Assembly (NCBI GenBank): GCA_048617235.1
Contig: JBMCHT010000002.1
Span: 1-61,898 of the forward strand
Reading direction: 5' to 3'
DNA length: 61,898 nt
DNA from: Patescibacteria group bacterium
GTDB lineage: Bacteria > Patescibacteriota > Minisyncoccia > Phycocordibacterales > XYD1-FULL-46-19
How positions within the stretch are numbered: the first letter of the stretch is position 1; the number at the start of each line of letters is the position of its first letter. The notes beneath the pieces were generated by a model, which did not search any database, was not told where the DNA came from, and saw only the letters and a list, made by a program, of their open reading frames with translations. The translations under genes were made by a program, and so were the position numbers. Positions 1 to 61,898 of this stretch are shown here, piece after piece.

Positions 1-85
1 CTTTTTTTACCTCTTCTACTGCTTGTTTCCAACTGTGGTAGAGAGGGGTTATTTCTGAGCAGATTGTTTTTTTGTCTGTAGGCAT
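1..85 (-). CDS. N-terminal fragment (first 28 codons) of a second LRR-protein paralogue; the gene runs off the left edge
   Basis: The reverse complement reads MPTDKKTICSEITPLYHSWKQAVEEVKK from the ATG at 85..83. 80/85 nt are identical to 930..1014, the 5' end of the adjacent LRR gene. Confidence 0.7.
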   Translation of the reverse strand, partial: MPTDKKTICSEITPLYHSWKQAVEEVKK

Positions 86-93
86 AGAGAGGA

Positions 94-1014
94 TTAAATA
101 TTAACACCGTAAATTGTAACATCAGGGTTCCTCTGCCGGTATTCTCGGAGTTTTTCTTGCCATTCTTCGGAGGTGGTGTTTTCGGGGAGGGTAACCCTGT
201 CAAGAGAAAGTGTTTGTAAACCATCCGGGAAGATGATGTTTGATGGGAGGGTGGCTCCGTTAAGCCAAAGAGTTTGCAAACCATCCGGGAAGGTGATGTT
301 TGGTGAGAGGGTGGCTCCGTTAAGACGAAGAACTTGTAAACCATCCGGGAAGGAAATATTTGGTGGGATCTTAGCTCTTTCAAGAGAAAGACTTTGTAAA
401 CCATCCGGGAAGGTGATGTTTGATGGGAGTTTAGCTTCATCAAGATAAAGTCCCTGTAAACTATCCGAGAAGGAAATATTTAGTGGGAGTTCAACTCCCT
501 TAAGATAAAGCCATTGCAAACCATCCGGGAAGGTGATGTTTTTAGGGAGGGTGGCTTTGTTAAGAGAAAGCCATTGTAAACCATCCGGGAAGGTGATGTC
601 TGCCGGGGGGGTGACTCTGTCAAGAGAAAGTGTTTGTAAACCATCCGGAAAAGGTGGATTATCTTTATGGCTTAAGTCTTTGTCGTTTAAGTTAAGATAA
701 GTAACTCTGCCATTTTCTTCTTCCCAGTTATTTATCCCCACATCTTGATAATATTCCAGAATGAGAGCGTCTTTTAAGATGATGGTTTTATCTTCATATT
801 GAGTGTTTTCTTCTTTTTTCTTGAAATAAGCTTCTTTGGCTGTTTGAGCTTTTATTAGAGCTTGTTTAAGGTTTTCTTTGAGAGTTTGGAGGTTGTCCTC
901 TGCTCCGGCATTCTGGAAGGAGTCTTTGGCTTTTTTTACCTCTTCTACTGCTTGTTTCCAACTGTGGTAGAGAGGGGTTATTTCGGAGCAGATTGTTTTT
1001 TGGGTGGTAGGCAT
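94..1014 (-). CDS. leucine-rich-repeat protein: helical N-terminal region followed by 8 x 20-aa FPDGLQxLxL....LPxNIx repeats
   Basis: 306-aa ORF with eight consecutive 20-residue repeats. No obvious signal peptide. Confidence 0.8.
   Translation of the reverse strand: MPTTQKTICSEITPLYHSWKQAVEEVKKAKDSFQNAGAEDNLQTLKENLKQALIKAQTAKEAYFKKKEENTQYEDKTIILKDALILEYYQDVGINNWEEENGRVTYLNLNDKDLSHKDNPPFPDGLQTLSLDRVTPPADITFPDGLQWLSLNKATLPKNITFPDGLQWLYLKGVELPLNISFSDSLQGLYLDEAKLPSNITFPDGLQSLSLERAKIPPNISFPDGLQVLRLNGATLSPNITFPDGLQTLWLNGATLPSNIIFPDGLQTLSLDRVTLPENTTSEEWQEKLREYRQRNPDVTIYGVNI
170..660. repeat. eight tandem 60-bp units (coding repeats of the LRR gene)
   Basis: The ccatccgggaag core recurs at 221, 281, 341, 401, 461 (diverged), 521, 581 and 641. 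The 60-nt period matches the print line length. Confidence 0.9.
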
Positions 1015-1154
1015 GGTCTTTATTATCTTAACAAAAAATTATGAATATGAATATTGATAATTTTTTATTTGAAAAATTTGAAAATAAAATAATCTTTGAG
1101 ATTATAATTTTTGAGTTTCATTTTCTAAATAATCCTACAATACTATAAATAAAA

Positions 1155-1195
1155 CACAAATAAAAACGGCCGGAGCTTTTGCAAACTCCGACCGC
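1155..1195 (-). terminator. intrinsic terminator downstream of the GC-rich 350-aa gene
   Basis: Minus-strand stem GGTCGGAG/CTCCGGCC with a 10-nt loop, followed by TTTTTATTTG. Confidence 0.6.
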
Positions 1196-1211
1196 TGTAA
1201 CGACAAAAAAA

Positions 1212-2264
1212 TTAACCCAGCCCGGCAGGATGGATTGATAAGTGGAGGTGCTCCACCTCTTCGACGTACTCGGAGGAGATGGTAACCACCAACTTCTCCG
1301 AGCCGCCGGGGATGAATATCCGGATGAGGGATCCACCCAGATATTCCACCGCCACCGGCACCACCTCCATTGGCCCCCAGTCCTGATGGGCCCAGACTTC
1401 CACCTGCCCGGGAAATTCCGGCAGGTGAAGGTAAGTAGCCTCCCCCGGCCGGCGCCGGAGAGTAAAGGATCGAGCCGGGATCCAGTCTCCAGCCTCGGTC
1501 TCCTCCCAGTTGCTCAACTCGAGCACCCGGAAGGAAACCGACTGCCGATTAACTAAGTCAATCGGCAAGACATCGCCGGCCAGGCGAACGCTGACCGGAT
1601 TACCCTCCCCCGTCGTCGGGAGCGAGACTGGATCCAACTCCCCGGTGGCCACCATCTGGCCATCACCGGTTAAGATTCGCCAATAGGACTGACGAACCAT
1701 AGGATCTGGCCAGAAAGTGAATCCTTCGGTTTCGGGGTCATAAACAGCCCGAATCCGACCGTCCACCTCCAACACCAGACCGGCAGGATCAACATTCTCC
1801 TCCGGCTGATACGGTAGGAACCGCTCTTCAGCCGTCGGATTAAGGGTAATCCCGATGGGATCACCGGGATCCAAAGTGGCCACCCGAGTGTGTCCGTAAA
1901 GAACACTCCTGCCGGACGAGTCTCGGCCGACCAAATTTATCCTATAACCCTCAACTGGCCCGTCCGCGTTCTCAGGCAACCCCGGCAGGGGGTTGTCAGG
2001 GTCATCAAAGATGATCTCCCCGGCAACCTCGAACCGGGTCACCCAGAACTCCGGGGTCATCCGAAATGATCCACGAACCATCCCGGATTGCCGAGAAAAA
2101 GAAAAGTGACCACGGAAGTGGTCTACCCGATGACGCAAATAAATCTGCGCCAATTCCGTACCTAAGGTTTCCGACTCGGAAACCTCAGGAACCTCTTCCA
2201 CCCCGGCCACCGCCGCCGAAGCGACGACCACAACGATCAAAAACGAAAAAATGAAACCCATCAC
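1212..2264 (-). CDS. secreted hypothetical protein (signal peptide, beta-rich), in a GC-rich island
   Basis: 350-aa ORF with hydrophobic N-terminus MMGFIFSFLIVVVVASAAVAG. Its ATGA overlaps the upstream ORF. Composition differs sharply from the flanks. Confidence 0.7.
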   Translation of the reverse strand: MMGFIFSFLIVVVVASAAVAGVEEVPEVSESETLGTELAQIYLRHRVDHFRGHFSFSRQSGMVRGSFRMTPEFWVTRFEVAGEIIFDDPDNPLPGLPENADGPVEGYRINLVGRDSSGRSVLYGHTRVATLDPGDPIGITLNPTAEERFLPYQPEENVDPAGLVLEVDGRIRAVYDPETEGFTFWPDPMVRQSYWRILTGDGQMVATGELDPVSLPTTGEGNPVSVRLAGDVLPIDLVNRQSVSFRVLELSNWEETEAGDWIPARSFTLRRRPGEATYLHLPEFPGQVEVWAHQDWGPMEVVPVAVEYLGGSLIRIFIPGGSEKLVVTISSEYVEEVEHLHLSIHPAGLG

Positions 2265-2515
2265 TCTTCCTCCACCCGGTGGAACCGGGTCATGTTGAAT
2301 CCGGCCACCACCTCACCAGAGATGGCGACAACTTCTGCCTGAGCCGGCCTCGGTTTAACCGACTCCGACTCTTCCTTTTCTTCGATTGTCTGAACCACCG
2401 GTCCCTCAGGCTGGTTCTCGATCGCCTCCGGCATCTCCGGCCTTGACCAGAGAAACCAGACTGTGGCCATCATTAAGATGACCACAAGCCCCGTCAGGGG
2501 CCACAAATTCTTCAT
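2261..2515 (-). CDS. small membrane-anchored hypothetical protein (GC-rich island)
   Basis: The internal Met (MKNLWPLTGLVVILMMATVWFLW...) is preceded by AAGGAGGAAGGAA. There is one TM segment. The track ORF extends to 2593, but that extension lacks an RBS. Confidence 0.6.
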   Translation of the reverse strand: MKNLWPLTGLVVILMMATVWFLWSRPEMPEAIENQPEGPVVQTIEEKEESESVKPRPAQAEVVAISGEVVAGFNMTRFHRVEEE

Positions 2516-2609
2516 TTCCTTCCTCCTTCTTTTTTTGTCAAAAAAAAATAAAACAGAGGACAACCCCCTGCTCTCCATCGGGAATAATAGCATATTATAC
2601 CCTAGTTTG

Positions 2610-3809
2610 TCAACCCCCGTATCTACCCAAAAAACCCGTCGTAAACTCTTTATAATTGTTGTCTATAATAGCTTGGCGGAGGTTATCTACTAATTGATTA
2701 ATAAAAAACAAATTATGAACAGAAGCCAGAACCGGCCCTAGCATCTCCCCGGCTCTAAACAAATGAGCCAAATAAGCCCGAGTAAAGTTTTGACAAGTAT
2801 AGCAATCGCAATCGGCTTCCAAGGGTTGAAAATCTTTTTTATACTTACTGTTTAAAATATTAATCCTCCCCTCTTTAGTATCTAAAGTACCGTTTCTGGC
2901 CATGCGAGTCGGGGCTACACAATCAAAAGTATCGGCTCCATTGGATACTCCCAAAATTAAATCCTCCGGCCGACCAATTCCCAATAAATGTCGTGATTTA
3001 TCCGGTGGTAAAATAGAATTAACCCAAGTTAAAGCCGTATCCAAATCTTCTTTAACAAAAGAACCGCCAATCCCAAAACCGGCAAAATCCATTCCGGCTA
3101 TTATTCTAGCCGATTCTTGCCGTAAATCCTGAAATCGTCCCCCTTGAACAATCCCGAATAAACCTTGTTTTTTATTTTGACCGGAGGCCTGGTGAGCCCG
3201 AAGAGATCTCTCAGCCCAAGTGTGAGTTCTGTCCATGGCCTTTTTTTGGTAATCATAATCGGCAGTAGGAGTGGTACATTCATCAAAAGCAAATATAATA
3301 TCCGCCCCCAGATTATGTTGAATAGCCATGGAAATCTCCGGAGTTAATCTATGCTCCCGCCCGTCAATATGGGATTTAAAAGTTACTCCTTCATCATCAA
3401 TTTGAGCCGGTTTAGAAACCACTGTCAGTTTTTCTTCTGTAATATTTTGACTACTGGCAAATTTAGATATTCCTCCTTGACCATAAGCCGCTCCTAAAGA
3501 AAAGACCTGGAAACCACCGGAGTCTGTCATTATCGGTCCTGACCAATTCATAAATTGGTGTAAACCACCGGCTGTAGCCACTACTTCATCCCCCGGTTGC
3601 AATAATAAATGATAAGTATTAGCCAAGACTACTTGAGCTCCCAGAGTTTTGACTTGATCCGGTGACAGAGCTTTAACCGTGGCCTTAGTACCCACTGTCA
3701 CAAAAGCCGGGGTTTTTATTGGTCCGTGAGGAGTGTTAATTACTCCGGCTCGACCCAAGCCATTATCTAATTCGGCTTCAATTTTAAAATTAATCGGTTT
3801 AGTATCCAT
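2610..3809 (-). CDS. tgt: queuine tRNA-ribosyltransferase (tRNA-guanine transglycosylase)
   Basis: TDSGGFQV catalytic motif, a CDCYTC...H zinc site, and typical N-terminus and length. Confidence 0.9.
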   Translation of the reverse strand: MDTKPINFKIEAELDNGLGRAGVINTPHGPIKTPAFVTVGTKATVKALSPDQVKTLGAQVVLANTYHLLLQPGDEVVATAGGLHQFMNWSGPIMTDSGGFQVFSLGAAYGQGGISKFASSQNITEEKLTVVSKPAQIDDEGVTFKSHIDGREHRLTPEISMAIQHNLGADIIFAFDECTTPTADYDYQKKAMDRTHTWAERSLRAHQASGQNKKQGLFGIVQGGRFQDLRQESARIIAGMDFAGFGIGGSFVKEDLDTALTWVNSILPPDKSRHLLGIGRPEDLILGVSNGADTFDCVAPTRMARNGTLDTKEGRINILNSKYKKDFQPLEADCDCYTCQNFTRAYLAHLFRAGEMLGPVLASVHNLFFINQLVDNLRQAIIDNNYKEFTTGFLGRYGG

Positions 3810-3875
3810 TTTTTAAATTAAGAAACAGAAACATCCTAACATATATCAGGATAATCACATCTTTAAAAAAGACTT

Positions 3876-5855
3876 TTAATACACCGGATTACAAGCCTCA
3901 CAAATACCAAATTCTTCCAATTTATCCAAATAAGCAATCACTGTTCTAACATATTCAGCATGACTCCAAACCAAAGGTCTGGCTGAAAAAGGTTGGCCGG
4001 TTTGCGGATGAAATTGTTCGGCTAATAAACCATCCGGTTGTGATCTGGTTACCGCCCAAGCTAATAATTTTTTAACTTCATCCAAATCGGATTCTTTTTT
4101 AGCTCTATCCACTAAATATTGAGCCTGCCACATAGTGGTTATTAACCAAGGATTGGTTGGTGAATGGTCACTGTCTCGGTAATAAGCGTCATTTTCATAA
4201 CGAGATAAACCACCAATATCGGCAGACAATTTTTCCACCATATAATCCATTTCCTTTTTAAGCTCCGGATCATCCGCTGCCAATAAACCAAATTGATGTA
4301 AACCGTGAACTGCCGACATATCCGCCACCCAATTGGGTTCCAATTTTCCTTCTTTATTATAAAGCAGGGCTTGAGCATAATGACCGGTTTCCGGATGACG
4401 CAAATGTTCCATTAAACCTTTTTTAACCGCTTCCGCTGTTTGGCGGTAACGATTGGCACTTTTTACTTTACCTAAAATTTCGGCAAAACCGGTAGCAGCC
4501 ATTAAAGCACCATAAACAGCACAAACAGTATAAGTATGAACTCCCCAACGTTCTTCCCATAAATCATAGCTGGGATGTGGCAGACCGGTTTCCCAATCTC
4601 TGTAAGTTACCATGAAATCCGCGGCTGATTTTATTAAGGAATTATAAATTGTTTCTATAAATTCCAAATCTTTAGCTATACCATAATGTTGCCAGAGGGC
4701 GAAAATAACCGAAGCGGTGGAATCTTCTTGAATCGGTAATTGTTGTCGACCGTCCGGAGCCACCCATGGATGCCAAGAACTACCAACAGAACCATCCGGA
4801 GAATATTTATGCAAAAAATAACCATCCTTATCTATCACCTCAGAAGCAAACAAAAAGAATTTGCGAACCACTCCCCAATCACCCACTCGATCTAAAGCTA
4901 AAGCGGCATAAGCCGAATCTCTGGGCCAGACATAAGCATAAGTATCTTTTCCATGTTGTAACATCCCGGAATCTCCGGAGGCAATTATACCTCCACCCAA
5001 ATCCACGTGAGACCGGATAACAAACAAAGAACGATTAAATAAATCTACTGTCTCTTGAGATAAACCATAAAAATTAAAATTCTGACGATTAACCCAAGCA
5101 TGCCAATAATCTTGACCGGTTCTGATTAAATAACCGGGGCCTTTGCTTTTAACATAAGCATTCAATTCGATAACTTCTTCAATACTATGGCCAACGGCCA
5201 ACCAATAATATAAAAATTTATTTTCCCCGGCTTGAAAACTGTCGTGTAAACCAATAACTGAATCTGCTTGACCATGTTCTATCGGATTACCGGAAAGACG
5301 ACCGTCTTGGGCATCTATATGGGTTCCTTCTTTACCTTCGGCTCCAAAAACTCCGGTACTGAATTCTTCAAACCCTCGACCTTCCAATTCGGCATTAACC
5401 AAAAAAGCTCGGCGATTACGGTAATGAATAATTGACTGGCATCGAGGATCATAATAGGCAGTATGGGCTACATGAGATTGATGTGGTTCAAATTGTTGAC
5501 CGAAGAAAATCTTAATATCTCGAGCTGGTCCTTTATTAGAAACAACTATTTGCCGAAAGAAAATATTTTTTTCATTGTAAACCGAATCGGTTATTTTTAA
5601 TTCTAAACCTAAATTAGAATTAATAGCTGTTATTTTACCGGCAAAAACATCGGGATCCATTTTAATATCCAATTGCCAAGAATCGTCATTTAACCAAGAC
5701 ATCCGCCCATCAACCCAAACTCCCAACTGATGTTTATAATGGCCCCCTATCTGATTCTCTAAACCAACATAAGGATAATACAAATCTCGAAGTTGGCCAT
5801 AACGATCCAAGTTAACCAAGATGTGACCATTCCCCAAGGTGACAGATTTAGACAT
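3876..5855 (-). CDS. glycoside hydrolase family 15 (glucoamylase/glucodextranase-like)
   Basis: 659 aa. The N-terminal beta-sandwich plus (alpha/alpha)6 region reads like GH15 (WPRDSAYAALAL, LWEERWG motifs). Confidence 0.8.
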   Translation of the reverse strand: MSKSVTLGNGHILVNLDRYGQLRDLYYPYVGLENQIGGHYKHQLGVWVDGRMSWLNDDSWQLDIKMDPDVFAGKITAINSNLGLELKITDSVYNEKNIFFRQIVVSNKGPARDIKIFFGQQFEPHQSHVAHTAYYDPRCQSIIHYRNRRAFLVNAELEGRGFEEFSTGVFGAEGKEGTHIDAQDGRLSGNPIEHGQADSVIGLHDSFQAGENKFLYYWLAVGHSIEEVIELNAYVKSKGPGYLIRTGQDYWHAWVNRQNFNFYGLSQETVDLFNRSLFVIRSHVDLGGGIIASGDSGMLQHGKDTYAYVWPRDSAYAALALDRVGDWGVVRKFFLFASEVIDKDGYFLHKYSPDGSVGSSWHPWVAPDGRQQLPIQEDSTASVIFALWQHYGIAKDLEFIETIYNSLIKSAADFMVTYRDWETGLPHPSYDLWEERWGVHTYTVCAVYGALMAATGFAEILGKVKSANRYRQTAEAVKKGLMEHLRHPETGHYAQALLYNKEGKLEPNWVADMSAVHGLHQFGLLAADDPELKKEMDYMVEKLSADIGGLSRYENDAYYRDSDHSPTNPWLITTMWQAQYLVDRAKKESDLDEVKKLLAWAVTRSQPDGLLAEQFHPQTGQPFSARPLVWSHAEYVRTVIAYLDKLEEFGICEACNPVY

Positions 5856-5869
5856 ATAAGTTTAAAAAA

Positions 5870-7072
5870 TTATTTTCTATTTGCTAGTCTTAATTGTAAA
5901 TCATTTAGAGCATTAATAAAAGACATAAAGGCATCATAAGGAGAAGCATAAGGATTAAAGTAGGCATGAACATCTCCGTCTTGCCACCATTTAGTGCACA
6001 TATAATAAAAATGATCAGAAGTTTGCAATCGGCGCCAGTCTTCTATTAAATCTGGTCGTTGAGATTTTATAATAACAGACCCTAGGCCATACAATCGGCT
6101 AATGGCCTCCAGTTGCATTTCATTTTCCAACCAAGCCGATAAATCTCTTTCGGTATCCGCCCAAGAAACATAATCGGGGCAGTCTATCTCTCCCACCGCC
6201 GGTAAAGTTTTAACCGCCATAGAAGGAGTTACTATTTCCAAATTTTCAATTTGACTCAGGGCTTGAGGTAAATTACGAATAAAATCAAAAATACCGGTAT
6301 CCGCCCACTGATGTTCGCCAAAAGTCTCATAATCCATAAACAAATTAATAATTTCTCCTCCGGCGGCAAAAGTTTGCCCCACCCATGAAGCAAATTTTTC
6401 CGCCGTTAACGGCCTCTCCGGCCAATGAGGATCTGAAAAACGAAAAGCGATATCATCGGATAATTTATAATTTTTAAGCAAGAGTTTAATTTTATTTTGC
6501 CCTGTCGGATAATAAAGATGATTGGGACTGCGCCAACCTAATAATTTATCCGCACCTTCGGCTAAAACTCCTCGGTAACCGGCCTCAGCCGCCCATTGAG
6601 CCAGCTCATTATGATAGATCAATTCAGTATTGCGTAAAATTTTCGGTTTTTGATCAAATAATTCTTCTATTAAATTCGCTTGTTTATTAACTTGTCGGGT
6701 AAATTCGTCTTTATCATACAAAAAAGATAAGGAATGGTAATAAGTCTCGGCTAAAAATTCCACTTGCCCGGTTTCAGCTAAAAGTCTAAAAAGATGCAAA
6801 GTTTCCGGACTAAAGTCTCTCATTTGCTCTAAAGTAATACCGGAGATAGAAAAACTTATCCGCCAATCGGGATTGTTTTTTAATATTTCCAACCACAATC
6901 GCCCCATTGGTAAATAACATTTGGAGGCTACTTTAGTCATTAAGCGTTCATTATTAAGATTGGTATCGGTTTTATCGTTAAAATATTTCAAACCGGTTCC
7001 CACATCAAAAATCCGCATCGGTCGAATCCGATAAGGCTGATGAACTTGAAAATAAAAACAAAGTTTGGCCAT
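5870..7072 (-). CDS. glycoside hydrolase family 57 (alpha-amylase/alpha-glucan-acting enzyme)
   Basis: The N-terminus FYFQVHQPYR and the ETFGEHQW segment are typical of GH57. Confidence 0.75.
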   Translation of the reverse strand: MAKLCFYFQVHQPYRIRPMRIFDVGTGLKYFNDKTDTNLNNERLMTKVASKCYLPMGRLWLEILKNNPDWRISFSISGITLEQMRDFSPETLHLFRLLAETGQVEFLAETYYHSLSFLYDKDEFTRQVNKQANLIEELFDQKPKILRNTELIYHNELAQWAAEAGYRGVLAEGADKLLGWRSPNHLYYPTGQNKIKLLLKNYKLSDDIAFRFSDPHWPERPLTAEKFASWVGQTFAAGGEIINLFMDYETFGEHQWADTGIFDFIRNLPQALSQIENLEIVTPSMAVKTLPAVGEIDCPDYVSWADTERDLSAWLENEMQLEAISRLYGLGSVIIKSQRPDLIEDWRRLQTSDHFYYMCTKWWQDGDVHAYFNPYASPYDAFMSFINALNDLQLRLANRK

Positions 7073-7076
7073 AATT

Positions 7077-8291
7077 TTAAATTGACCCTAATAAAGATTT
7101 ATAAACATTCAAATAACCGGCTACTGATCTATCCCAAGTCCATTCCCCAGCTTCTGACCCCCCTAATCTTTTTAGAGTTTGAGCCATAGCCGGCTCATCG
7201 GTTAAAGTTATTATTTTAGCTGTCAAGTCATCCACATCCCAAAAATCCACTTTCAAAGCATGATTCAAAATCTCAGCTACTCCCGATTGACGCGAAACCA
7301 AAACCGGAGTACCGCAGGCCAAAGCCTCTAGAGGTGTTAAACCAAAAGGCTCGGACACACTGGGTAAAACATATAAATCGGCTGAAGCATAAAGACTGTC
7401 TAAATCTTGACCTCGAGCAAAACCGGCAAATATTATTTTATCACTCAAACCCCATTCGGCCACTTGAGTTATTAATTTTCTTTCCATATCTCCGGAACCG
7501 GCAATAATAAATCTTAAATGAGGTCGCCAACTTAAAGCCAGCCGAGCCGCCGCTAAAAAATAATCCGGTCCTTTTTGAATAGTTAGCCGACCGGCAAATA
7601 AAACAATCGGGAATCCGGCCGCCGACCAAGAAGCTATTTTTTTCTTAATTTTGGGTCGATAAGCACTACCATTATGTACCACTTCAATCTTATTCGGATT
7701 AACTTTGTAATTTTCCATCAAGGTTTGTTTAGTTCTTTGACTAATAGCCACCACCTTGTCCGCTTTGGTTAAACCTTCTTGTTCTATTTCCAAAACAGCC
7801 GGATGACCTCCTTGACCGCCAGTTCTATCATATTCGGTGGCATGCACTTGATAAACAAAAGGTTGGCCGGAAATAGCGGCCGCTCTAATTCCTGCCGGTA
7901 CAGATAACCAATCGTGACCATGAATTACATTAAACCGACCGGAAGAAGCCACTTTATCTATCCCGGCTCCATAACGATAAACTTCTTCTATTAAATCCGA
8001 ACCATAAACCAGCTTAATATTCTCACCACCAACATAACCCAAACCAGAAGGATGAGAATAAGCCGTTAAAGGTGAATTAATTTTTAAAATTTTTATTTGA
8101 GCCATTAAATCTTCATTGGCAAAATCCAAAGCAACCGGCATTGTTTGATAATCCATTTTTTTAGGTAAAACAAAAACGGTCGGAACTTGTCGACGAGCCA
8201 AGGCTTCTAATATACCCTGACAAGCTGTTCCCAAACCGCCACTATTATGGGGAGGAAACTCCCAACCGAACATTAAAATTTTCGGCTCCAT
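7077..8291 (-). CDS. glycogen/alpha-glucan synthase-like glycosyltransferase (GT4/GT5 type)
   Basis: N-terminal FPPHNSGGLGTA motif and C-terminal EPFGLTPLEALACGTPV (E-x7-E) motif. Confidence 0.75.
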   Translation of the reverse strand: MEPKILMFGWEFPPHNSGGLGTACQGILEALARRQVPTVFVLPKKMDYQTMPVALDFANEDLMAQIKILKINSPLTAYSHPSGLGYVGGENIKLVYGSDLIEEVYRYGAGIDKVASSGRFNVIHGHDWLSVPAGIRAAAISGQPFVYQVHATEYDRTGGQGGHPAVLEIEQEGLTKADKVVAISQRTKQTLMENYKVNPNKIEVVHNGSAYRPKIKKKIASWSAAGFPIVLFAGRLTIQKGPDYFLAAARLALSWRPHLRFIIAGSGDMERKLITQVAEWGLSDKIIFAGFARGQDLDSLYASADLYVLPSVSEPFGLTPLEALACGTPVLVSRQSGVAEILNHALKVDFWDVDDLTAKIITLTDEPAMAQTLKRLGGSEAGEWTWDRSVAGYLNVYKSLLGSI

Positions 8292-8374
8292 TAACCCATA
8301 TTATAAACTGTTTAAAATAAAAAACCAGATTAAATTGTGGTTTTTATCGCCTTTGGTTATAATTAAATAAATTA

Positions 8375-8899
8375 ATGAAAGATAAATACCAAAAAACCAC
8401 ATATTTAAGAAATCTTATTTTTGGTGGTGAAGACAGCTTGGCTTCAGTTGTTGGATTAGCTGCCGGTGGTACGGCCGCCGGTTTGGATACTTCTGTTATT
8501 TTTCTATCCGGTTTTATTTTAATTATGGTAGAAGCCGTGGCTATGTCTGCCGGTAGTTTAATTTCAGAAAACTCTACGATTGAGTACAATACCGGAGAAA
8601 TTACCAGTTTAAAACAAGCCACCGGTGGTAGTTTGGCTATGTTTGCCTCTTATATAATTTTCGGTTTTATTCCTTTGTTGCCGTTTGTATTTATCAGTCA
8701 AACTCAAAATGCTTTAATTTTATCCACTATTTTAGCTTTGACTACTTTGGGTTTAATGGGTTTTTTAGCCGGAACAATTTCCGGAATCAGCCGACGACGT
8801 AAAGCTTTTCAATTTATAATTATTGGTGGTCTAGCAATTGGCCTCGGCTATATTATCGGTTATTTTGGAGATTATTTAATCAATGCTTTTATAAACTAA
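8375..8899 (+). CDS. VIT1/CCC1-family iron/manganese transporter (membrane domain only)
   Basis: FGGEDSLASVVGLAAG motif and multiple TM segments. Confidence 0.6.
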   Translation: MKDKYQKTTYLRNLIFGGEDSLASVVGLAAGGTAAGLDTSVIFLSGFILIMVEAVAMSAGSLISENSTIEYNTGEITSLKQATGGSLAMFASYIIFGFIPLLPFVFISQTQNALILSTILALTTLGLMGFLAGTISGISRRRKAFQFIIIGGLAIGLGYIIGYFGDYLINAFIN

Positions 8900-9447
8900 A
8901 CAATATCTTCAGTTTCTGTTTTTTTAATTATTTCTTGTAGATATTCGGTTACTTCTTCTATTACTTTCGACAAAGAAGTAAAAGTAGTATCAATAATAAC
9001 ATCAAAATTTTTATCGGCAGAAAAATCACTCAATTGATAATAATTTTTATATCTTTCAGCAATAGCCGCTTCTCGGCTAACAGTTTGTTTTTTAGCTTCT
9101 TCTATGGATAAATTATCTCTACCGGCTATTCGTTTAATTCGCTCATCAAATTGACAAGCCAATTTAATTTTGACTGAATCCGGGATAAAATACCAAGCCA
9201 AGCGACTCTCAAAAACAAAATTATCATGAGTTCGCCCATATTCAGATACCATTCTGTCTAATTCCAAATCAAAAATATTTTCTTTTTTAGCTTTATCTTC
9301 AAAATCATTCAAACTCAAACCTAGTTCAGTTGCTTTGGCTCGGAACATATCCCCTGAAGATTTAAAAGCATAATTCAAATTATCAGCCACTGCTCGTCCA
9401 ACTGATGAGGTTCCCACTCCGGCTAAACCAAAAATAGTTATTTTCAT
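8896..9447 (-). CDS. cmk: cytidylate kinase, short (archaeal-like) type
   Basis: P-loop FGLAGVGTSS in a protein of about 180 aa with NMP-kinase layout. Confidence 0.65.
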   Translation of the reverse strand: MKITIFGLAGVGTSSVGRAVADNLNYAFKSSGDMFRAKATELGLSLNDFEDKAKKENIFDLELDRMVSEYGRTHDNFVFESRLAWYFIPDSVKIKLACQFDERIKRIAGRDNLSIEEAKKQTVSREAAIAERYKNYYQLSDFSADKNFDVIIDTTFTSLSKVIEEVTEYLQEIIKKTETEDIV

Positions 9448-9470
9448 AAAATAATATTATTTCAAAATAT

Positions 9471-10064
9471 CTAAACCTGTAAATGAGGTCGACTCCTTAG
9501 AAAAGACCTTAAGCTTATCATAGCTATTATCCAACTCAAAAAAACGGCCATACCGTAAATAGTCATAAGTGAACCATAAGTATATAAATCTACAGATAAT
9601 ATTTCCAATATCAACATAAACAACCAAGAAACTATAAAAATCACCTGCCCGGTATATAAACCAATACTTTTTTTTCTAAAAATTGGTTGATCCGGTAAAT
9701 ACAAATCCAAATTGTTTTTTAATAAAGGTAAATGTTTTAGTTGAAAAAACAAACCATTAATCAAAATAATAACAATAATGGTAATCACCGCCAAAAAATT
9801 ATCAGACTCCACATAATATTGCCAATAAGTCCCGGTTAGCAAAGAAGAGCCCAGCACAACCAACAATAAAGCCAACCAGATAATATAACTACCCAATTTA
9901 ATAAAACGCAATTCCGATCGAGTGATTATTTTATCACTAATAGAAGTTAAAAACATAACACCGGTTAAAACAGTCGCTCCTAATCCTAAGCTCAAACCTA
10001 ACATATATAACAAATTAAAAAATACTGACCAATGAATAAAATCCAACCCTGTTTCCATAAACAT
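9471..10064 (-). CDS. integral membrane protein (same family as 53045..53491)
   Basis: Five to six TM segments. Shares the GLGA...IW...INGLF...LLK pattern with the 148-aa ORF at 53 kb. Confidence 0.6.
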   Translation of the reverse strand: MFMETGLDFIHWSVFFNLLYMLGLSLGLGATVLTGVMFLTSISDKIITRSELRFIKLGSYIIWLALLLVVLGSSLLTGTYWQYYVESDNFLAVITIIVIILINGLFFQLKHLPLLKNNLDLYLPDQPIFRKKSIGLYTGQVIFIVSWLFMLILEILSVDLYTYGSLMTIYGMAVFLSWIIAMISLRSFLRSRPHLQV

Positions 10065-10092
10065 GATAAATGATTAAATTAACTATTAATTA

Positions 10093-10266
10093 TTACCCGA
10101 TTTTTCTTCCTTGTAACCACTCTTGTAAACTTTTAGCAAACTCAGGATCAACCTTAGCTTTATCTTTAATTTCCTGCCAACCCCGAGCACACTCGATACA
10201 AAGACCGGAATCACAGCAAATCTGGCATTGGTCTTGTTCTACTAACTTAAATTCTTTCTTTTCCAT
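10093..10266 (-). CDS. small Cys-rich protein (57 aa), below the ORF-track cutoff
   Basis: Hand translation gives MEKKEFKLVEQDQCQICCDSGLCIECARGWQEIKDKAKVDPEFAKSLQEWLQGRKIG*. It contains CxxCC and CxxC motifs and is co-oriented with its neighbours. Confidence 0.45.
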   Translation of the reverse strand: MEKKEFKLVEQDQCQICCDSGLCIECARGWQEIKDKAKVDPEFAKSLQEWLQGRKIG

Positions 10267-10343
10267 AATGTTTTATTTATTATTTTTAATTAAAGAATTA
10301 AATCTAATTTAATTATAACAAAGACTTTCTTAAATAAAAACTA

Positions 10344-10373
10344 TTGATTTTTTCCACTTGTCTTTGTTAAAAT
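10344..10373 (+). promoter_or_regulatory. candidate sigma70-type promoter of clpB (TTGATT-N18-TAAAAT)
   Basis: -35 at 10344..10349 and -10 at 10368..10373. Only 6 nt separate the -10 from the ATG at 10380. Confidence 0.35.
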
Positions 10374-10379
10374 GCAATT

Positions 10380-12959
10380 ATGAATCCAGAAAAATTTACA
10401 GAGAAATCTTTATTATCTTTACAAGATGCTGTTAATTTAGCTAGTCAAAAAAAACAAGCCACAGTTGAAGATTGGCATTTATTAGAAGCCCTATTGCAGC
10501 AGGAAGAAACCTTGATTAAACCATTGTTAATTCAAAATCAAATAAATTTACCCGAACTAATTGAAGAAATAGATAAAAAAATAAATAATTTACCAACTCT
10601 GAATCAACAAGCCCAACCTCAATTATCACCAATTTTAGCTAAAATAATTAATCAAGCCGAAACTCTAACCAAAAGCTGGCAAGATGATTATATTAGTTCC
10701 GAACATTTATTATTGGCTTTCTTAGAAACAGACAGTCCAGCAGGTTATTTACTTAAAGATAAAGGTCTTCAAGTAGAAATTATTAATAACCAAATTAAAA
10801 AACTCAGAGGTAATATGAAAGTAGAAGATAAAAATCCGGAAACAAAATATAATGTTCTGGAAAAATATGGTCAAGATTTTACCAAAATGGCCGAAGCCGG
10901 ACAATTGGATCCAGTTATCGGTCGAGATAATGAAATTCGTCGAGTAATGCAAGTTTTGTCACGACGAACTAAAAATAATCCGGTTTTAATTGGTGAGGCC
11001 GGAGTCGGCAAAACCACCATTGTTGAAGGCTTGGCTCAAAGAATAATTACCGGTGATATACCGGAGCAATTAAAAAATAAAAAATTAATCGGTTTAGAAA
11101 TCGGCAGTCTCTTGGCTGGAGCTAAATACCGAGGTGAATTTGAAGAAAGATTAAAAGCGGTTTTAACCGAGGTGGAAAAATCTGCCGGACAAATTATTAT
11201 GTTTGTAGATGAATTACACACCATCGTCGGAGCCGGAAAAGCCGAAGGGGCTATGGATGCCGGTAATATGATGAAACCTCTCTTGGCTCGTGGTAAACTA
11301 CGAATGATTGGAGCCACCACTTTAAAAGAATACCGAGAAAACATAGAAAAAGACCCGGCTTTGGAAAGAAGATTCCAACCGGTATTTGTCGCTGAACCCG
11401 GAGTTGACGATACCATAGCCATTTTAAGAGGTTTAAAAGAAAAATATGAACTTCACCATGGAGTCAGGATCACTGATCAAGCTTTAGTTACAGCTGCTTC
11501 TTTATCTGATCGCTATATAGCCGATCGTTTTCTACCGGATAAAGCGGTAGATTTGATGGATGAAGCCACCGCTGCCGTTAAAATGGCTATAGATAGTTTA
11601 CCGGCGGAATTAGACAATCTACGCCGTCAAGAAACTCAATTGGAAATAGAAAAACAAGCTTTAAAAAAAGAAAAAGACGAAGCCAGTAAAAAGCGCTTAA
11701 AAGAAATAGAAAAAAAACTGGCTAATCTGAAAGAAAAAATCAAAAATCAAGAAGCTACTTGGCGTCATGAAAAAGATCTGATTGCTCAAAATCGCCAGCT
11801 ATCGGAAAAGTTGGAAAACTTAAAAATTAAACAAGAGCAAGCTGAAAGAAACGGAGATTATGATCAAGCGGCTAAAATTCGCTATGATGAATTACCGGCT
11901 ACAGAAAAAGAAATTAAAACTGTTCAAAAGAAATTGGATCAAATACCGGCAAGTGACAGAATTTTAAGAGAAGAAGTTACGGATGAAGATATTGCCACAG
12001 TTATCGCTCGATGGACCGGAATTCCGGCTAATCGCTTATTAGAAACCGAAGCGGAAAAATTATCTAAAATGGAAGAAGAGTTGAGCCAGAGAGTTATAGG
12101 TCAAATAGAGGCCATTTCCGGAGTCTCCAGAGCTGTACGCAGAGCCCGAGCCGGTCTTAAAGCTTACAATAAACCAATTGGTTCATTCCTATTTTTAGGC
12201 CCAACCGGGGTTGGTAAAACAGAACTAGCCAAAGCTTTAGCTGAATATTTATTTAATGATGAACATTCAATGATCAGAATTGATATGAGTGAATATATGG
12301 AAAGTCATGCTGTTTCTCGCTTAATCGGTTCTCCTCCGGGTTATATCGGTTATGAAGAAGGTGGCCAATTAACTGAAGCGGTTCGGCGTCGACCTTACTC
12401 GGTTATTTTATTGGATGAAGTTGAAAAAGCCCACCCGGATGTTTTCAATCTTTTATTACAAGTTTTAGACGATGGTCGTTTAACCGACAGCCAAGGGCGA
12501 TCGGTTAATTTTGCCAACACTATAGTGATTATGACTTCTAATTTAGCTAGCGACAAAATAGCTGACTGGCCGGATAAAGATACTGCCGGTTTAAAAACAA
12601 CGGTTATGACCGAAGTCCGAACTCATTTCCGGCCGGAATTTTTAAATCGTTTGGATGATATTATTATTTTTACCAAACTCAATGATGAAGAATTAGATAA
12701 AATTATAGATTTACAATTAGCCGAAGCAGCCACCATGGTAGCCGATCAAGGAATTAAAGTAGAATTTAATAAATCTGTTAAAGAGCTAGTAAAACGCCAC
12801 GGCTACGATCCGGCTTTCGGAGCTCGCCCTTTAAAGAGAGCTGTTCAAACTTTGATTTTAGACGAGTTATCAAATGCCATTATCAATCAAGAAATCAAAA
12901 ACGGCTCTCAAGTAACCATAACCGCTGATAAAGATAAAGTTAAATTGATTAAAAAATAA
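10380..12959 (+). CDS. clpB: ATP-dependent chaperone ClpB
   Basis: 859 aa with a Clp N-domain, two Walker A sites ([16 protein letters not shown]) and a long coiled-coil middle domain. Confidence 0.95.
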
Positions 12960-12962
12960 GCT

Positions 12963-13517
12963 TTATTGTAAATAAACAGATTCAGCTATCGCCTCCATTT
13001 CATCTGAAACCAGATGGTCAAACGTAGAAGTTGAAGGTACTTTTATCAACAGTAAATTTGGATTTTGCTTAACCTCTGGTAGATCAAAATAATAAATTGG
13101 ACCATAGAAAAAATCTACTGTTTGATGATCGTCTAGATTATATCCTAAATAAACCCGTTGTCCGTTACTTTTATGATCAGTAATAAAAGCTTCTTCTTTA
13201 TCTATCCAACAATGAGTTATATTAGAATTTATTCTCCGGCAAATATCCAACAATAAATCCTCCACCGATTGACCCTCCTCTAAAAATTTAACTTCAACCT
13301 CAATAAGATCTTTTTCATTTAAAAATAAAGTTAAACCCTTATCAGTATGAAATTCCGGATCCCAACCAGCTTTATAAGACAAACTAAAATTATAAATATC
13401 ATTTTTATAAATTTCCCGCTGATTTCTATTTACCGATGGTAAAAAATAGGCCACCACCAACAAAGCTATCAGCAATAAAACAAAAACTAATATTTTAAAA
13501 TCTATCCTCATTATCAT
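12963..13517 (-). CDS. membrane-anchored hypothetical protein
   Basis: 184-aa ORF with an N-terminal TM segment. Confidence 0.5.
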   Translation of the reverse strand: MIMRIDFKILVFVLLLIALLVVAYFLPSVNRNQREIYKNDIYNFSLSYKAGWDPEFHTDKGLTLFLNEKDLIEVEVKFLEEGQSVEDLLLDICRRINSNITHCWIDKEEAFITDHKSNGQRVYLGYNLDDHQTVDFFYGPIYYFDLPEVKQNPNLLLIKVPSTSTFDHLVSDEMEAIAESVYLQ

Positions 13518-13788
13518 TTATTTTATTAGATTTATTATTATCTTTAGTAGAAAAACGATTAAAAGACAATAAACGCCAAAAGACCGCCAAGGCCAAAACT
13601 CCGGCAATAATATTGAAAGCAGAAACCTCCATTTCTTCTATTAAATAAGCTTCCAACGCCAAAGCTAAGGTACCTAAAAGATAAACACCGACAAAAACCG
13701 GGCTAATAGATTTTTCCGGCTCTTTCCAAACCACCACCAACTGATAAATCCAAGCTAGAATTATTAAAGTTAATCCTAAAATAGTCAT
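13495..13788 (-). CDS. small membrane protein
   Basis: 97 aa with three hydrophobic segments. Confidence 0.5.
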   Translation of the reverse strand: MTILGLTLIILAWIYQLVVVWKEPEKSISPVFVGVYLLGTLALALEAYLIEEMEVSAFNIIAGVLALAVFWRLLSFNRFSTKDNNKSNKINDNEDRF

Positions 13789-13853
13789 AAGTTTTAAATT
13801 TATTTAATAAACATGTTTTATTATATACCAAAACAAAATTCAAAGCCAAATAT

Positions 13854-14168
13854 TTAAAGGCCGGAAAAACCATTTTTTTTATTTATAATTATATCATTCA
13901 AATACTGAAAATAATCCGGAAAATATTCACCGATAACCGATAAATCAAAAACAGGTAAAATAGCCGAGGCTGATTCTCGAGTTAATAAAAATTGAAATGA
14001 ATAATATAATAATTCCTCCGGAGTAATTTGACCCTGTTGACTAAGTTTTTGGTAATCAGTCTCAGTTAAACTAACTTCGTGTTGACTAACTTCCTCGCTC
14101 TCGGTTAATTCCACTTTATAAACATAACCATTAGTAACCGGAGTAATTTTTTTAATTTCCAAATTCAT
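13854..14168 (-). CDS. hypothetical protein
   Basis: 104-aa ORF, co-oriented with its neighbours. No motif recognised. Confidence 0.45.
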   Translation of the reverse strand: MNLEIKKITPVTNGYVYKVELTESEEVSQHEVSLTETDYQKLSQQGQITPEELLYYSFQFLLTRESASAILPVFDLSVIGEYFPDYFQYLNDIIINKKNGFSGL

Positions 14169-14174
14169 AGGTAA

Positions 14175-14573
14175 TTAATTAAAAGTTCTTTTTTGAAAAC
14201 AATCAATAAAATCTTTTCCTTGATCTTGGCTGAAACGAATCATATCTGCTTGTACCTTTATGATAATATCATCATCTCGATAAAAATCATCTTCAGCGCT
14301 TTTAATTAAAACTGTTTCTAAACCGGAAGAAGTTAAAAGAACGATTTTTGATTGATTTATTTTTTCCAACAATAACTCTTCATCGGAACCACAATCATAA
14401 ACAATTACTTGATTGGTAAAAAATTTTTGTCGTATATCTTTTACTCCAAAAATAACGGCATAAACAATAATTCCAATAGCAAAAAAAACGGAAATTAATA
14501 AGACTATTTTTAAAACCAAAAAACAGGAGCGACAGCCTTTTGATTCTTTCCCATTATTAAGACTATCTGCCAT
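14175..14573 (-). CDS. membrane-anchored hypothetical protein
   Basis: 132 aa with one TM segment. Lies 3 nt from the upstream gene. Confidence 0.5.
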   Translation of the reverse strand: MADSLNNGKESKGCRSCFLVLKIVLLISVFFAIGIIVYAVIFGVKDIRQKFFTNQVIVYDCGSDEELLLEKINQSKIVLLTSSGLETVLIKSAEDDFYRDDDIIIKVQADMIRFSQDQGKDFIDCFQKRTFN

Positions 14574-14575
14574 AA

Positions 14576-15334
14576 TTATTTTTTAAAAAAGCTATCAATC
14601 ACTTTTTTCAATCGTCGGCTAAGACCCCCTTGCTCTAAATTAGATAAAGATAGATGACCTCCTTTGGACCAAATAACCATTTTGGCTTTTATAGCTTCAG
14701 TTAATTTTTCAGCCGGTTTAATGGATACCACCTGATCATCTTTAGTGTGAATAATCATTATCTTCTCTCCCGGCAAATTTAAGGCAGTAGCCGGATTAAA
14801 AAAACGACCTGATCGAATCTTAGACCAGCCGCCGGGAGTAAAACGATAAGCCGCCCCAAAACCTTGTTTAATAAAATCCATTAATTTTAAAACCGGCTCA
14901 GCTTTACTTTCCACACGCCAATCTACTACCGGAGTTAAAGCTACCACTTTTTTAACATATTTATTTGAAGCAGCCAGCAAAGCTGCCGCTCCTCCAAAAC
15001 TGGATCCAATAATATAAACTTCCGGATTGTCTATTTTATATTTCTCTCCCGACCAAGAATTTTTAAAACCTTTTTTCAAACTATCAATCACATCTATTAA
15101 ATCTTGACTTGGTTCTGTTTTAAACATTTTTCCCTCGGACTCCCAACTCCCCCGATAACGAGGCAAAAAAACCCAATAACCCTTTTTAGACCAATGTTCT
15201 AATAAATTACGGCGGCGGCCGGGATAACTGGGCATACCACCGGCAAAAATTACAACCTTATTAGAAGTTTTCTGTTTAATTGGTGGCAAAAATTCAGCTA
15301 CAATATCTTTTTTGAATCTGGTTCGTAAAATCAT
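14576..15334 (-). CDS. alpha/beta hydrolase (S9/dienelactone-hydrolase-like)
   Basis: GSSFGG nucleophile elbow and a C-terminal GGH motif. Confidence 0.7.
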   Translation of the reverse strand: MILRTRFKKDIVAEFLPPIKQKTSNKVVIFAGGMPSYPGRRRNLLEHWSKKGYWVFLPRYRGSWESEGKMFKTEPSQDLIDVIDSLKKGFKNSWSGEKYKIDNPEVYIIGSSFGGAAALLAASNKYVKKVVALTPVVDWRVESKAEPVLKLMDFIKQGFGAAYRFTPGGWSKIRSGRFFNPATALNLPGEKIMIIHTKDDQVVSIKPAEKLTEAIKAKMVIWSKGGHLSLSNLEQGGLSRRLKKVIDSFFKK

Positions 15335-16599
15335 TTTATGTTTTCAATCACATAATTTATTACTTCTTTAACATCCATTAATTTATTTTCCGATTCAGTT
15401 CTTTTTTTAAATTCCACTTTATTCTCCGCCAAAGTCTTAGCACTAACAACCACTCTAAAAGGAATTCCTAAAAGATCGGCATCGCTTAATTTATCTCCGG
15501 CTCCGGCTTCTTGCCTGTCATCATAAATTACTTCCAAACCGGCTTTGGTTATTTCCATATAAACTTCTTCGGCAAATTCTTTAACCGGGGCTTGATCTAA
15601 ATTAAGTCCGACTAAATAAACCTGGAATGGTGCTACCGATACCGGCCAAACCAAACCTTGATCATCACTTAAAACTTCAGCCAAAGTACCCAATAAACGC
15701 CCCAAACCAATACCATAACTACCCATAATCGGCGGTTTACTTTGTCCGGCTTCATCGGTTAATAATAACCCCATAGCTTCAGCATATTTAGTACCCAGAG
15801 GAAAAATATTACCCACCTCAACCGCTTTTTCTTTTACCAAATCCGCCTTTTGTAAACCATATTGTTTTAAAGTGTCTTCATTATAAACCTCTTCATTAAC
15901 AGCCAATTTTTTATTTTTATCTATATAAATAATATCCTCTCCGGCCGAAGAGATTGTTTGAAATTCATCAGTAAAACCGGAAGTAAAAGAACCGCCGGCG
16001 GCCACTGTTCTATAAGTGATATCCCTTATACCCACTTTTTGATAAATTCTATTATAAGCCTCGGCACATTTTTCATAAAACTCTTTAAAATCGTCTTCTG
16101 TTTTATTAAAAGAATAAAGATCTTTCATTAAAAACTCTCTAGTTCTCATAATACCACTTTTGGCTCTCAATTCATTCCTGAATTTATTTTGAAATTGATA
16201 TACATAAACCGGTAAATCTTTATATGAAAACAGCTGGTGAGTTAAAAGATTAGTTATTGGCTCTTCATGAGTATTGGCTATTCCCAAAGTCTGACCATTA
16301 GCCAATTTAGTTTTAAACCAGATATCTAACACCTCATCATCCCACCGACCGGATTTTTCCCACAAAGAAGCATCCTGGAGTGTGGTCATCATTAATTCCT
16401 GACCTCCAATAGTATTCATTTCTTGTCTGATAATATTTTCAATTTTCTTTAACACTCGTAAACCAAGAGGTAAATAAGCGTAAACTCCGGCCATTTCTTT
16501 ATGAATAAAACCGGCTCTGATTAACAATTTGGCGTTCCGAGCCGTTTCGTTGGCCGGATCTTCTGTTCGAGTTTTGGCTAAGAAGAAAGATCTTTTCAT
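15331..16599 (-). CDS. proS: proline--tRNA ligase, compact form without a large insertion/editing domain
   Basis: The N-terminus is typical of ProRS. Class II motifs and a C-terminal anticodon-binding domain are present. 422 aa. Confidence 0.85.
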   Translation of the reverse strand: MKRSFFLAKTRTEDPANETARNAKLLIRAGFIHKEMAGVYAYLPLGLRVLKKIENIIRQEMNTIGGQELMMTTLQDASLWEKSGRWDDEVLDIWFKTKLANGQTLGIANTHEEPITNLLTHQLFSYKDLPVYVYQFQNKFRNELRAKSGIMRTREFLMKDLYSFNKTEDDFKEFYEKCAEAYNRIYQKVGIRDITYRTVAAGGSFTSGFTDEFQTISSAGEDIIYIDKNKKLAVNEEVYNEDTLKQYGLQKADLVKEKAVEVGNIFPLGTKYAEAMGLLLTDEAGQSKPPIMGSYGIGLGRLLGTLAEVLSDDQGLVWPVSVAPFQVYLVGLNLDQAPVKEFAEEVYMEITKAGLEVIYDDRQEAGAGDKLSDADLLGIPFRVVVSAKTLAENKVEFKKRTESENKLMDVKEVINYVIENIK

Positions 16600-16661
16600 A
16601 AAATAATATTTAATTTGCTTATCATTATCTTAATATAAATTAAAGTTTAATTCAAATTAAA

Positions 16662-16691
16662 TTGACAATTATTTCACAATCCAGCTAAACT
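16662..16691 (+). promoter_or_regulatory. candidate promoter (TTGACA-N18-TAAACT) for the 66-aa GC-rich ORF
   Basis: -35 at 16662..16667 and -10 at 16686..16691. Confidence 0.3.
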
Positions 16692-16728
16692 ATTTAAAGT
16701 TAACCGGTCTTCAAAAAAGGAGAAAACA

Positions 16729-16929
16729 ATGAAAGTCATCAACCGCTACCAAACAGCCTTGGCTTATTTCCATCAATTGGAAGTATTAAAAGCCAAAACC
16801 CGCCAACCACTACCTGATAGAGAAGAGCTGTATCCGGAATTAAAAACCACTCGACCCAAACACGATTCGAATCGAGTGGAACCGGTCGATTCCACCGGGG
16901 TTGGCTATCATTTAGACATCACCGTCTAG
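16729..16929 (+). CDS. small hypothetical protein, GC-richer than its surroundings
   Basis: AAAGGAG lies 7 nt upstream of the ATG and a terminator follows directly. It is on the opposite strand to its neighbours. Confidence 0.55.
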   Translation: MKVINRYQTALAYFHQLEVLKAKTRQPLPDREELYPELKTTRPKHDSNRVEPVDSTGVGYHLDITV

Positions 16930-16967
16930 CCCGTTTTCGTTTTCCAACGGAAACGGGTTCTATTTTT
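16930..16967 (+). terminator. intrinsic terminator
   Basis: 10-bp stem CCCGTTTTCG/CGGAAACGGG with an 8-nt loop, then TTCTATTTTT. Confidence 0.7.
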
Positions 16968-17442
16968 CCAATCTTTGATACATTCTTTTTTTATATTCAA
17001 CAAAACCCAATTTCTGCCAAACAGTAATTGCCGCTTGATTATTACTTAAAACATTTAATTCTACTATTTCTATATTTTGTTTTTTTAACCAAATTAAAGC
17101 TTGGTTTATCGCTTTCTTCATTAAACCCTGATTTTGATGTTCCGGTTTTAAAATAGCTCCGGAAACCACTCCAATTTGAGTTGGTTTTATATTGGCTGAT
17201 CCTTTATCTATTTTAACCAAAACATAACCAATCACTGAATTTTTATAAACAATTACCTGCCAATAAAAATCCGGATTATTTATATTTTTTATAAAGTTTT
17301 CTTTAAAACCGACCTGTAATTCCTGCCCCGAACAACAACGCGGTTCCAACTGATGATGAAAATCCGCTAAATCACTATTTAATTCAACCAGAGTCGATAA
17401 ATCTTCTTTATCGGCTCGACGAATTATATAATCAGTTTTCAC
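16960..17442 (-). CDS. GNAT-family N-acetyltransferase
   Basis: HQNQGLMKKAINQAL (a Q/RxxGxG/A-like segment) in a 160-aa protein. Confidence 0.75.
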   Translation of the reverse strand: MKTDYIIRRADKEDLSTLVELNSDLADFHHQLEPRCCSGQELQVGFKENFIKNINNPDFYWQVIVYKNSVIGYVLVKIDKGSANIKPTQIGVVSGAILKPEHQNQGLMKKAINQALIWLKKQNIEIVELNVLSNNQAAITVWQKLGFVEYKKRMYQRLEK

Positions 17443-17448
17443 TTTATA

Positions 17449-18438
17449 TTATTTTTTACGCTTTAACCAAAAACGATAACTTTTAATTAAACCACAAGCG
17501 ACCAATATTATCGGTAACAATACCGCCAAAATATAAATTATCCATTGAACCGCCAAAAGCAAAATTAAAGGTGTGGTAATTAATATATTAATTCCGATAC
17601 TTACCGTTTTTGTAACAAAATTTTGTAATTGAGCTCTAAATTCTAATCCAATATCTTCAGGCCATAATTCAGCCGGTAATTTTTGTTCCCACCTTAAACT
17701 GATTTTAGCTTCATCGCCTCGTCTTCTGGTTTCTTTAACGTGACTACTAAATTGTTTTTCTCGACTTTTTAATTTAAGTTCTTTTTCGGTAATACTCATC
17801 AACAAATCCACTCGCTCTTGAGCTAAAGGCATTTGTTGAGTTTCTTCTTTAACTTCTCCATAAGCCGCTAAAGTCTCCTTGATTATTTCTAATTCATTAA
17901 CTTGATAATCCAACTTGATAACAAAATCGGAGATACTGTAATTTTTAATTTCAAAATTATCTTGTAATGCTTCAAATAAAGTCTGGAAATTATCTATTGG
18001 AACATAAATTTCTTGATTCAAAATTATATTACGTTTAGATTCAGTTCGTCGTCCACTATAAATATAAGCATCAAAGTCTGTTAATAATTCCTGCAGTTTC
18101 TCCTCATCTTCATCCAAATCTTCTGATCGCAAATCCATTCGGCTTTCAGTTATCCGAATATCATTATCTCCTGACGGAACAGAAGAATCTCGGTCCATTT
18201 CCGGAGACATATAATCTTCCGTTTGAGCCATAGACAAAGAAGAATCATCATTATAACCAACAAGTTTACTTCTTAAAGAACCAGATAAAGAACCACTAAC
18301 TATTACCCACAAAATTAAACCAACAATTATTACAACCACTAAACTAGTAACACCTAAAATGGCAGAAATTAATTTGTGTTGTTTAAACCATGATCCCAAA
18401 GCAGACCAATTAAATATTGGAGAATTTATTTTAGACAT
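17449..18438 (-). CDS. membrane protein (N-terminal TM, acidic/helical middle, C-terminal TM pair; DUF4349-like layout)
   Basis: Topology read from the translation. The family call is tentative. Confidence 0.5.
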   Translation of the reverse strand: MSKINSPIFNWSALGSWFKQHKLISAILGVTSLVVVIIVGLILWVIVSGSLSGSLRSKLVGYNDDSSLSMAQTEDYMSPEMDRDSSVPSGDNDIRITESRMDLRSEDLDEDEEKLQELLTDFDAYIYSGRRTESKRNIILNQEIYVPIDNFQTLFEALQDNFEIKNYSISDFVIKLDYQVNELEIIKETLAAYGEVKEETQQMPLAQERVDLLMSITEKELKLKSREKQFSSHVKETRRRGDEAKISLRWEQKLPAELWPEDIGLEFRAQLQNFVTKTVSIGINILITTPLILLLAVQWIIYILAVLLPIILVACGLIKSYRFWLKRKK

Positions 18439-18605
18439 AAAAATTATAAGTTAAACAAAGAAATAATATTTTAATTATAATACTTTTTTGAAAAACTACC
18501 AATCTTTAATTATTAATCTTGGGCATTTACCATTTAATCATTATGTGTTAGAAATTACCAACAGAAAGGTTACCTGAACAATATCCGAACCAAGGAGTTT
18601 GTATT

Positions 18606-18926
18606 GTGAAATATCTAGCTGTCTATGAAGCAGCCGACCGTGTAGCTATGCTATCTGGGCATATTGCGATCCTAAAGGCGGTAGAAGACTTTGCTTTGGA
18701 GACAAACAACCCCGTACCCAAAGCTTTGAGTCAAAAATTAGATCAGGCTCGAGATCATTTGATCTACCGTTTCCGGCAATATAGTCAATTAGCGGAAACG
18801 ATCCCCCCTGAAGATCGATCCATGATCGAGGCGGAAATTTGGCAAACTGTTGCCAAAAATCAATCTGTCCACTGTCTGGATCCCTATACTGGAGCTCTTT
18901 TATTGTCTTACTTCCAAAAGCAGTAA
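18606..18926 (+). CDS. hypothetical protein, GC-richer islet, GTG start
   Basis: AAGGAG at 18592..18597 lies 8 nt before the GTG. A terminator follows. Opposite strand to its neighbours. Confidence 0.55.
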   Translation: MKYLAVYEAADRVAMLSGHIAILKAVEDFALETNNPVPKALSQKLDQARDHLIYRFRQYSQLAETIPPEDRSMIEAEIWQTVAKNQSVHCLDPYTGALLLSYFQKQ

Positions 18927-18943
18927 AAGCAGTAAAAACATTC

Positions 18944-18981
18944 AGACCCTGAAGCCTTAACCGGTTTCAGGGTCTATTTTC
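18944..18981 (+). terminator. intrinsic terminator (overlaps the stop of the convergent HD gene, possibly bidirectional)
   Basis: 10-bp stem AGACCCTGAA/TTCAGGGTCT with a 12-nt loop, then ATTTTC. Confidence 0.7.
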
Positions 18982-19585
18982 TATTATTGGGTGTCCATAA
19001 ATTTTTCCACCAATCTGAAGGATTAGTATTATAAATAGCCTGACCTAAATCCTTCCCGGCTTTAGTTTTTAATCTTTTAAGTTGAGCATTGCTTTTTTCT
19101 TTTCCCTTGCCGGCATAAAGCCAAATAGTGGCCTCTTTATTGCCAATCCAATCATATTCTTTCAATAAGAGGATTTGATCCAACAAATCCGCATCTTTGG
19201 CTAAAATAGCTTCTTGACTTTCTCTGTCTTCATATTCATCTACAAACTCCTTTAATTCTTTATAAGGAAGATTCTCGGTTTGCTCTTTACTTATCTCATC
19301 TTCATAAACTGTGACATATTTTTTATGTACCCAATTATGATCATTACTTCGAGCCTCCGGGACATCATGCAACAAACTCATCATAACTGTTTTATAAGGA
19401 TCAGCTCCGGTCTTTTTAGCCAAAAACCAACTGATAATTGCCACTCGATAAGAATGAGAGGAAATACTGTCAGACATATCATCAGTTAATAAAACCTGAC
19501 GATGGGCTCTCATTATTTTTCTCATAGTCCCGATTTCATACAAAAAATCCGCTATTTGTTTTTGGTCTTTTTCTTTTTTGGTCAT
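18974..19585 (-). CDS. HD-domain phosphohydrolase (YfbR-like 5'-nucleotidase family)
   Basis: H...HD...D pattern (SHSYRVA, LLHDVPE, DADLLD). Confidence 0.7.
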   Translation of the reverse strand: MTKKEKDQKQIADFLYEIGTMRKIMRAHRQVLLTDDMSDSISSHSYRVAIISWFLAKKTGADPYKTVMMSLLHDVPEARSNDHNWVHKKYVTVYEDEISKEQTENLPYKELKEFVDEYEDRESQEAILAKDADLLDQILLLKEYDWIGNKEATIWLYAGKGKEKSNAQLKRLKTKAGKDLGQAIYNTNPSDWWKNLWTPNNRK

Positions 19586-19606
19586 ATTAAAATATAATAA
19601 ACAATT

Positions 19607-20848
19607 TTATTCATACCGCAAAGCTTCTATTGGGCTCTTCTCCGCGGCTTGCCAGGCCGGATAAATACCAAAAATCAAACCAATTAAAGCCGACACTCCC
19701 ACCCCCAATAAAGCGGCTGGAATTGGAAAAGCAAATGCCCAATCAGGAGATACGGTATAAGTCAAAACCACAGAAATTCCCCAAGCAACCACTCCGCCTA
19801 AAATTACTCCTACTAAACCACCTAAACTGGTTAAAATAATCGCTTCCAATAAAAATTGCTTTAATATATCTTCCCTGGTAGCCCCCAGGGCTTTTCTTAA
19901 GCCGATTTCTTTAGTTCTTTCAGTAACCGAAACCAACATTATATTCATAATTCCAATTCCACCAACCACCAAAGAAATACCAACCACCGCCACTAAAAAA
20001 GCGGTTAAGATTGAAGTGATAGCAGTAATTTGATCCAATAAACCTTGTTGGGTTTGAATATAAAAATCATTATCTTCTCCATAATTTATATTATGAGCTT
20101 CTCTTAAAGTAGCCGTAGCATCAAAAACCATTTTATCTACATTATCAACATCATCAGCCACCATCACAATTCGATCATAAAAATCCGCCCCGGATAAATA
20201 ACTCTGGGCAGTAGTATAAGGAATTAAAACCAAATCATCAAGATTAAAAAAAGATACCTGGCCTCGAGAAGGAAAAATGCCAATCACTCTGAATCGTTGA
20301 TCATTAATTCTAATAAATTCTCCCAAAGCTTCTTGATTGTTAAATAATTCATCTTTAACTTTAGAACCAATCAAAGCTACCCTAGATCTGGCATTAACCT
20401 CTTCCTCTTCAAAAATAATCCCTTCAGCCGGATAAATATTGAAAGTATCAATAAAAAAATCTGACTCTCCGCCTATAATAACCGGTCTATAATTATTATT
20501 AAGATAAGTGGTCTGACCGGATAATAAAATCATCGGGGTTATTTTTATCAAATTAGGAACATTGGACGGTCTTTTTAAAGCCTCTAAGCTATCTTCGGTT
20601 AAAGATTTAGTTAATAAAGTCTGAGCCAAATCTTGAAAGTCTTCTCCGGTACCCGGTAAAACTACCGCGGTTTCTGCCCCCATAGCACTAACCTCACCGA
20701 CAATTAATTCTTCCGCCCCCTTTCCTAGAGCCATTACTATAATAATAGCAGCTACTCCAATAACTATTCCCAAAATAGTCAAAACTGATCTAGATTTATG
20801 ATTTTTTAAACCATTCAAAGCAGTAATGATTGTGTGTTTTAAGTCCAT
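19607..20848 (-). CDS. ABC transporter permease, MacB/FtsX type
   Basis: One N-terminal TM segment, a large extracytoplasmic domain and a C-terminal FtsX-like 3-TM domain. Confidence 0.85.
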   Translation of the reverse strand: MDLKHTIITALNGLKNHKSRSVLTILGIVIGVAAIIIVMALGKGAEELIVGEVSAMGAETAVVLPGTGEDFQDLAQTLLTKSLTEDSLEALKRPSNVPNLIKITPMILLSGQTTYLNNNYRPVIIGGESDFFIDTFNIYPAEGIIFEEEEVNARSRVALIGSKVKDELFNNQEALGEFIRINDQRFRVIGIFPSRGQVSFFNLDDLVLIPYTTAQSYLSGADFYDRIVMVADDVDNVDKMVFDATATLREAHNINYGEDNDFYIQTQQGLLDQITAITSILTAFLVAVVGISLVVGGIGIMNIMLVSVTERTKEIGLRKALGATREDILKQFLLEAIILTSLGGLVGVILGGVVAWGISVVLTYTVSPDWAFAFPIPAALLGVGVSALIGLIFGIYPAWQAAEKSPIEALRYE

Positions 20849-20850
20849 GA

Positions 20851-21573
20851 TTATTTAAGAAAAATTTGGCCGTTTTTTATTTTCTTTTTCTTCTCAACTA
20901 ACTGATCACTCTCAATTTTACCATCTTGGAGCGTAATAATTCTGTCGGCATATTGAGAAGTCTCCGCCTCATGAGTGATTAGAATAATAGTATGGCCCAA
21001 ATTCTCATGTAAATTTTGAAGAGTTTCAATAACCACCTGTCCTGATTTAGAATCTAAATTACCGGTTGGTTCATCGGCAAAAATAACCTTAGGGTTATTA
21101 ATTAAAGCTCGGGCGATAGCTGTTCTTTGTTTTTCTCCTCCAGATAATTTATAAGTTTCATAATCTATTCGATGACTCAAACCGACTAAATCAACCACTT
21201 CCTCTACTTTTTGCTCCCAATTTTTAGCTGATCGCTTAGAATACATTAGAGGTAGAGTTACATTTTCTCTCACAGTTTGTCGTGGCAAAAGATTAAAAGC
21301 TTGAAAAACAAAACCTACCTCTTCATTCCGTAGTCGAGCCAATTCCTCATCATTTAATTTATCGTAATTTTGATTATTAAATTTATAAACCCCACTGGTC
21401 GGTTCTAATAAAAAACCCATAATATGCAAAAGAGTGGATTTACCGGAACCGGAAGCCCCGATAATTGATACAAATTCCCCTTTTTCTATAGCAAAACTAA
21501 TATCATACAGAACATGAGTATCAACTCCACCATAAAAAATCTTATTTAAATTTTTAATTTCAAATAAGGACAT
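20851..21573 (-). CDS. ABC transporter ATP-binding protein (MacB/LolD-like)
   Basis: Walker A GASGSGKST, signature LSGGEKQR and Walker B IFADEPTG. Confidence 0.9.
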   Translation of the reverse strand: MSLFEIKNLNKIFYGGVDTHVLYDISFAIEKGEFVSIIGASGSGKSTLLHIMGFLLEPTSGVYKFNNQNYDKLNDEELARLRNEEVGFVFQAFNLLPRQTVRENVTLPLMYSKRSAKNWEQKVEEVVDLVGLSHRIDYETYKLSGGEKQRTAIARALINNPKVIFADEPTGNLDSKSGQVVIETLQNLHENLGHTIILITHEAETSQYADRIITLQDGKIESDQLVEKKKKIKNGQIFLK

Positions 21574-21584
21574 AGGCTGTCTGT

Positions 21585-23165
21585 TTAATTACCTCTAAAA
21601 GTTAAAACTCGGTCACCGGCAACCAAACCTTCTACAACCTCCACCCAGCCGTCATAACCGCGTAAACCGGTCTTAACTTCCTTTTCTACCCAATCATTAT
21701 CTTCCCACACTCTGACCATAGTCCGACCGTTACTTCGATCCAGTGCTCGAGATGGTACTGCCAAAACAGACTCTCGTCGAGCTGTTTCTATATCAATATC
21801 CGCAGTTAAACCGGCCAATAATTTAGCAGGTGCTTGTTTTAAAAGTAATTTAGTTTTAAATTGAACCACCCCACTTTGTCTTTCAGCCTGAATTGCTACA
21901 AAAGTAACTTCAGCCTCAAATTCCTGCCCTCGAAAAGCATCAAAAGATACTTTGGCTTTATCGCCCACCTCTACTTCGGCAATATCCACTTCCGGAATAT
22001 AAACCACTAATTCAAATTCTTTTTCTGTAATAATTCTAAACAACACTTCCCCGGCTGTTGCTATTTCACCAACTTCTTTATTGACAGCAATAACTTGACC
22101 GGCCAAAGGGGCAGTTATTACGGTTTTAGTTATATCTAAATCTAGAGCTTCAACCGCTACTTGAGCTTGCTTAACCGCCGCTTCTTGAATCGCAATTTGT
22201 TCAGCTCGAGCCGGGGATATAGATCTCTCATAGGAAGCTTCTACTTGCCCGAGAGTCGCTTTAGCTTTAGCTAAATCCTGCTCGGCTCGTTCTATGGCAA
22301 TATCCTTACTTTCTAAAGCCGACTGGTAAGCATTCAATTTGGTAGCATAATATTGAGATCGGTGATTAGGAACAAAAATAGTCCACTCTAAAGAACTACC
22401 GGTGGCAAAATCATCCGGAAACTGAATATATAAACCTCGATTGCCTAAAGGTTTCGGTTCAGCAGTGGAAACTCCGGTTATCCCTTTTTCCAAACCCTCA
22501 TAACGAGCTGAATAGCCTGATGATTGCCCTGAAGGATATAAACTAATAACATATTGCCCTGTTTCTGTGTGATTATAAGTTCCGGAAACGGTAGGCGGAG
22601 TATAAGAAAAATAACTATCCTCTTGACCACCGTCGGTTAAATAAGCTTGAATATCGGTGGACAACAAATCTCGCCTGGCATTATTAACGGCTAAATTTTG
22701 TTCTTGTTTTATTAAATCTAAATTCTCTTCCGCTTCAGACACCGTTAATTGAGCCGAGGTTAATTCCGCCTCTGAGACTGAGCGCAAAACTTCATCCGCT
22801 CCGGCTAATAATTCTGTTAATTTAGCCTGTTCCGCTTCTAATTTAGCTAGAGCTTGCCTTTTTTGTGATTGCAAAGAAGAATTATTTAATAAAGCTAAAA
22901 TATCTCCTCTTTTAACCTCCATCCCTTCTTTGGCTAATAAATCAATAATTTTTTCAGACACCTGAGTAGCTACCAAGACTTCTTCTACCGGTTTTACCTC
23001 ACCGCTTTCACTGACTATTTGGACAATTGTTTTCGGTTCTACTTCTATAAATTCAATTTTATCATCTCCATTACCGCTTAATAATTTCCAAACCACAAAA
23101 ACAACCACCAAACCAACCCCTAACCAATAATATTTATTTCCAAGTAATTTTTTTAATTTAAACAT
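21585..23165 (-). CDS. HlyD/MacA-family membrane-fusion (periplasmic adaptor) protein with an enlarged middle region
   Basis: N-terminal TM segment, lipoyl-like and coiled-coil segments, and a C-terminal beta-barrel-like region. Operonic with the MacB-type pair. Confidence 0.75.
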   Translation of the reverse strand: MFKLKKLLGNKYYWLGVGLVVVFVVWKLLSGNGDDKIEFIEVEPKTIVQIVSESGEVKPVEEVLVATQVSEKIIDLLAKEGMEVKRGDILALLNNSSLQSQKRQALAKLEAEQAKLTELLAGADEVLRSVSEAELTSAQLTVSEAEENLDLIKQEQNLAVNNARRDLLSTDIQAYLTDGGQEDSYFSYTPPTVSGTYNHTETGQYVISLYPSGQSSGYSARYEGLEKGITGVSTAEPKPLGNRGLYIQFPDDFATGSSLEWTIFVPNHRSQYYATKLNAYQSALESKDIAIERAEQDLAKAKATLGQVEASYERSISPARAEQIAIQEAAVKQAQVAVEALDLDITKTVITAPLAGQVIAVNKEVGEIATAGEVLFRIITEKEFELVVYIPEVDIAEVEVGDKAKVSFDAFRGQEFEAEVTFVAIQAERQSGVVQFKTKLLLKQAPAKLLAGLTADIDIETARRESVLAVPSRALDRSNGRTMVRVWEDNDWVEKEVKTGLRGYDGWVEVVEGLVAGDRVLTFRGN

Positions 23166-23201
23166 TAATTTATCTTACTATAATAATTTCCAAATAAAAA
23201 C

Positions 23202-24329
23202 TTATTTAATTTTAACAACCATATTCGGCAACTCATCAGTGGCTACTATTTTAAAATTAATTCTACCTACCACTTGTCCTCTAACTGTCTCCACATCTAC
23301 CCGGAACCGTCCCGGAAACAGTCGTTGGCTAAAAGAATAACCACGATAACCGCCGTCTCGACCACCAACCATTGGAAATTGAACTCGACTAATTGTCTGC
23401 CAACCGGATTTAGGATCTTTATATTGCCAGCGATGGATTATATCTGTTTCCAATTCAGTGGGAGCAAAAACCGAAGCAAAAACATATACGGTAGAATTCT
23501 CTTTCGTTAAATGCACTTGCTGACCGGGTAACCACCGCTCCCACCAAGATTGCTTCTCAGCTACCACTTCATAATCACCGGTAGACAACCTGGAGACTTC
23601 ATGATAAACCCCGGCCTCTCGCATAGATAAAGGAATCGGTGGAATAAAATTAAAAAAATACAAACCATTCATTACGGTAAATATTATTAATACCGCCAAA
23701 GCCATTCTGGTACGTTTAGCTTTTAAAACCGGTACCAATAAATTAAGAATAAAAAAATAAATCACAAAAATACCCAAACTAATCAAACCGGCCATTAAAA
23801 ACCACAAAGCTCCCATTTGTTTGGTCCAAAAAGGTAAAATTAAAACCAAATAAGAAAAAATAATAAAATAATAAACACTCAATCTAATAATGGTTCTTAA
23901 ATAATATTTTTTTAAAATATCATTACTAATCATTAAAAAGATTATCAATAAGATAAAAGGCCAACTGGCTGAAAAAGCACCACTAAACCAATAAAAAATA
24001 AAAAAACCACTCAAGAGAGCACCAAAAGTATATTGAATCAATAAAGGAGAAAATAATCGCCCGTATTCCAACATACGCCCCCATCTACCTGCTAAACTTA
24101 GAGTGCCTTTATCATAAAAATGAACCCAAATTATAACCAAACCGGAAACTACTAAATGAGTGAAAAGTATCTTAAAAGATAAATCCAAATTTATATTTCG
24201 AAACATTATAAAGTCAGTAATTATTCCAAAAAGCAAAGCCCCGGGAATTAAATACCTTTCATAACTATGATACCAAGATTTAACTTTTTTTAGATTCCAA
24301 GAATAAAAAAACTTTTTAAAATTTATCAT
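23202..24329 (-). CDS. polytopic membrane protein with a C-terminal DUF2914-like soluble domain
   Basis: About 7 TM segments followed by HRWQYKD...GGRDGGYRGYS...GRFRVDV. Confidence 0.6.
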   Translation of the reverse strand: MINFKKFFYSWNLKKVKSWYHSYERYLIPGALLFGIITDFIMFRNINLDLSFKILFTHLVVSGLVIIWVHFYDKGTLSLAGRWGRMLEYGRLFSPLLIQYTFGALLSGFFIFYWFSGAFSASWPFILLIIFLMISNDILKKYYLRTIIRLSVYYFIIFSYLVLILPFWTKQMGALWFLMAGLISLGIFVIYFFILNLLVPVLKAKRTRMALAVLIIFTVMNGLYFFNFIPPIPLSMREAGVYHEVSRLSTGDYEVVAEKQSWWERWLPGQQVHLTKENSTVYVFASVFAPTELETDIIHRWQYKDPKSGWQTISRVQFPMVGGRDGGYRGYSFSQRLFPGRFRVDVETVRGQVVGRINFKIVATDELPNMVVKIK

Positions 24330-24344
24330 AAAAAATTGAAAAGA

Positions 24345-25226
24345 TTACAATCGCTCAAAAACCATAAAATAATCTTCACTCCCTAAAAGTAACGATTCAT
24401 TAGAGATTTCCAAAATATTTTCCACTTGAGATAAAGCGAAAATAAAATCCTCCTCTTGAGAATCAGGACAATACATTTTGGTTTGACCAATATCAAATAA
24501 AGATAAAGAATTATTTTCCACCAAATAAGAACCGAAACCGGAATTACAATCAGTGGTAAAATTAAAATCCCCACCTTGATTAAAAGTTAAAATAAACTGA
24601 TCCGCTTCCACCGGAGAAATAATACCGTCAATGGTTTCCATTTTTAACCAACGCCAACTACCTAACAACATACTTATTCCATCCTCTATTTCAGGCTCAT
24701 CCTCTCCCGGTCCACCGTGTATAAATTGAGCCGGTTCTCCATTGATTAAAATATTTACTTCTTTTACTTGAGAATTTTTTTTAACTGCTTGTTCTAAAAC
24801 AGCTTCCACTCGTGGTGGTTCACAAGTTCCTACCGAAATATAATCTCCATTTAAATAAATTTCTGCCTTCTCTCCTTTTATTTCCAATCGTTCAAAAGAC
24901 AAAGGTTTATAATCTTCCCCCCTGTCACCTAAATGATAAGCCAAAGGATTATGGTAATCGGTTCCGGCCACCAATTCTTCTCCGGTAAATAAATAATTTA
25001 AAGCCACCTTCGCCCCTCTTTCCCCTTTAATCGCTTTTTGAGACATAAAAACCAAAACATCATCACAACCGATTAGCATTTCCGCTGTTTCTGTATTTGT
25101 CTCAGCTTGATCCAATTTAATAACCGGCACATAAACCGATTGTTTGTTATCAATATAAAAAACTCCAAAAATCAACAACAAAATAGCCCCGGCCATTAAT
25201 AAGGTTTTTAATAATTTTTGATGCAT
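24345..25226 (-). CDS. secreted protein with a C-terminal META (HslJ-like) domain
   Basis: Signal anchor. The C-terminal segment LLGSWRWL...FNQGG.F...DCN...Y is typical of META domains. Confidence 0.55.
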   Translation of the reverse strand: MHQKLLKTLLMAGAILLLIFGVFYIDNKQSVYVPVIKLDQAETNTETAEMLIGCDDVLVFMSQKAIKGERGAKVALNYLFTGEELVAGTDYHNPLAYHLGDRGEDYKPLSFERLEIKGEKAEIYLNGDYISVGTCEPPRVEAVLEQAVKKNSQVKEVNILINGEPAQFIHGGPGEDEPEIEDGISMLLGSWRWLKMETIDGIISPVEADQFILTFNQGGDFNFTTDCNSGFGSYLVENNSLSLFDIGQTKMYCPDSQEEDFIFALSQVENILEISNESLLLGSEDYFMVFERL

Positions 25227-25280
25227 ACTTTAGTTACTAAGTTTAAACTGTGTGTAAATAATGTCAATCTAAACAGGTAA

Positions 25281-25306
25281 GCCCCCGTTGTTCAAACAAC
25301 AGGGGC
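25281..25306. terminator. GC-rich hairpin between convergent/divergent units; orientation ambiguous
   Basis: GCCCC-GTTGTT-loop-AACAAC-GGGGC. The T-run lies on the plus side and the A-run on the minus side. Confidence 0.4.
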
Positions 25307-25312
25307 TTTTTG

Positions 25313-25462
25313 TCAGTGAAACGGATAGGGTCTAAAAGCCATCTTCTGACCACAATCCGGACAAAGAGGGCCTATCTCCAGTTCGTCATACCAAATCGGT
25401 TCAGATCCGGACTGACAATCAGGATTGACACAAACCCACCGCCCTCTACTTTCTATAGACAT
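25313..25462 (-). CDS. small zinc-ribbon protein (49 aa), GC-richer islet
   Basis: MSIESRGRWVCVNPDCQ...CPDCGQ contains two CxxC pairs. AAGGAGGTG lies 5 nt upstream of the ATG at 25462. Confidence 0.55.
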   Translation of the reverse strand: MSIESRGRWVCVNPDCQSGSEPIWYDELEIGPLCPDCGQKMAFRPYPFH

Positions 25463-25555
25463 ATAATCACCTCCTTTCTTTTTTTTAGAAAAACACACTT
25501 ATCAACATATTACAAGTCTGGTCAAAAGTATTTTTTTATTGCAAGATGAAAACCT

Positions 25556-26308
25556 ATGGCAAAAGATAAAAAAGGCGAAATATTTATTTACGGTAAACAT
25601 GTTTTAACCGAAGCTTTGTTAAATTACCCGGAAGCTATTTCTCAAGTTTTTTTAGATCATCAAAACCGTGGTGGAGACTTGGAGAAAGAAATTAAAAAAA
25701 CCGGTTTAAAAATTTTTGATTTCAGCCCTAAACATAAAACCATCAAAGAACAAGAAAGTCATCAAGGGGTAATAGCTAAACTTAATATTGAAAAAATTAC
25801 TAAAACCTATGATGAATTTATTCCTAATTTAAAAATATCCAATAAAACCGGCTTGGTTTTACTTGATGAAATTCAAGATCCTCATAATGTAGGTGCTATT
25901 ATCCGTTCAGCTGTCGCTTTTGGAATAAGTGGAATTTTAATACCTCAACACAGACAAGCTCCTTTGACCGGAACCATAGTCAAAGTCTCTTCCGGAATGG
26001 CTTTTCGTTTACCTTTAGTTAAAATCGGGAATATCAATCAAACTATCCGCGATCTTCAAGATCGTGGATTCTGGGCTTATGCTTTAACCGGCGGAGGAAA
26101 TACCTCTTTACCAAAAACCGTTTTTGACCGACCGTCAGTTTTTATTTTTGGTAACGAAGCTATTGGCATTAGAGCCAAAACCGAAGAAACGACAGATTTT
26201 AAACTAAGCATTCCCATGACTCAAAATTGTGAATCTTTAAATGTTTCCAATGCCGCCGCTGTTACCTTATACGCTTGGAATCAACAAATCAAAAATCAAA
26301 AAAATTAA
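25556..26308 (+). CDS. SpoU/TrmH-family RNA 2'-O-methyltransferase (RlmB-like)
   Basis: N-terminal substrate-binding domain plus SPOUT motifs (DPHNVGAIIRSA, IFGNEAIG, SLNVSNAAAV). Confidence 0.8.
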   Translation: MAKDKKGEIFIYGKHVLTEALLNYPEAISQVFLDHQNRGGDLEKEIKKTGLKIFDFSPKHKTIKEQESHQGVIAKLNIEKITKTYDEFIPNLKISNKTGLVLLDEIQDPHNVGAIIRSAVAFGISGILIPQHRQAPLTGTIVKVSSGMAFRLPLVKIGNINQTIRDLQDRGFWAYALTGGGNTSLPKTVFDRPSVFIFGNEAIGIRAKTEETTDFKLSIPMTQNCESLNVSNAAAVTLYAWNQQIKNQKN

Positions 26309-26718
26309 TTTTTAAGTTTATCAGCGTATTGACCTATAATTGGTAGAGGTTTTTCTTTTTTATTAATAGCATTGGCAATACCAATTACCATTAAAACCAA
26401 ACCCAAAATAAAACCAAAAAAAGAAATAATCCAACCTAAAATCGGAATAATACCAATAGCCATCATCACAACCCAGAAAATAATCAAAACTATTCCTTGC
26501 TTAATATGGTATTGAACAAAGGGTCTGTTATTGGCCACAAATAAAGGCACAACAATTAAAATCCCCAAATAAGCTAAAAGAGCCATAACCTTATCATCAG
26601 ATACCGCTTCACTTGTAACAGCGGATTCTTCAGCTGAAATTTCTTCTTCAGCCACGGCCTCTTCCGATGTATTTTCGGATTCTTTGGCTGTTTTTTCCTT
26701 TTTATTTTCTTCAGACAT
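26305..26718 (-). CDS. small membrane protein (DUF4870-like) with an acidic N-terminal tail
   Basis: LLAYLGILIVVPL....HIKQG pattern. Confidence 0.5.
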   Translation of the reverse strand: MSEENKKEKTAKESENTSEEAVAEEEISAEESAVTSEAVSDDKVMALLAYLGILIVVPLFVANNRPFVQYHIKQGIVLIIFWVVMMAIGIIPILGWIISFFGFILGLVLMVIGIANAINKKEKPLPIIGQYADKLKN

Positions 26719-26792
26719 AATAAATATAAAATATTAAATTTATAATAACCTATTATAACATTTTAAAAATTAATTAAAATATCAAGCTTTTA

Positions 26793-27545
26793 TTATTCAG
26801 AAAAAATATCAACAGCTCTTTCCCGATAACGACAATAATCACAATCCGGATCAGCCGGCGGTATTTCTTTTTTTTCTAAAACTTCTTTTATATTTTTTAA
26901 AGTCGGTTCTATCCAAGTATCACTACCGGTATAAGGAATCAAGGTAATATCAAATTCCAACTTAGCATCAAATTTTTCATTATTTAAAATACCGTTACAG
27001 TAAACAAAATAACCGGTATCCGAAACCTTTAGATTATTTTGTCGCAGTAACCATTGATAAACTTCCATTTGTCTTTTATATCCATCTTGCCAAGCCTTAT
27101 CTAATTCAACAATCCTTTCGCTTTTGGCTGTAGCTTTATAATCTACCACCAAATATTCGCCTTTGGAATTTATCCATAAATCATCTATAGCTCCAGTGAC
27201 TAAAAAACCGGTAGTTGGATGTTGAAATTGAACTCCTTGAAAGTTTTCTCGCCAAATATCCAACAATTCGTGATCAACCGGTCGGGCATCCACCTGATAA
27301 CGCTCTATTAATTCATGAGTTTGTCCGTGAACTCGCAATAGATCAAATTCTTTTTTCAATAATAAATCCACCGCACTGTTTAAAGCAAATGGATAACCCG
27401 GCGGTCGCTTTAATCCCAGTTTATTATCTAAATAAAAACAACGCGGACATTCCAAAAATAAATCTATCTTGGATCGACTTAATTTCCAATTTTTACCCCC
27501 ATAATTATAATTATCTCCTCGTTTGGGATTATAATAATCAGACAT
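26793..27545 (-). CDS. PD-(D/E)XK (RecB/Cas4-like) nuclease with N- and C-terminal CxxC pairs
   Basis: IDDL...VVDYK and QMEVYQ (QxxxY) motifs, with CPRC near the N-terminus and CDYC near the C-terminus. Start moved to MSDYYNP because the track ORF runs through the upstream terminator. Confidence 0.7.
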   Translation of the reverse strand: MSDYYNPKRGDNYNYGGKNWKLSRSKIDLFLECPRCFYLDNKLGLKRPPGYPFALNSAVDLLLKKEFDLLRVHGQTHELIERYQVDARPVDHELLDIWRENFQGVQFQHPTTGFLVTGAIDDLWINSKGEYLVVDYKATAKSERIVELDKAWQDGYKRQMEVYQWLLRQNNLKVSDTGYFVYCNGILNNEKFDAKLEFDITLIPYTGSDTWIEPTLKNIKEVLEKKEIPPADPDCDYCRYRERAVDIFSE

Positions 27546-27578
27546 ATATATACATCTTACCGTTATTTTATAAATAAG

Positions 27579-27614
27579 CAAAAAACGAAGACCCCGACAA
27601 CCAAGTTGTCGAGG
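27579..27614 (-). terminator. intrinsic terminator of the 61-aa GC-rich gene
   Basis: Minus-strand stem CCUCGACAA/UUGUCGGGG (one G-U pair) with a 5-nt loop, then UCUUCGUUUUUUGC. Confidence 0.7.
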
Positions 27615-27637
27615 CCCCACTCTTTCAAACATTGTTA

Positions 27638-27823
27638 TCACTCCTCCGCCATTCGCCGGGCAAACCCTTCAGCTCCACCGTGACTAATGTAATAGCTCAC
27701 TGCTTCACTATCAGTGGGTTTATGACCCAAAAATTGACCGGCAAACCAACGGTTTTCAGGACTCAAAGCTTCCTGAATTTGAGCCAGATTCCTCTGCTTC
27801 AACGCTTCTTTACTTAAAAACAT
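27638..27823 (-). CDS. small hypothetical protein (61 aa), GC-richer islet
   Basis: TAAGGAGG RBS upstream and a terminator 24 nt downstream. Confidence 0.55.
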   Translation of the reverse strand: MFLSKEALKQRNLAQIQEALSPENRWFAGQFLGHKPTDSEAVSYYISHGGAEGFARRMAEE

Positions 27824-27859
27824 AATGCCTCCTTATCGGTTAAATACCAACCTATGTTT

Positions 27860-27887
27860 ATTATAAAAAGTTAAAGATTATCTTCAA
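27860..27887 (-). promoter_or_regulatory. candidate promoter TTGAAG-N16-TATAAT for the 61-aa gene
   Basis: -35 at 27887..27882 and -10 at 27865..27860, read on the minus strand. Confidence 0.35.
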
Positions 27888-29068
27888 TTATCTAAAGTGG
27901 ATAAGTGATAATAAGCTTCTTTAGTATAAACATTTTTAGGATCCCAAAATATCCAAGAGTTCAAACCGGCATCGGTAACCGCTTTTATTTGCGCTTCTAT
28001 CTTCGTTCTATCATAGGTAGCTCCGATATTAAAATCCTGCAACCATGGTCTAATTTTTTCCGCCGGCTGATTTATAGCCTCCAACCTAGACAAACCATCA
28101 GTTAAAGATCTTAAAACTATTTCATAAGGATAATGAGCCGGAGCGGTATAACCAAAACTACCGGAAGCATAATGAGATGGATAAATCATTGGACTAATAT
28201 AATCAACATAAGGAACAATATCTTCCAAATGCTGACCAATCCCCACTCCATCAATTGATGACATAGCCAAACCGAACAAATCTACCGATAAAGGAATACC
28301 GGATTCCTGTCTTAATTCTTGATCCAAATAAATAACAAAATCTTTAATGCTTTCTGTTTTAGTTTTTATAAAATCACCACTCTCCAACTCAGCCATCGTT
28401 CCATCTGACGGAAATCTAATATAATCTATATTTATTTCATCAAAACCTTGAGCATAAGCATCTCTGGCAATCTTTACTAAATATTCCCAAACTTCTTCTT
28501 TGTCCGATCTAACCCAAGCCAAACCCTTACGATCAACCCATAAATTACCGGTCTTGGTATTTTTAAAAGCCAAAGCCGGTTTTTTATTAGCTAAAAAGGG
28601 ATCTTGAAAAGCTGATAAACGGCCGATTACATAAATTCCTTTATCATTAAATCTTTTAATTAACTCCGGTAATTTCCTAATACGATTAGTGCCGGAACCA
28701 AAATCTTTTAATTTCAAATCCAAAGGCTGATAAGAAAGCAAGCCATCTTCGGCTTTTATATCTATCACCACCGCATTTAAAGGAGAATTTTCAACAAAAT
28801 TTATTAAATTATTAACTAGAGTTGGAGTGCCGGCCACCCAACTGGTAATATAAATACCTCGGACCACCTCCGGTGGTGGTAAATTTACTATTTCTATTTC
28901 CGGCTCGCCTGATTCCTGCGGTTGAACTTGATTTGCTCCCACAATTACCGCCGGCTGCTTAACCCAATCAGCATCCAATTTTGAATTAAACAAATCTCCC
29001 TTATTTTCCAAAACTAAAAAACCCCCAATTCCTCCCAAACCAAATAATAATAAAACTAACCATTTCAT
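27884..29068 (-). CDS. secreted putative glycoside hydrolase (DUF4015/GHL10-like TIM barrel)
   Basis: Signal anchor, then RGIYITSW...AVVIDIK...IDYIRFP. Confidence 0.55.
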   Translation of the reverse strand: MKWLVLLLFGLGGIGGFLVLENKGDLFNSKLDADWVKQPAVIVGANQVQPQESGEPEIEIVNLPPPEVVRGIYITSWVAGTPTLVNNLINFVENSPLNAVVIDIKAEDGLLSYQPLDLKLKDFGSGTNRIRKLPELIKRFNDKGIYVIGRLSAFQDPFLANKKPALAFKNTKTGNLWVDRKGLAWVRSDKEEVWEYLVKIARDAYAQGFDEINIDYIRFPSDGTMAELESGDFIKTKTESIKDFVIYLDQELRQESGIPLSVDLFGLAMSSIDGVGIGQHLEDIVPYVDYISPMIYPSHYASGSFGYTAPAHYPYEIVLRSLTDGLSRLEAINQPAEKIRPWLQDFNIGATYDRTKIEAQIKAVTDAGLNSWIFWDPKNVYTKEAYYHLSTLDN

Positions 29069-29102
29069 TATCGTTTATAATAACACAAAAATAATAATCA
29101 AA

Positions 29103-29558
29103 TTAATTTTTAAAGTATTCTTCCACTTGACGCAAAACCGCCTTAGAACCTTCAAAAGATAAAACTGACAAAGCGTGCTGAAAATCCAACCAGCACCAAT
29201 CAACTATTTCTATTTGAAACTCTTCCGGTGTAGCAGTAATTGCCGAATCATCTATATAACCAATAAAATAGACAACGGTTTTTTTATAAATCTGATCATT
29301 TCTTTCAACCTGATAACTCTCTTTAAAATTCTTATCTTGGATTATATTTACCTCAGTCAACCCGGTTTCTTCCTTTAATTCTCTACAAGCGGCATCGACT
29401 TCGCTTTCCCCTTCTTCTAGATGGCCCTTAGGAAAACCCCAATGACCTGCTTGATGATGAACCAACAAAAATTGCCGTTTTCCATCTTGATTCACATAAA
29501 TCGGAATTATACCCACCGCTTTTTCTTCCAAAATTAAATTTAGTTCATCATTAGACAT
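29103..29558 (-). CDS. NUDIX hydrolase
   Basis: Nudix box GHWGFPKGHLEEGESEVDAACRELKEETGL. Confidence 0.85.
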   Translation of the reverse strand: MSNDELNLILEEKAVGIIPIYVNQDGKRQFLLVHHQAGHWGFPKGHLEEGESEVDAACRELKEETGLTEVNIIQDKNFKESYQVERNDQIYKKTVVYFIGYIDDSAITATPEEFQIEIVDWCWLDFQHALSVLSFEGSKAVLRQVEEYFKN

Positions 29559-29564
29559 TATTTT

Positions 29565-30815
29565 TTAAATTTTACCTCGTAATAAACCGGCTTCTACCAA
29601 CCGTTTAACACCCAAAACAAAAGCCGCCTCCCGGTAGGAAATACCGAATTCAATTTTACTTTTTTCAACTTCAATATAAGCCATTTTCATCATTGCTTCT
29701 AATTTATTTTTTACTTCTTCGGCCGACCAATAATCACCGGTTTTATTTTGAATCCATTCAAAATAACTGACAGCTACTCCGCCGGCATTAACTAAAATAT
29801 CCGGCAAAACATCTACTGCCTTTTTATTTAAAATATCACCAGCTTCCGGAGTTAGTGGCCCATTGGCTAATTCTAAAATAATTCTAGCTTTTATATCTAT
29901 AGCATTAGCTTTCGTTATCTGGCCACCCAAAGCGGCCGGAATTAAAATATCCGCATCTTGATTCAACAAAGCCTCAGTTGTCTCCAAAAACTCCCAAGAT
30001 TCACCCATCTTTTGATTATAAATATCTTTAAAAGACAAACCGGCTCGTTTAGCTTGTTTTAATTTATAAGGATCCAAACCGGTGGCTGACCACAAACCAC
30101 CACTGGAATCAGACAAAGCGGTAATTATATAACCGCGGTCAAATAACAAACAAGCAACATTGGCTCCGGCATTACCAAAACCGGAAATAGATACTCTTAA
30201 TTCCGCCGGATTTAATTTTTTATTTTGAACATACTCTTCCAAAACCATAATTCCCCCGGCAGCCGTTGCTTGATCTCGTCCTAAACTGCCCCCCAAAGCA
30301 ATAGGTTTACCGGTAACTACCCCGGGCTCACTTCGCCCCCTAATAATTTCAAATTCATCTAAAATAATCGCCATAATTTCCGAGTTGGTATAAACATCCG
30401 GGGCCGGAATATCTTTATCCACACCTATATCTTCAGCTAAAGCCCGAACCATAGCTCTGGTTACTTCAATTAAATCTTCCGCTGAACAATCTTTAGGATT
30501 AATTAAAACTCCGCCTTTGGCACCACCAAAAGGAATATTAATAACAGCTGTTTTTAAGGTCATAGCCGCCGCCAAAGTTTTAACTTCCGCTTCATCCGCT
30601 TCCGGATGAAACCTAATCCCTCCTTTATAAGGCCCTCGCCAGTTGGAATATTGAACTCGATAAACCTCAAACTCTTTACCAAGAGCCTGGATCTTTTTAT
30701 TTATAATCCTATCCGGGGTTTTTAATTTTTGAACCACTAAAGGAGATAAATTTAAAAAAGAAGAAGCTTTATCTACTTTTTGACAAAAAGAATCAAACGG
30801 ATTAATTGAAGACAT
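29565..30815 (-). CDS. Glu/Leu/Phe/Val dehydrogenase family (glutamate dehydrogenase-like)
   Basis: PFGGAKGG catalytic-Lys region and GFGNAG dinucleotide fold. Confidence 0.85.
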   Translation of the reverse strand: MSSINPFDSFCQKVDKASSFLNLSPLVVQKLKTPDRIINKKIQALGKEFEVYRVQYSNWRGPYKGGIRFHPEADEAEVKTLAAAMTLKTAVINIPFGGAKGGVLINPKDCSAEDLIEVTRAMVRALAEDIGVDKDIPAPDVYTNSEIMAIILDEFEIIRGRSEPGVVTGKPIALGGSLGRDQATAAGGIMVLEEYVQNKKLNPAELRVSISGFGNAGANVACLLFDRGYIITALSDSSGGLWSATGLDPYKLKQAKRAGLSFKDIYNQKMGESWEFLETTEALLNQDADILIPAALGGQITKANAIDIKARIILELANGPLTPEAGDILNKKAVDVLPDILVNAGGVAVSYFEWIQNKTGDYWSAEEVKNKLEAMMKMAYIEVEKSKIEFGISYREAAFVLGVKRLVEAGLLRGKI

Positions 30816-30869
30816 ATTTTTATTATAATAAATTAACTTTATCAGCTTAGCAAATTAAAATAACCGAGG

Positions 30870-32237
30870 CTAATTTTTATCCAGTAAAGAATATCCACCG
30901 GCAGTAATTGCTTGTAATATTTTTTCAATATCTTTATCCAAACTCATACTGTCTAAAATTATCAAAACCACCTCTCTTTCTTGATTATCTATTTCCAATC
31001 TAAAAATCATAACAGCCGCTTCATAACCATTTTTAGTTTCCGTACGCAAACCACCAACAAATCTGGAATCAGCCGACCAAGAATTAATATTTTTCAAATC
31101 TTTCCATTGAGGCCGTGAGTAAATCGGATTAAGATCAGCCAAAGTTTCCATCGAAGACACCGACCAAATCAGTTGACGGTTATTTTGAATATAATAAGCC
31201 AAACTAAAAAGATCTCGGGCACTGGCTTTATTTTTATCTAATTGAGTAAAAGGATAAAAACGACTGGTTTTCATTCCCAAAGAAGCCGCTTTCCGATTCA
31301 AACGATCAATAAACAATTCTTCTCCTCGCCTCCAAGCCAAAGCTTGAGCCGCCTCAATTTCAGTCTCCATCAATAATGGAAAAATAAGATCATAAACACT
31401 AACTCGATCTCCGGAAGTTAAACGTTTAGTTTCTATTGAATCTAAAGCCTCAGCTGAGACAATAAAATCTGTACTAATATTAAAATACTCCCAAGCAACC
31501 GCTGCCGCCAATAAATAAGGCAATTCAAAAACCGGATAAATTTTATCACTGTTTTTTTCAAAAAAAACAAATTTGTTAGCCAAATCCACCACTAAAAAAC
31601 TCTTGGCCGATAAACGAGGAGTTAAAATATACTCTTGGGTAGTTTCGGTATCACTTTGCCGATGAATTAAAACCGGCATTCCTTTATCCACCAACTGATA
31701 CAACTCTTCGGCATCAGCAGTAGTCAAACGAATACAACCTCCGGAATAACTTGAGGACACCGGTTGACCCCCGGGTAAATAAGGCCAACCATGAATAAAA
31801 AAGTTACCGTGAAAATGTATACTCCAAGGCATATAAACTCGAGTGATAGAAGAAAAATGATTAGATATTTTAGCTTCCACTCGATACAATCCGGCCGGAG
31901 TCTCCCATAAAGATCCCGGTCGTCCTTGAGCTAAAACCTCAAATTCTTTAAGCTGTTTGCCATTATCATAAAAAAACAGTTGATTGGTACTTAAATTAAC
32001 TTCAATAAAAGAAGTTTTTTCAGTTATTAATTGATTCCTGATAGTTGTAAAAAAGTCATGATCATAAAAATATAAAGGGTGATCATAATCTAGAATATGA
32101 TCGGCTCGATCATTATCTGTTAAATAAATATTAATTTTATCCGGTTCCAACGAGAATATAAAATAAAAAATCGCCATCCCAAAAACCACTCCGATTAATA
32201 ACCAAACTAAATATTTAATTAAGATTTTTATTGTCAT
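30870..32237 (-). CDS. L,D-transpeptidase (YkuD) domain protein with a C-terminal PBP5/S11-like but apparently degenerate domain
   Basis: HG...SGGCIRL YkuD motif. No SxxK motif was seen in the C-terminal half. Confidence 0.65.
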   Translation of the reverse strand: MTIKILIKYLVWLLIGVVFGMAIFYFIFSLEPDKINIYLTDNDRADHILDYDHPLYFYDHDFFTTIRNQLITEKTSFIEVNLSTNQLFFYDNGKQLKEFEVLAQGRPGSLWETPAGLYRVEAKISNHFSSITRVYMPWSIHFHGNFFIHGWPYLPGGQPVSSSYSGGCIRLTTADAEELYQLVDKGMPVLIHRQSDTETTQEYILTPRLSAKSFLVVDLANKFVFFEKNSDKIYPVFELPYLLAAAVAWEYFNISTDFIVSAEALDSIETKRLTSGDRVSVYDLIFPLLMETEIEAAQALAWRRGEELFIDRLNRKAASLGMKTSRFYPFTQLDKNKASARDLFSLAYYIQNNRQLIWSVSSMETLADLNPIYSRPQWKDLKNINSWSADSRFVGGLRTETKNGYEAAVMIFRLEIDNQEREVVLIILDSMSLDKDIEKILQAITAGGYSLLDKN

Positions 32238-32248
32238 TTAAATGACTT

Positions 32249-32485
32249 TTATTTTTCTTCTAACAATTGATTTAATTTTTTCTGATCAAAACCAATAACC
32301 ACTTTTTCTCCTTTTATTATTACCGGTACCCCCAATTGACCGGTTTTTTCTTTAATTTCATTAACCGCTTCTTTATTTTCAGTAACATCCACCTCTTCAT
32401 ATTCCACACCTTTGTTATCTAAAAAGTTTTTAACCATGGGACAAAAAACACAAGTAGGACTGGTATATAAAATTATTTTTTCCAT
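32249..32485 (-). CDS. glutaredoxin/NrdH-like small redox protein
   Basis: 78 aa with a CVFC active site and a GVPV motif. Confidence 0.75.
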   Translation of the reverse strand: MEKIILYTSPTCVFCPMVKNFLDNKGVEYEEVDVTENKEAVNEIKEKTGQLGVPVIIKGEKVVIGFDQKKLNQLLEEK

Positions 32486-32489
32486 ATTT

Positions 32490-33635
32490 TTAAAACATTA
32501 AATAATAATAAGCTAAATAAAATAAGATTATGGCTCCAATAAAAGTTATCCAAGTTATTAACCGAGAGCCGGCAAACCAAATCTTTTTAGTTAAAACCGC
32601 TCCGGTAAAAATAATCAACTCTATCAACATATAAAAGAAAAGATAAATTAAAATATAAAAAATATAAGCTATTAACGACACCTCTTGTTCCACCAAAATC
32701 CCGGTAAAAGCAATCGGCACTCCAATTGAACAAGGTAATTCCACCACGGTAACCACAAAAGCAAAGAAAACAACACTACCGGCTAAAACCAAAATACCTC
32801 GACCGGATTCAAAAGAATTCTTTAATTTAAGAGTGGCTTTTTTAATCAAAGAATTATCCGAGGCCTGACAAGTGGGACCATATCTGAAAAAACGCCAAAA
32901 TTCTTTCAAGAAGTATAAACCACCACCCAAAGCGGCCAAGCCCACTATTATCCTCAATATCTCCAAATGACCCAACAATAATTCAAATAATTTACCCCAA
33001 GCAAAAACTAATAAGCCATAAACCAAGACCGTAGTAAAAATAAAAAGACCACCAAAAAAGAAGATTTTCTTTTTAGAATCAAAAATAACCACTATCGATA
33101 AAATTAAAACCAAAGCTCCTATAGAACAGACATTAAAACCATCAATCGAACCCAGAATAAAAGATAAAATGGGTAAAGACCAGCCTGCTAAATTAATTTC
33201 TTTATTAATAAAAGGAATAGTAATAATTAAATCCGAATCTGTCTCTACTGCTTGACCTTCTAAGGCTTGTATTATTTTTTCTTCTTCTTGAGGACCAAAC
33301 TCTAAAAACTGAAAAAAATTATCTCCAATAAAAACAGTTGGGGCCATTAAACGAAAGTCTTCTATCTGATATTCTTCCACCTTTTGATATAACCTTTCGG
33401 TATCACTAATCGGATAAATTACCAAATTAACTTGAGGATAATCTTCAGTTATAGTCTCTTGGATAAAATCTTTAGTTGCCTGACAAGTGGGACAAAGCCG
33501 ATCATCAAAAAAATAGATAGTGCTTTCCGCTTTGGTATCGATTGTTTCAGTAGTATCTGCTAAAACCAAAACAGCCGGCCAAACCAGGATTAAAACAGTT
33601 AAAGAAAAAAGTATTTGTAGACTTAATTTTTTCAT
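32490..33635 (-). CDS. secreted thioredoxin-like domain fused to a CcdA/DsbD-like thiol-disulfide transporter membrane domain
   Basis: Signal peptide and CPTC motif, then TM segments carrying FNVCSIGAL and LPCSIG cysteines. Confidence 0.6.
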   Translation of the reverse strand: MKKLSLQILFSLTVLILVWPAVLVLADTTETIDTKAESTIYFFDDRLCPTCQATKDFIQETITEDYPQVNLVIYPISDTERLYQKVEEYQIEDFRLMAPTVFIGDNFFQFLEFGPQEEEKIIQALEGQAVETDSDLIITIPFINKEINLAGWSLPILSFILGSIDGFNVCSIGALVLILSIVVIFDSKKKIFFFGGLFIFTTVLVYGLLVFAWGKLFELLLGHLEILRIIVGLAALGGGLYFLKEFWRFFRYGPTCQASDNSLIKKATLKLKNSFESGRGILVLAGSVVFFAFVVTVVELPCSIGVPIAFTGILVEQEVSLIAYIFYILIYLFFYMLIELIIFTGAVLTKKIWFAGSRLITWITFIGAIILFYLAYYYLMF

Positions 33636-33641
33636 AGCAAA

Positions 33642-34094
33642 CTACAATTGACAACCAACAACTTCAGCTAAAACCTCCGGCGAAGCCCAGCCTTCAAAAA
33701 TCTCGCCGTTAATCTGAACTGCCGGTACATAATCAACTAACATTTCTTGATTACATCTTTCCGGCTCATCCCTACATTCAACATAAATCGGTTTCATATT
33801 TTCATAACCGCCATATTCTTCAACCAAACGAGCACAAGCCGGACAAGTCCGACTGCCATAAATAACTACTCCGGCCTCAGCCAAACATTCAGCTAAATTC
33901 AATTTTGAATTAACAATTTCATTATTTTCATTATTATCTTCTGAATTATTCTGGGGATCATCTTCTACAATTTCAGAATTATTATTTTCCGAATCAATTT
34001 CAATTAAATTATCTACCGATTGCCCCGTCCACCAATAACCGGCACCGGCACTTAAAACAGCTAATATAATAACCAATAATGATAGTTTAGACAT
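33642..34094 (-). CDS. membrane-anchored thioredoxin-like protein (resembles the VKOR-associated Trx domain)
   Basis: YGSRTCPACARL...YVEC...C...VPAVQINGE..G pattern. Confidence 0.6.
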   Translation of the reverse strand: MSKLSLLVIILAVLSAGAGYWWTGQSVDNLIEIDSENNNSEIVEDDPQNNSEDNNENNEIVNSKLNLAECLAEAGVVIYGSRTCPACARLVEEYGGYENMKPIYVECRDEPERCNQEMLVDYVPAVQINGEIFEGWASPEVLAEVVGCQL

Positions 34095-34151
34095 AAAAAT
34101 ACAAAATTACCTTTCTACTATAGCACTATAAAAACTTATTTCAAATTTTAA

Positions 34152-34841
34152 TTATCTTACTTCCAAAAAAACCCGATTTCCCTGATCAATTATATCGGCT
34201 TTAATTTGAGGAAAAGCTTTACCGGTTTGAATATCTTCACACAATTTAGCTATCAAACTATCAAAAGGATAAGCATTGGCATCATAAACTAAATCCCCAA
34301 CCGGCAATTTAGTTAACATCTCCGGCATTTCTTCAATAATATAAGTACCGAATCTTCTTTTATCTTCAACCGTAAAAGTTCTTTCTTCTTTAGATACAAA
34401 ATCTTCTACTATATTTAAAATCACTTCTTGAAACTCCTGATCATTCCCATAAAGATTATATAAATAATCCATCTTGGCTAAATAATCTTCATTAATAAAA
34501 TCTGCCCAGGTAGCCAAATAAATCTTTTTAGCCACCTCTGGCTCTATTTTTTCACTCAAAATCTGTTTTACATCTTCCATCATTTTCTTCCCCATTTTCT
34601 TGGCTTTCTTTTCAGCTTTAACTATAGAAACCCCATCCCTAACTTCTATATTAATAGCATGAATCAAATCGGCTACATAAACCACCACAAAATCTTTAGT
34701 ATTATCCAACGACCACAAAGTTAAATCAAAAATATTTTCAGGAGTAAACCATTTATTACCTAAACTAATACCTATGGCTATGTTATATTCTTTTTGTTTT
34801 AAAGCTTTAGAGGTTCCTCCTCTAATCTGATGTAATGTCAT
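34152..34841 (-). CDS. tRNA-dependent cyclodipeptide synthase (CDPS) family protein
   Basis: IGIS26LGN29KWF, Y167-IIE-E171-M-P173 and Y191-P192. The spacings S to Y (141) and Y to Y (24) match remembered AlbC catalytic residues S37/N40/Y178/E182/Y202. 229 aa. Confidence 0.78.
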   Translation of the reverse strand: MTLHQIRGGTSKALKQKEYNIAIGISLGNKWFTPENIFDLTLWSLDNTKDFVVVYVADLIHAINIEVRDGVSIVKAEKKAKKMGKKMMEDVKQILSEKIEPEVAKKIYLATWADFINEDYLAKMDYLYNLYGNDQEFQEVILNIVEDFVSKEERTFTVEDKRRFGTYIIEEMPEMLTKLPVGDLVYDANAYPFDSLIAKLCEDIQTGKAFPQIKADIIDQGNRVFLEVR

Positions 34842-34867
34842 AACTTGTATTCTAATACGGACAGCTT

Positions 34868-35152
34868 TTATTGTGAAGCCTTAATAATTTTAATAGCCCT
34901 GCCTTCAATCAAAGCCTCGGCTATTTTTTTATAAGCCAAAGACAAAATCCTTTGAAAAGTACTTTGAGAAGTATTCATTTTTAAAGCTGCTTCTTCTTGG
35001 CTTAGATTTTTAATATTTTTTAACCGAAGAGCTTCCGCTTCTTCAATACTTAATTCTACCACTTGCAACTGACGCAAGGGTATACCTTGGGGTTTGAAAT
35101 AAACTACCTGAGGATTAAATTTAACTCTGCGATAAAGTCTGGGCCTGGGCAT
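34868..35152 (-). CDS. DUF134 (UPF0251) predicted DNA-binding protein
   Basis: MPRPRLYRRV...FKPQGIP...EEAEALRL...SQEEAALKM..SQSTFQRIL is a textbook DUF134 pattern. Confidence 0.8.
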   Translation of the reverse strand: MPRPRLYRRVKFNPQVVYFKPQGIPLRQLQVVELSIEEAEALRLKNIKNLSQEEAALKMNTSQSTFQRILSLAYKKIAEALIEGRAIKIIKASQ

Positions 35153-35171
35153 AAAATTATTTTTAAAACTA

Positions 35172-35211
35172 ATAATTAAAACCCTCCCGGCTTTCTAGTA
35201 AAAACCGGGAG
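35172..35211 (-). terminator. possible intrinsic terminator after the DUF5320 gene
   Basis: Minus-strand stem CTCCCGG/CCGGGAG with a 14-nt loop, followed by GGTTTTAATT (short U tract). Confidence 0.4.
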
Positions 35212-35224
35212 AATTTTACCACTT

Positions 35225-35437
35225 CTAGCTTTCCTGTTCCAAAGTCTTAATTTCTTCTCTAACAGCCATCAATTCATTTTCCAACATCTTTTCTTCCTCT
35301 TTTAAAGAATTAATTTCATTTTTTGGAGAAAAGAAGCGGCGACCGAAACCACGGCCCCGGCCGGCCCCACAAAAACCAAAACCACGTCCGGTTCTCGGGC
35401 CTTGGCCCACAGGGCCGGTACCATCAAAATAAGGCAT
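35225..35437 (-). CDS. DUF5320 small protein (Gly/Arg-rich N-terminus, coiled-coil C-terminus)
   Basis: MPYFDGTGPVGQGPRTGRGFGFCGAGRGRG followed by a heptad-like tail. Confidence 0.75.
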   Translation of the reverse strand: MPYFDGTGPVGQGPRTGRGFGFCGAGRGRGFGRRFFSPKNEINSLKEEEKMLENELMAVREEIKTLEQES

Positions 35438-35520
35438 GATAATTTAAAATTATAAATATTATTAAATCGACCTTTATTTTGAGTATATACCCATAACTAT
35501 TATTTGTCAAGAAAATACTT

Positions 35521-36315
35521 TTAACTTCCAAAAGTCATAAAATTAGTGCTTTCATATCTCTTAACCCCCCAATAAAACAATTTGATTCCTAAAATAAACC
35601 ACAAAAAAGATAAAACTAAAACTAAGGAAAAAACAGACAAAGAAATATTTTTAACAATTTCAACCGGCAAAGTTCCTATAAGTAAAGAAGGAATTAAAAA
35701 AGTAAATATAAATCTAGTTAAACCTTGAAAAGCTCCTCCATGAAATAAAGTCGGGGTCATAAAAAGTTCAAATAAACTACCGGTAATAGCATTAGCATCA
35801 GTAAATAGAAAACTAGCTGAATAAATAGTTATAGTTGCAGATAAAAAAACCAAAGCAGAAATAAAAATCAATAAAATTATTAAAAATATTTGCACTAAAT
35901 TAGCTTGAATAAAAACCATATAAATAATTAAACAACTCATACCAAAAACCATATCTCCTACCGCTGAAGCATTAAAAAAAGAAGTAGCTATTCTAATTAT
36001 TAAATTTTTAGGAGACAACATAAAACGATCAAAACCACCATTGGCTACATAATCCGCTATTTTTCTCAAACCAGCTCCAACAGAAAAAACCAATCCGTAA
36101 GAAAAAGCTCCGAAACCTAAAAGCCCAACTATATCCATAGCTTCCCAACCATTAATAATTCCTACAGATTTAACAAAAAAAACCCAAAGAATAATAAAAG
36201 CAATATTATTAATTGACATTCCGATAATATTCACCAAAAAACTGGTGCGCAGTTCAGCACTACCTTTTATATTTTTTTTAATAGCCCTAAAAGCAAAACG
36301 CAATTCTTGTAACAT
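35521..36315 (-). CDS. ABC-2 type transporter permease (DUF990/COG3694-like)
   Basis: 264 aa with about 6 TM segments. Operonic with an ATPase and a second permease. Confidence 0.65.
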   Translation of the reverse strand: MLQELRFAFRAIKKNIKGSAELRTSFLVNIIGMSINNIAFIILWVFFVKSVGIINGWEAMDIVGLLGFGAFSYGLVFSVGAGLRKIADYVANGGFDRFMLSPKNLIIRIATSFFNASAVGDMVFGMSCLIIYMVFIQANLVQIFLIILLIFISALVFLSATITIYSASFLFTDANAITGSLFELFMTPTLFHGGAFQGLTRFIFTFLIPSLLIGTLPVEIVKNISLSVFSLVLVLSFLWFILGIKLFYWGVKRYESTNFMTFGS

Positions 36316-36324
36316 AAAATTATA

Positions 36325-37125
36325 TTATCCACCATTAACGGATACTTTTTCTTTAGCTTTAATAAAAACCAAAAAAGTTATTAAGGCTAAAATAATAATC
36401 CAAAATAATTGTAAACCAACTTTAAACAACCATCCAGTTGACCAATCTTCATAAACCGTATGAGTAATAAATTGCGTCGCTCCAAAAGGGCTATAAACCG
36501 CCACTTTGTACATAAAATCAGGGAATAAACCAATCGGCAAATATGAACCACCTAAAATCATAACAAACTTATCCACTATCCAATGAACTGGATTAACATC
36601 TTCAATCCAAAATGCCAATAAACCAACTAAACTATACAAAAAAAGAGATAAAACCGTTCCTAATACTACTACAGTTAAAAAAGAAGGTATAAATGAACCA
36701 ATAAAAACGGTTTCCGGTAGACCAACAATTAAAGCTAAAAGAGTTGTTCCTATTATAGAAATAAAAATTAAAGAATATAAACCAAGACCCACTTGCCAAC
36801 ACATTCTGTAGTATAAATACGAAACCGGTTTACTAAATAAAACTTCCACATTTCCGGATTGGACATCTTGCATTATTAAACGAGCGATATCCCTTAAACG
36901 AAATACCGAAAAAGTAAAATAAAAAAACATACTCCAGGCCACCACTTCAAAAGTGGTATTATTAATAACACCATCATTCATTTGATAAACATACCAATAC
37001 AAAACAAGTAAAACTCCACAACGAGCCATTATACTGGCTGTATCCATCACTAATCTACCGGGATAAAAAATTCGATCCCTAATAAGAGTAATTAATATTT
37101 TACTACCTAGTCGAATTGCTTTCAT
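36325..37125 (-). CDS. ABC-2 type transporter permease (DUF990/COG4587-like)
   Basis: About 6 TM segments. Start moved to MKAIRLG, which limits the overlap with the ATPase gene to 23 nt. Confidence 0.65.
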
Positions 37126-38098
37126 AAATATTTCTAATAACTGTTTCCAAATCGGTATCATAAATATCTATATCATCCACCCTAAATAAATCTAACAATT
37201 GGCGCAAAGCGGTTTGAACTCCTATTTTATTAATATCAACTACTACTGTAATTTTGTTTTTATTTTTTAAAGCATAATGTATTCCAAGCGGTAAATCGGG
37301 AAATTGATCAAAACTTATTTCCGGAGTAATATCTATATTTTTTTCTAAAACAAAAGTTCGAGCTAATTCTTTAGTGGGTAGATCTTTAATAATAGAACCG
37401 TAATTAATGACAATTGTACGATCACATAAAAATTCTATATCACCTACATCATGAGAAGTTAAAAAAATACTGGTTCCTTCTTCTTTATTAATCTTTAAAA
37501 GTAAATCTCTTAAGGATTTTTTAGCTACCACATCTAAACCAATAGTTGGTTCATCTAAAAATATAATTTTCGGTTTATGTATTAAAGAAGTCGCCACTTC
37601 GGCTCTCATTCTTTGGCCTAAAGATAATTTTCGTACCGGTTGATCAATAAATTTTTTTAAATCAAAAAGATCAACCAAATCATCTATTCTGTTTTTAATC
37701 TGCCTATCACTTAAATCATACATTACTCCAAAAAACTCCAAAGAATCTGTTAAGGGTAAGTTGGGTAATAATTGAGATCTTTGACCAAAAACAGTTCCTA
37801 TTTTATAAGCTAATTCTTTACGATTCTTAGAAGGATCTAACCCTAAAACATTAATTTTACCGGTTGTAGGAAAAAGAATTCCGGTTAACATTTTTATAGT
37901 AGTAGATTTCCCGGCTCCATTGGGTCCAATAAAAGCAACCCTTTCTCCACTCTTAACTCTGAAAGAGATATCATTAACTGCTTGAATTTCTCTTTTTTCC
38001 GGAAAAAAGAGATTTTTTACCCAACCTGAAGAATCTCTTTTTACCGGAAATAAAAATTTTTTAGAAAGATTAGATATTATAATAGAATCAGTTTCCAT
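37103..38098 (-). CDS. ABC transporter ATP-binding protein (COG4586-like) with a C-terminal extension
   Basis: Walker [10 protein letters not shown], signature LSLGQRMR and Walker B IFLDEPT. Confidence 0.9.
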
Positions 38099-38195
38099 AA
38101 AAGTATTTTAATCTTAACAGAAAAAACATCTTTTTGTATAGAATTTCATTTTAGAAAATAAAACACTCAATATTCATCTAAGAAATAATTTCTAT

Positions 38196-38224
38196 TTGAC
38201 AAAGATTATATGTCAAAGTATAAT
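38196..38224 (+). promoter_or_regulatory. consensus sigma70 promoter TTGACA-N17-TATAAT driving the GC-rich two-gene unit
   Basis: -35 at 38196..38201 and -10 at 38219..38224, both exact hexamers. A GGTAGC/GCTACC hairpin lies in the leader at about 38254..38272. Confidence 0.6.
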
Positions 38225-38292
38225 AAAAATCGGTGTTTGAACATTGTCATAAAGGTAGCCCAAAAAGCTACCAACAACGAGAGGAGAGAGAA

Positions 38293-38766
38293 ATGGAGAT
38301 AACAGCAGTAGTAGTATCAACAAAAGGGCAAAATACTGCCCTGGTCAAGAAGTACGGAACAGAGGTGATGACGGTGGTAGCGGAACTCGAAGGGTTTGAG
38401 GACATCAAGGCTATGCCCTCTCGGGTTCTGGCCTTGAGAGACCGATTCGGTCTCTCCCCGACTCAAATCCACGAACTCTATCTCCTGCGGGAGGGGTTTG
38501 TGGTGACCAGCCGCAAGTCAACCACCTTTCAGGGGATAACTCTGACCGGCCTGGCTCTACTGGAGAGTGAGATCCTGGAATTCCAGGAGATGTCTCAAGA
38601 AGAAAAGGAGGAGGTGGTTCGGGAAATCCTGAGCCAAGCTCCGCCTCGAGGCTTCACTTGGCTGTGTCGTCGGGTGGTGGCTCGCCACCAGGCGACCAAC
38701 GCCCTCTATCTGGATGAGATTCTGCATCCGGAGGACTGGGTCAGGAAGGGCCAAGATGAATACTAA
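38293..38766 (+). CDS. hypothetical protein (157 aa), GC-rich; first gene of the J-domain operon
   Basis: ATG preceded by GAGGAGAGAGAA. An 11-nt overlap with the next ORF suggests translational coupling. Confidence 0.6.
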   Translation: MEITAVVVSTKGQNTALVKKYGTEVMTVVAELEGFEDIKAMPSRVLALRDRFGLSPTQIHELYLLREGFVVTSRKSTTFQGITLTGLALLESEILEFQEMSQEEKEEVVREILSQAPPRGFTWLCRRVVARHQATNALYLDEILHPEDWVRKGQDEY

Positions 38767-39661
38767 CCCCCTCAAAGTCCTGGGTCTAGATCCAGGACTA
38801 ATTCGAAGTCTTCGAGGGGAGGATTTGATTGCAGTGGCTCGATCCCAATATCGGGTTCTGCAAAAAATTCACCACCCGGACCGCGGTGGCTCAGCTAAAG
38901 TTTCAGCGAAACTAAACTGGGCCATGGAGGAGCTGGAAGACCCCAAGCGGGCCGCCAGCTGGCGGAAAAAACTTCTGAACTCCTCCAAGAAAAATAAACT
39001 CCTGGAAGAGTTAGAAGCTCTCCGTCAAGAGCAGGAACAGTGGTTGCAAAACCATTATCTGCCTCAACTGAAGGCTCTGTGTCTGAATTCTCAGCAAGTC
39101 TTCATAGACATCTTGGGAATTCGTTCGGAGCCTTTATGGATCCGCCGGTACAAACCCGGACCAACCCTGGTTTGGGCCAGGATGCCGGCCAAAACCAAAA
39201 AAGAGAAGGCGGACAGAGAGAGAGTCCGCCAAGTTGACCCGGTTCGGAATCTGGTTCGCCTCTTCGTAGAGACGGATCAGTTGCAAACTGAAGACTATAA
39301 GGGAGTCCGGAGCGAAACGAAGCGGTTACCGCTCGGGGTAATCACTTCTGAGGCAGTCCAGCGTCAAACTGGGTTCAGGTTAAACACCGTTCCCAGGATG
39401 ATGCTGGAGATCTTGGAAAACCACCAGGACCCCAATCAGTTTCGACTTCCGGGGGAAAAGGTGTCGGATGCAGAGTTCTTAGGTGGAATTCCGTCTGAGG
39501 TCTTTATCCCAGCCCTACCCCTTGTCCAACCAATCCGCAATAAAGGTTTTCTGATATCCGCCGAGGTCTCAGAAAACCAACTCCGCTTCCATCTTGAAGG
39601 CGACATCGTGGCGCCGAAGATGGTGGCTGATCTCTTCAATCGTTACAACAGCGGCACCTGA
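38756..39661 (+). CDS. J-domain (DnaJ-like, HPD motif) protein with an unrecognised C-terminal region of about 230 aa
   Basis: LKVLGLDPG...ARSQYRVLQKIHHPDRGGS...KLNWAMEELEDP. Confidence 0.7.
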   Translation: MNTNPLKVLGLDPGLIRSLRGEDLIAVARSQYRVLQKIHHPDRGGSAKVSAKLNWAMEELEDPKRAASWRKKLLNSSKKNKLLEELEALRQEQEQWLQNHYLPQLKALCLNSQQVFIDILGIRSEPLWIRRYKPGPTLVWARMPAKTKKEKADRERVRQVDPVRNLVRLFVETDQLQTEDYKGVRSETKRLPLGVITSEAVQRQTGFRLNTVPRMMLEILENHQDPNQFRLPGEKVSDAEFLGGIPSEVFIPALPLVQPIRNKGFLISAEVSENQLRFHLEGDIVAPKMVADLFNRYNSGT

Positions 39662-39678
39662 CGGGTGCCGCTTTTTTA
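39651..39678 (+). terminator. intrinsic terminator (the loop contains the TGA stop)
   Basis: GCGGCACC-tgacg-GGTGCCGC followed by TTTTTT. Confidence 0.8.
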
Positions 39679-40491
39679 TTTTCTATCCCGAAAAAAAGTA
39701 TGGAGAGAATCAAAATCATCATGAAGACGGTCGGCTTTTTCTCCAACAAAATCTATCACTTTTTCAATTATTTCCAATAAATCATCCAAATATTCCCGAC
39801 TATAAATTTCTTTAAATTCAAAAATATACAATTTATCTTTAACAAACTCCAAACCAAAAACCGGACTTTGATAATTTAAATAATGTAAAAAATCTAAAGT
39901 GAAAATCTGCAAAGCTTCTGTTTGATAACCCCTGGTCACATACAAACGAAAATCTTTTAAACTATGAGAAGGTTTAATTTCCACATCACTTTTATATCTG
40001 AAAATATTTTCAGAAAACCTAATTGCCGGTCTAACAAATAAAATGTGTGGAAAAGAAGTTTTAGTAAACAAAATCTCGGCCATGGTTATTCTTTTAATTG
40101 TTCTTTGTTTATCTCCGGTAAAATAAAAATGTTCAAAAATATTAACCTTAAATCCTCTATAGTAAAACTCAATGACATCTTTTTTATTTAAACCATTATT
40201 AGCAGATAAGCTCAAAAATCTGGCTCGAGGAGTTTTCTTAAAAATTTTTTCAAAAAATTGAAAATTATGGCTATCGGCAAAATCTTTCATCCTGGCTCTA
40301 ATTTGTGGATCAATATAATCCTTTTCCTTTCCCCAAAAAAGCTCATAAAACACAGGCAGAAAAGCTAAAGAAAAAATTAAAAAGAAAGAATTTAAAGGCC
40401 ACTGCTTCCAAAAAATTAAAAAAAATCCAATTGCAAACAATGAATAAATTATATATATAATCCCGAATCCTATTTTTAAAAAAATAATCAT
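39676..40491 (-). CDS. membrane protein (two N-terminal TM segments plus a soluble C-terminal domain)
   Basis: 271-aa ORF. No confident family call. Confidence 0.5.
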   Translation of the reverse strand: MIIFLKIGFGIIYIIYSLFAIGFFLIFWKQWPLNSFFLIFSLAFLPVFYELFWGKEKDYIDPQIRARMKDFADSHNFQFFEKIFKKTPRARFLSLSANNGLNKKDVIEFYYRGFKVNIFEHFYFTGDKQRTIKRITMAEILFTKTSFPHILFVRPAIRFSENIFRYKSDVEIKPSHSLKDFRLYVTRGYQTEALQIFTLDFLHYLNYQSPVFGLEFVKDKLYIFEFKEIYSREYLDDLLEIIEKVIDFVGEKADRLHDDFDSLHTFFRDRK

Positions 40492-41276
40492 TTCTTTAAT
40501 TTAAATATAACAAACTCTGGTATTTTATTTAATCTGTAATAAGTTTGAGATTTAATTGTCTTGAGTTTTTCCAACGGCCGCGGTTCAATCATTTTTTCTA
40601 TTAAAAAACCCGCTTCAGTCGCAGCTTCAGCAATATCTCCCAAAGGCATAGACCATATATTTACCGTATTTTCTCCCATGCTATCTATAATTTTCTTCTT
40701 GGCTAAATAATCTCCCGTAACCTCCACTTTGCCGGTAGCTTTTTCTTTTACAACTTCTAATTTTTTAATAAAATATTCTTTATCATCTTTTTGAGCCATG
40801 GCCAAACGCACGGGATGTCCGCAAGAAAATAAAAAAGAAGACCCCGGTTTTAATAGACGATAAACTTCCTTAAAGACCTTATTCCAATCTTCTAAGTAAT
40901 GAATTGCCAAACTGGAATATATAAAATCGAAACTGGAATCAGGGAAATTTATCTTTTCCATATTCATAACAAAAAATTCACATTCAGAATATGATTTTTT
41001 AGCAATATTAATCAGCTCTTCACTTAAATCAATACCTACAGATTTATTAGCTCCTTGTTTTTTAAGATAAAAACTATCCTCTCCACTACCACAACCAAGA
41101 CTTAAAACTTTTTTATTTTCAAGCTCCGGCAATAAAGCATACATAGCCGGCTTTTCGTAATAAGCATGATAAATAGAATCTTCAGAATTTCGAACATGAG
41201 ACGCATACTCCTTTGCTTTGTCTTTATAATATTGAATGGTTTTATCGTCTGTAGACATATAACAATTTTTAATCAT
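40488..41276 (-). CDS. class I SAM-dependent methyltransferase
   Basis: Motif I VLSLGCGSGED in a Methyltransf_11-like layout. Confidence 0.8.
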   Translation of the reverse strand: MIKNCYMSTDDKTIQYYKDKAKEYASHVRNSEDSIYHAYYEKPAMYALLPELENKKVLSLGCGSGEDSFYLKKQGANKSVGIDLSEELINIAKKSYSECEFFVMNMEKINFPDSSFDFIYSSLAIHYLEDWNKVFKEVYRLLKPGSSFLFSCGHPVRLAMAQKDDKEYFIKKLEVVKEKATGKVEVTGDYLAKKKIIDSMGENTVNIWSMPLGDIAEAATEAGFLIEKMIEPRPLEKLKTIKSQTYYRLNKIPEFVIFKLKK

Positions 41277-41576
41277 TTATTCACCCATAATCTCCGATTC
41301 AATTCTATGGGCATCTTCAATTATTCGTTTTATCATATCTTCTACTAAATCAGGATTAAGGGTTAATTTTTCTGCTAATTGACGACGATCTTTAATTACC
41401 TCTTTTTCTCTTTCAGGTTGGTACCTAGCCACATTATTTTTCTTTTTATATTCGGCCACCATAGGAATAAGAGCCATCCGACGAGCTAAAACTTCAATTA
41501 ATTCCGTATCTAAAAGATCTAGCTGTTTTCTTAAATCATTAATATCTTCATTATTAAATTGTGATATTTGATTCAT
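41277..41576 (-). CDS. chorismate mutase (AroQ class)
   Basis: 99 aa with LRKQLDLLDTELIEVLARRM......ER pattern. Confidence 0.75.
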   Translation of the reverse strand: MNQISQFNNEDINDLRKQLDLLDTELIEVLARRMALIPMVAEYKKKNNVARYQPEREKEVIKDRRQLAEKLTLNPDLVEDMIKRIIEDAHRIESEIMGE

Positions 41577-41597
41577 ATAAAAATTTAACTTTAATTA

Positions 41598-43307
41598 TTA
41601 AACCTGACCCAAAACTCTTTTTATATAACAATATTTATCTATTTCCGCCAAAGCGGATTGTATATTTTTAGATTTTAAATTACCCTCTAATTCCAAGAAA
41701 AAATAATAATCACAATCTTCTAAATCTGAAGACTTGGAATGTAATTTAGTCAAATTAATAGATCTGGTAGCAAAAGAATTCAAAATATCATTTAAAATAC
41801 CCGGCCTATTATGTACAAGCAAAATAAGAGCGGTTTTGGCAGTTTTAAAAGATTTTAATAATTCAAGATTGTCGGCTTTGGTAATAATATAGAACTCGGT
41901 TGAATTATTTTTTTTATCCTCAATATTTTTAACTAAAATATTTAATTTATATTTTCGAGCTGCCTCCAAACTACCTATAAAAGCTGTTTCTTTATCTTTG
42001 GTTTCTAAAATAGCCTTAGCCGAACTGGCTACCGGTTCCAAGATAACATCCGGTAAATTAATTCTAAGCCATTCTTTAGCTTGAGCTAAAGGTTGAGGAT
42101 GGGATTTAATAACTTTTATGGCAGATAAATCTTTAGCTCGACTAAATAAGTGTAAATGTATAGGCATACGGTAAGAACCGGCTACTACTAATGGAAATTT
42201 AGTGAAACAATCCAAAGACTCTTGGACAATACCTTGAGTACTGTTTTCTATAGGAACAACTGCGGTTCCTAGATCACTGTTTAAAGTATATTCAAAAACT
42301 TCACGAATGGTGGTACAAAATTCAATATTATTATCACGATCAAATATATTTTTAGCCGCCAGATGAGAAAAGGTTCCTTCCGGCCCTAAAACAAAAATTG
42401 ATTGTTTTTTTAAATCTTGGTTTTTATACTTTTTAGCTTGAGAAACAACGAAAGATTGACGATCAGCAATATTAAAGATTTCCATCGAAGCTGTTTGAGC
42501 CAGAGGTATAAAAGATTCCAAAGCTTTAGCCGATTGTTCATAAATTTTTATATAAGATTTTAAATTCTTTTCTTTGATAGTAGAACTTAATTTTTTATAT
42601 TCTTTATCTAAATCATTTAAAGTTTTTCTAAAAGCGGGATTTTGAATCGCAATCTCGGCATAAAGATTGGCTTTACCCCCAAGCACCCGAGCACTTAAAA
42701 TACTTTGCAACCTAAACACCGGAGAAGAATATAAATTAAGTTGCTGAGTATTATGTTTACTTAAAACTACTCCAAATAAAATATTAATAAAATGAGTCAA
42801 AGCTTGAACAATAGCCATATTTTTATCATGTTCAGAAGCTGGTGATTCAATTAGACGAGCTCCTCTTTTTTTAAATAAATCTTTCAAAAAAAGTACCCAG
42901 TGATTATCTCGACCCGGACAAAAAACAATTGACTGATTTTTCAATGAAGTAACTAAAGGACCAAACATTGGATGAATACCAACAACTCCGCAACCAGATT
43001 TAGTTTTCATCATTTCTTTTAAGGGAAATTCTTTAATCGAGGTAAAATCACATAAAAGCGCCTCCGGTCTGACTTGCTCTCTTATTTTTTTAATAACCGA
43101 AGCCGTAACTGAAATAGGCACAGAGACTATAACAATATCTGCTTTTTTAACTTCAATTAAAGTTTCTTTTTCATCAGCTCGACCCAAAGCTTTAACCGTC
43201 AAACCTTCTTTTTTAAAAAAATTTACAAACCAAGAACCAAATTTACCATTACCACCTAAAATAACAATATAAGGATTATTCTTATCTTTTAAATTTTTGT
43301 TAACCAT
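41598..43307 (-). CDS. fused prephenate dehydrogenase (TyrA-like) / prephenate dehydratase (PheA-like) with a C-terminal ACT domain
   Basis: N-terminal ILGGNGKFG Rossmann fold and HPMFGP. The central part has VLGPEGTFSH and the TRF-like region of PDT. The C-terminal ACT-like segment reads LLVHNRPGILNDIL. Confidence 0.7.
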   Translation of the reverse strand: MVNKNLKDKNNPYIVILGGNGKFGSWFVNFFKKEGLTVKALGRADEKETLIEVKKADIVIVSVPISVTASVIKKIREQVRPEALLCDFTSIKEFPLKEMMKTKSGCGVVGIHPMFGPLVTSLKNQSIVFCPGRDNHWVLFLKDLFKKRGARLIESPASEHDKNMAIVQALTHFINILFGVVLSKHNTQQLNLYSSPVFRLQSILSARVLGGKANLYAEIAIQNPAFRKTLNDLDKEYKKLSSTIKEKNLKSYIKIYEQSAKALESFIPLAQTASMEIFNIADRQSFVVSQAKKYKNQDLKKQSIFVLGPEGTFSHLAAKNIFDRDNNIEFCTTIREVFEYTLNSDLGTAVVPIENSTQGIVQESLDCFTKFPLVVAGSYRMPIHLHLFSRAKDLSAIKVIKSHPQPLAQAKEWLRINLPDVILEPVASSAKAILETKDKETAFIGSLEAARKYKLNILVKNIEDKKNNSTEFYIITKADNLELLKSFKTAKTALILLVHNRPGILNDILNSFATRSINLTKLHSKSSDLEDCDYYFFLELEGNLKSKNIQSALAEIDKYCYIKRVLGQV

Positions 43308-44161
43308 TTTTTATATTTTTTGTCTTGACCTCTAACCACTAAATCATATTTTTCTTTAATTTGTTCGGAAACTGTAAATTGTTTAAAAATATGCTTATCA
43401 ATTGATTTAATCATTGTTACCTCGGCGGCGGTACCGGTAAAAAAAGCTTCATCAAAATTTTTCAAATCTGAAGGAGTAATACTTTTTTCTATTACTTTAT
43501 ATCCCATTTCTTTTACTAAAATCATAACAGTATCACGAGTCAAACCCGGTAAAATAGAACCGCTCTTAGGGGTAATAATATTATTATTTTTAACAAAAAA
43601 AATATTTTCCCCGGCTCCTTCCGCTACTTTTTTATTAACATCAAGCAACAAGGCTTCATCAAAACCGACCCGACGAGCCTGACTAGTAGCTAAAATAGAA
43701 TTAACATAATGACCGGAAATTTTAGCTCGGACATCGGTAGAATCATGATGAATTCTTATAAAAGAAGAAATCTTTACTCGAACCTTATCATTTAAATATT
43801 TACCCCAAGGCCAAGCCGCTATTACCAAGTGAACATCAGCCCCTTGAGGATCAAGACCCATTTTATTGCCAAAATAAATCAACGGCCTAATATAACCCTC
43901 CTGAAAACGATTAACCCGGATTGTTTCTAAAACCGCTTCTTCCGTTTTTTTAATAGAAAAAGGCAGTTTCATTCCCATTACCTCAGCAGAATAAAATAAT
44001 CGTTTAAGATGATCCCTTAGACGAAAGACGGCCGAACCGTTATCGGTTTTATAAAATCTAATACCTTCAAAAACAGCACTGCCATAATGTAAACTATGGG
44101 TTAAAAGAGGTATTTTAGCTTTTTGTTCATTAACAATTTTTCCATCGAGCCAATATTTCAT
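43289..44161 (-). CDS. class IV aminotransferase (branched-chain/D-amino-acid aminotransferase family)
   Basis: FEGIR..., ...EGAGENIF and TGTAAEV motifs. Confidence 0.8.
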   Translation of the reverse strand: MKYWLDGKIVNEQKAKIPLLTHSLHYGSAVFEGIRFYKTDNGSAVFRLRDHLKRLFYSAEVMGMKLPFSIKKTEEAVLETIRVNRFQEGYIRPLIYFGNKMGLDPQGADVHLVIAAWPWGKYLNDKVRVKISSFIRIHHDSTDVRAKISGHYVNSILATSQARRVGFDEALLLDVNKKVAEGAGENIFFVKNNNIITPKSGSILPGLTRDTVMILVKEMGYKVIEKSITPSDLKNFDEAFFTGTAAEVTMIKSIDKHIFKQFTVSEQIKEKYDLVVRGQDKKYKKWLTKI

Positions 44162-44199
44162 ATAAACCGAATATTACCAAAAAATAAGCTAAAAGTCAC

Positions 44200-44535
44200 C
44201 TAAACCTTTCTTTTCTCATCAACAAACAAAGTATTAATTAATGAAACCAAGATTGAAAAAAACAAAGCAGACCAAAAACCGGCCACACTAAACTCAGGAA
44301 CAATAGCAGCCGCCAGTAAAATCATTAAAGCATTTATAACCAAAGAAAACAGCCCTAAAGTAAAAATGTTAATTGGCAAGGTTAAAATAAATATTAAAGG
44401 CTTAATGGAGATATTTATAATCCCCAAAACTATAGCCGCCGCCACAGCTGCAATTATAGTTATTTCAACCCCCGGCAAGATATAAGCAGCCACTAAAATA
44501 GCCAAAAATGACAAAAATAAATGTTTTAAATTCAT
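44200..44535 (-). CDS. DUF360 / phage-holin-4-family small membrane protein
   Basis: 111 aa with 3-4 TM segments. The pattern AAYILPG..I....AAI.LG.IN..IKP is typical. Confidence 0.6.
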   Translation of the reverse strand: MNLKHLFLSFLAILVAAYILPGVEITIIAAVAAAIVLGIINISIKPLIFILTLPINIFTLGLFSLVINALMILLAAAIVPEFSVAGFWSALFFSILVSLINTLFVDEKRKV

Positions 44536-44541
44536 AATAGA

Positions 44542-45552
44542 CTATTCAAATCTGACTTTAAATTTTAAACTATCTTCATATTCCGGTAAACCTGACGGAT
44601 TAGCTTTATGAAAAATAATACTACCGACATTAGACCCTTCAGGTTTTTCAAACTCAACTAAACCGGAGAAAGGCACAAAATCTTCGGTCATCCAATTTTT
44701 TTCTGTTTGAATAAAAGTTTCAGCGATAGTTTTTTCATCTTGATCAATTAATGTAACCGAGGCCGAAGCCTCAAACAACCAAGTACCACGAATTTCTCCT
44801 TCTAACTCTAAAGGGCTTTTAATAGTTTGATTGGGTTTAGGATTTGTTACTTTAATATTGTCATTTTCAGTCATAGTTTCAGAATTCAAAAAAGCAAAAG
44901 ATTGAGCTACAGCAACTCCCTCGGTCCATTTATTAGAATCAACTTCTCCTTCCCAAATAACTTGATCACCTCGAGCTAAAGGATCACATTCAGTTTGTGA
45001 TATTATTTTATCATTACGTAAACAGTGAGTTTTAAGATTTTGAATCTCCAATCGAATCCAAACAAAACCGGAACTATTCCAATCATCAGGTTGATTTAAG
45101 GGTTTCAAATAAGCTGCAAAAGGTATACCATCTTCTAAAACATAAACTTTAGAATCAGAGGAGAGTTCATAAGGAAAATCTAAACCACTTTCGGCAATAC
45201 TAATTGCCGAAGCAAAAATTCCTTCGGTTGGAATACCTCTTGGATACACAGAGACATGAGTTTTGTTGTTATGATGATCAAATGGCAAAACTTGACTATA
45301 ATTATTGTTTTTACTTGGATAAAAATTAAACATAGGTACTATATTATTATTATCTGTTGCTATAAATTTTTCCCAAGTATTTGGATACTTAATGGTAAAA
45401 TTAAAGTTTGACGACTGATATTTCTCATCCAACTTAATATTTTGACTATCTTCACTTCTTTGATTTAAATCAGTCTCCTCTAAATTTTGAAACAAATAAA
45501 AACCAGTAAGAATTAAAACCATTAAAATTATAATTGTAAAGATTCCCTTCAT
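44542..45552 (-). CDS. secreted protein with a C-terminal Gmad2-like Ig domain
   Basis: Signal anchor. C-terminal segment V.NP.PNQ.I.SPL...GE.RG.WLFEA... Confidence 0.5.
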   Translation of the reverse strand: MKGIFTIIILMVLILTGFYLFQNLEETDLNQRSEDSQNIKLDEKYQSSNFNFTIKYPNTWEKFIATDNNNIVPMFNFYPSKNNNYSQVLPFDHHNNKTHVSVYPRGIPTEGIFASAISIAESGLDFPYELSSDSKVYVLEDGIPFAAYLKPLNQPDDWNSSGFVWIRLEIQNLKTHCLRNDKIISQTECDPLARGDQVIWEGEVDSNKWTEGVAVAQSFAFLNSETMTENDNIKVTNPKPNQTIKSPLELEGEIRGTWLFEASASVTLIDQDEKTIAETFIQTEKNWMTEDFVPFSGLVEFEKPEGSNVGSIIFHKANPSGLPEYEDSLKFKVRFE

Positions 45553-45623
45553 TTCTTAATTATAACTCAAATAACTTTATCACCAAAATATTATTAATTA
45601 TAATACTTAAAAAGCAAGATTAT

Positions 45624-46013
45624 TTAGAATTCAACTTTAAAATTATATTTAGTGTTAATGAAATAATTAGTTAAAAAAATCGGAAAACTAATCATAATCC
45701 TCGCTACTATGTAATGAATTTTAATAATATCAACAAATAAATACATACCACTGGTTACGGTTATTAAACCTAAAATTGTCATAGTAATAAAAATCAAATA
45801 TCCGGTTTTAATTTCTCTTTTGGTTTCGGGATAAACAAACCTTCTAAGCAAAAAATAATTAACAGAAATAACTATGATAAAAGTTAGAATTGAAGCAACT
45901 AAATAATAAACTGAGAAAATATCAACAAGTAAAAACAAAAGCCCTAATTCAAGCAATAAGCTTAAAAATCCCACGATTGCATATTTGGAAAATTTTAATA
46001 TTTTTAATTTCAC
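45624..46013 (-). CDS. GtrA-family membrane protein
   Basis: 129 aa with 4 TM segments and a FSKYAIVG start. Confidence 0.65.
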   Translation of the reverse strand: MKLKILKFSKYAIVGFLSLLLELGLLFLLVDIFSVYYLVASILTFIIVISVNYFLLRRFVYPETKREIKTGYLIFITMTILGLITVTSGMYLFVDIIKIHYIVARIMISFPIFLTNYFINTKYNFKVEF

Positions 46014-46029
46014 TTAAAATATAAAAATA

Positions 46030-46530
46030 TTATTTATCTAAAATCTTTTTAGCCTCACCGATAGGCTCCGTTTTATTTAGACTTTCTATTTTTTCAGTAA
46101 TCATTTCGAGTAAAACTTTCGGGTTTTGTTTAGTGTAATTTCCATAAAATCTAGCTGAAATAATTTTTTTAAGATTTTCATTCCAATCTTTTTCTATTAA
46201 GTAATTCATTTCTTTGGGATAAAATAAATAAATTTGATCTAAAGAGACCTTTTTTGAATAAGCTAATACCTTCTCAGCCAATTCAATTGAAAATTTTTTT
46301 TCATATTCATTTTTTTTAGATTCTAAAACAGAACCGTAAGTTGTATCCTCTCCACCACCTTTTTTGAAAAGACCTTCTTTATCAGAATATTCAGGTTCCT
46401 CTATTTTAATCTCCTCTATTTTTTCAATCTCTCCATCCCTGGCTTTGAAAAACAAGCCATGATGGTGACCCATAACAACCAAAAGAGTTTCTTTATTTTT
46501 AAATTGAACTAATTTTTGTGGTATTTTCAT
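46030..46530 (-). CDS. hypothetical protein (possibly eRF1-like/host-attachment family; weak)
   Basis: 166-aa ORF. Only a loose resemblance was seen. Confidence 0.4.
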   Translation of the reverse strand: MKIPQKLVQFKNKETLLVVMGHHHGLFFKARDGEIEKIEEIKIEEPEYSDKEGLFKKGGGEDTTYGSVLESKKNEYEKKFSIELAEKVLAYSKKVSLDQIYLFYPKEMNYLIEKDWNENLKKIISARFYGNYTKQNPKVLLEMITEKIESLNKTEPIGEAKKILDK

Positions 46531-46656
46531 AAAAAATTTGAGTAAATTAAAAAAATTAATAATCTACTTTGTCTGTATTTTAACAAAAATAAGACATGAT
46601 GTTAAATTAAAATACAGTAAAAAATCCTTCTCAACTTAAAGCAAAAAGTTGTAATA

Positions 46657-47529
46657 TTATTTATAATAATCAATCAAAGCCGTCACGCCAGCTAAGTTTT
46701 CATCCCACTCAATAGATTGATGGGTTTTTAATTCTACAGTAATAGCCGGAATACCGATGGTGGCCAACCAACCTTCAGCATCACCGGTAATTTTATAATG
46801 ATCAAAAGATTCTATGGCTCGGTAACCGGAAGCCTTGGCATACAAATCCATTAACATTCGACTGCCCGCACTAATCCCCTCCTGACAATATCCGGGGTAA
46901 ACGGCATTAGACTGACTATGCCAAAAAACCACCGCTTCCGGTTGATGTTCTAAAACAATATTTTTTATAGCTTCAGCTTCCGGTTCTGAAAACGGTGCCG
47001 TCCCGGCGCTAACCGGCTGATTACGCCAAGTACTTTCCGACTGCCACTTGCAATCAAAATTTCTATTTAAATCTACATCATTGGCATTAAACCGACCAAA
47101 AGGTGGTTCTAGTCCGTCCGGAACATCACTGGCCAAAAAACGCCCTTCTTTACCTGTTACTTTAAAAACACCATCAGGATTAGCTGAAGGAATTATAGTA
47201 ATAGTTAAACTAGCCGGCACAAATTCCGGATTGGCTTCCAAATAATCCATTAATTTATAAGCTAACAAAACCGTATTCCATTCATAACCACCATGAATTC
47301 CTCCCACAAATATTATTTCTTTATCACCTTGACCATAAGTATAAGATTCTATTGATCGCCCTAAAACCGAGTGTCCAATAATCTTTTTAGTCTTAAAAGG
47401 AGCTTTAGTTTCCGGGGTTTCTGTTTCTGTTTTTTCAATTGGAACTTCTTTTGTTTGATTAATGTACACCAAAACACCTCCAATCAATAAGATTGAAAAA
47501 ATAATAATTCCAACTAGCCAACTTCTCAT
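46657..47529 (-). CDS. M14-family zinc carboxypeptidase-like protein (paralogue 1)
   Basis: GGIHGGYEWNT (HxxE) and DLNRNFDC motifs, with a signal anchor. Confidence 0.7.
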   Translation of the reverse strand: MRSWLVGIIIFSILLIGGVLVYINQTKEVPIEKTETETPETKAPFKTKKIIGHSVLGRSIESYTYGQGDKEIIFVGGIHGGYEWNTVLLAYKLMDYLEANPEFVPASLTITIIPSANPDGVFKVTGKEGRFLASDVPDGLEPPFGRFNANDVDLNRNFDCKWQSESTWRNQPVSAGTAPFSEPEAEAIKNIVLEHQPEAVVFWHSQSNAVYPGYCQEGISAGSRMLMDLYAKASGYRAIESFDHYKITGDAEGWLATIGIPAITVELKTHQSIEWDENLAGVTALIDYYK

Positions 47530-47531
47530 TA

Positions 47532-48461
47532 TTAGTTTAATTCAGAGTAATATTCCAACATAGCCTCAATTCCTCTTTTGTTTTGTTGCCATTCAACATC
47601 ACTATGAGTTTGCAACAAAACACTGATTGCCGGAATACCAATCTTAGCCATCCAATTAAGAGGATCACCGGTAATTTTATAATAATCAAAACTTTCAAAA
47701 GCTTCATAACCTGAAGCTTCGGCATATAAATCAGTTAAAGCCATGGTAGCCGTAGAAACATTATCACTACAACTTGAAGCAAAAACACCGCCACCGGCTG
47801 AATACCAAGCCACAACCGCTTTTGGTTCATAATTTCTTACATAATCTCGTAAAGCCTTAGCTTCCGGTTCTGAAAAAACAGCCGTACCGGCATCTACCGT
47901 TCGACTCTGCCAAGTACTTTCGGTTTGCCAATTACAATCAAAATTACGACCTAAATCCACTCCGTTGGCATTAAAACGACCGGGTATGGTTTGAGCTGAA
48001 TCTGTCGGTATATCTTTAGAACTAAAACGACCGGCAGTACCCGCCACCTTATGCAGACCGTCCGGATTAAGAACCGGGATCACTGATACTTCCACTTTCT
48101 CCGGTAAATTGTTTTCAAGATAATCCATTAATTCAAAAGCCACCAAACTGGAATTCCAAGAATATCCACCATGAATTCCGCCAATAAACAAAAGTTTGGT
48201 ATCGCTGTTACCATAAATATAAGCGGTAATATCTCGCCCCTCAACCGATTGACCAATCACCTTCTCTCTTTTAGTTTTAACTTCCGGCTCCGGCTCATCC
48301 TCCTCATCAAGATCGGTATCTTGATCAAGAGTTATATCAGAAGTTATTGACTCTTCATCATTTAAATCACCTGGCTTTGATGTATTATTAATAAACCACC
48401 AACCACCAACAAAAATTAATAAAATTAAAATAACTATGAGAATGTATATATTTTTTTTCAT
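47532..48461 (-). CDS. M14-family zinc carboxypeptidase-like protein (paralogue 2)
   Basis: GGIHGGYSWNS and DLGRNFDC motifs. Collinear with the neighbouring paralogue. Confidence 0.7.
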   Translation of the reverse strand: MKKNIYILIVILILLIFVGGWWFINNTSKPGDLNDEESITSDITLDQDTDLDEEDEPEPEVKTKREKVIGQSVEGRDITAYIYGNSDTKLLFIGGIHGGYSWNSSLVAFELMDYLENNLPEKVEVSVIPVLNPDGLHKVAGTAGRFSSKDIPTDSAQTIPGRFNANGVDLGRNFDCNWQTESTWQSRTVDAGTAVFSEPEAKALRDYVRNYEPKAVVAWYSAGGGVFASSCSDNVSTATMALTDLYAEASGYEAFESFDYYKITGDPLNWMAKIGIPAISVLLQTHSDVEWQQNKRGIEAMLEYYSELN

Positions 48462-48539
48462 AGCCTAATTATAACATAAAACCTATTTATTTTATAACCA
48501 CATATTATTCTACTTTTAAAAGCCTAAAAATAAGACTTT

Positions 48540-50327
48540 TTACCGTAAACTTTTACGGCGATCATTATCAGTTAAATATTTTTTACGCAATCTAACAGAT
48601 TGGGGACAAACTTCTAAATATTCATCCGCTTGCATAATCTCCAACCCAATTTCAATAGATAATATTTTAGGCGGAATTAAATTAATAGTATCATCATTAC
48701 CGGCGGCTCGCATATTAGTTAATTGTTTACCTTTAGTCGGATTAACAATCATTTCTTCTCCTTTGGCGGTATTACCAATAACCATTCCTTCATAAACATC
48801 CACTCCGGCTGAAATATATAACTCACCTCGATCTTGCAAACCAAACAAAGCAAAACCCAAAGCTTTACCGGTAGCCATTGAAGTCATGGAACCGGTGGCT
48901 CGTTTTTTAATTTCGCCCACATAAGGTTTAAAACCCAAACTATGAGCCGCTAAAATTCCTTCTCCTTTGGTATCCACCACAAATTGATTCCGGTAACCCA
49001 AAAGTCCTCGAGTAGGGCCGACAAACATTAAACGAGCTTGGTTTTCAAGTAATGTCATATTTTGCATCACAAAACCCCGACCGGATAACCTCTCTATCAC
49101 CACTCCTTGAAATTCAACCGGAATATCAACAATTAATTCTTCAAAGGGTTCAACTTTAACTCCATTTTCTTCTTTAATAACCACCTGTGGTTGCGAGACA
49201 GATAATTCATAACCTTCTCGTCGCATATTCTCTAATAAAATAGCCAAATGCATTTCACCTCGTCCTCGAACAATAAAGGTATCTCCGCTTGAAAAATCCA
49301 CCTGTAAACCAACATTAACTTCCAATTCTTTTTTTAATCGATCACCAATCTGTCGCGAAGTAACATACTTGCCTTCTCGGCCGGCAAAAGGCGAACTGTT
49401 AACTAAAAAATTAACCTCCACTGTTGGCTCATCTACTTTAATTGCCTCCAGAGGTTCTATATTATTAGTATCAGAAACAGTTTCTCCAATATTAATATCT
49501 TCTAAACCGGCAATTAAAACAATATCACCGGCTGCGGCTGTTTCTGCTTCCACTTCATTAACCCCTTTATAACTACTAAGCTTAACTACTTTTTTGGAAA
49601 CTATAGTGCCATCTTTTTTATAAATAAAAACCGGCTGTTGTTTGACAATTTTCCCACTATAAATTCTAGCCACCGCCAACCGACCCAAAAAATTACTATA
49701 TGATAAATTAAAAACCTGAGCCCGAAGCGGATCTCCTTCTTTTAAACCCTCGGCCGGGGATACCTTTTCTAAGATAATATCCAAAACTATGGAAAAATCA
49801 GACCAATCATCAGCCAACTCTCGCTTAGCTAAACCGTCTCGTCCAATAGCATAAACCACCGGGAAATTAGATTGTGAATCTGAAGCCCCTAATTCCAAAA
49901 AAAGCTCTAAAACTTGTTCTTCACATCGATCCGGATCAGCCGCCGGCTTATCCACTTTATTTATAATAACAATAGGCTTAAGACCCAACTCTAAAGACTT
50001 TTTTAAAACAAATCTAGTCTGAGGCATCGGTCCTTCTTGAGCATCAACTAAAAGCAAAACCGCATCAATTGAACGTAAAACTCGCTCTACTTCTGAACCA
50101 AAATCGGCATGCCCCGGAGTGTCTACAATATTAATTTTAGTGCCTTTATATTCAATCGAGGTATTTTTAGCATAAATGGTAATTCCTCGTTCTTGTTCCA
50201 AAGCATTACTGTCCATTGAAACTTCCGCCTCACCGGTACCGGTCAATTTCATTAAACCATCAGTTAAAGTGGTTTTACCATGATCAACATGGGCAATAAT
50301 GGCAATATTTCTAATTTCTTGATTCAT
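48540..50327 (-). CDS. typA: translational GTPase TypA/BipA
   Basis: [14 protein letters not shown] and NKVD motifs. The 595-aa EF-G-like layout lacks domain IV. Confidence 0.9.
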
Positions 50328-50407
50328 AAATTTTTTGAAAAATAAAACCCGCCTCTATTAGACTAGCGGAATATTTATATTTACAGTCACTGAGTCTTTA
50401 TTTTTCT

Positions 50408-50436
50408 ATTATGTATTTAATTGTGTGTGTTGTCAA
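50408..50436 (-). promoter_or_regulatory. candidate promoter TTGACA-N17-CATAAT upstream of typA
   Basis: -35 at 50436..50431 and -10 at 50413..50408, read on the minus strand. Confidence 0.4.
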
Positions 50437-50446
50437 ATAAATTATC

Positions 50447-51067
50447 TTAGTCTTCCCTATTGGCTGACTCCAAATATTCGGCCAATAAGCCTAACATAAG
50501 ATTTTTTGTATCTTTATGAGAATTATAGACAATTTGTTTATCTACTAACTCTTCCCTAAATTGAGTAATAAAATTCATATCCAAAGCCTGCCAAGAAGGC
50601 ATTTTTAAAATAGTCTTTTTTAAATCTTCGGTTATAGACATTATTGCGGGAATATTTTCACTTTCACCCAAATCTTTTATTAAACTATAACCACCTTTCA
50701 TAGTTCTGGGAGCAAAATGAGTTGGCACAAATACTTTATATTTTAAATAGCCTAACAAATATCCTTTTTCAAAATCTCCAAAGGCAAAAGTAGGATCATG
50801 ACTAGCTCCTTCAAAATGATTTACAAATCTCTCTTCTTCGAGTGGGGCTCTATCCCGTCTTGAAATGGCTCGAGCATACCATTTGTAAATATCATTAAAG
50901 GAAACAGCGTGTTTTTCATATAAATCAACGGTTGCAATAAGACCAAAAGGAATTTTTTCCATTTCATCTCCTTCAGATTCTGCTTGCTCAAATTCTAAAT
51001 CTTTTAGTTCATCTTGAAGACGTTTGTCTGAATCACGCTTTGATGTCCAAAAATTTTCAAAACCCAT
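50447..51067 (-). CDS. hypothetical protein (206 aa)
   Basis: Long ORF lying 11 nt downstream of the 416-aa ORF. No motif recognised. Confidence 0.5.
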   Translation of the reverse strand: MGFENFWTSKRDSDKRLQDELKDLEFEQAESEGDEMEKIPFGLIATVDLYEKHAVSFNDIYKWYARAISRRDRAPLEEERFVNHFEGASHDPTFAFGDFEKGYLLGYLKYKVFVPTHFAPRTMKGGYSLIKDLGESENIPAIMSITEDLKKTILKMPSWQALDMNFITQFREELVDKQIVYNSHKDTKNLMLGLLAEYLESANRED

Positions 51068-51078
51068 ACAAATAAAAA

Positions 51079-52329
51079 TTAAAAGAATTTACCCATAACA
51101 CCATTTAAAATTACTTTACCTTTGGCCCAAATACCAACCTTTTCTTCTTCACCTTCTGCCTCTTCTATTATCTTATTAATTCTATCCAAAATATCATAAA
51201 CTTCATACACACCATTTTCTTTCATCCATCTTTTAACTTGTTTACTTTTAACATGTTTTTTTAAGGTTTCGTAGGAGCCGCGAAATAAATCCGGCACAGT
51301 TTCTAACCAATTGGGCACATTTTCCACATAATATTCCGCTGCCACATATCCTTCAACATGTAATACTTCATCGTAAATAGATAAAACATCCATCCTTAAT
51401 ACGGTCGACAACTCACTGGGATTGCCTGAAAAAGAGAAAATCATCATGTCTAAAGTTTCTATAATATCCCTTATAAGTTTTTTAATTTCTGAAACAAAGT
51501 CATTATTAATTTCATCACAGACTTTGATAAACAATTTAAAAGATTCTAAACAACAAACCATCTTATCTATACTAAGTCTAATTTGCTTATGTAATAAATT
51601 ACTATTATCCGCTTCTTTAATAATTTTAAGAATCCCCTTAAAAATATCAACACTTTTACTATATGAAGAAACTAATTCTTCTTTAGTTAAATTATCAGTC
51701 TCAAATTTTACTTGTATATCATCTAATAATTGCTCAAATTCTGAATTCAGATTTTCAGCTTTAGAAGTAATAGCTTGGGCTTCTTTTTTATAACTATCTA
51801 AAACTTGTTTAATTTCATCCAAAGATGAATCAAGTCCCTCTATTTTTTCTGCAACATAATTATTTCTTGATCGTTCATCTCTGGCTACTTGTTCCAACAT
51901 TGGTTCTAATTCGGTACCCTTCACTACTTGCCGAGCAACATATTCTCCCAATCTACCCAAAAATTCTTCCAAATCTGAATTCTCAACCATCAAATATATA
52001 TCTTCTCGAACTAATTGAAAACGAATCCAGTGAGCAACTTCTTCACCATAAGTATTAATATCATCAAAATGTTTTAGATTTATACAAATAACATTAGATT
52101 CCGGATCATAACTGGAAGTCCCTTGGGGATCTTCATCAGATATTAAAGTTGGCCACTCTAGTTCATTTGGTGGCACACCTAATTTTTCTAACATCAAATT
52201 AGCTAAACAAAATACATCCTTTTTAATTCGTTCAATCTCCTCCGGGGAAACTTCTATATCTGCCTTAGATTTTTCAGAGGCTTCCTCTGAGCCTTCTGGG
52301 TTTGAGCTTTTATTTTCTAATTTAAACAT
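51079..52329 (-). CDS. hypothetical protein (416 aa), acidic, with a long helical/coiled-coil middle
   Basis: Long ORF. No motif recognised. Confidence 0.5.
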   Translation of the reverse strand: MFKLENKSSNPEGSEEASEKSKADIEVSPEEIERIKKDVFCLANLMLEKLGVPPNELEWPTLISDEDPQGTSSYDPESNVICINLKHFDDINTYGEEVAHWIRFQLVREDIYLMVENSDLEEFLGRLGEYVARQVVKGTELEPMLEQVARDERSRNNYVAEKIEGLDSSLDEIKQVLDSYKKEAQAITSKAENLNSEFEQLLDDIQVKFETDNLTKEELVSSYSKSVDIFKGILKIIKEADNSNLLHKQIRLSIDKMVCCLESFKLFIKVCDEINNDFVSEIKKLIRDIIETLDMMIFSFSGNPSELSTVLRMDVLSIYDEVLHVEGYVAAEYYVENVPNWLETVPDLFRGSYETLKKHVKSKQVKRWMKENGVYEVYDILDRINKIIEEAEGEEEKVGIWAKGKVILNGVMGKFF

Positions 52330-52471
52330 AAAATTTTTTAAAATAATATTAAAGTGACATTATAACACATCCCAAATCTAAAGAATATGTTACATTTTTA
52401 AAATAAATCCCACATAACACTCAATTAATCAACTTTTAAATTTTATGAAATAATACCAATCACTCATCTCT

Positions 52472-52981
52472 CTACCCCATTTTTTCTTTAATTAAACCAA
52501 AATTGTTATATTTATGATCCGCTCCGGGAATTTCCAATGTTTTTATATTTTCTTTTTTTTGAATTATTTTTGAATTTACTAATTCTTTATACGAAGTGAC
52601 GGGGTCATTTGTTTTTTGAATAATTAAAGTCGGCACAGAATAATCTTCTAACCAATAATCAAGAGGGAAATTATTTTCCCTAACCCAATTCAAAGGAAAA
52701 CCCAAAAAAACACATTTTTCCGGCTTTAACTTTCCTTCTATTATAGCTTTAACAGTTAATATACTCCCGGCAGATTTAGCTAAAACAAAAAAAGGAGGCT
52801 CCGGTATATTTTCAATTAATTTCTCAATTTCTTTATCTAAATTTATAAACTCTTCCCCGGATTTCCAATGATCATAACTTTGTTTATATATATAATTAAA
52901 ATCCGAAATAAAACTTTTAGAAACCAAAGTTGCCCATTCTTTATTGTTTAAACTATTACCGGGTAAAATAACTAAATTCAT
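52472..52981 (-). CDS. small alpha/beta-hydrolase-fold protein
   Basis: 169 aa. AKSAGS is a nucleophile-elbow-like segment and a DH motif lies near the C-terminus. Confidence 0.5.
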   Translation of the reverse strand: MNLVILPGNSLNNKEWATLVSKSFISDFNYIYKQSYDHWKSGEEFINLDKEIEKLIENIPEPPFFVLAKSAGSILTVKAIIEGKLKPEKCVFLGFPLNWVRENNFPLDYWLEDYSVPTLIIQKTNDPVTSYKELVNSKIIQKKENIKTLEIPGADHKYNNFGLIKEKMG

Positions 52982-53044
52982 ATAAAATTAAGAAACGATT
53001 ATTTTTTAATTCGGAACATTCTTTATTTTAAAAACTCAACTAGA

Positions 53045-53491
53045 TTAAATGTGATACATTAAATACCAAACCAAAAGCGCCAATGACCCCCACCAGCCGG
53101 CAAAGGAGATCACAAAACTGACACTAATCGCCACCTGTAAACGCTTCGGCAACAGCTCTCGCTCCCGACCCTCACTCTCTTGTTTCAAAAGATAGGGACT
53201 GACATAAAAAGATAAAAACAAACCGTTGATAACCAAAGCCACAGCGATAATCGCCTGAGTTATCGGTATCCAAGTAAACGGATTATTTAAATAAAAGAAA
53301 ACACCCCCAACAACCGCCAAAGTTATACCGATCCAAATCAAAGGTTTGGTTACTTTATGTGTCCGAATAGTAGCCTCGGTCCAGTACGAAGACCGCCGCC
53401 CGAGAAAACCATGCAAATCAATAACGGTTACCGCTCCCAAACCGATCACAAACCCGACTAAAAACATAAATAAAGCAATTGAAGTTAACAT
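53045..53491 (-). CDS. integral membrane protein (paralogue family of 9471..10064)
   Basis: 4 TM segments and shared motifs with the 197-aa ORF. Visibly GC-richer. Confidence 0.6.
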   Translation of the reverse strand: MLTSIALFMFLVGFVIGLGAVTVIDLHGFLGRRSSYWTEATIRTHKVTKPLIWIGITLAVVGGVFFYLNNPFTWIPITQAIIAVALVINGLFLSFYVSPYLLKQESEGRERELLPKRLQVAISVSFVISFAGWWGSLALLVWYLMYHI

Positions 53492-53559
53492 AATATCAGT
53501 TTATCAGAAATATTTTAAATTCAACATACTAAAATTATCACATCAAACTAAACTATTTA

Positions 53560-54534
53560 CTACCTATCACTAGAATACTTTTTTATTAATTGATCATAAT
53601 AATCTCCCGATCTAGATTCTAACATCTTCAATCTTTCTTCTTTTTCTTGATCAGAAATATTATATCGATCAAAAAAATCATTCTGATTTCCTTGAAGCCC
53701 TAATCTAAGTTCTCTTAAAGGTAAACAAACACTCCATAACGCTTGATTAAATCCAAAAGCTCCTGATGTATTTTCAGTCATAAAACTTTTAGATACTAAA
53801 ATTAATCCATTATCTATTAAATATAGCTTAGGTTTGTCATCTTTATGGGTTTTACCATAAATTAAGTTCTGGTAATTTGTCACCTCCGGGAATAAACCCT
53901 CTCCCTGTTTTTTTCTTCTTATTTCTTGATCTGCGCTTAAACCAAGTGATAATACTTCATCTGAATTAAGGGTTTCTTCCCACATTTTAAAAGAATTAAA
54001 CATTATATCATCTAACTGTCGTAACATATCAAATATACGCTGGCATTTATCTAAGCCTCTATATTCTAATCCACCCTCCAAATCATTATATTTAAAAGCT
54101 TCAACTAAGGATGCTCTTAAGCTATGCATACTGCTATGAATATTAGCATTACTGTTTTGTCTAATTCCCGCCACAGTCATCTCTTCTTTTATTAACTCAT
54201 CTATATTCAAACCTACAACCCGATCTTGAACAAGATATAACTGCGGTTCAGCTGAAGTTTCACTTTGTCCGATTACAAAACGACTATTGGGCACCGCTTC
54301 TCCTAAATATTGTTTTAACAATTTATATCCTTTCAAATAACGCTCTTTAATATAGTCTATCAGGGGCAAATCTTTTACTTCTTCATCTAGCTTAGAATTA
54401 GGCTCTTTTTTGAGAGTTTTAATTACAAATCTATCATCATCCTTAAATCGAGATACATCAAATTCAAAACTATCGGTTTCTTTCATTTCCATTTCACCTC
54501 TAAAAGGTGTTAGATCTTCCGGTTTTTTATTCAT
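53560..54534 (-). CDS. hypothetical protein (324 aa); faint protein-kinase-like pattern
   Basis: VIKTLKK...LYLVQDRVVG...NLIY...LYLIDNG order resembles a beta3-Lys / hinge / catalytic-Asn / DxG layout. Not conclusive. Confidence 0.45.
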   Translation of the reverse strand: MNKKPEDLTPFRGEMEMKETDSFEFDVSRFKDDDRFVIKTLKKEPNSKLDEEVKDLPLIDYIKERYLKGYKLLKQYLGEAVPNSRFVIGQSETSAEPQLYLVQDRVVGLNIDELIKEEMTVAGIRQNSNANIHSSMHSLRASLVEAFKYNDLEGGLEYRGLDKCQRIFDMLRQLDDIMFNSFKMWEETLNSDEVLSLGLSADQEIRRKKQGEGLFPEVTNYQNLIYGKTHKDDKPKLYLIDNGLILVSKSFMTENTSGAFGFNQALWSVCLPLRELRLGLQGNQNDFFDRYNISDQEKEERLKMLESRSGDYYDQLIKKYSSDR

Positions 54535-54620
54535 ATTTTTATTTTACACCAACATCCAAATTTAAAGAAACAACCTAAGAAAATATCTCTTCAATCTTCT
54601 CTATTGTTTACTTTAATTGA
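54524..54620. repeat. direct repeat, copy A (decayed copy of the NUDIX 3' end plus intergenic spacer)
   Basis: Near-identical to 55851..55946. The core 54544..54620 versus 55871..55946 differs at only a handful of positions. Confidence 0.85.
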
Positions 54621-54631
54621 GATAAAAATAG

Positions 54632-54973
54632 CTACATCATAAATATATCACAAATATCCTGTATTCTTTTTTTGTTTTCCCTTTCTTTGTTGCCCTTATA
54701 ATACACTTCAATAAACACAACCTCTACCGTATCTCCATCATAAAAATAAATAAGCCTAAGTTCGGATCCTCTCAGAGTCCGACACATCATTCTCATTTTC
54801 AAAATATACTTATTATCTTTTTCCCGTAATATATTCCAATGTTTACTCCCATCCCCGGTCGGTTCTACTTGAATTGCCTTTTTAGCCACCTCGAAATCTT
54901 CTTGAAGTGTTTTGTATTTCTTCAACAACCTCTTAAAATCTTTCTGAAACTTATCACCTTCCACAATCTTCAT
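54632..54973 (-). CDS. RelE/ParE-superfamily-like toxin
   Basis: 113 aa and basic. C-terminal strands read LRLIYFYDGDTVEVVFIEVYYK. Lies directly downstream of the antitoxin. Confidence 0.55.
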   Translation of the reverse strand: MKIVEGDKFQKDFKRLLKKYKTLQEDFEVAKKAIQVEPTGDGSKHWNILREKDNKYILKMRMMCRTLRGSELRLIYFYDGDTVEVVFIEVYYKGNKERENKKRIQDICDIFMM

Positions 54974-54984
54974 ACAGCTTTATT

Positions 54985-55710
54985 CTAAAGTTTACTGTAA
55001 TCACGCACCGAAAATTCATTCGGTCGATAAAAAGCAAGTTCATAATCTATATTTTCACCATATTCAGTCGCCTTCCAAGGCATATCACGATGAGTCATTT
55101 CCGATAGCTGTGTTGCGGTTCGATCTGAATACCTATCAAGTACATCATTAATCATCTCAAGTTCCTCACCTGATAATTCAGCAAAATTTGCCTCAGACCG
55201 AGGAAGAAACTTTTTTTGCTCTCGAGTAAAAAATTTGGACTTAACTTCTACAACATCACCAGATGCCCTCATCTCATCAACCACCTTTTTAAACTGACGC
55301 GGAGTCGGACCGTGGTCATTTTTAATATAAGTGAGACCCATTAACTGCTTCTCATACTTTTCGTAATAATCAAAATCAATGAAGTACAGGAGTTTATACA
55401 ACACCGTCATACCTACATTCGGTTTAGCTCCAACTTTCTCCAATACATACAGTAAAACTTGTTTGAACTTCTTAACATTTTCCTGTGGAATACTGACACG
55501 CATATCACTCTGCTTCTTCTTATCAAGTTCAAAAGATCTAGCTATTTTATCAAACCTTTCCTTTTCCTTGGTAGTAAGTTTCCGTTCGCCTTTTTCAACC
55601 TTTATCAAGGTAGGGCGAGAAATTCCTAATACACCAGCAAGCTCTACTTGAGAAAGACCAAGCTTTTTACGCTTTTTTTGTATTTGTGTAGTCATACTTA
55701 CAATATACAC
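54985..55710 (-). CDS. antitoxin: XRE-type HTH fused to a Panacea (DUF4065/SocA-like) domain
   Basis: KKLGLSQVELAGVLGISRPTLIKVEKGER is the HTH. LYKLLYFIDFDYYEKY...Y.KNDHGP is the DUF4065 pattern. The start may be Met at 55695. Confidence 0.7.
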   Translation of the reverse strand: MYIVSMTTQIQKKRKKLGLSQVELAGVLGISRPTLIKVEKGERKLTTKEKERFDKIARSFELDKKKQSDMRVSIPQENVKKFKQVLLYVLEKVGAKPNVGMTVLYKLLYFIDFDYYEKYEKQLMGLTYIKNDHGPTPRQFKKVVDEMRASGDVVEVKSKFFTREQKKFLPRSEANFAELSGEELEMINDVLDRYSDRTATQLSEMTHRDMPWKATEYGENIDYELAFYRPNEFSVRDYSKL

Positions 55711-55712
55711 CC

Positions 55713-55751
55713 ATATGTTATATTTTACAAATAAATATGTTAATATTTACA
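55713..55751. promoter_or_regulatory. two 17-nt direct repeats upstream of the antitoxin gene (candidate operator)
   Basis: ATATGTTATATTTTACA at 55713..55729 and ATATGTTAATATTTACA at 55735..55751. Confidence 0.45.
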
Positions 55752-55850
55752 TCTTCTTTATCACTCCTTTTTTACCCCAATTCACTTAAACAACCGCTCT
55801 TACAACTACCGCCCTTTCTCCATTTGATATCAAATACTTCACCAATAGTT

Positions 55851-55946
55851 TGTTTCTTTATATTTTTATCTTACACCAACATCCAGGTTTAAAAAATAAC
55901 CTAAGAAAACATCTCTTCAATCTTCTCTATTGTTTGCTCTAATTGA
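55851..55946. repeat. direct repeat, copy B (covers the functional 3' end of the NUDIX gene)
   Basis: See copy A. Confidence 0.85.
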
Positions 55947-56356
55947 TTATCAAAAAGTAAGTAATGTTTTAATTCGGAAACAGGCACCCACTTGTAAGTT
56001 CGCACTTCACCGTCTTTTTGATAGATTTCATGATCGGAACCAACAAAACGAAAACCAAAAAAATATCTCTCTGAACCTTCATATGCTACTCCATCACACT
56101 CCATTGTTATGGCTTTAAATTTAAATAGTACCGGTACCTGACTTCTGCCCACCAACTCAAGAGAGTCCTCTTTTAGACCAAGTTCTTCGTCCAACTCTCG
56201 GTAAATCGCCCTCTCTAATTCTTCTCCGGGTTCAACTCCACCTCCGGGAACTGCAAAATATTTAAGGTTAAAAGACTCTAAATTAACCAAAAGAAACTCT
56301 TGATTATCATTCATTACCAGACCGGAAACTCCTTTTCGATACATATTAATACTCAA
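55901..56356 (-). CDS. NUDIX hydrolase
   Basis: Nudix box GGGVEPGEELERAIYRELDEELGL. Confidence 0.85.
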   Translation of the reverse strand: MSINMYRKGVSGLVMNDNQEFLLVNLESFNLKYFAVPGGGVEPGEELERAIYRELDEELGLKEDSLELVGRSQVPVLFKFKAITMECDGVAYEGSERYFFGFRFVGSDHEIYQKDGEVRTYKWVPVSELKHYLLFDNQLEQTIEKIEEMFS

Positions 56357-56596
56357 AAAAATTATCTCCCCTCATTTTCTTCAGGTTCTTCCTTTCTTAT
56401 CTTTAAAACATCTTTTTTCTCAATAAAATCTTCAGCCGTAATTCTTTCAATAGATCATTTAAATAATAGTTTTCTGATGGGTGAAGTGTAACACCTGTCG
56501 AAATGCAACCAAACTCAGATCTCTGAGTGAAAGAAAGAAAAGAAGGTGATGTTATATCCAATTTTGGGTGGACTTTTTGTTTTATTAGATTTTTCC

Positions 56597-57613
56597 TTAC
56601 CGATTACCAGGGACATCTGCTGGAGCGCCTCGCTCTTCAGCCGGTATACCGTCTCCGTCGTCGTCAACATCTCGAGCATCGATAGAATTTTCTGGAACGG
56701 AACGCTCTGATGATGATACCTCCTCGGATACTGGAGGTTGTGTTTGAGTTGACTGTCCAGCTTCCGTAGGAGCACCTCGCTCCATTAATTTCGGAGTACT
56801 CTTATCCATCGCTTTGTCAATACTTGCTTTTGCTTCTTCAGGTACTCGTTCCCGAACTTCAGAAAGAATCTCAAGATGGCGAGCAGTTGCTCGTTCTACC
56901 AATTCTTCAACTGTGGTTTCTCCAGACTGAAGACCTTCAGCAAGATCTGCAATTTCATTGCCAAATTCAGCGTACTGTTCAAACTCAGCAAGTATATCTT
57001 CCGTCTCTTCTTTATCTTCTCCACCATCACGATTAGCCTCTGCTTCAGCGGCACGAAGACGCCCTTCCGCCGCTCGATCAAAAATTTCCACTGCTCGTTC
57101 CGGGTCACGCTGTGCAATGCCACGCAATGCTTCGAGTTGACCAGTCATAGAACTTTCTTTTGCCGCTTCAATGGATGCTCTTGCTTCTTCCGGAACACGG
57201 TCGAGAACCTCATCGAGTACGCTGAGATGTTTAGTGGTGGAATCGGTCACGCGCGCGAGTAAATCAATGTCTGGCATTGAATCACCTTCACTATTTACAA
57301 CACGCTCTGCGCGTTCCTTTGCTTTGGCCACTTGTTCTTCATAACGATCCACAGCTACTTGTGCACGTTCATCACCATCTTCTGCAAGCATTTTTGCTTC
57401 CGCTAAACGTTCTTCAGCAAGAGTTAGATACCGTTCAACTTTCGCTGAGTTTCCAAAAGTAAAGAAAGTACCAATTCCCTCAAAAAAACGTTCAGCAAAA
57501 TAAAACGGGCTAGCCGGTGTACTACCGGCTTCGGACAATGTATCTTCCTGAGCTAGAGCCGGTGTGACTAATAGCATTAGCACAAGCACAGGAATAAATA
57601 ATATATTTTTCAT
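56597..57613 (-). CDS. secreted helical-repeat protein with a DUF5667-like N-terminal domain and an acidic C-terminal tail
   Basis: Signal peptide, then PASPFYFAERFFEGI. Internal duplication reads LSVLDEVLDRVPEEARASIEAAKE / LEILSEVRERVPEEAKASIDKAMD. Confidence 0.65.
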   Translation of the reverse strand: MKNILFIPVLVLMLLVTPALAQEDTLSEAGSTPASPFYFAERFFEGIGTFFTFGNSAKVERYLTLAEERLAEAKMLAEDGDERAQVAVDRYEEQVAKAKERAERVVNSEGDSMPDIDLLARVTDSTTKHLSVLDEVLDRVPEEARASIEAAKESSMTGQLEALRGIAQRDPERAVEIFDRAAEGRLRAAEAEANRDGGEDKEETEDILAEFEQYAEFGNEIADLAEGLQSGETTVEELVERATARHLEILSEVRERVPEEAKASIDKAMDKSTPKLMERGAPTEAGQSTQTQPPVSEEVSSSERSVPENSIDARDVDDDGDGIPAEERGAPADVPGNR

Positions 57614-57826
57614 AATAATAAATAGTTAATTTTGTAATGTATAAAATTTAGTAATTGACTATATATAGTATATCATTAACACTCATTAGATACAATTTCT
57701 TGCCTTAAAGTATTCTGTAACATTTGGTTAGTATCTACCATTTAATATCCTAGCTTGGTCTTGAAACTTTGCGAAGCAGATTGGTGCTGAAAAACAAAAA
57801 GTTAAGTTTGGAATAAAAATATTCAA

Positions 57827-58378
57827 TTAGTCCTTAAAAACATTTAACAGATTAGGAAACTCAGTATATCCAGCTAATTCATTTAGGTGGCCTCCCCTTT
57901 TTATTAACCTAACTTTAACTCCTAGTTTTTCTGCAAGGTCTTCTGCTTCTTTAACCGGCACATATGGATCATTATCACCATGGAAAATAGCTATTTTTTG
58001 TGAATTGATTATTATACGCCCCCAGTCAAAATCTTTATTGTAAAAACTATTGTTGATCTTATCAAAATCTTCGTTGTCCAAATCATGCAGGAATCCAGAT
58101 ACAAAAACGGAAGTTTTTATCGGGTCACTTATATGTTCGAGAATAGAAAGTAGAAATACTGCACCGATACTATGACCAATTAGAACTGATTCACTACCTA
58201 GCTTATTTAAATATGGAGTAACAACCTTCAACCAACTCTCTAAATTTTGATCTTGTGGTGTTGGAAATGCGGGGGTAATCACTTCATAGTCGAGTCCCTC
58301 TAGCTCATTTTTTACCCAAGGAATCCAATTCTCATATGGATTCCCATATGCACCATGAATAATTAAAGCAGTTTTCAT
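57827..58378 (-). CDS. YdeN/RBBP9-family serine hydrolase
   Basis: LIIHG...NW and GHSIG elbow. The ATG at 58378 forms an ATGA overlap with the upstream stop. Confidence 0.7.
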   Translation of the reverse strand: MKTALIIHGAYGNPYENWIPWVKNELEGLDYEVITPAFPTPQDQNLESWLKVVTPYLNKLGSESVLIGHSIGAVFLLSILEHISDPIKTSVFVSGFLHDLDNEDFDKINNSFYNKDFDWGRIIINSQKIAIFHGDNDPYVPVKEAEDLAEKLGVKVRLIKRGGHLNELAGYTEFPNLLNVFKD

Positions 58379-59160
58379 AAATGATTCTTGAGCCAATTAT
58401 CGACTGCCACTTTGATCGCCTCTAGATCTTCTTTACTTCGATATGTATGAGGTGCTCCTTCAATTAACTCAAAATCTTTACAACCTTCTGGTATAGCGTC
58501 AAAAAGTTGCTTTATATGATCAGGAGGACAAGATTGATCCTTAGAACCAACAATAAGCAAGGTTGGCATAGTTATCTTGTCTGCATTTGAGAGAAGGTTG
58601 TGATTGAGTCGTTCTGCCATAGATTCCCAAGTCATTCGCTTCACTACACCTAGACGAGAACTACTGGTCGTTTCTTTTATACCCTCTTGTTTCCACTGTT
58701 CAAGGGCACCTGGTTCAAAACGCTCATGTGCCTCAAAACTTAATTCTCCTGATACTACAGGAGCCACTGGCACAAGTAAGTCAACTTCGTCAGAATACTT
58801 CTCGGCATAACGAGCGACAGCGTAACCTCCCATTGAATGACCTGTTATAGCTAGGGGTTTTTGAAACCACCCTTGTTTTTGAACCCACTTTACAACATCT
58901 TCTAAATCCTCATAATGAAGACCTAGAGTAGAATCTATAAACTCGCCATCACTTTCGTTAAAAGAATTAGTTGTATCAAAGTTAAATACAATAAAACCGT
59001 TCTCGAGGAATACATCTTTCATTACCTGAATATGGTCTTGTTCTTTAAAACCACTGTACCCATGCTGAACAATGCAAATACCTTTAATTTCTTCAATCGG
59101 TTTTTCCAGAACCCCGACTATTTTTTGATTCTTTCTGTTTTGTAGAATTATTTTTTCCAT
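58375..59160 (-). CDS. alpha/beta hydrolase
   Basis: GHSMGG elbow. Start set at MEKIILQ, 1 nt after the upstream stop. Confidence 0.75.
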   Translation of the reverse strand: MEKIILQNRKNQKIVGVLEKPIEEIKGICIVQHGYSGFKEQDHIQVMKDVFLENGFIVFNFDTTNSFNESDGEFIDSTLGLHYEDLEDVVKWVQKQGWFQKPLAITGHSMGGYAVARYAEKYSDEVDLLVPVAPVVSGELSFEAHERFEPGALEQWKQEGIKETTSSSRLGVVKRMTWESMAERLNHNLLSNADKITMPTLLIVGSKDQSCPPDHIKQLFDAIPEGCKDFELIEGAPHTYRSKEDLEAIKVAVDNWLKNHL

Positions 59161-59161
59161 A

Positions 59162-59707
59162 TTAATCAACTGTATACTCCCAACCCGGCTGCCAAGACTT
59201 AGTCTTTCGCCAATCATTAGCAAATGCCTCCTCCCAAGTCATTCCTTTAAGCAAAACATCAAGAGCAAGCTGGGGAGCTTTGTGAGCAACAATGGCTATA
59301 TGTTTTCCATCGTAATCTCTCTTGAGATCTTCAAGAAATGAGGAAATACGCTTTTTTACGTCCTCGTAGCTTTCGCCATTTGGCATCGGTGTGTTTATAG
59401 CTTGCTCTTGAAGTGGCTCAACCTCTTCTGACGGTTTGCCATTGTAATCACCGTAGTTACACTCTCGCAAGCGTTCATCCTCAATAATCGGATACACATC
59501 CCCGAAAACAAGATCAGCTGTATTTTTTGCTCGCTTTAAATCTGAGCAAAAAACTGTAACAAAATTCTTATCTTTGGTTTGTTCCTTAAGATTTTTTGCC
59601 TGTTGTATTCCAAGATCCGAAAGTTCTACATCAGACCAACCGGAAGAAATATGATTTTCATTATCCACGGTCGTACCGTGCACAAAATATGTAATTGTTA
59701 TAGACAT
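59162..59707 (-). CDS. histidine-phosphatase (phosphoglycerate-mutase-like) family protein
   Basis: The N-terminus ITYFVHGTT resembles an RHG motif, and AHKA appears late. The family call is moderate. Confidence 0.55.
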   Translation of the reverse strand: MSITITYFVHGTTVDNENHISSGWSDVELSDLGIQQAKNLKEQTKDKNFVTVFCSDLKRAKNTADLVFGDVYPIIEDERLRECNYGDYNGKPSEEVEPLQEQAINTPMPNGESYEDVKKRISSFLEDLKRDYDGKHIAIVAHKAPQLALDVLLKGMTWEEAFANDWRKTKSWQPGWEYTVD

Positions 59708-59959
59708 CCCCCCATTTAACCACAAAAATTGATTAGACTCTAGGGTTTGTACAATTAACTTTATAAAATGGACGAAGTTTAACTAAACATATTACTGATT
59801 CTAACTCACTTTTTCTTCGGCCGGTCTAATCATACTAAAATAATTGAATATGCATTAATACCAGAGCTGTCTCATCACCTTTTTTAAGGGCTTCAATTTT
59901 AAAATTTGGCTGTTTTTCCATCTTCTCGGACATTTTTTATACTAAACAATAAACTAAAT

Positions 59960-60313
59960 TTAAATAACCTTTATCCCAATTGCGTAAATACCATACTTTG
60001 GAATTCGGTCTTTGTAATTGGAAATATTGTTATGACTTTCAACACCCTCTTCAATATTTCCACCACTGGATAAAACATTCTTTACCCCCTCAGCCTCAAG
60101 CATTGATCTGACATCAACATATTTATTAACAAACAAAACTTCGCAAACCATGGTTTCTTGAGAAGTGTTATTGGTAAATGTAATAGTATCTCCGGTTTTC
60201 ATTTCATCATACCGATTATCTGCTTCATTTTTGGGTGTCCGACCTTCAACTTTTTTGGTTCCAGCTTTAATTGCTTGAAATGGCTTATTATTTAGTTTTA
60301 AGTTGTAATTCAT
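59960..60313 (-). CDS. ASCH-domain protein
   Basis: 117 aa with L...PF.AIKAG.K.VEGR at the start. Confidence 0.6.
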   Translation of the reverse strand: MNYNLKLNNKPFQAIKAGTKKVEGRTPKNEADNRYDEMKTGDTITFTNNTSQETMVCEVLFVNKYVDVRSMLEAEGVKNVLSSGGNIEEGVESHNNISNYKDRIPKYGIYAIGIKVI

Positions 60314-60382
60314 TGTTTTATTTTATTATTTTACATTCTGACAATCTATTTAAAACAAAAATATTTTAAATCTAAATTCAGA

Positions 60383-61699
60383 TTACGGCTCCAGTCTCTT
60401 CACTCCACGATAAATAAACATAGCATCACGAACATTATCTATTCCCAATAATTTCATAATCATTCTATTGGGACCTATACCCAAACCTCCGTGAGGCGGA
60501 CAACCATACTTGAAAAAATTAAGATAGAATTGCAAAGATTCAATATTCATTCCTTTTTCTTTCGCTTGTTTAATAAGAACATTATAACGATGTTCACGCT
60601 GAGCACCTGTAGTTATTTCAAGACCATTCCAGAGTAAATCGAAACTTTTAGTTAAAGTGGGGTTTTCTTCATCACGCATATGATAAAACGGTCGAACATC
60701 AACCGGATATTCAGTAATAAAAACAAATTCATGATTAAATTCTTTTTTTATATATTCCCCGATCTTCCTCTCTTCCTCCGGAGATAAATCACCTTCTTTT
60801 TCTCCCAAAATCCCCATTTCCGAAAGAATTTTCTTCGCCTCTTTCATAGATAATTTAGGAAACGGAATTTGGGGTACAACCACCTCTCTATCAAAAACAC
60901 TTTTTATCTCCTCTCCAAATGAAGTTTTTACTTTTTCAAGTACAAACTGAAGTGCCTTTTCCTCTTCCGCCATTACATCTTTATGGGATTCTATATAGGA
61001 TATCTCCGCATCATAACCTGTAAATTCTGTGGCATGTCTTGAAGTAAATGAAGGTTCAGCCCGAAATACCGGCCCCACTTCAAAAACTCTCTCAAATCCC
61101 GCCGCCATGGCCATTTGTTTATAAAATTGGGGCGACTGAGCCAAATATGCCCGACGATCAAAATATTTCACTGCAAACACTTCCGCTCCGGATTCACTGG
61201 GGGCGGAAATAATTTTAGGTGAATGAATTTCAATGTAATTATTATTTATCCAATATTCTCTCAAAGCCGCCTCTACTTCTGTCCATACTTTGAAAATTAA
61301 TAACCGTTGCGGATTACGAAGATCAAGCCAACGCCAATCAAGACGAGTTGCTTGAGCGGTTTCTCCTTGTTGCCCCTTAACAATAACAGGAATCGGTAAT
61401 TCCGGATCAGCCAATGATAAAACCTTAATCTTTTCCACTTCAATCTCAAATCCCCCTAGCGCTTGTTCTTCTTCTTTAGCAATTCCAATTACTTCAATTA
61501 CAGATTCATGAGTAAGTGTTTTAGCAATTTTCAAGGCCTCGATCTGATGTTTGGTAACCACTATCTGAACCACTCCGGTAATATCTCGAATATGGAAAAA
61601 TTTAATATTCCCCTGATCTCGAATAGTTTGAACAAAACCGGCTATTTTTATTTGTTTACCTATATGTTCTTTAATTGTATTTATATGAAATCTTGACAT
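60383..61699 (-). CDS. aspS: aspartate--tRNA ligase, archaeal/compact class IIb type
   Basis: OB-fold N-domain, FRAE...T.RH..EF motif 2 and a C-terminal GGLGIG....RLEP. Start set at MSRFHIN because the upstream 18 nt belong to the T-box terminator. Confidence 0.85.
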   Translation of the reverse strand: MSRFHINTIKEHIGKQIKIAGFVQTIRDQGNIKFFHIRDITGVVQIVVTKHQIEALKIAKTLTHESVIEVIGIAKEEEQALGGFEIEVEKIKVLSLADPELPIPVIVKGQQGETAQATRLDWRWLDLRNPQRLLIFKVWTEVEAALREYWINNNYIEIHSPKIISAPSESGAEVFAVKYFDRRAYLAQSPQFYKQMAMAAGFERVFEVGPVFRAEPSFTSRHATEFTGYDAEISYIESHKDVMAEEEKALQFVLEKVKTSFGEEIKSVFDREVVVPQIPFPKLSMKEAKKILSEMGILGEKEGDLSPEEERKIGEYIKKEFNHEFVFITEYPVDVRPFYHMRDEENPTLTKSFDLLWNGLEITTGAQREHRYNVLIKQAKEKGMNIESLQFYLNFFKYGCPPHGGLGIGPNRMIMKLLGIDNVRDAMFIYRGVKRLEP

Positions 61700-61898
61700 A
61701 TTTTTAAAAAAAATCACCCTTACAAAATCATCAAAAATTGATGAGCTTGTAAGGGCGATCAGATCGCGGTGCCACCTTACTTTATTTGATATTTACCAAA
61801 CCTTATCGTCGCCTTTCTACGACTTTGAAGCAATAACGGGCTTATCCCGGAGGGTTCTACTTTCCTGTTTGATTACAAGATTTCTTCCCTCGGCTCAG
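61700..61898 (-). promoter_or_regulatory. T-box leader (tRNA-sensing riboswitch) of aspS; the 5' end may lie beyond the window
   Basis: The minus strand carries the T-box sequence AAGGUGGCACCGCG (61778..61765). The terminator stem is CCCUUACAA/UUGUAAGGG (61755..61717) followed by U8. GACGAUA (two Asp codons) lies in a candidate specifier region. Confidence 0.75.

Follow-up and report, generated by a model that had tools for sequence, protein, structure and literature searches.

A probable stand-alone cyclodipeptide synthase of the XYP subfamily and ParcuCDPS clade in a Patescibacteria genome

The gene described here occupies positions 34152-34841 on the minus strand of the window, by which we mean the whole stretch of 61,898 nucleotides that was analysed. 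Its open reading frame opens with ATG, closes with TAA and encodes a product of 229 aa, which an original prediction made from the sequence had proposed to be a tRNA-dependent cyclodipeptide synthase (CDPS). The features of the locus are listed below, with residue counts taken from an alignment of 68 clade sequences.

34152-34841, minus strand: predicted CDPS gene, XYP subfamily, ParcuCDPS clade (from the ORF, profile matches and structure match)
34764-34766, minus strand: Ser26 codon, putative catalytic nucleophile that would carry the aminoacyl-enzyme intermediate (Ser in 68/68; equivalent to the catalytic Ser of ParcuCDPS)
34677-34679, minus strand: Y55 codon, kept
34668-34670, minus strand: Asp58 codon, proposed partner in a Ser/Asp dyad specific to the ParcuCDPS type (invariant, 68/68)
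34329-34343, minus strand: Y167-x-x-x-E171, predicted catalytic motif (Y167 in 67/68, E171 in 68/68)
34320-34322, minus strand: E174 codon, kept
34275-34277, minus strand: Asn189 codon, a pocket-1 position by alignment, Tyr189 in ParcuCDPS (Asn in 11/68)
34266-34271, minus strand: Y191-P192, signature of the XYP subfamily, equivalent to AlbC positions 202 and 203 (invariant, 68/68)
34868-35152, minus strand: DUF134 gene, 94 aa, with a sigma-70 region-4-like helix-turn-helix (Pfam DUF134, E = 1.5e-22)
35177-35218, minus strand: terminator-like hairpin with a 19-bp stem, between the DUF5320 and DUF134 genes (consensus scan, pattern match only)

The translation contains three motifs whose codon coordinates we checked: I23-G24-I25-S26-L27-G28-N29-K30-W31-F32, Y167-I-I-E-E171-M-P173 and Y191-P192. 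The residues that the original prediction had singled out (S26, N29, Y167, E171 and Y191-P192) all stand where it had placed them, and the spacings it had drawn from them, 141 residues from Ser to Tyr and 24 from Tyr to Tyr, are correct. The start codon is backed by homology, since the alignment with ParcuCDPS, the closest characterised relative, begins at M1 in both proteins. A scan of the sequence identified neither a Shine-Dalgarno sequence nor a validated promoter for the gene, and promoter-like matches numbered 26 in the sequence vs 25 in shuffled sequence.

The CDPS gene belongs to an uninterrupted series of minus-strand genes, separated from its neighbours by 26 nt and 57 nt. The DUF134 gene lies upstream on the same strand, with 26 nt between its stop and the CDPS start, followed by the hairpin, the DUF5320 gene and, farther away, an ABC-2 transporter. 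The DUF134 and CDPS genes may be co-transcribed, and the hairpin would then be the likely 5′ boundary of their transcription unit. Downstream of CDPS are genes for a thioredoxin-like protein of 150 aa and a membrane protein of 381 aa. The window also encodes ClpB, a prolyl-tRNA synthetase (ProRS), a non-discriminating AspRS, glutamate dehydrogenase, glycosyl hydrolases and a chorismate mutase/prephenate dehydrogenase-dehydratase set; ClpB, ProRS and the other genes of this list are almost all on the minus strand. No tRNA gene or Rfam family was matched in the window, and there is no cognate tRNA gene near CDPS. A sharply bounded cassette of two genes on the plus strand (38233-39661; 50-58% GC) lies some 3.4 kb away from the start of CDPS. 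Among 5.8 billion proteins, a single homologue of its 315-aa ORF was found elsewhere, and the two genes occur together again in a second AT-rich contig, where they are likewise elevated in GC and antiparallel to the flanking genes.

Profile searches assign the product to the CDPS family. It matched PF16715, the Pfam CDPS family, at 50 bits (curated gathering cut-off 27; E=4e-13) and TIGR04539, the NCBIfam model 'tRNA-dependent cyclodipeptide synthase', at 70.1 bits (cut-off 45; E=1.9e-19), while the Pfam and NCBIfam searches gave no match to an aminoacyl-tRNA synthetase (aaRS) profile. A sequence search of the PDB aligned residues 1-229 with residues 1-229 of seven entries (E=5e-56), all of a single enzyme, ParcuCDPS; remoter matches at E ~1e-5 were to BtCDPS, AlbC and Rv2275. 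Using the 68-sequence alignment as input, AlphaFold2 produced a model of the window protein with a mean pLDDT of 96.9 and a pTM of 0.91. When this model was compared with the PDB by Foldseek, the top 50 matches were all CDPSs, with TM scores of 0.86-0.89 to wild-type ParcuCDPS (7QB8) and 0.63-0.74 to AlbC, YvmC, Rv2275, BtCDPS and the XYP structures 5MLP, 5OCD and 5MLQ; solved XYP structures in the Foldseek list include the Rickettsiella and Fluoribacter enzymes. The rmsd between the model and 7QB8 is 3.1 Å, although the sequence alignment is ungapped, which suggests local differences between model and crystal. This local mismatch may involve the unusual alpha3/beta3 region reported for ParcuCDPS.

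The identity proposed in the original prediction is borne out by these results. Both profile matches are significant and exceed their curated cut-offs, the predicted fold is the Rossmann-type fold of CDPSs, and in the alignment S26, Y167, E171 and Y191 coincide with the same-numbered catalytic residues of crystallised ParcuCDPS. We conclude that the gene product is very probably a CDPS. CDPSs, unlike aaRSs, do not activate amino acids with ATP. The catalytic domains of class Ic aaRSs (TyrRS and TrpRS) have a Rossmann-type fold like that of CDPSs, a structural kinship named in the title of entry 2X9Q, whereas no sequence-level family relationship connects them with the window protein.

ParcuCDPS, also designated CDPS 90 (GenBank ETB63777.1), comes from Parcubacteria bacterium RAAC4_OD1_1. 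Gondry et al. placed it in the XYP subfamily and reported that in E. coli it makes cyclo(His-Pro) (cHP, 44%) and cyclo(His-Glu) (cHE, 56%) (Gondry 2018, PMC5816076). Its structure was later solved and the enzyme was mutated and re-engineered (Sutherland et al. 2022, PMC7613923), yielding entry 7QB8 for the wild type and 7QAQ, 7QAT, 7QAU, 7QAW, 7QAX and 7QAY for mutants. The original prediction was unaware of any CDPS characterised from a genome of the reduced, symbiont-like sort; that premise does not hold, since the products of ParcuCDPS were published in 2018 (PMC5816076) and its crystal structure in 2022 (PMC7613923). Four active-site residues of ParcuCDPS are conserved, S26, Y167, E171 and Y191, and Y167 corresponds to AlbC Y178 (PMC7613923). 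An additional residue, D58, is hydrogen-bonded to S26 and is essential, with D58A and D58N each showing <1% of wild-type activity; the inactive mutants are S26A, D58A/N, Y167A and E171A/Q (PMC7613923). G84 forms a kink in helix alpha3 (PMC7613923).

The window protein and ParcuCDPS are both 229 aa long, align without gaps at 41% identity, and both come from Patescibacteria. In register, the two share S26, N29, Y55, D58, G84, Y167, E171, P173, E174, Y191 and P192. The window protein therefore has what marks the ParcuCDPS type, namely the Ser26/Asp58 dyad, Gly84 and a co-linear 229-aa chain without gaps over residues 1-229. The ParcuCDPS sequence in our alignment is identical to an ORF recovered independently at its locus in the RAAC4_OD1_1 genome (L028). 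In contrast, the two proteins have diverged at 59% of their sequence, and they differ at position 189 (Asn in the window protein, Tyr in ParcuCDPS) and position 56 (Val vs Ile). They also differ in residues 73-98, a putative tRNA-binding helix, where the window protein has 9 Lys/Arg and ParcuCDPS has 5, and the two genes lie in unlike genomic neighbourhoods.

The XYP subfamily is defined by X40, Y202 and P203 in AlbC numbering (PMC7613923). The window protein has Y191-P192 at AlbC positions 202/203 and Asn at position 29, the equivalent of the free position 40; Asn29 is compatible with XYP because X stands for any residue. AlbC-type NYH enzymes have His203 where the window protein has Pro192, and we therefore assign the window protein to XYP, in agreement with the original prediction and with the XYP classification of its closest characterised relative. 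AlbC itself, the NYH reference from Streptomyces noursei (3OQV, 4Q24), has the same fold (TM 0.63-0.74) at an identity of ~20%. The catalytic Ser/Tyr/Glu/Tyr of the two proteins are related by a constant offset of -11, and N29 of the window protein corresponds to AlbC N40. We take AlbC S37 to be the catalytic Ser equivalent to S26 and, by the same offset, AlbC E182 to be the equivalent of E171. AlbC, which makes cyclo(Phe-Leu), has a cyclic dipeptide oxidase as its working partner, whereas the window gene has no adjacent tailoring enzyme. The AlbC numbers Y178 and Y202 used in the original prediction, and P203 as well, agree with the published numbering (PMC7613923).

Three other XYP enzymes of solved structure, Rgry-CDPS (5MLP), Fdum-CDPS (5OCD) and Nbra-CDPS (5MLQ/9I5M), share the Y-P signature and the aminoacyl-tRNA-dependent chemistry of the window protein's family. 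Against the window model they give TM scores of 0.64-0.69, with a structural-alignment identity of only 14-17%. These three enzymes use small or hydrophobic substrates (Gly, Ala, Leu) and have neither the Ser/Asp58 dyad nor the alpha3/beta3 rearrangement (PMC7613923). The same paper cites a Candidatus Glomeribacter CDPS-tRNA complex (PMC7613923).

In a collection of 5.8 billion proteins, 73 relatives of the window protein were found, nearly all of them 229-230 aa long, 42-53% identical to it and bearing PF16715; where a source is named, it is a Parcubacteria or Nomurabacteria MAG. When 1.84 billion cluster representatives were scanned exhaustively with HMMER, 234 clusters were returned at E<=0.001, 131 of which reached E<=1e-10. 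Automatic annotation at NCBI and JGI already labels homologues 'tRNA-dependent cyclodipeptide synthase'. The clade is present in ~28 patescibacterial and 8 archaeal species genomes, and in a midpoint-rooted neighbour-joining (NJ) tree drawn without support values the window protein sits among the CPR sequences.

In the clade alignment, which consists of 68 sequences including the window protein and spans 32-53% identity to it, eight residues are invariant: S26, G28, N29, D58, F137, E171, Y191 and P192. Of the 68 sequences, 67 have Y167 and 59 have G84; Y167, P173 and E174 are each at least 90% conserved. That these residues have changed so little among homologues only 32-53% identical to the window protein speaks for selection on catalysis. 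Variation is found at position 55, with Y in 55 sequences, C in 7 and others rarer (states Y/C/V/H/F/N/L), and at position 189, with Y in 44, N in 11 including the window protein, and F in 3 (states Y/N/F/W/C/L/D/H). N189 is common among the nearest relatives of the window protein, yet it is scattered in the NJ tree.

Eight of the sampled loci are in MAGs of DPANN archaea, and their clade copies are 29-35% identical to the window protein. The archaeal context is real: in two loci (L041 and L045) CDPS is flanked by genes for TATA-box-binding protein and ATP-dependent DNA ligase, and in a third (L039) GatE and an archaeal-type ProRS are nearby. The archaeal copies keep the catalytic set with changed residues in the first substrate pocket, P1, and they separate from the bacterial copies in the midpoint-rooted NJ tree, which is without support values. 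One archaeal XYP sequence of metagenomic origin had been noted before (Gondry 2018, PMC5816076).

Neighbourhoods were compared across 38 species-representative loci and nine more obtained by exact protein look-up. We called ORFs in 43 non-redundant loci, recovered the CDPS ORF in 41 of them and clustered 774 proteins. Within ±4 genes of CDPS no family occurs in more than 3 of the 41 loci, so that we rejected a conserved cluster with a partner or tailoring gene, and none of the neighbours of the window gene, the DUF134 pairing included, recurs at the other loci among the 41. No conserved tailoring enzyme (cyclodipeptide oxidase, P450, 2OG oxygenase, methyltransferase or prenyltransferase) was found adjoining CDPS; the methyltransferase gene nearest to the window CDPS (40488-41276) starts ~5.6 kb off and is not a recurrent neighbour. 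In this clade CDPS stands alone, and neither a tailoring enzyme nor a regulator or exporter is conserved alongside it.

Two possible associations were considered and rejected. At one locus (L007), genes for CsoR, a Cu-ATPase, an HMA-DsbD_2 protein and a cupredoxin follow downstream of the CDPS gene, but a metal or redox link was discarded as the window proteins gave no significant DsbD match and the families do not co-cluster. Secondly, aaRS genes lie near CDPS in three loci: ProRS at +1 (L008), HisRS at -1 with GluRS at -5 (L035), and ProRS at -3 (L039). These enzymes correspond to the three ParcuCDPS substrates, and ligase genes for His-, Pro- or Glu-tRNA near clade members number 4 against ~1.35 expected (post hoc P ~0.05). 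We did not accept the adjacency as a real link, because the post hoc P is marginal, the archaeal P1 residues differ and the window ProRS is 18 kb away.

By homology with characterised CDPSs, we propose the following course for the window enzyme. A first aminoacyl-tRNA would bind, probably through the Lys-rich helix of residues 73-98 with its 9 basic residues, and its aminoacyl group would enter the deep pocket P1. From there it would pass to Ser26, positioned and polarised by Asp58, and an acyl-enzyme would form. A second aminoacyl-tRNA would then place its residue in the wider pocket P2, producing a dipeptidyl-enzyme that would cyclise with the help of Y167, E171 and Y191. The resulting 2,5-diketopiperazine would be released untailored.

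CDPS specificity is hard to predict computationally (PMC7613923). Pocket P1 of ParcuCDPS binds histidine, with Y55, E174 and Y189 as recognition residues, and of these Y55 and E174 weigh more than Y189 in the choice of histidine (PMC7613923). The window protein has Y55 and E174, and has Asn at 189. Because two of the three histidine residues of ParcuCDPS are kept, His-tRNA(His) is the most likely first substrate, and from the alignment we would give histidine an even chance of being what P1 accepts. Products resembling cyclo(His-Pro) or cyclo(His-Glu) are likely by comparison with ParcuCDPS. Since position 189 is Asn, we call the protein a probable histidine user and do not class it among the cHP/cHE synthases.

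The alternative that survives best is that the window protein belongs to this clade and is active as a CDPS but has another product spectrum; Asn189 would remodel pocket 1 so that the first substrate is not His or the partners differ. We consider this possible, though less likely than not. In ParcuCDPS, Y189 is one of the three P1 residues for histidine and its substitution alters the products: Y189F and Y189L lowered cHP formation, and double mutants containing Y189L turned to Leu or Phe (PMC7613923). Variation at P1 positions 55 and 189 makes specificity within the clade seem less than uniform, and the presence of N189 in 11 of the 68 sequences, the window protein counted, looks like selection as opposed to defect. 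However, Y55 and E174 are kept, the side chain of Asn could hydrogen-bond an imidazole, and the scatter of N189 variants over the NJ tree does not define a single specificity group.

Far less probable is a protein with the CDPS fold that does not synthesise cyclodipeptides, either a decaying relic or an enzyme that transfers aminoacyl groups from tRNA elsewhere. Decay does occur in the clade, where one member (L034) is an interrupted ORF of 175 aa that lacks the half with E171 and Y191 and another (L046) comprises residues 1-65 only, and since there are no conserved genomic partners, context backs no particular pathway. The window ORF, however, is intact and full length, all the catalytic residues are present together with the clade-invariant G28, N29 and F137, and the AlphaFold2 model is highly confident. 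In addition, ParcuCDPS, which shares 41% identity and the catalytic set with the window protein, has been proven to make cyclodipeptides both in vivo and in vitro. Judged from its residues, the window CDPS would in all likelihood be catalytically active.

The gene looks native to a Patescibacteria (Parcubacteria) genome. The BipA/TypA encoded in the window is 75-85% identical to proteins whose named sources are mostly Kaiserbacteria, Parcubacteria and Paceibacterota. With a GC content of 0.314, a GC3 of 0.248 and a codon-usage distance of 0.085, the CDPS gene is typical of the flanking housekeeping genes, and GC is ~31% near the gene and 35.5% over the whole window. The description of an AT-rich, streamlined genome in the original prediction was a fair one. 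The exact window CDPS protein was absent from the contig index, and the contig of the closest relative, whose BipA is 85% identical, is not syntenic with the window. That the gene is foreign, acquired recently by horizontal transfer or brought in by a binning or assembly chimera, is the least probable reading: clade neighbourhoods are unconserved, recombinases or integrases adjoin CDPS in some loci (L004 and L003/L022) and the foreign GC-rich cassette is ~3.4 kb away, but in GC, GC3 and codon usage the gene resembles its neighbours, which speaks against recent transfer, it shares its strand with an unbroken minus-strand run, and its close homologues are all from Patescibacteria, the group indicated by the window BipA.

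Together this suggests that the gene encodes a functional, stand-alone tRNA-dependent CDPS of the XYP subfamily, belonging to the ParcuCDPS clade of Patescibacteria (CPR), a reading to which we assign a probability of about 0.85.

We found no paper on the biology of CDPSs in CPR or DPANN organisms in the literature searched. We speculate, and hold it rather unlikely in full, that the ParcuCDPS type is a stand-alone lineage nearly confined to CPR and DPANN episymbionts, that its untailored polar products serve the relation between symbiont and host, for example in signalling or metal handling, and that the Y55/E174/N189 subgroup makes a CDPS product new to the record.

The window gene is a further member of a kind of CDPS that has already been characterised, and its significance is modest. 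By 2022 no more than two CDPSs had been validated as histidine users (PMC7613923), and cyclo(His-Pro) and other histidine-containing cyclodipeptides are of pharmacological interest. Because enzymes of this sort are few and of such interest, a natural Y189N variant of the pocket is informative for the rules of specificity. For the organisms, the finding puts on record a further ParcuCDPS-type enzyme that is intact and looks native to its Parcubacteria genome, and it supports the view that some organisms with minimal biosynthesis still divert charged tRNAs to diketopiperazine.

Immediately upstream of the DUF134–CDPS gene pair, in the interval separating the DUF134 gene from the DUF5320 gene, is a hairpin:

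35177-35218 (-), hairpin with a 19-bp stem and a T-rich tail

Terminator-like sites are over-represented in this part of the window, with 12 found between 32300 and 38400 as compared to 3.4 in shuffled sequence. Following the CDPS gene, window 32490-34094 encodes a thioredoxin-like protein of 150 aa and a membrane protein of 381 aa, the N-terminus of which is weakly glutaredoxin-like. At L007, a locus carrying a clade homologue, the genes after the CDPS (6768-10771) specify a CsoR-type repressor, a copper P-type ATPase, an HMA-DsbD_2 membrane protein and a cupredoxin. The two downstream gene sets showed no demonstrable homology to each other.

Across window 1-61898 the minus strand carries nearly all gene-like ORFs of at least 90 aa, with a GC skew below zero almost throughout. 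Because of this strand bias and negative skew, the window is probably contained within one replichore. The first 4000 nucleotides (1-4000) have a GC content of 0.44-0.47, noticeably above that of the remainder. The following genes are also present in the window, which thereby has more amino-acid metabolism gene content than is usual for Patescibacteria:

41277-44161 and 29565-30815, chorismate mutase, a fused prephenate dehydrogenase/prephenate dehydratase/ACT protein (569 aa), a class IV aminotransferase and glutamate dehydrogenase

Near the CDPS gene we found a GC-rich cassette of two ORFs, oriented opposite to nearly all other genes in the window:

38196-38224, perfect match to TTGACA-17-TATAAT ahead of the cassette, from a consensus scan
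38233-39661 (+), two-ORF cassette, with the GC-rich block at ~38300-39650

The block is 50-58% GC and has sharp edges within DNA of ~30% GC. The ORFs encode proteins of 177 aa and 315 aa, and a search for a family assignment found none for either. The 315-aa product contains an 'HHPD' J-domain-like motif, with a weak match to DnaJ (E=0.09), and a search of 5.8 billion proteins returned a single homologue from elsewhere, at 61% identity. Both cassette genes recur together on another contig:

L048 1729-3138, related gene pair

The L048 pair also has elevated GC and is transcribed counter to its neighbours on both flanks, and the smaller ORFs of the two pairs share 37% identity (E=2e-29). The window copy looks like a small mobile cassette.

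An observation from the loci of clade homologues is that some CDPS genes are adjoined by aaRS genes for the three amino-acid substrates of ParcuCDPS, the Parcubacteria enzyme that makes cyclo(His-Pro) and cyclo(His-Glu):

L008 6739-7995, ProRS, +1 from the CDPS
L035 8799-9941, HisRS-like gene, -1 from the CDPS
L035 6130-7350, GluRS, -5 from the CDPS
L039 6823-8277, ProRS, -3 from the CDPS

Four such His-, Pro- or Glu-aaRS neighbours were observed against ~1.35 expected by chance (post hoc Poisson P ~0.05), making the excess marginal. In the window itself, 18 kb separate the CDPS gene from the one for ProRS (15331-16599).

Some CDPS genes of the clade appear to be decaying:

L034 ~10001-10689, interrupted CDPS ORF of 175 aa, lacking the half with E171 and Y191
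L046 10001-10195, CDPS remnant in the middle of a contig from a Zambryskibacteria MAG, residues 1-65 only

Several of the clade contigs (L027, L036, L011, L015, L017 and others) have record titles naming Pseudomonadales, Bdellovibrionales or 'Saccharibacteria'. Their CDPSs group among Paceibacteria/Parcubacteria sequences, and the taxonomy given for these third-party MAGs may therefore be unreliable.

ParcuCDPS-type genes, at 29-35% identity, are also carried by DPANN archaeal MAGs (Nanoarchaeota, Woesearchaeota and Pacearchaeota):

L035, L037, L039, L041, L042, L043, L044 and L045, ~10001-10690 in most, archaeal ParcuCDPS-type copies

A 2018 paper (PMC5816076) had noted one XYP CDPS from an archaeal metagenome. 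The archaeal copies retain the catalytic residues and differ in residues of the first-substrate pocket, P1, and they separate from the Patescibacteria copies in a midpoint-rooted NJ tree without support values. At L041 and L045, genes for TBP and ATP-dependent DNA ligase lie on either side of the CDPS copy, and at L039, GatE and archaeal-type ProRS genes are close to it. The gene context of the archaeal copies is truly archaeal.

Follow-up and report, generated by a model that had tools for sequence, protein, structure and literature searches.

A toxin-antitoxin cassette probably inserted with long target duplication and without a recombinase gene in a Patescibacteria genome

The recombinase-free movement of chromosomal toxin-antitoxin (TA) pairs is an old open question, to which a locus that seems to keep both joints of a single event could be particularly relevant. 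Such a locus is found in a Patescibacteria group bacterium (GenBank assembly GCA_048617235.1, contig JBMCHT010000002.1), in the stretch of 61,898 nucleotides that was analysed as a whole and is here called the window. A TA cassette lies between a NUDIX hydrolase gene and a gene for a 324-aa protein, and a copy of the junction between these two genes is found on either side of it. How did the cassette come to be bracketed in this way, and which functions, its own or those of the host, may have brought it there? The features of the locus are as follows.

53560..54534, minus strand: 324-aa orphan gene, the downstream neighbour at the putative pre-insertion junction, with no family match.
54523..54620, minus strand: repeat copy A, with the decayed NUDIX 3' end, the spacer, which now precedes the 324-aa gene as its 5' region, and the true start of this gene (ATG and first codons).
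54621..54631, minus strand: gap of 11 nt from the toxin stop to copy A, within which the homology with the cassette at locus L009 ends (at 54624).
54632..54973, minus strand: toxin, 113 aa, with a RelE/ParE-superfamily fold as predicted by AlphaFold2 and Foldseek.
54985..55695, minus strand: antitoxin, 236 aa, with an N-terminal Xre-type HTH (PF01381, E 1e-9) and a Panacea domain (DUF4065/SocA).
55696..55752, minus strand: promoter/operator, TTGTAA-17-TATATT with two direct-repeat half-sites of ~15 nt.
55753..55849, minus strand: filler of 97 nt, within the inserted DNA and outside the conserved cassette, unique, GC 37%.
55850..55946, minus strand: repeat copy B, with the functional NUDIX end (last 15 codons and stop), the 40-nt spacer, and 12-14 nt of a dead 324-aa gene start (ATA for ATG).
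55901..56344, minus strand: NUDIX hydrolase, 147 aa from the ATG at 56344 (the ORF could reach TTG 56356), PF00293, E 1e-19.

A repeat of about 90 bp had been claimed at 54524..54620 and 55851..55946, and formal alignment with MAFFT and blastn confirms it, at 54523-54620 and 55850-55946, as a direct repeat of 98 nt with 88.8% identity, in which the copies show 11 differences in all, including one 1-nt indel. Its right edge is sharp (54620/55946), and the left one is lost gradually across ~3 nt (54521-54523/55848-55850). The sequence is not of low complexity and, when the entire genome of 642,865 bp is searched against itself, the repeat has an E-value of 5.4e-27 and is present in exactly two copies, so that it is not a dispersed repeat; the E-value rules out that the similarity is due to low-complexity, AT-rich DNA, a doubt that the original prediction itself had raised.

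The repeated sequence appears to be that of the host. Of the NUDIX gene it comprises the last 46 nt and of the 324-aa gene the first 12-14 nt, with the 40-nt spacer between them; each copy retains one functional half of this junction. The translation of copy B, QLEQTIEKIEEMFS*, is the true C-terminal end of the NUDIX protein, and that of copy A, QLK*TIEKIEEIFS*, is a decayed version of the same end; the start of the 324-aa ORF reads CAT on the plus strand at 54532-54534 and TAT at 55858-55860 in copy B. The true gene end in copy B, the early stop after QLK in copy A and the altered start codon had all been described in this way from the letters alone. Moreover, copy A matches the 3' end of the NUDIX gene in the closest orthologue (L010) at 79%, which points to a true relic of this gene end. 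The NUDIX gene is a conserved, Paceibacteria-type gene with 363 homologues (best identity 76%), which in the databases are mostly 147-156 aa long. The 324-aa protein is a lineage-specific orphan: it has no family match in Pfam, NCBIfam or PADLOC and no match in an exact-protein look-up, a homologue is absent from 60 relatives, and among 5.8 billion proteins one distant homologue (35%) was found, on a 1.9-kb contig.

The DNA between the copies (54621-55849, 1229 nt) consists of the filler, the promoter/operator, the antitoxin and the toxin. It had been expected to hold a TA pair with its control region and nothing else; both genes and the control region were found, together with the filler, which is extra. 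The assignment of the genes to an HTH-Panacea antitoxin and a RelE/ParE-like toxin agrees with Pfam for the former and with the predicted fold for the latter. In particular, the Panacea domain gives a full-length match to PF13274 (E 5.8e-21), and the antitoxin start at ATG 55695 is set by the alignment with L009, the ORF being open from GTG 55710. The toxin has no sequence-family match in Pfam, NCBIfam or PADLOC; its AlphaFold2 model (pLDDT 87) has the RelE-type order of elements beta-alpha-alpha-beta-beta-beta(-beta-alpha), and the best Foldseek matches are YoeB, RelE and HigB2, with probability up to 1.0. The top 22 matches are YoeB, RelE, HigB, YafQ or ParE toxins or small RelE-like proteins of H. 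pylori, with TM to target of 0.5-0.73, yet with E-values of only 2e-3 and weaker. Residues K59, R65, R73, Y76, E89, K93 and K96 are conserved. On the basis of the domain matches and the model, the cargo is predicted to be a type II TA pair, with an HTH-Panacea antitoxin and a toxin of the RelE/YoeB/HigB type.

The limits of the cassette can be read from its homologues. The -10 box ends 6 nt before the antitoxin ATG, a promoter scan matches at 55730..55702, and the promoter/operator is conserved across 5 aligned cassette loci. With L009, the most similar cassette elsewhere (77% DNA identity), homology extends from 55750, in the promoter, to a point in the 11-nt gap, 3 nt from copy A; the right-hand joint is therefore placed within 54621..54631. 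Nothing resembling the NUDIX gene or its upstream DNA is present between the copies, and the insert has the appearance of a discrete mobile unit. Its GC content is 35.2% versus 35.5% for the genome, so that composition gives no hint of a foreign origin. The frame in the filler is an open ORF tail ending in TAA; the filler matches nothing in the genome or among ~190 fetched loci, either as DNA or in translation, does not align to the DNA upstream of the L009 cassette, and is possibly a relic of DNA that flanked the cassette in its donor.

A TA module that moves without a recombinase gene had been proposed, and the insert indeed holds no recombinase, no terminal inverted repeat and no hairpin site, and the same type of scar is seen at related cassettes. 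No transposase or integrase reaches the family cut-off of Pfam, NCBIfam or PADLOC in the insert or its neighbourhood, the sole transposase-type row being an IS3 match far below it (E 0.029, 13.6 bits against a cut-off of 160 bits). The best score for terminal inverted repeats is insignificant in all six bracketed inserts, no joint motif is shared across them, and microhomology at the joints does not exceed what AT-rich DNA would give. The fold of copy B is no better than that of shuffled sequences (z -0.35) and that of copy A is modest (z -2.7), and an attC site or a terminator at the repeat was rejected on these grounds. Relatives of the toxin were not found on IMG/VR viral contigs, by peptide-pattern search, or on PLSDB plasmids. 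The genome encodes ComEC, DprA and RecA and has no Ku gene, which rejects end joining by Ku. A reverse-transcript origin was considered because of the fixed 3' end, the variable 5' end and the variable duplication, and is disfavoured by the presence of the promoter within the insert and by the lack of an RVT_1 gene in the genome.

The cassette family provides a wider view of this arrangement. About 970 matches were obtained (441 in species genomes and more than 530 in metagenomes), and in 156 of the 160 loci fetched, from many phyla, the toxin gene immediately follows an HTH-Panacea gene, the remaining four being short contigs in which the antitoxin is not detectable. Among the 103 usable, non-identical loci of a register test, eight direct-repeat pairs are spaced so as to possibly bracket the cassette, and three of the eight are in strict register with the toxin stop (chance expectation 0.04, P = 9e-6). 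Five other loci of the family carry a bracket.

L036: repeat of 188 nt, 80% identity, 3' end of a malic-enzyme gene; strict register.
L048: repeat of 82 nt, 100% identity; strict register.
L101: repeat of 77 nt, 97% identity, first 77 nt of hsdR; strict register.
L046: repeat of 34 nt, starting 32 nt from the toxin stop; additional near-register case.
L162: repeat of 45 nt; additional near-register case, with a flank too short for the register test.

The downstream copy starts at -5 to +9 nt from the toxin stop in L036, L048, L101 and L162, and the L048 repeat has two copies only in its genome. The flanking repeats of the six related insertions are unrelated host sequences (34-188 nt) with no common core, and the identity of the brackets across the family ranges from 100% to 80%. 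The cassette family supplies several independent insertion events. In the Patescibacteria genome studied here, a bracket of 171 nt surrounds a lone RhuM-family gene; the duplicated sequence consists of a spacer and of the 5' end (38 codons) of a conserved 343-aa gene. Of the 33 relatives with this gene, 28 gave one match at E<=0.001 and 5 gave two, and G000 alone has a second match that looks like a relic. The other direct repeats in the genome are tRNA paralogues or tandem arrays at contig ends.

As a separate observation, the inserts are apparently polar: on the side of the last stop codon they always end at most about 30 nt from it, but 0-370 nt of additional DNA precede the promoter.

An empty site, with the NUDIX gene directly followed by the 324-aa gene, was not found in the collections searched, in which the closest NUDIX relative (76% protein identity) has different neighbours; for L048 and L101, every other assembly has a filled site or breaks at the repeat. 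Of the three checks suggested with the original prediction, the formal alignment and the search for the same cassette at other loci were positive and the search for the empty site was not. The target origin of the repeat is read from the match of copy A to the L010 gene end and from the real gene end in copy B, no single-copy genome having been found.

From these observations, it is probable that 1229 bp of foreign DNA were inserted at the junction of the NUDIX and 324-aa genes with a long duplication (~98 bp) of the target. The inserted DNA would have consisted of the filler and of a self-contained TA operon with its own promoter/operator, and the insertion would have copied the three parts of the junction (46 nt, 40 nt and 12-14 nt) without the use of any insert-encoded enzyme. 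With a copy of the target on either side, the true end of the NUDIX gene, in copy B, and the start and upstream region of the 324-aa gene, in copy A, would have been kept, and the redundant halves would then have decayed, by a nonsense codon in copy A and by the change of ATG to ATA in copy B. The DNA may have arrived naked through the competence machinery and may have been joined by host replication or repair, either through a staggered break that was filled in or through a template switch, in which the target would have been re-entered ~98 nt behind the exit point. The TA pair could have guarded itself, through post-segregational killing, against loss by recombination between the repeats, and this self-protection would have let the bracket last long enough for a divergence of 11%. 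The same divergence counts against this explanation, as the two copies could stem from different strains. The repeat, the NUDIX relic, the limits of the cassette and the recurring bracket all support the earlier proposal of an insertion that duplicated its target and preserved the former junction.

Among the alternatives, a two-step history is unlikely, although it survives best: a tandem duplication of the junction, or unequal recombination between strain variants, would have come first, and the cassette would later have landed in, or replaced most of, the space between the copies. Tandem NUDIX genes do occur in one relative (L011), and the cassette of L004/L012 sits between diverged tandem paralogues of ~750-790 nt, so that a cassette between older duplicates is possible; such a history, however, does not predict the register with the toxin stop seen at the other loci (-5 to +9 nt, or 32 nt in L046), and it has to accommodate cassette homology that stops 3 nt from copy A and the lack of NUDIX-like or NUDIX-upstream DNA between the copies.

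It is still less probable that the copies are the attL and attR of an integrase-less, CIME-like element, moved by a recombinase in trans, which targeted the NUDIX 3' end and brought its own copy of the gene end. The related brackets, from a malic-enzyme 3' end to an hsdR 5' end and intergenic DNA, are unrelated host sequences, no common core is found at the ends of the related cassettes, the repeat also spans the first codons of the next gene, and no hairpin or attC-like structure is present. In favour of this reading, elements that target gene 3' ends bring a replacement end and usually have imperfect direct repeats that are tens of bp long, and one tyrosine recombinase is encoded in the genome; the latter is a single open frame of 310 aa.

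That the cassette is older, and that a block of NUDIX relic and 324-aa gene came later from a relative with these two genes as neighbours, is quite improbable: the lineage-specific nature of the 324-aa gene would suit it, but copy B, beside the real NUDIX gene, also has the spacer and the dead first 12 nt of the 324-aa gene, from which it follows that the junction predates the cassette at this site. Chance similarity or an assembly artefact has a negligible probability and was rejected on the repeat statistics and the L010 match, since, even if the copies are AT-rich (GC 21-27%) and metagenome assemblers can produce repeats of k-mer length, the E-value of 5.4e-27 holds genome-wide, 11 differences with an indel are not expected from an artefact, and copy A matches an orthologous gene end in another genome.

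If the preferred reading, insertion with target duplication, is extended beyond this locus, small self-stabilising or defence cassettes could regularly leave a scar of long target duplication in compact, competence-equipped genomes, by a process that relies solely on host replication or repair and is cargo-independent and polar; this generalisation is tentative. Its cargo independence may be seen in the TA pairs and the RhuM gene found here and the restriction-modification units of the literature. The footprint is like that of restriction-modification units, but the absence of a predicted DNA-cutting domain in the cargo argues against breaks made by the cargo itself driving the process and would point to a host pathway, perhaps tied to natural transformation. 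The polarity, if true, would speak for a defined intermediate (a single strand whose 3' end is fixed, for instance) and not for random breakage. In annotation, such insertions would account for short dead gene ends and gene starts beside accessory genes, and the bracket could be a signature for delimiting and dating recent insertions in uncultured, reduced genomes.

The locus shares some traits with several known systems. Classical transposons also leave a direct target duplication at both ends of the insert, typically of <10 bp (19-26 bp for IS1630; PMC2853133), but they have duplications of fixed length, terminal inverted repeats and a transposase, whereas here the duplications vary from 34 to 188 bp and neither of the latter is present. 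Integron TA cassettes are likewise compact, promoter-bearing units with a boundary just past the second gene; here, however, there is no attC-like imperfect palindrome and no cassette array, and the repeat is host coding sequence. In CIMEs and gene-3'-end islands, a gene 3' end is part of the direct repeats and the element lacks an internal recombinase, as in our case, in which, unlike in those elements, there is no conserved att core, the repeat enters the next gene, and its length and sequence vary by site. In PanAT systems, Panacea antitoxins are partnered with MqsR-like, Fic/Doc, toxSAS, PemK and ParE toxins (Kurata et al. 2022, PMC8832971). The present pair resembles them in the Panacea (DUF4065) antitoxin with N-terminal HTH, in the antitoxin-first two-gene operon and in the wide, non-taxonomic distribution across phyla, and differs in that its toxin is recognised by predicted fold alone (RelE/ParE-like), with no sequence-family match.

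The closest likeness is with restriction-modification gene units, whose insertion with long target duplication was reportedly described by Nobusato et al. in 2000 (Gene 259:99). Units of this kind without mobility genes, with variable target duplications of 46-423 bp, were described by Furuta, Abe and Kobayashi in 2010 (PMC2853133), mostly in naturally competent species (PMC2853133, PMC3874152). Their criteria were repeats >30 bp, a single-copy target, no mobility gene, an insert <20 kb and a repeat that is not dispersed (Furuta et al. 2010, PMC2853133); here, the repeat is longer than 30 bp and not dispersed, and the insert is shorter than 20 kb and has no mobility gene. The published cases differ in that they were defined by genome comparison, whereas no empty-site genome was found here in the collections searched, and in their hosts, the present one being a Patescibacteria genome of 0.64 Mb. 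The cargo differs as well, being a type II TA pair and not a DNA-cutting system, so that the idea of the same authors, in which double-strand breaks made by the restriction enzyme drive the event, cannot apply. In both, a small addiction-type unit without a mobility gene is flanked by unique repeats (98 bp here), target-derived in the published cases and apparently so in the present one, which in many cases run into the end of an adjacent gene, in a host with competence genes. The locus is probably an insertion with long target duplication of the type known for restriction-modification genes, here with a TA cargo, and the recurrence of the scar around the relatives of the cassette, together with the 171-nt bracket around the RhuM gene, is new here.

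The region's genes are all on the minus strand and are transcribed in the order NUDIX, HTH-Panacea, 113-aa gene and 324-aa gene, and a direct repeat of 98 nt brackets the two middle ones:

56344..55901, minus strand, NUDIX gene
55850-55946, copy B of the direct repeat
55695..54985, minus strand, HTH-Panacea gene
54973..54632, minus strand, 113-aa gene
54523-54620, copy A of the direct repeat
54534..53560, minus strand, 324-aa gene

The repeat noted in the original prediction is real: the copies align at 88.8% identity with one indel of 1 nt (E 5.4e-27 in a self-comparison of the whole genome, 642,865 bp in four contigs), and no third copy occurs in that genome. Translation confirmed that the true NUDIX protein terminates in copy B (QLEQTIEKIEEMFS*) and that the same frame in copy A acquires a stop (QLK*TIEKIEEIFS*); likewise, the ATG of the 324-aa gene lies in copy A and has become ATA in copy B. 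Between the copies are 1229 nt, expected to hold only toxin-antitoxin (TA) genes and their control region; this is right for the genes, but 97 nt (55753-55849) lie outside both the repeat and the conserved cassette. As anticipated, the insert contains no recombinase gene; terminal inverted repeats are also missing from it, its GC content is that of the genome, and no significant secondary structure is predicted for copy B. At its start (1-1014) the window carries tandem repeats, each unit about 60 nt long, that match the ends of the genome's other contigs, C1, C3 and C4, at 77-92% and are probably the reason for the assembly break there.

The NUDIX gene is conserved in the group, with 363 homologues, the closest of which (76% identical, on contig L010 from another genome) aligns with it through the stop codon and 9 nt further. 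Copy A separately aligns with the same 3' end at 79% and is therefore a relic of the NUDIX end, which rules out a chance AT-rich match as its origin. The 11% divergence between the copies could also reflect a strain-hybrid origin, from which it is not distinguishable. The coding part differs at three places, a nonsense codon and one replacement in copy A and, with L010 as reference, a conservative I>M change in copy B, a distribution that fits a relaxation of selection on whichever half of each copy is redundant. The 324-aa gene (53560-54534) has a single homologue, 35% identical, among 5.8 billion proteins, and 60 relatives yielded none; since it is nearly an orphan, the junction was already lineage-specific before the insertion. 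An empty site, with NUDIX followed directly by the 324-aa gene, was not found in the collections searched.

The insert is a discrete TA cassette whose 113-aa product is, on the basis of its modelled structure, a predicted RelE-type toxin. In the antitoxin an HTH_3 domain (E 1e-9) is combined with a SocA_Panacea domain (E 6e-21). Pfam, NCBIfam and PADLOC gave no family match for the 113-aa protein; a structural model derived from 16 homologues (pLDDT 87) shows the order beta-alpha-alpha-beta-beta-beta-beta-alpha of RelE-type toxins, and its best PDB matches are YoeB, RelE, HigB2, YafQ and ParE, with probabilities of up to 1.0 and E from 2e-3. The target of this toxin would be either mRNA or gyrase. 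The cassette, single-copy in this genome, had been proposed for a search at other loci, and 160 were fetched through the toxin, in Patescibacteria, Brocadia, Gammaproteobacteria, Elusimicrobiota, Thermodesulfobacteriota and an archaeon, with different neighbours each time; the HTH-Panacea gene immediately precedes the toxin in 156 of them, the remaining four being short contigs. No toxin relatives were found on viral contigs or plasmids. With L009, the nearest cassette by sequence (78% toxin identity), DNA homology runs from 55750 to 54624, ending 3 nt from copy A, and the upstream homology common to all compared cassettes is only a promoter/operator of about 57 nt, with TTGTAA-17-TATATT placed 6 nt upstream of the antitoxin ATG. 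This spacing of the -10 box (window 55696-55730) recurs in the four other aligned cassettes, which would point to a transcript with little or no leader.

Direct repeats recur around related cassettes. After removal of identical cassettes and of loci with short flanks, 103 loci were left, among which eight repeat pairs had an inner spacing able to bracket the cassette; three of them begin -5 to +8 nt from the toxin stop, against a chance expectation of 0.04 (P = 9e-6). The repeats, mutually unrelated and in each case local host sequence, are:

L036, 188 nt at 80%, the 3' end of a malic-enzyme gene in convergent orientation
L048, 82 nt at 100%, only two copies in its genome
L101, 77 nt at 97%, the start (nt 1-77) of a type I hsdR gene
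L046, 34 nt at 85%, 32 nt from the toxin stop, further candidate
L162, 45 nt at 84%, starting 9 nt from the toxin stop, further candidate whose short flank kept it out of the test

A second assembly of the L048 species breaks exactly at the repeat, and in L101 the hsdR ATG overlaps the toxin TGA (ATGA). In L101/L184 (JGI Ga0222634_1000083; L101 2769-4420) the cassette sits within a type I restriction-modification (RM) operon ordered hsdM, hsdS, Schlafen/AlbA_2 ATPase and hsdR, 77 nt into the last gene, with about 370 nt of extra DNA, including a 77-aa antisense ORF, upstream of the promoter. In L036 a second HTH-Panacea gene (1980-2852, minus strand, 290 aa) adjoins the bracketed cassette in the opposite orientation. 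Less probably, the duplication came first and the cassette later, between older copies. L004/L012 (GCA_040879645.1, Paceibacterota; 3435-6225), a looser arrangement counted solely in favour of this order, has the cassette between two diverged tandem paralogues, 210-aa membrane proteins, the upstream one split into ORFs of 88 and 113 aa; their ends match over 65 nt at 94% and over 80 nt at 84%, the latter with a terminator-like hairpin, and their middles, far less conserved, at about 55-60%. Overall, the evidence supports the original reading of a TA cassette inserted with target duplication.

The same genome holds a second such scar, on contig C4, where a 171-nt direct repeat (94958-95128 and 95963-96118, including a 15-nt indel) brackets a RhuM-family gene that stands alone, outside the window. 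In the coordinates of locus L181, whose 1459-2619 correspond to C4 94958-96118, the features are:

1728-2432, plus strand, RhuM-family gene, 234 aa
1567..536, 343-aa gene, real copy
2557..2441, 343-aa gene, dead start

The repeat consists of a spacer and the first 38 codons of the conserved 343-aa gene, which was detected in 33 of the 40 searched relatives, usually as one match each; among these, a truncated start beside the full gene occurs only in the window's genome. In the relative L196 the genes flanking RhuM adjoin each other without it. Since RhuM is bracketed likewise, the scar is independent of the TA cargo.

The genome encodes ComEC, DprA, RecA and one tyrosine recombinase of 310 aa; Ku and reverse transcriptase were not found in it. 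Naked DNA might be taken up, and its joining might involve fill-in of a staggered break or, alternatively, a template switch during replication that re-enters the target behind its exit point; the cassette would then be retained, as recombination between the copies would delete it and free the toxin. In all bracketed cases the downstream copy begins no more than about 30 nt from the final stop codon, and 0-370 nt of event-specific DNA (97 nt in the window) separate the upstream copy from the conserved promoter. This polarity, with a fixed downstream and a variable upstream joint, is predicted by none of the models considered.

The locus shows the pattern known as insertion with long target duplication. 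Genome comparison revealed it for RM units of Helicobacter pylori and subsequently in further species, most of them naturally competent; the duplications span 46-423 bp and the units lack mobility genes (PMC2853133; PMC3874152). The same authors proposed that double-strand breakage, a property common to restriction systems, might drive the insertion, and the reviews consulted ascribe the pattern to RM systems only, not to classical TA pairs (including PMC3874152). Once classified, the locus is ordinary, and the recurrence statistics, the independence of cargo and the polarity make the question of mechanism more testable. Unlike the published RM units, the cargo here is a TA pair with no predicted DNA-cutting domain, which favours a mechanism provided by the host. 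This kind of insertion was already known, though little studied; the TA cargo and the Patescibacteria host are new.
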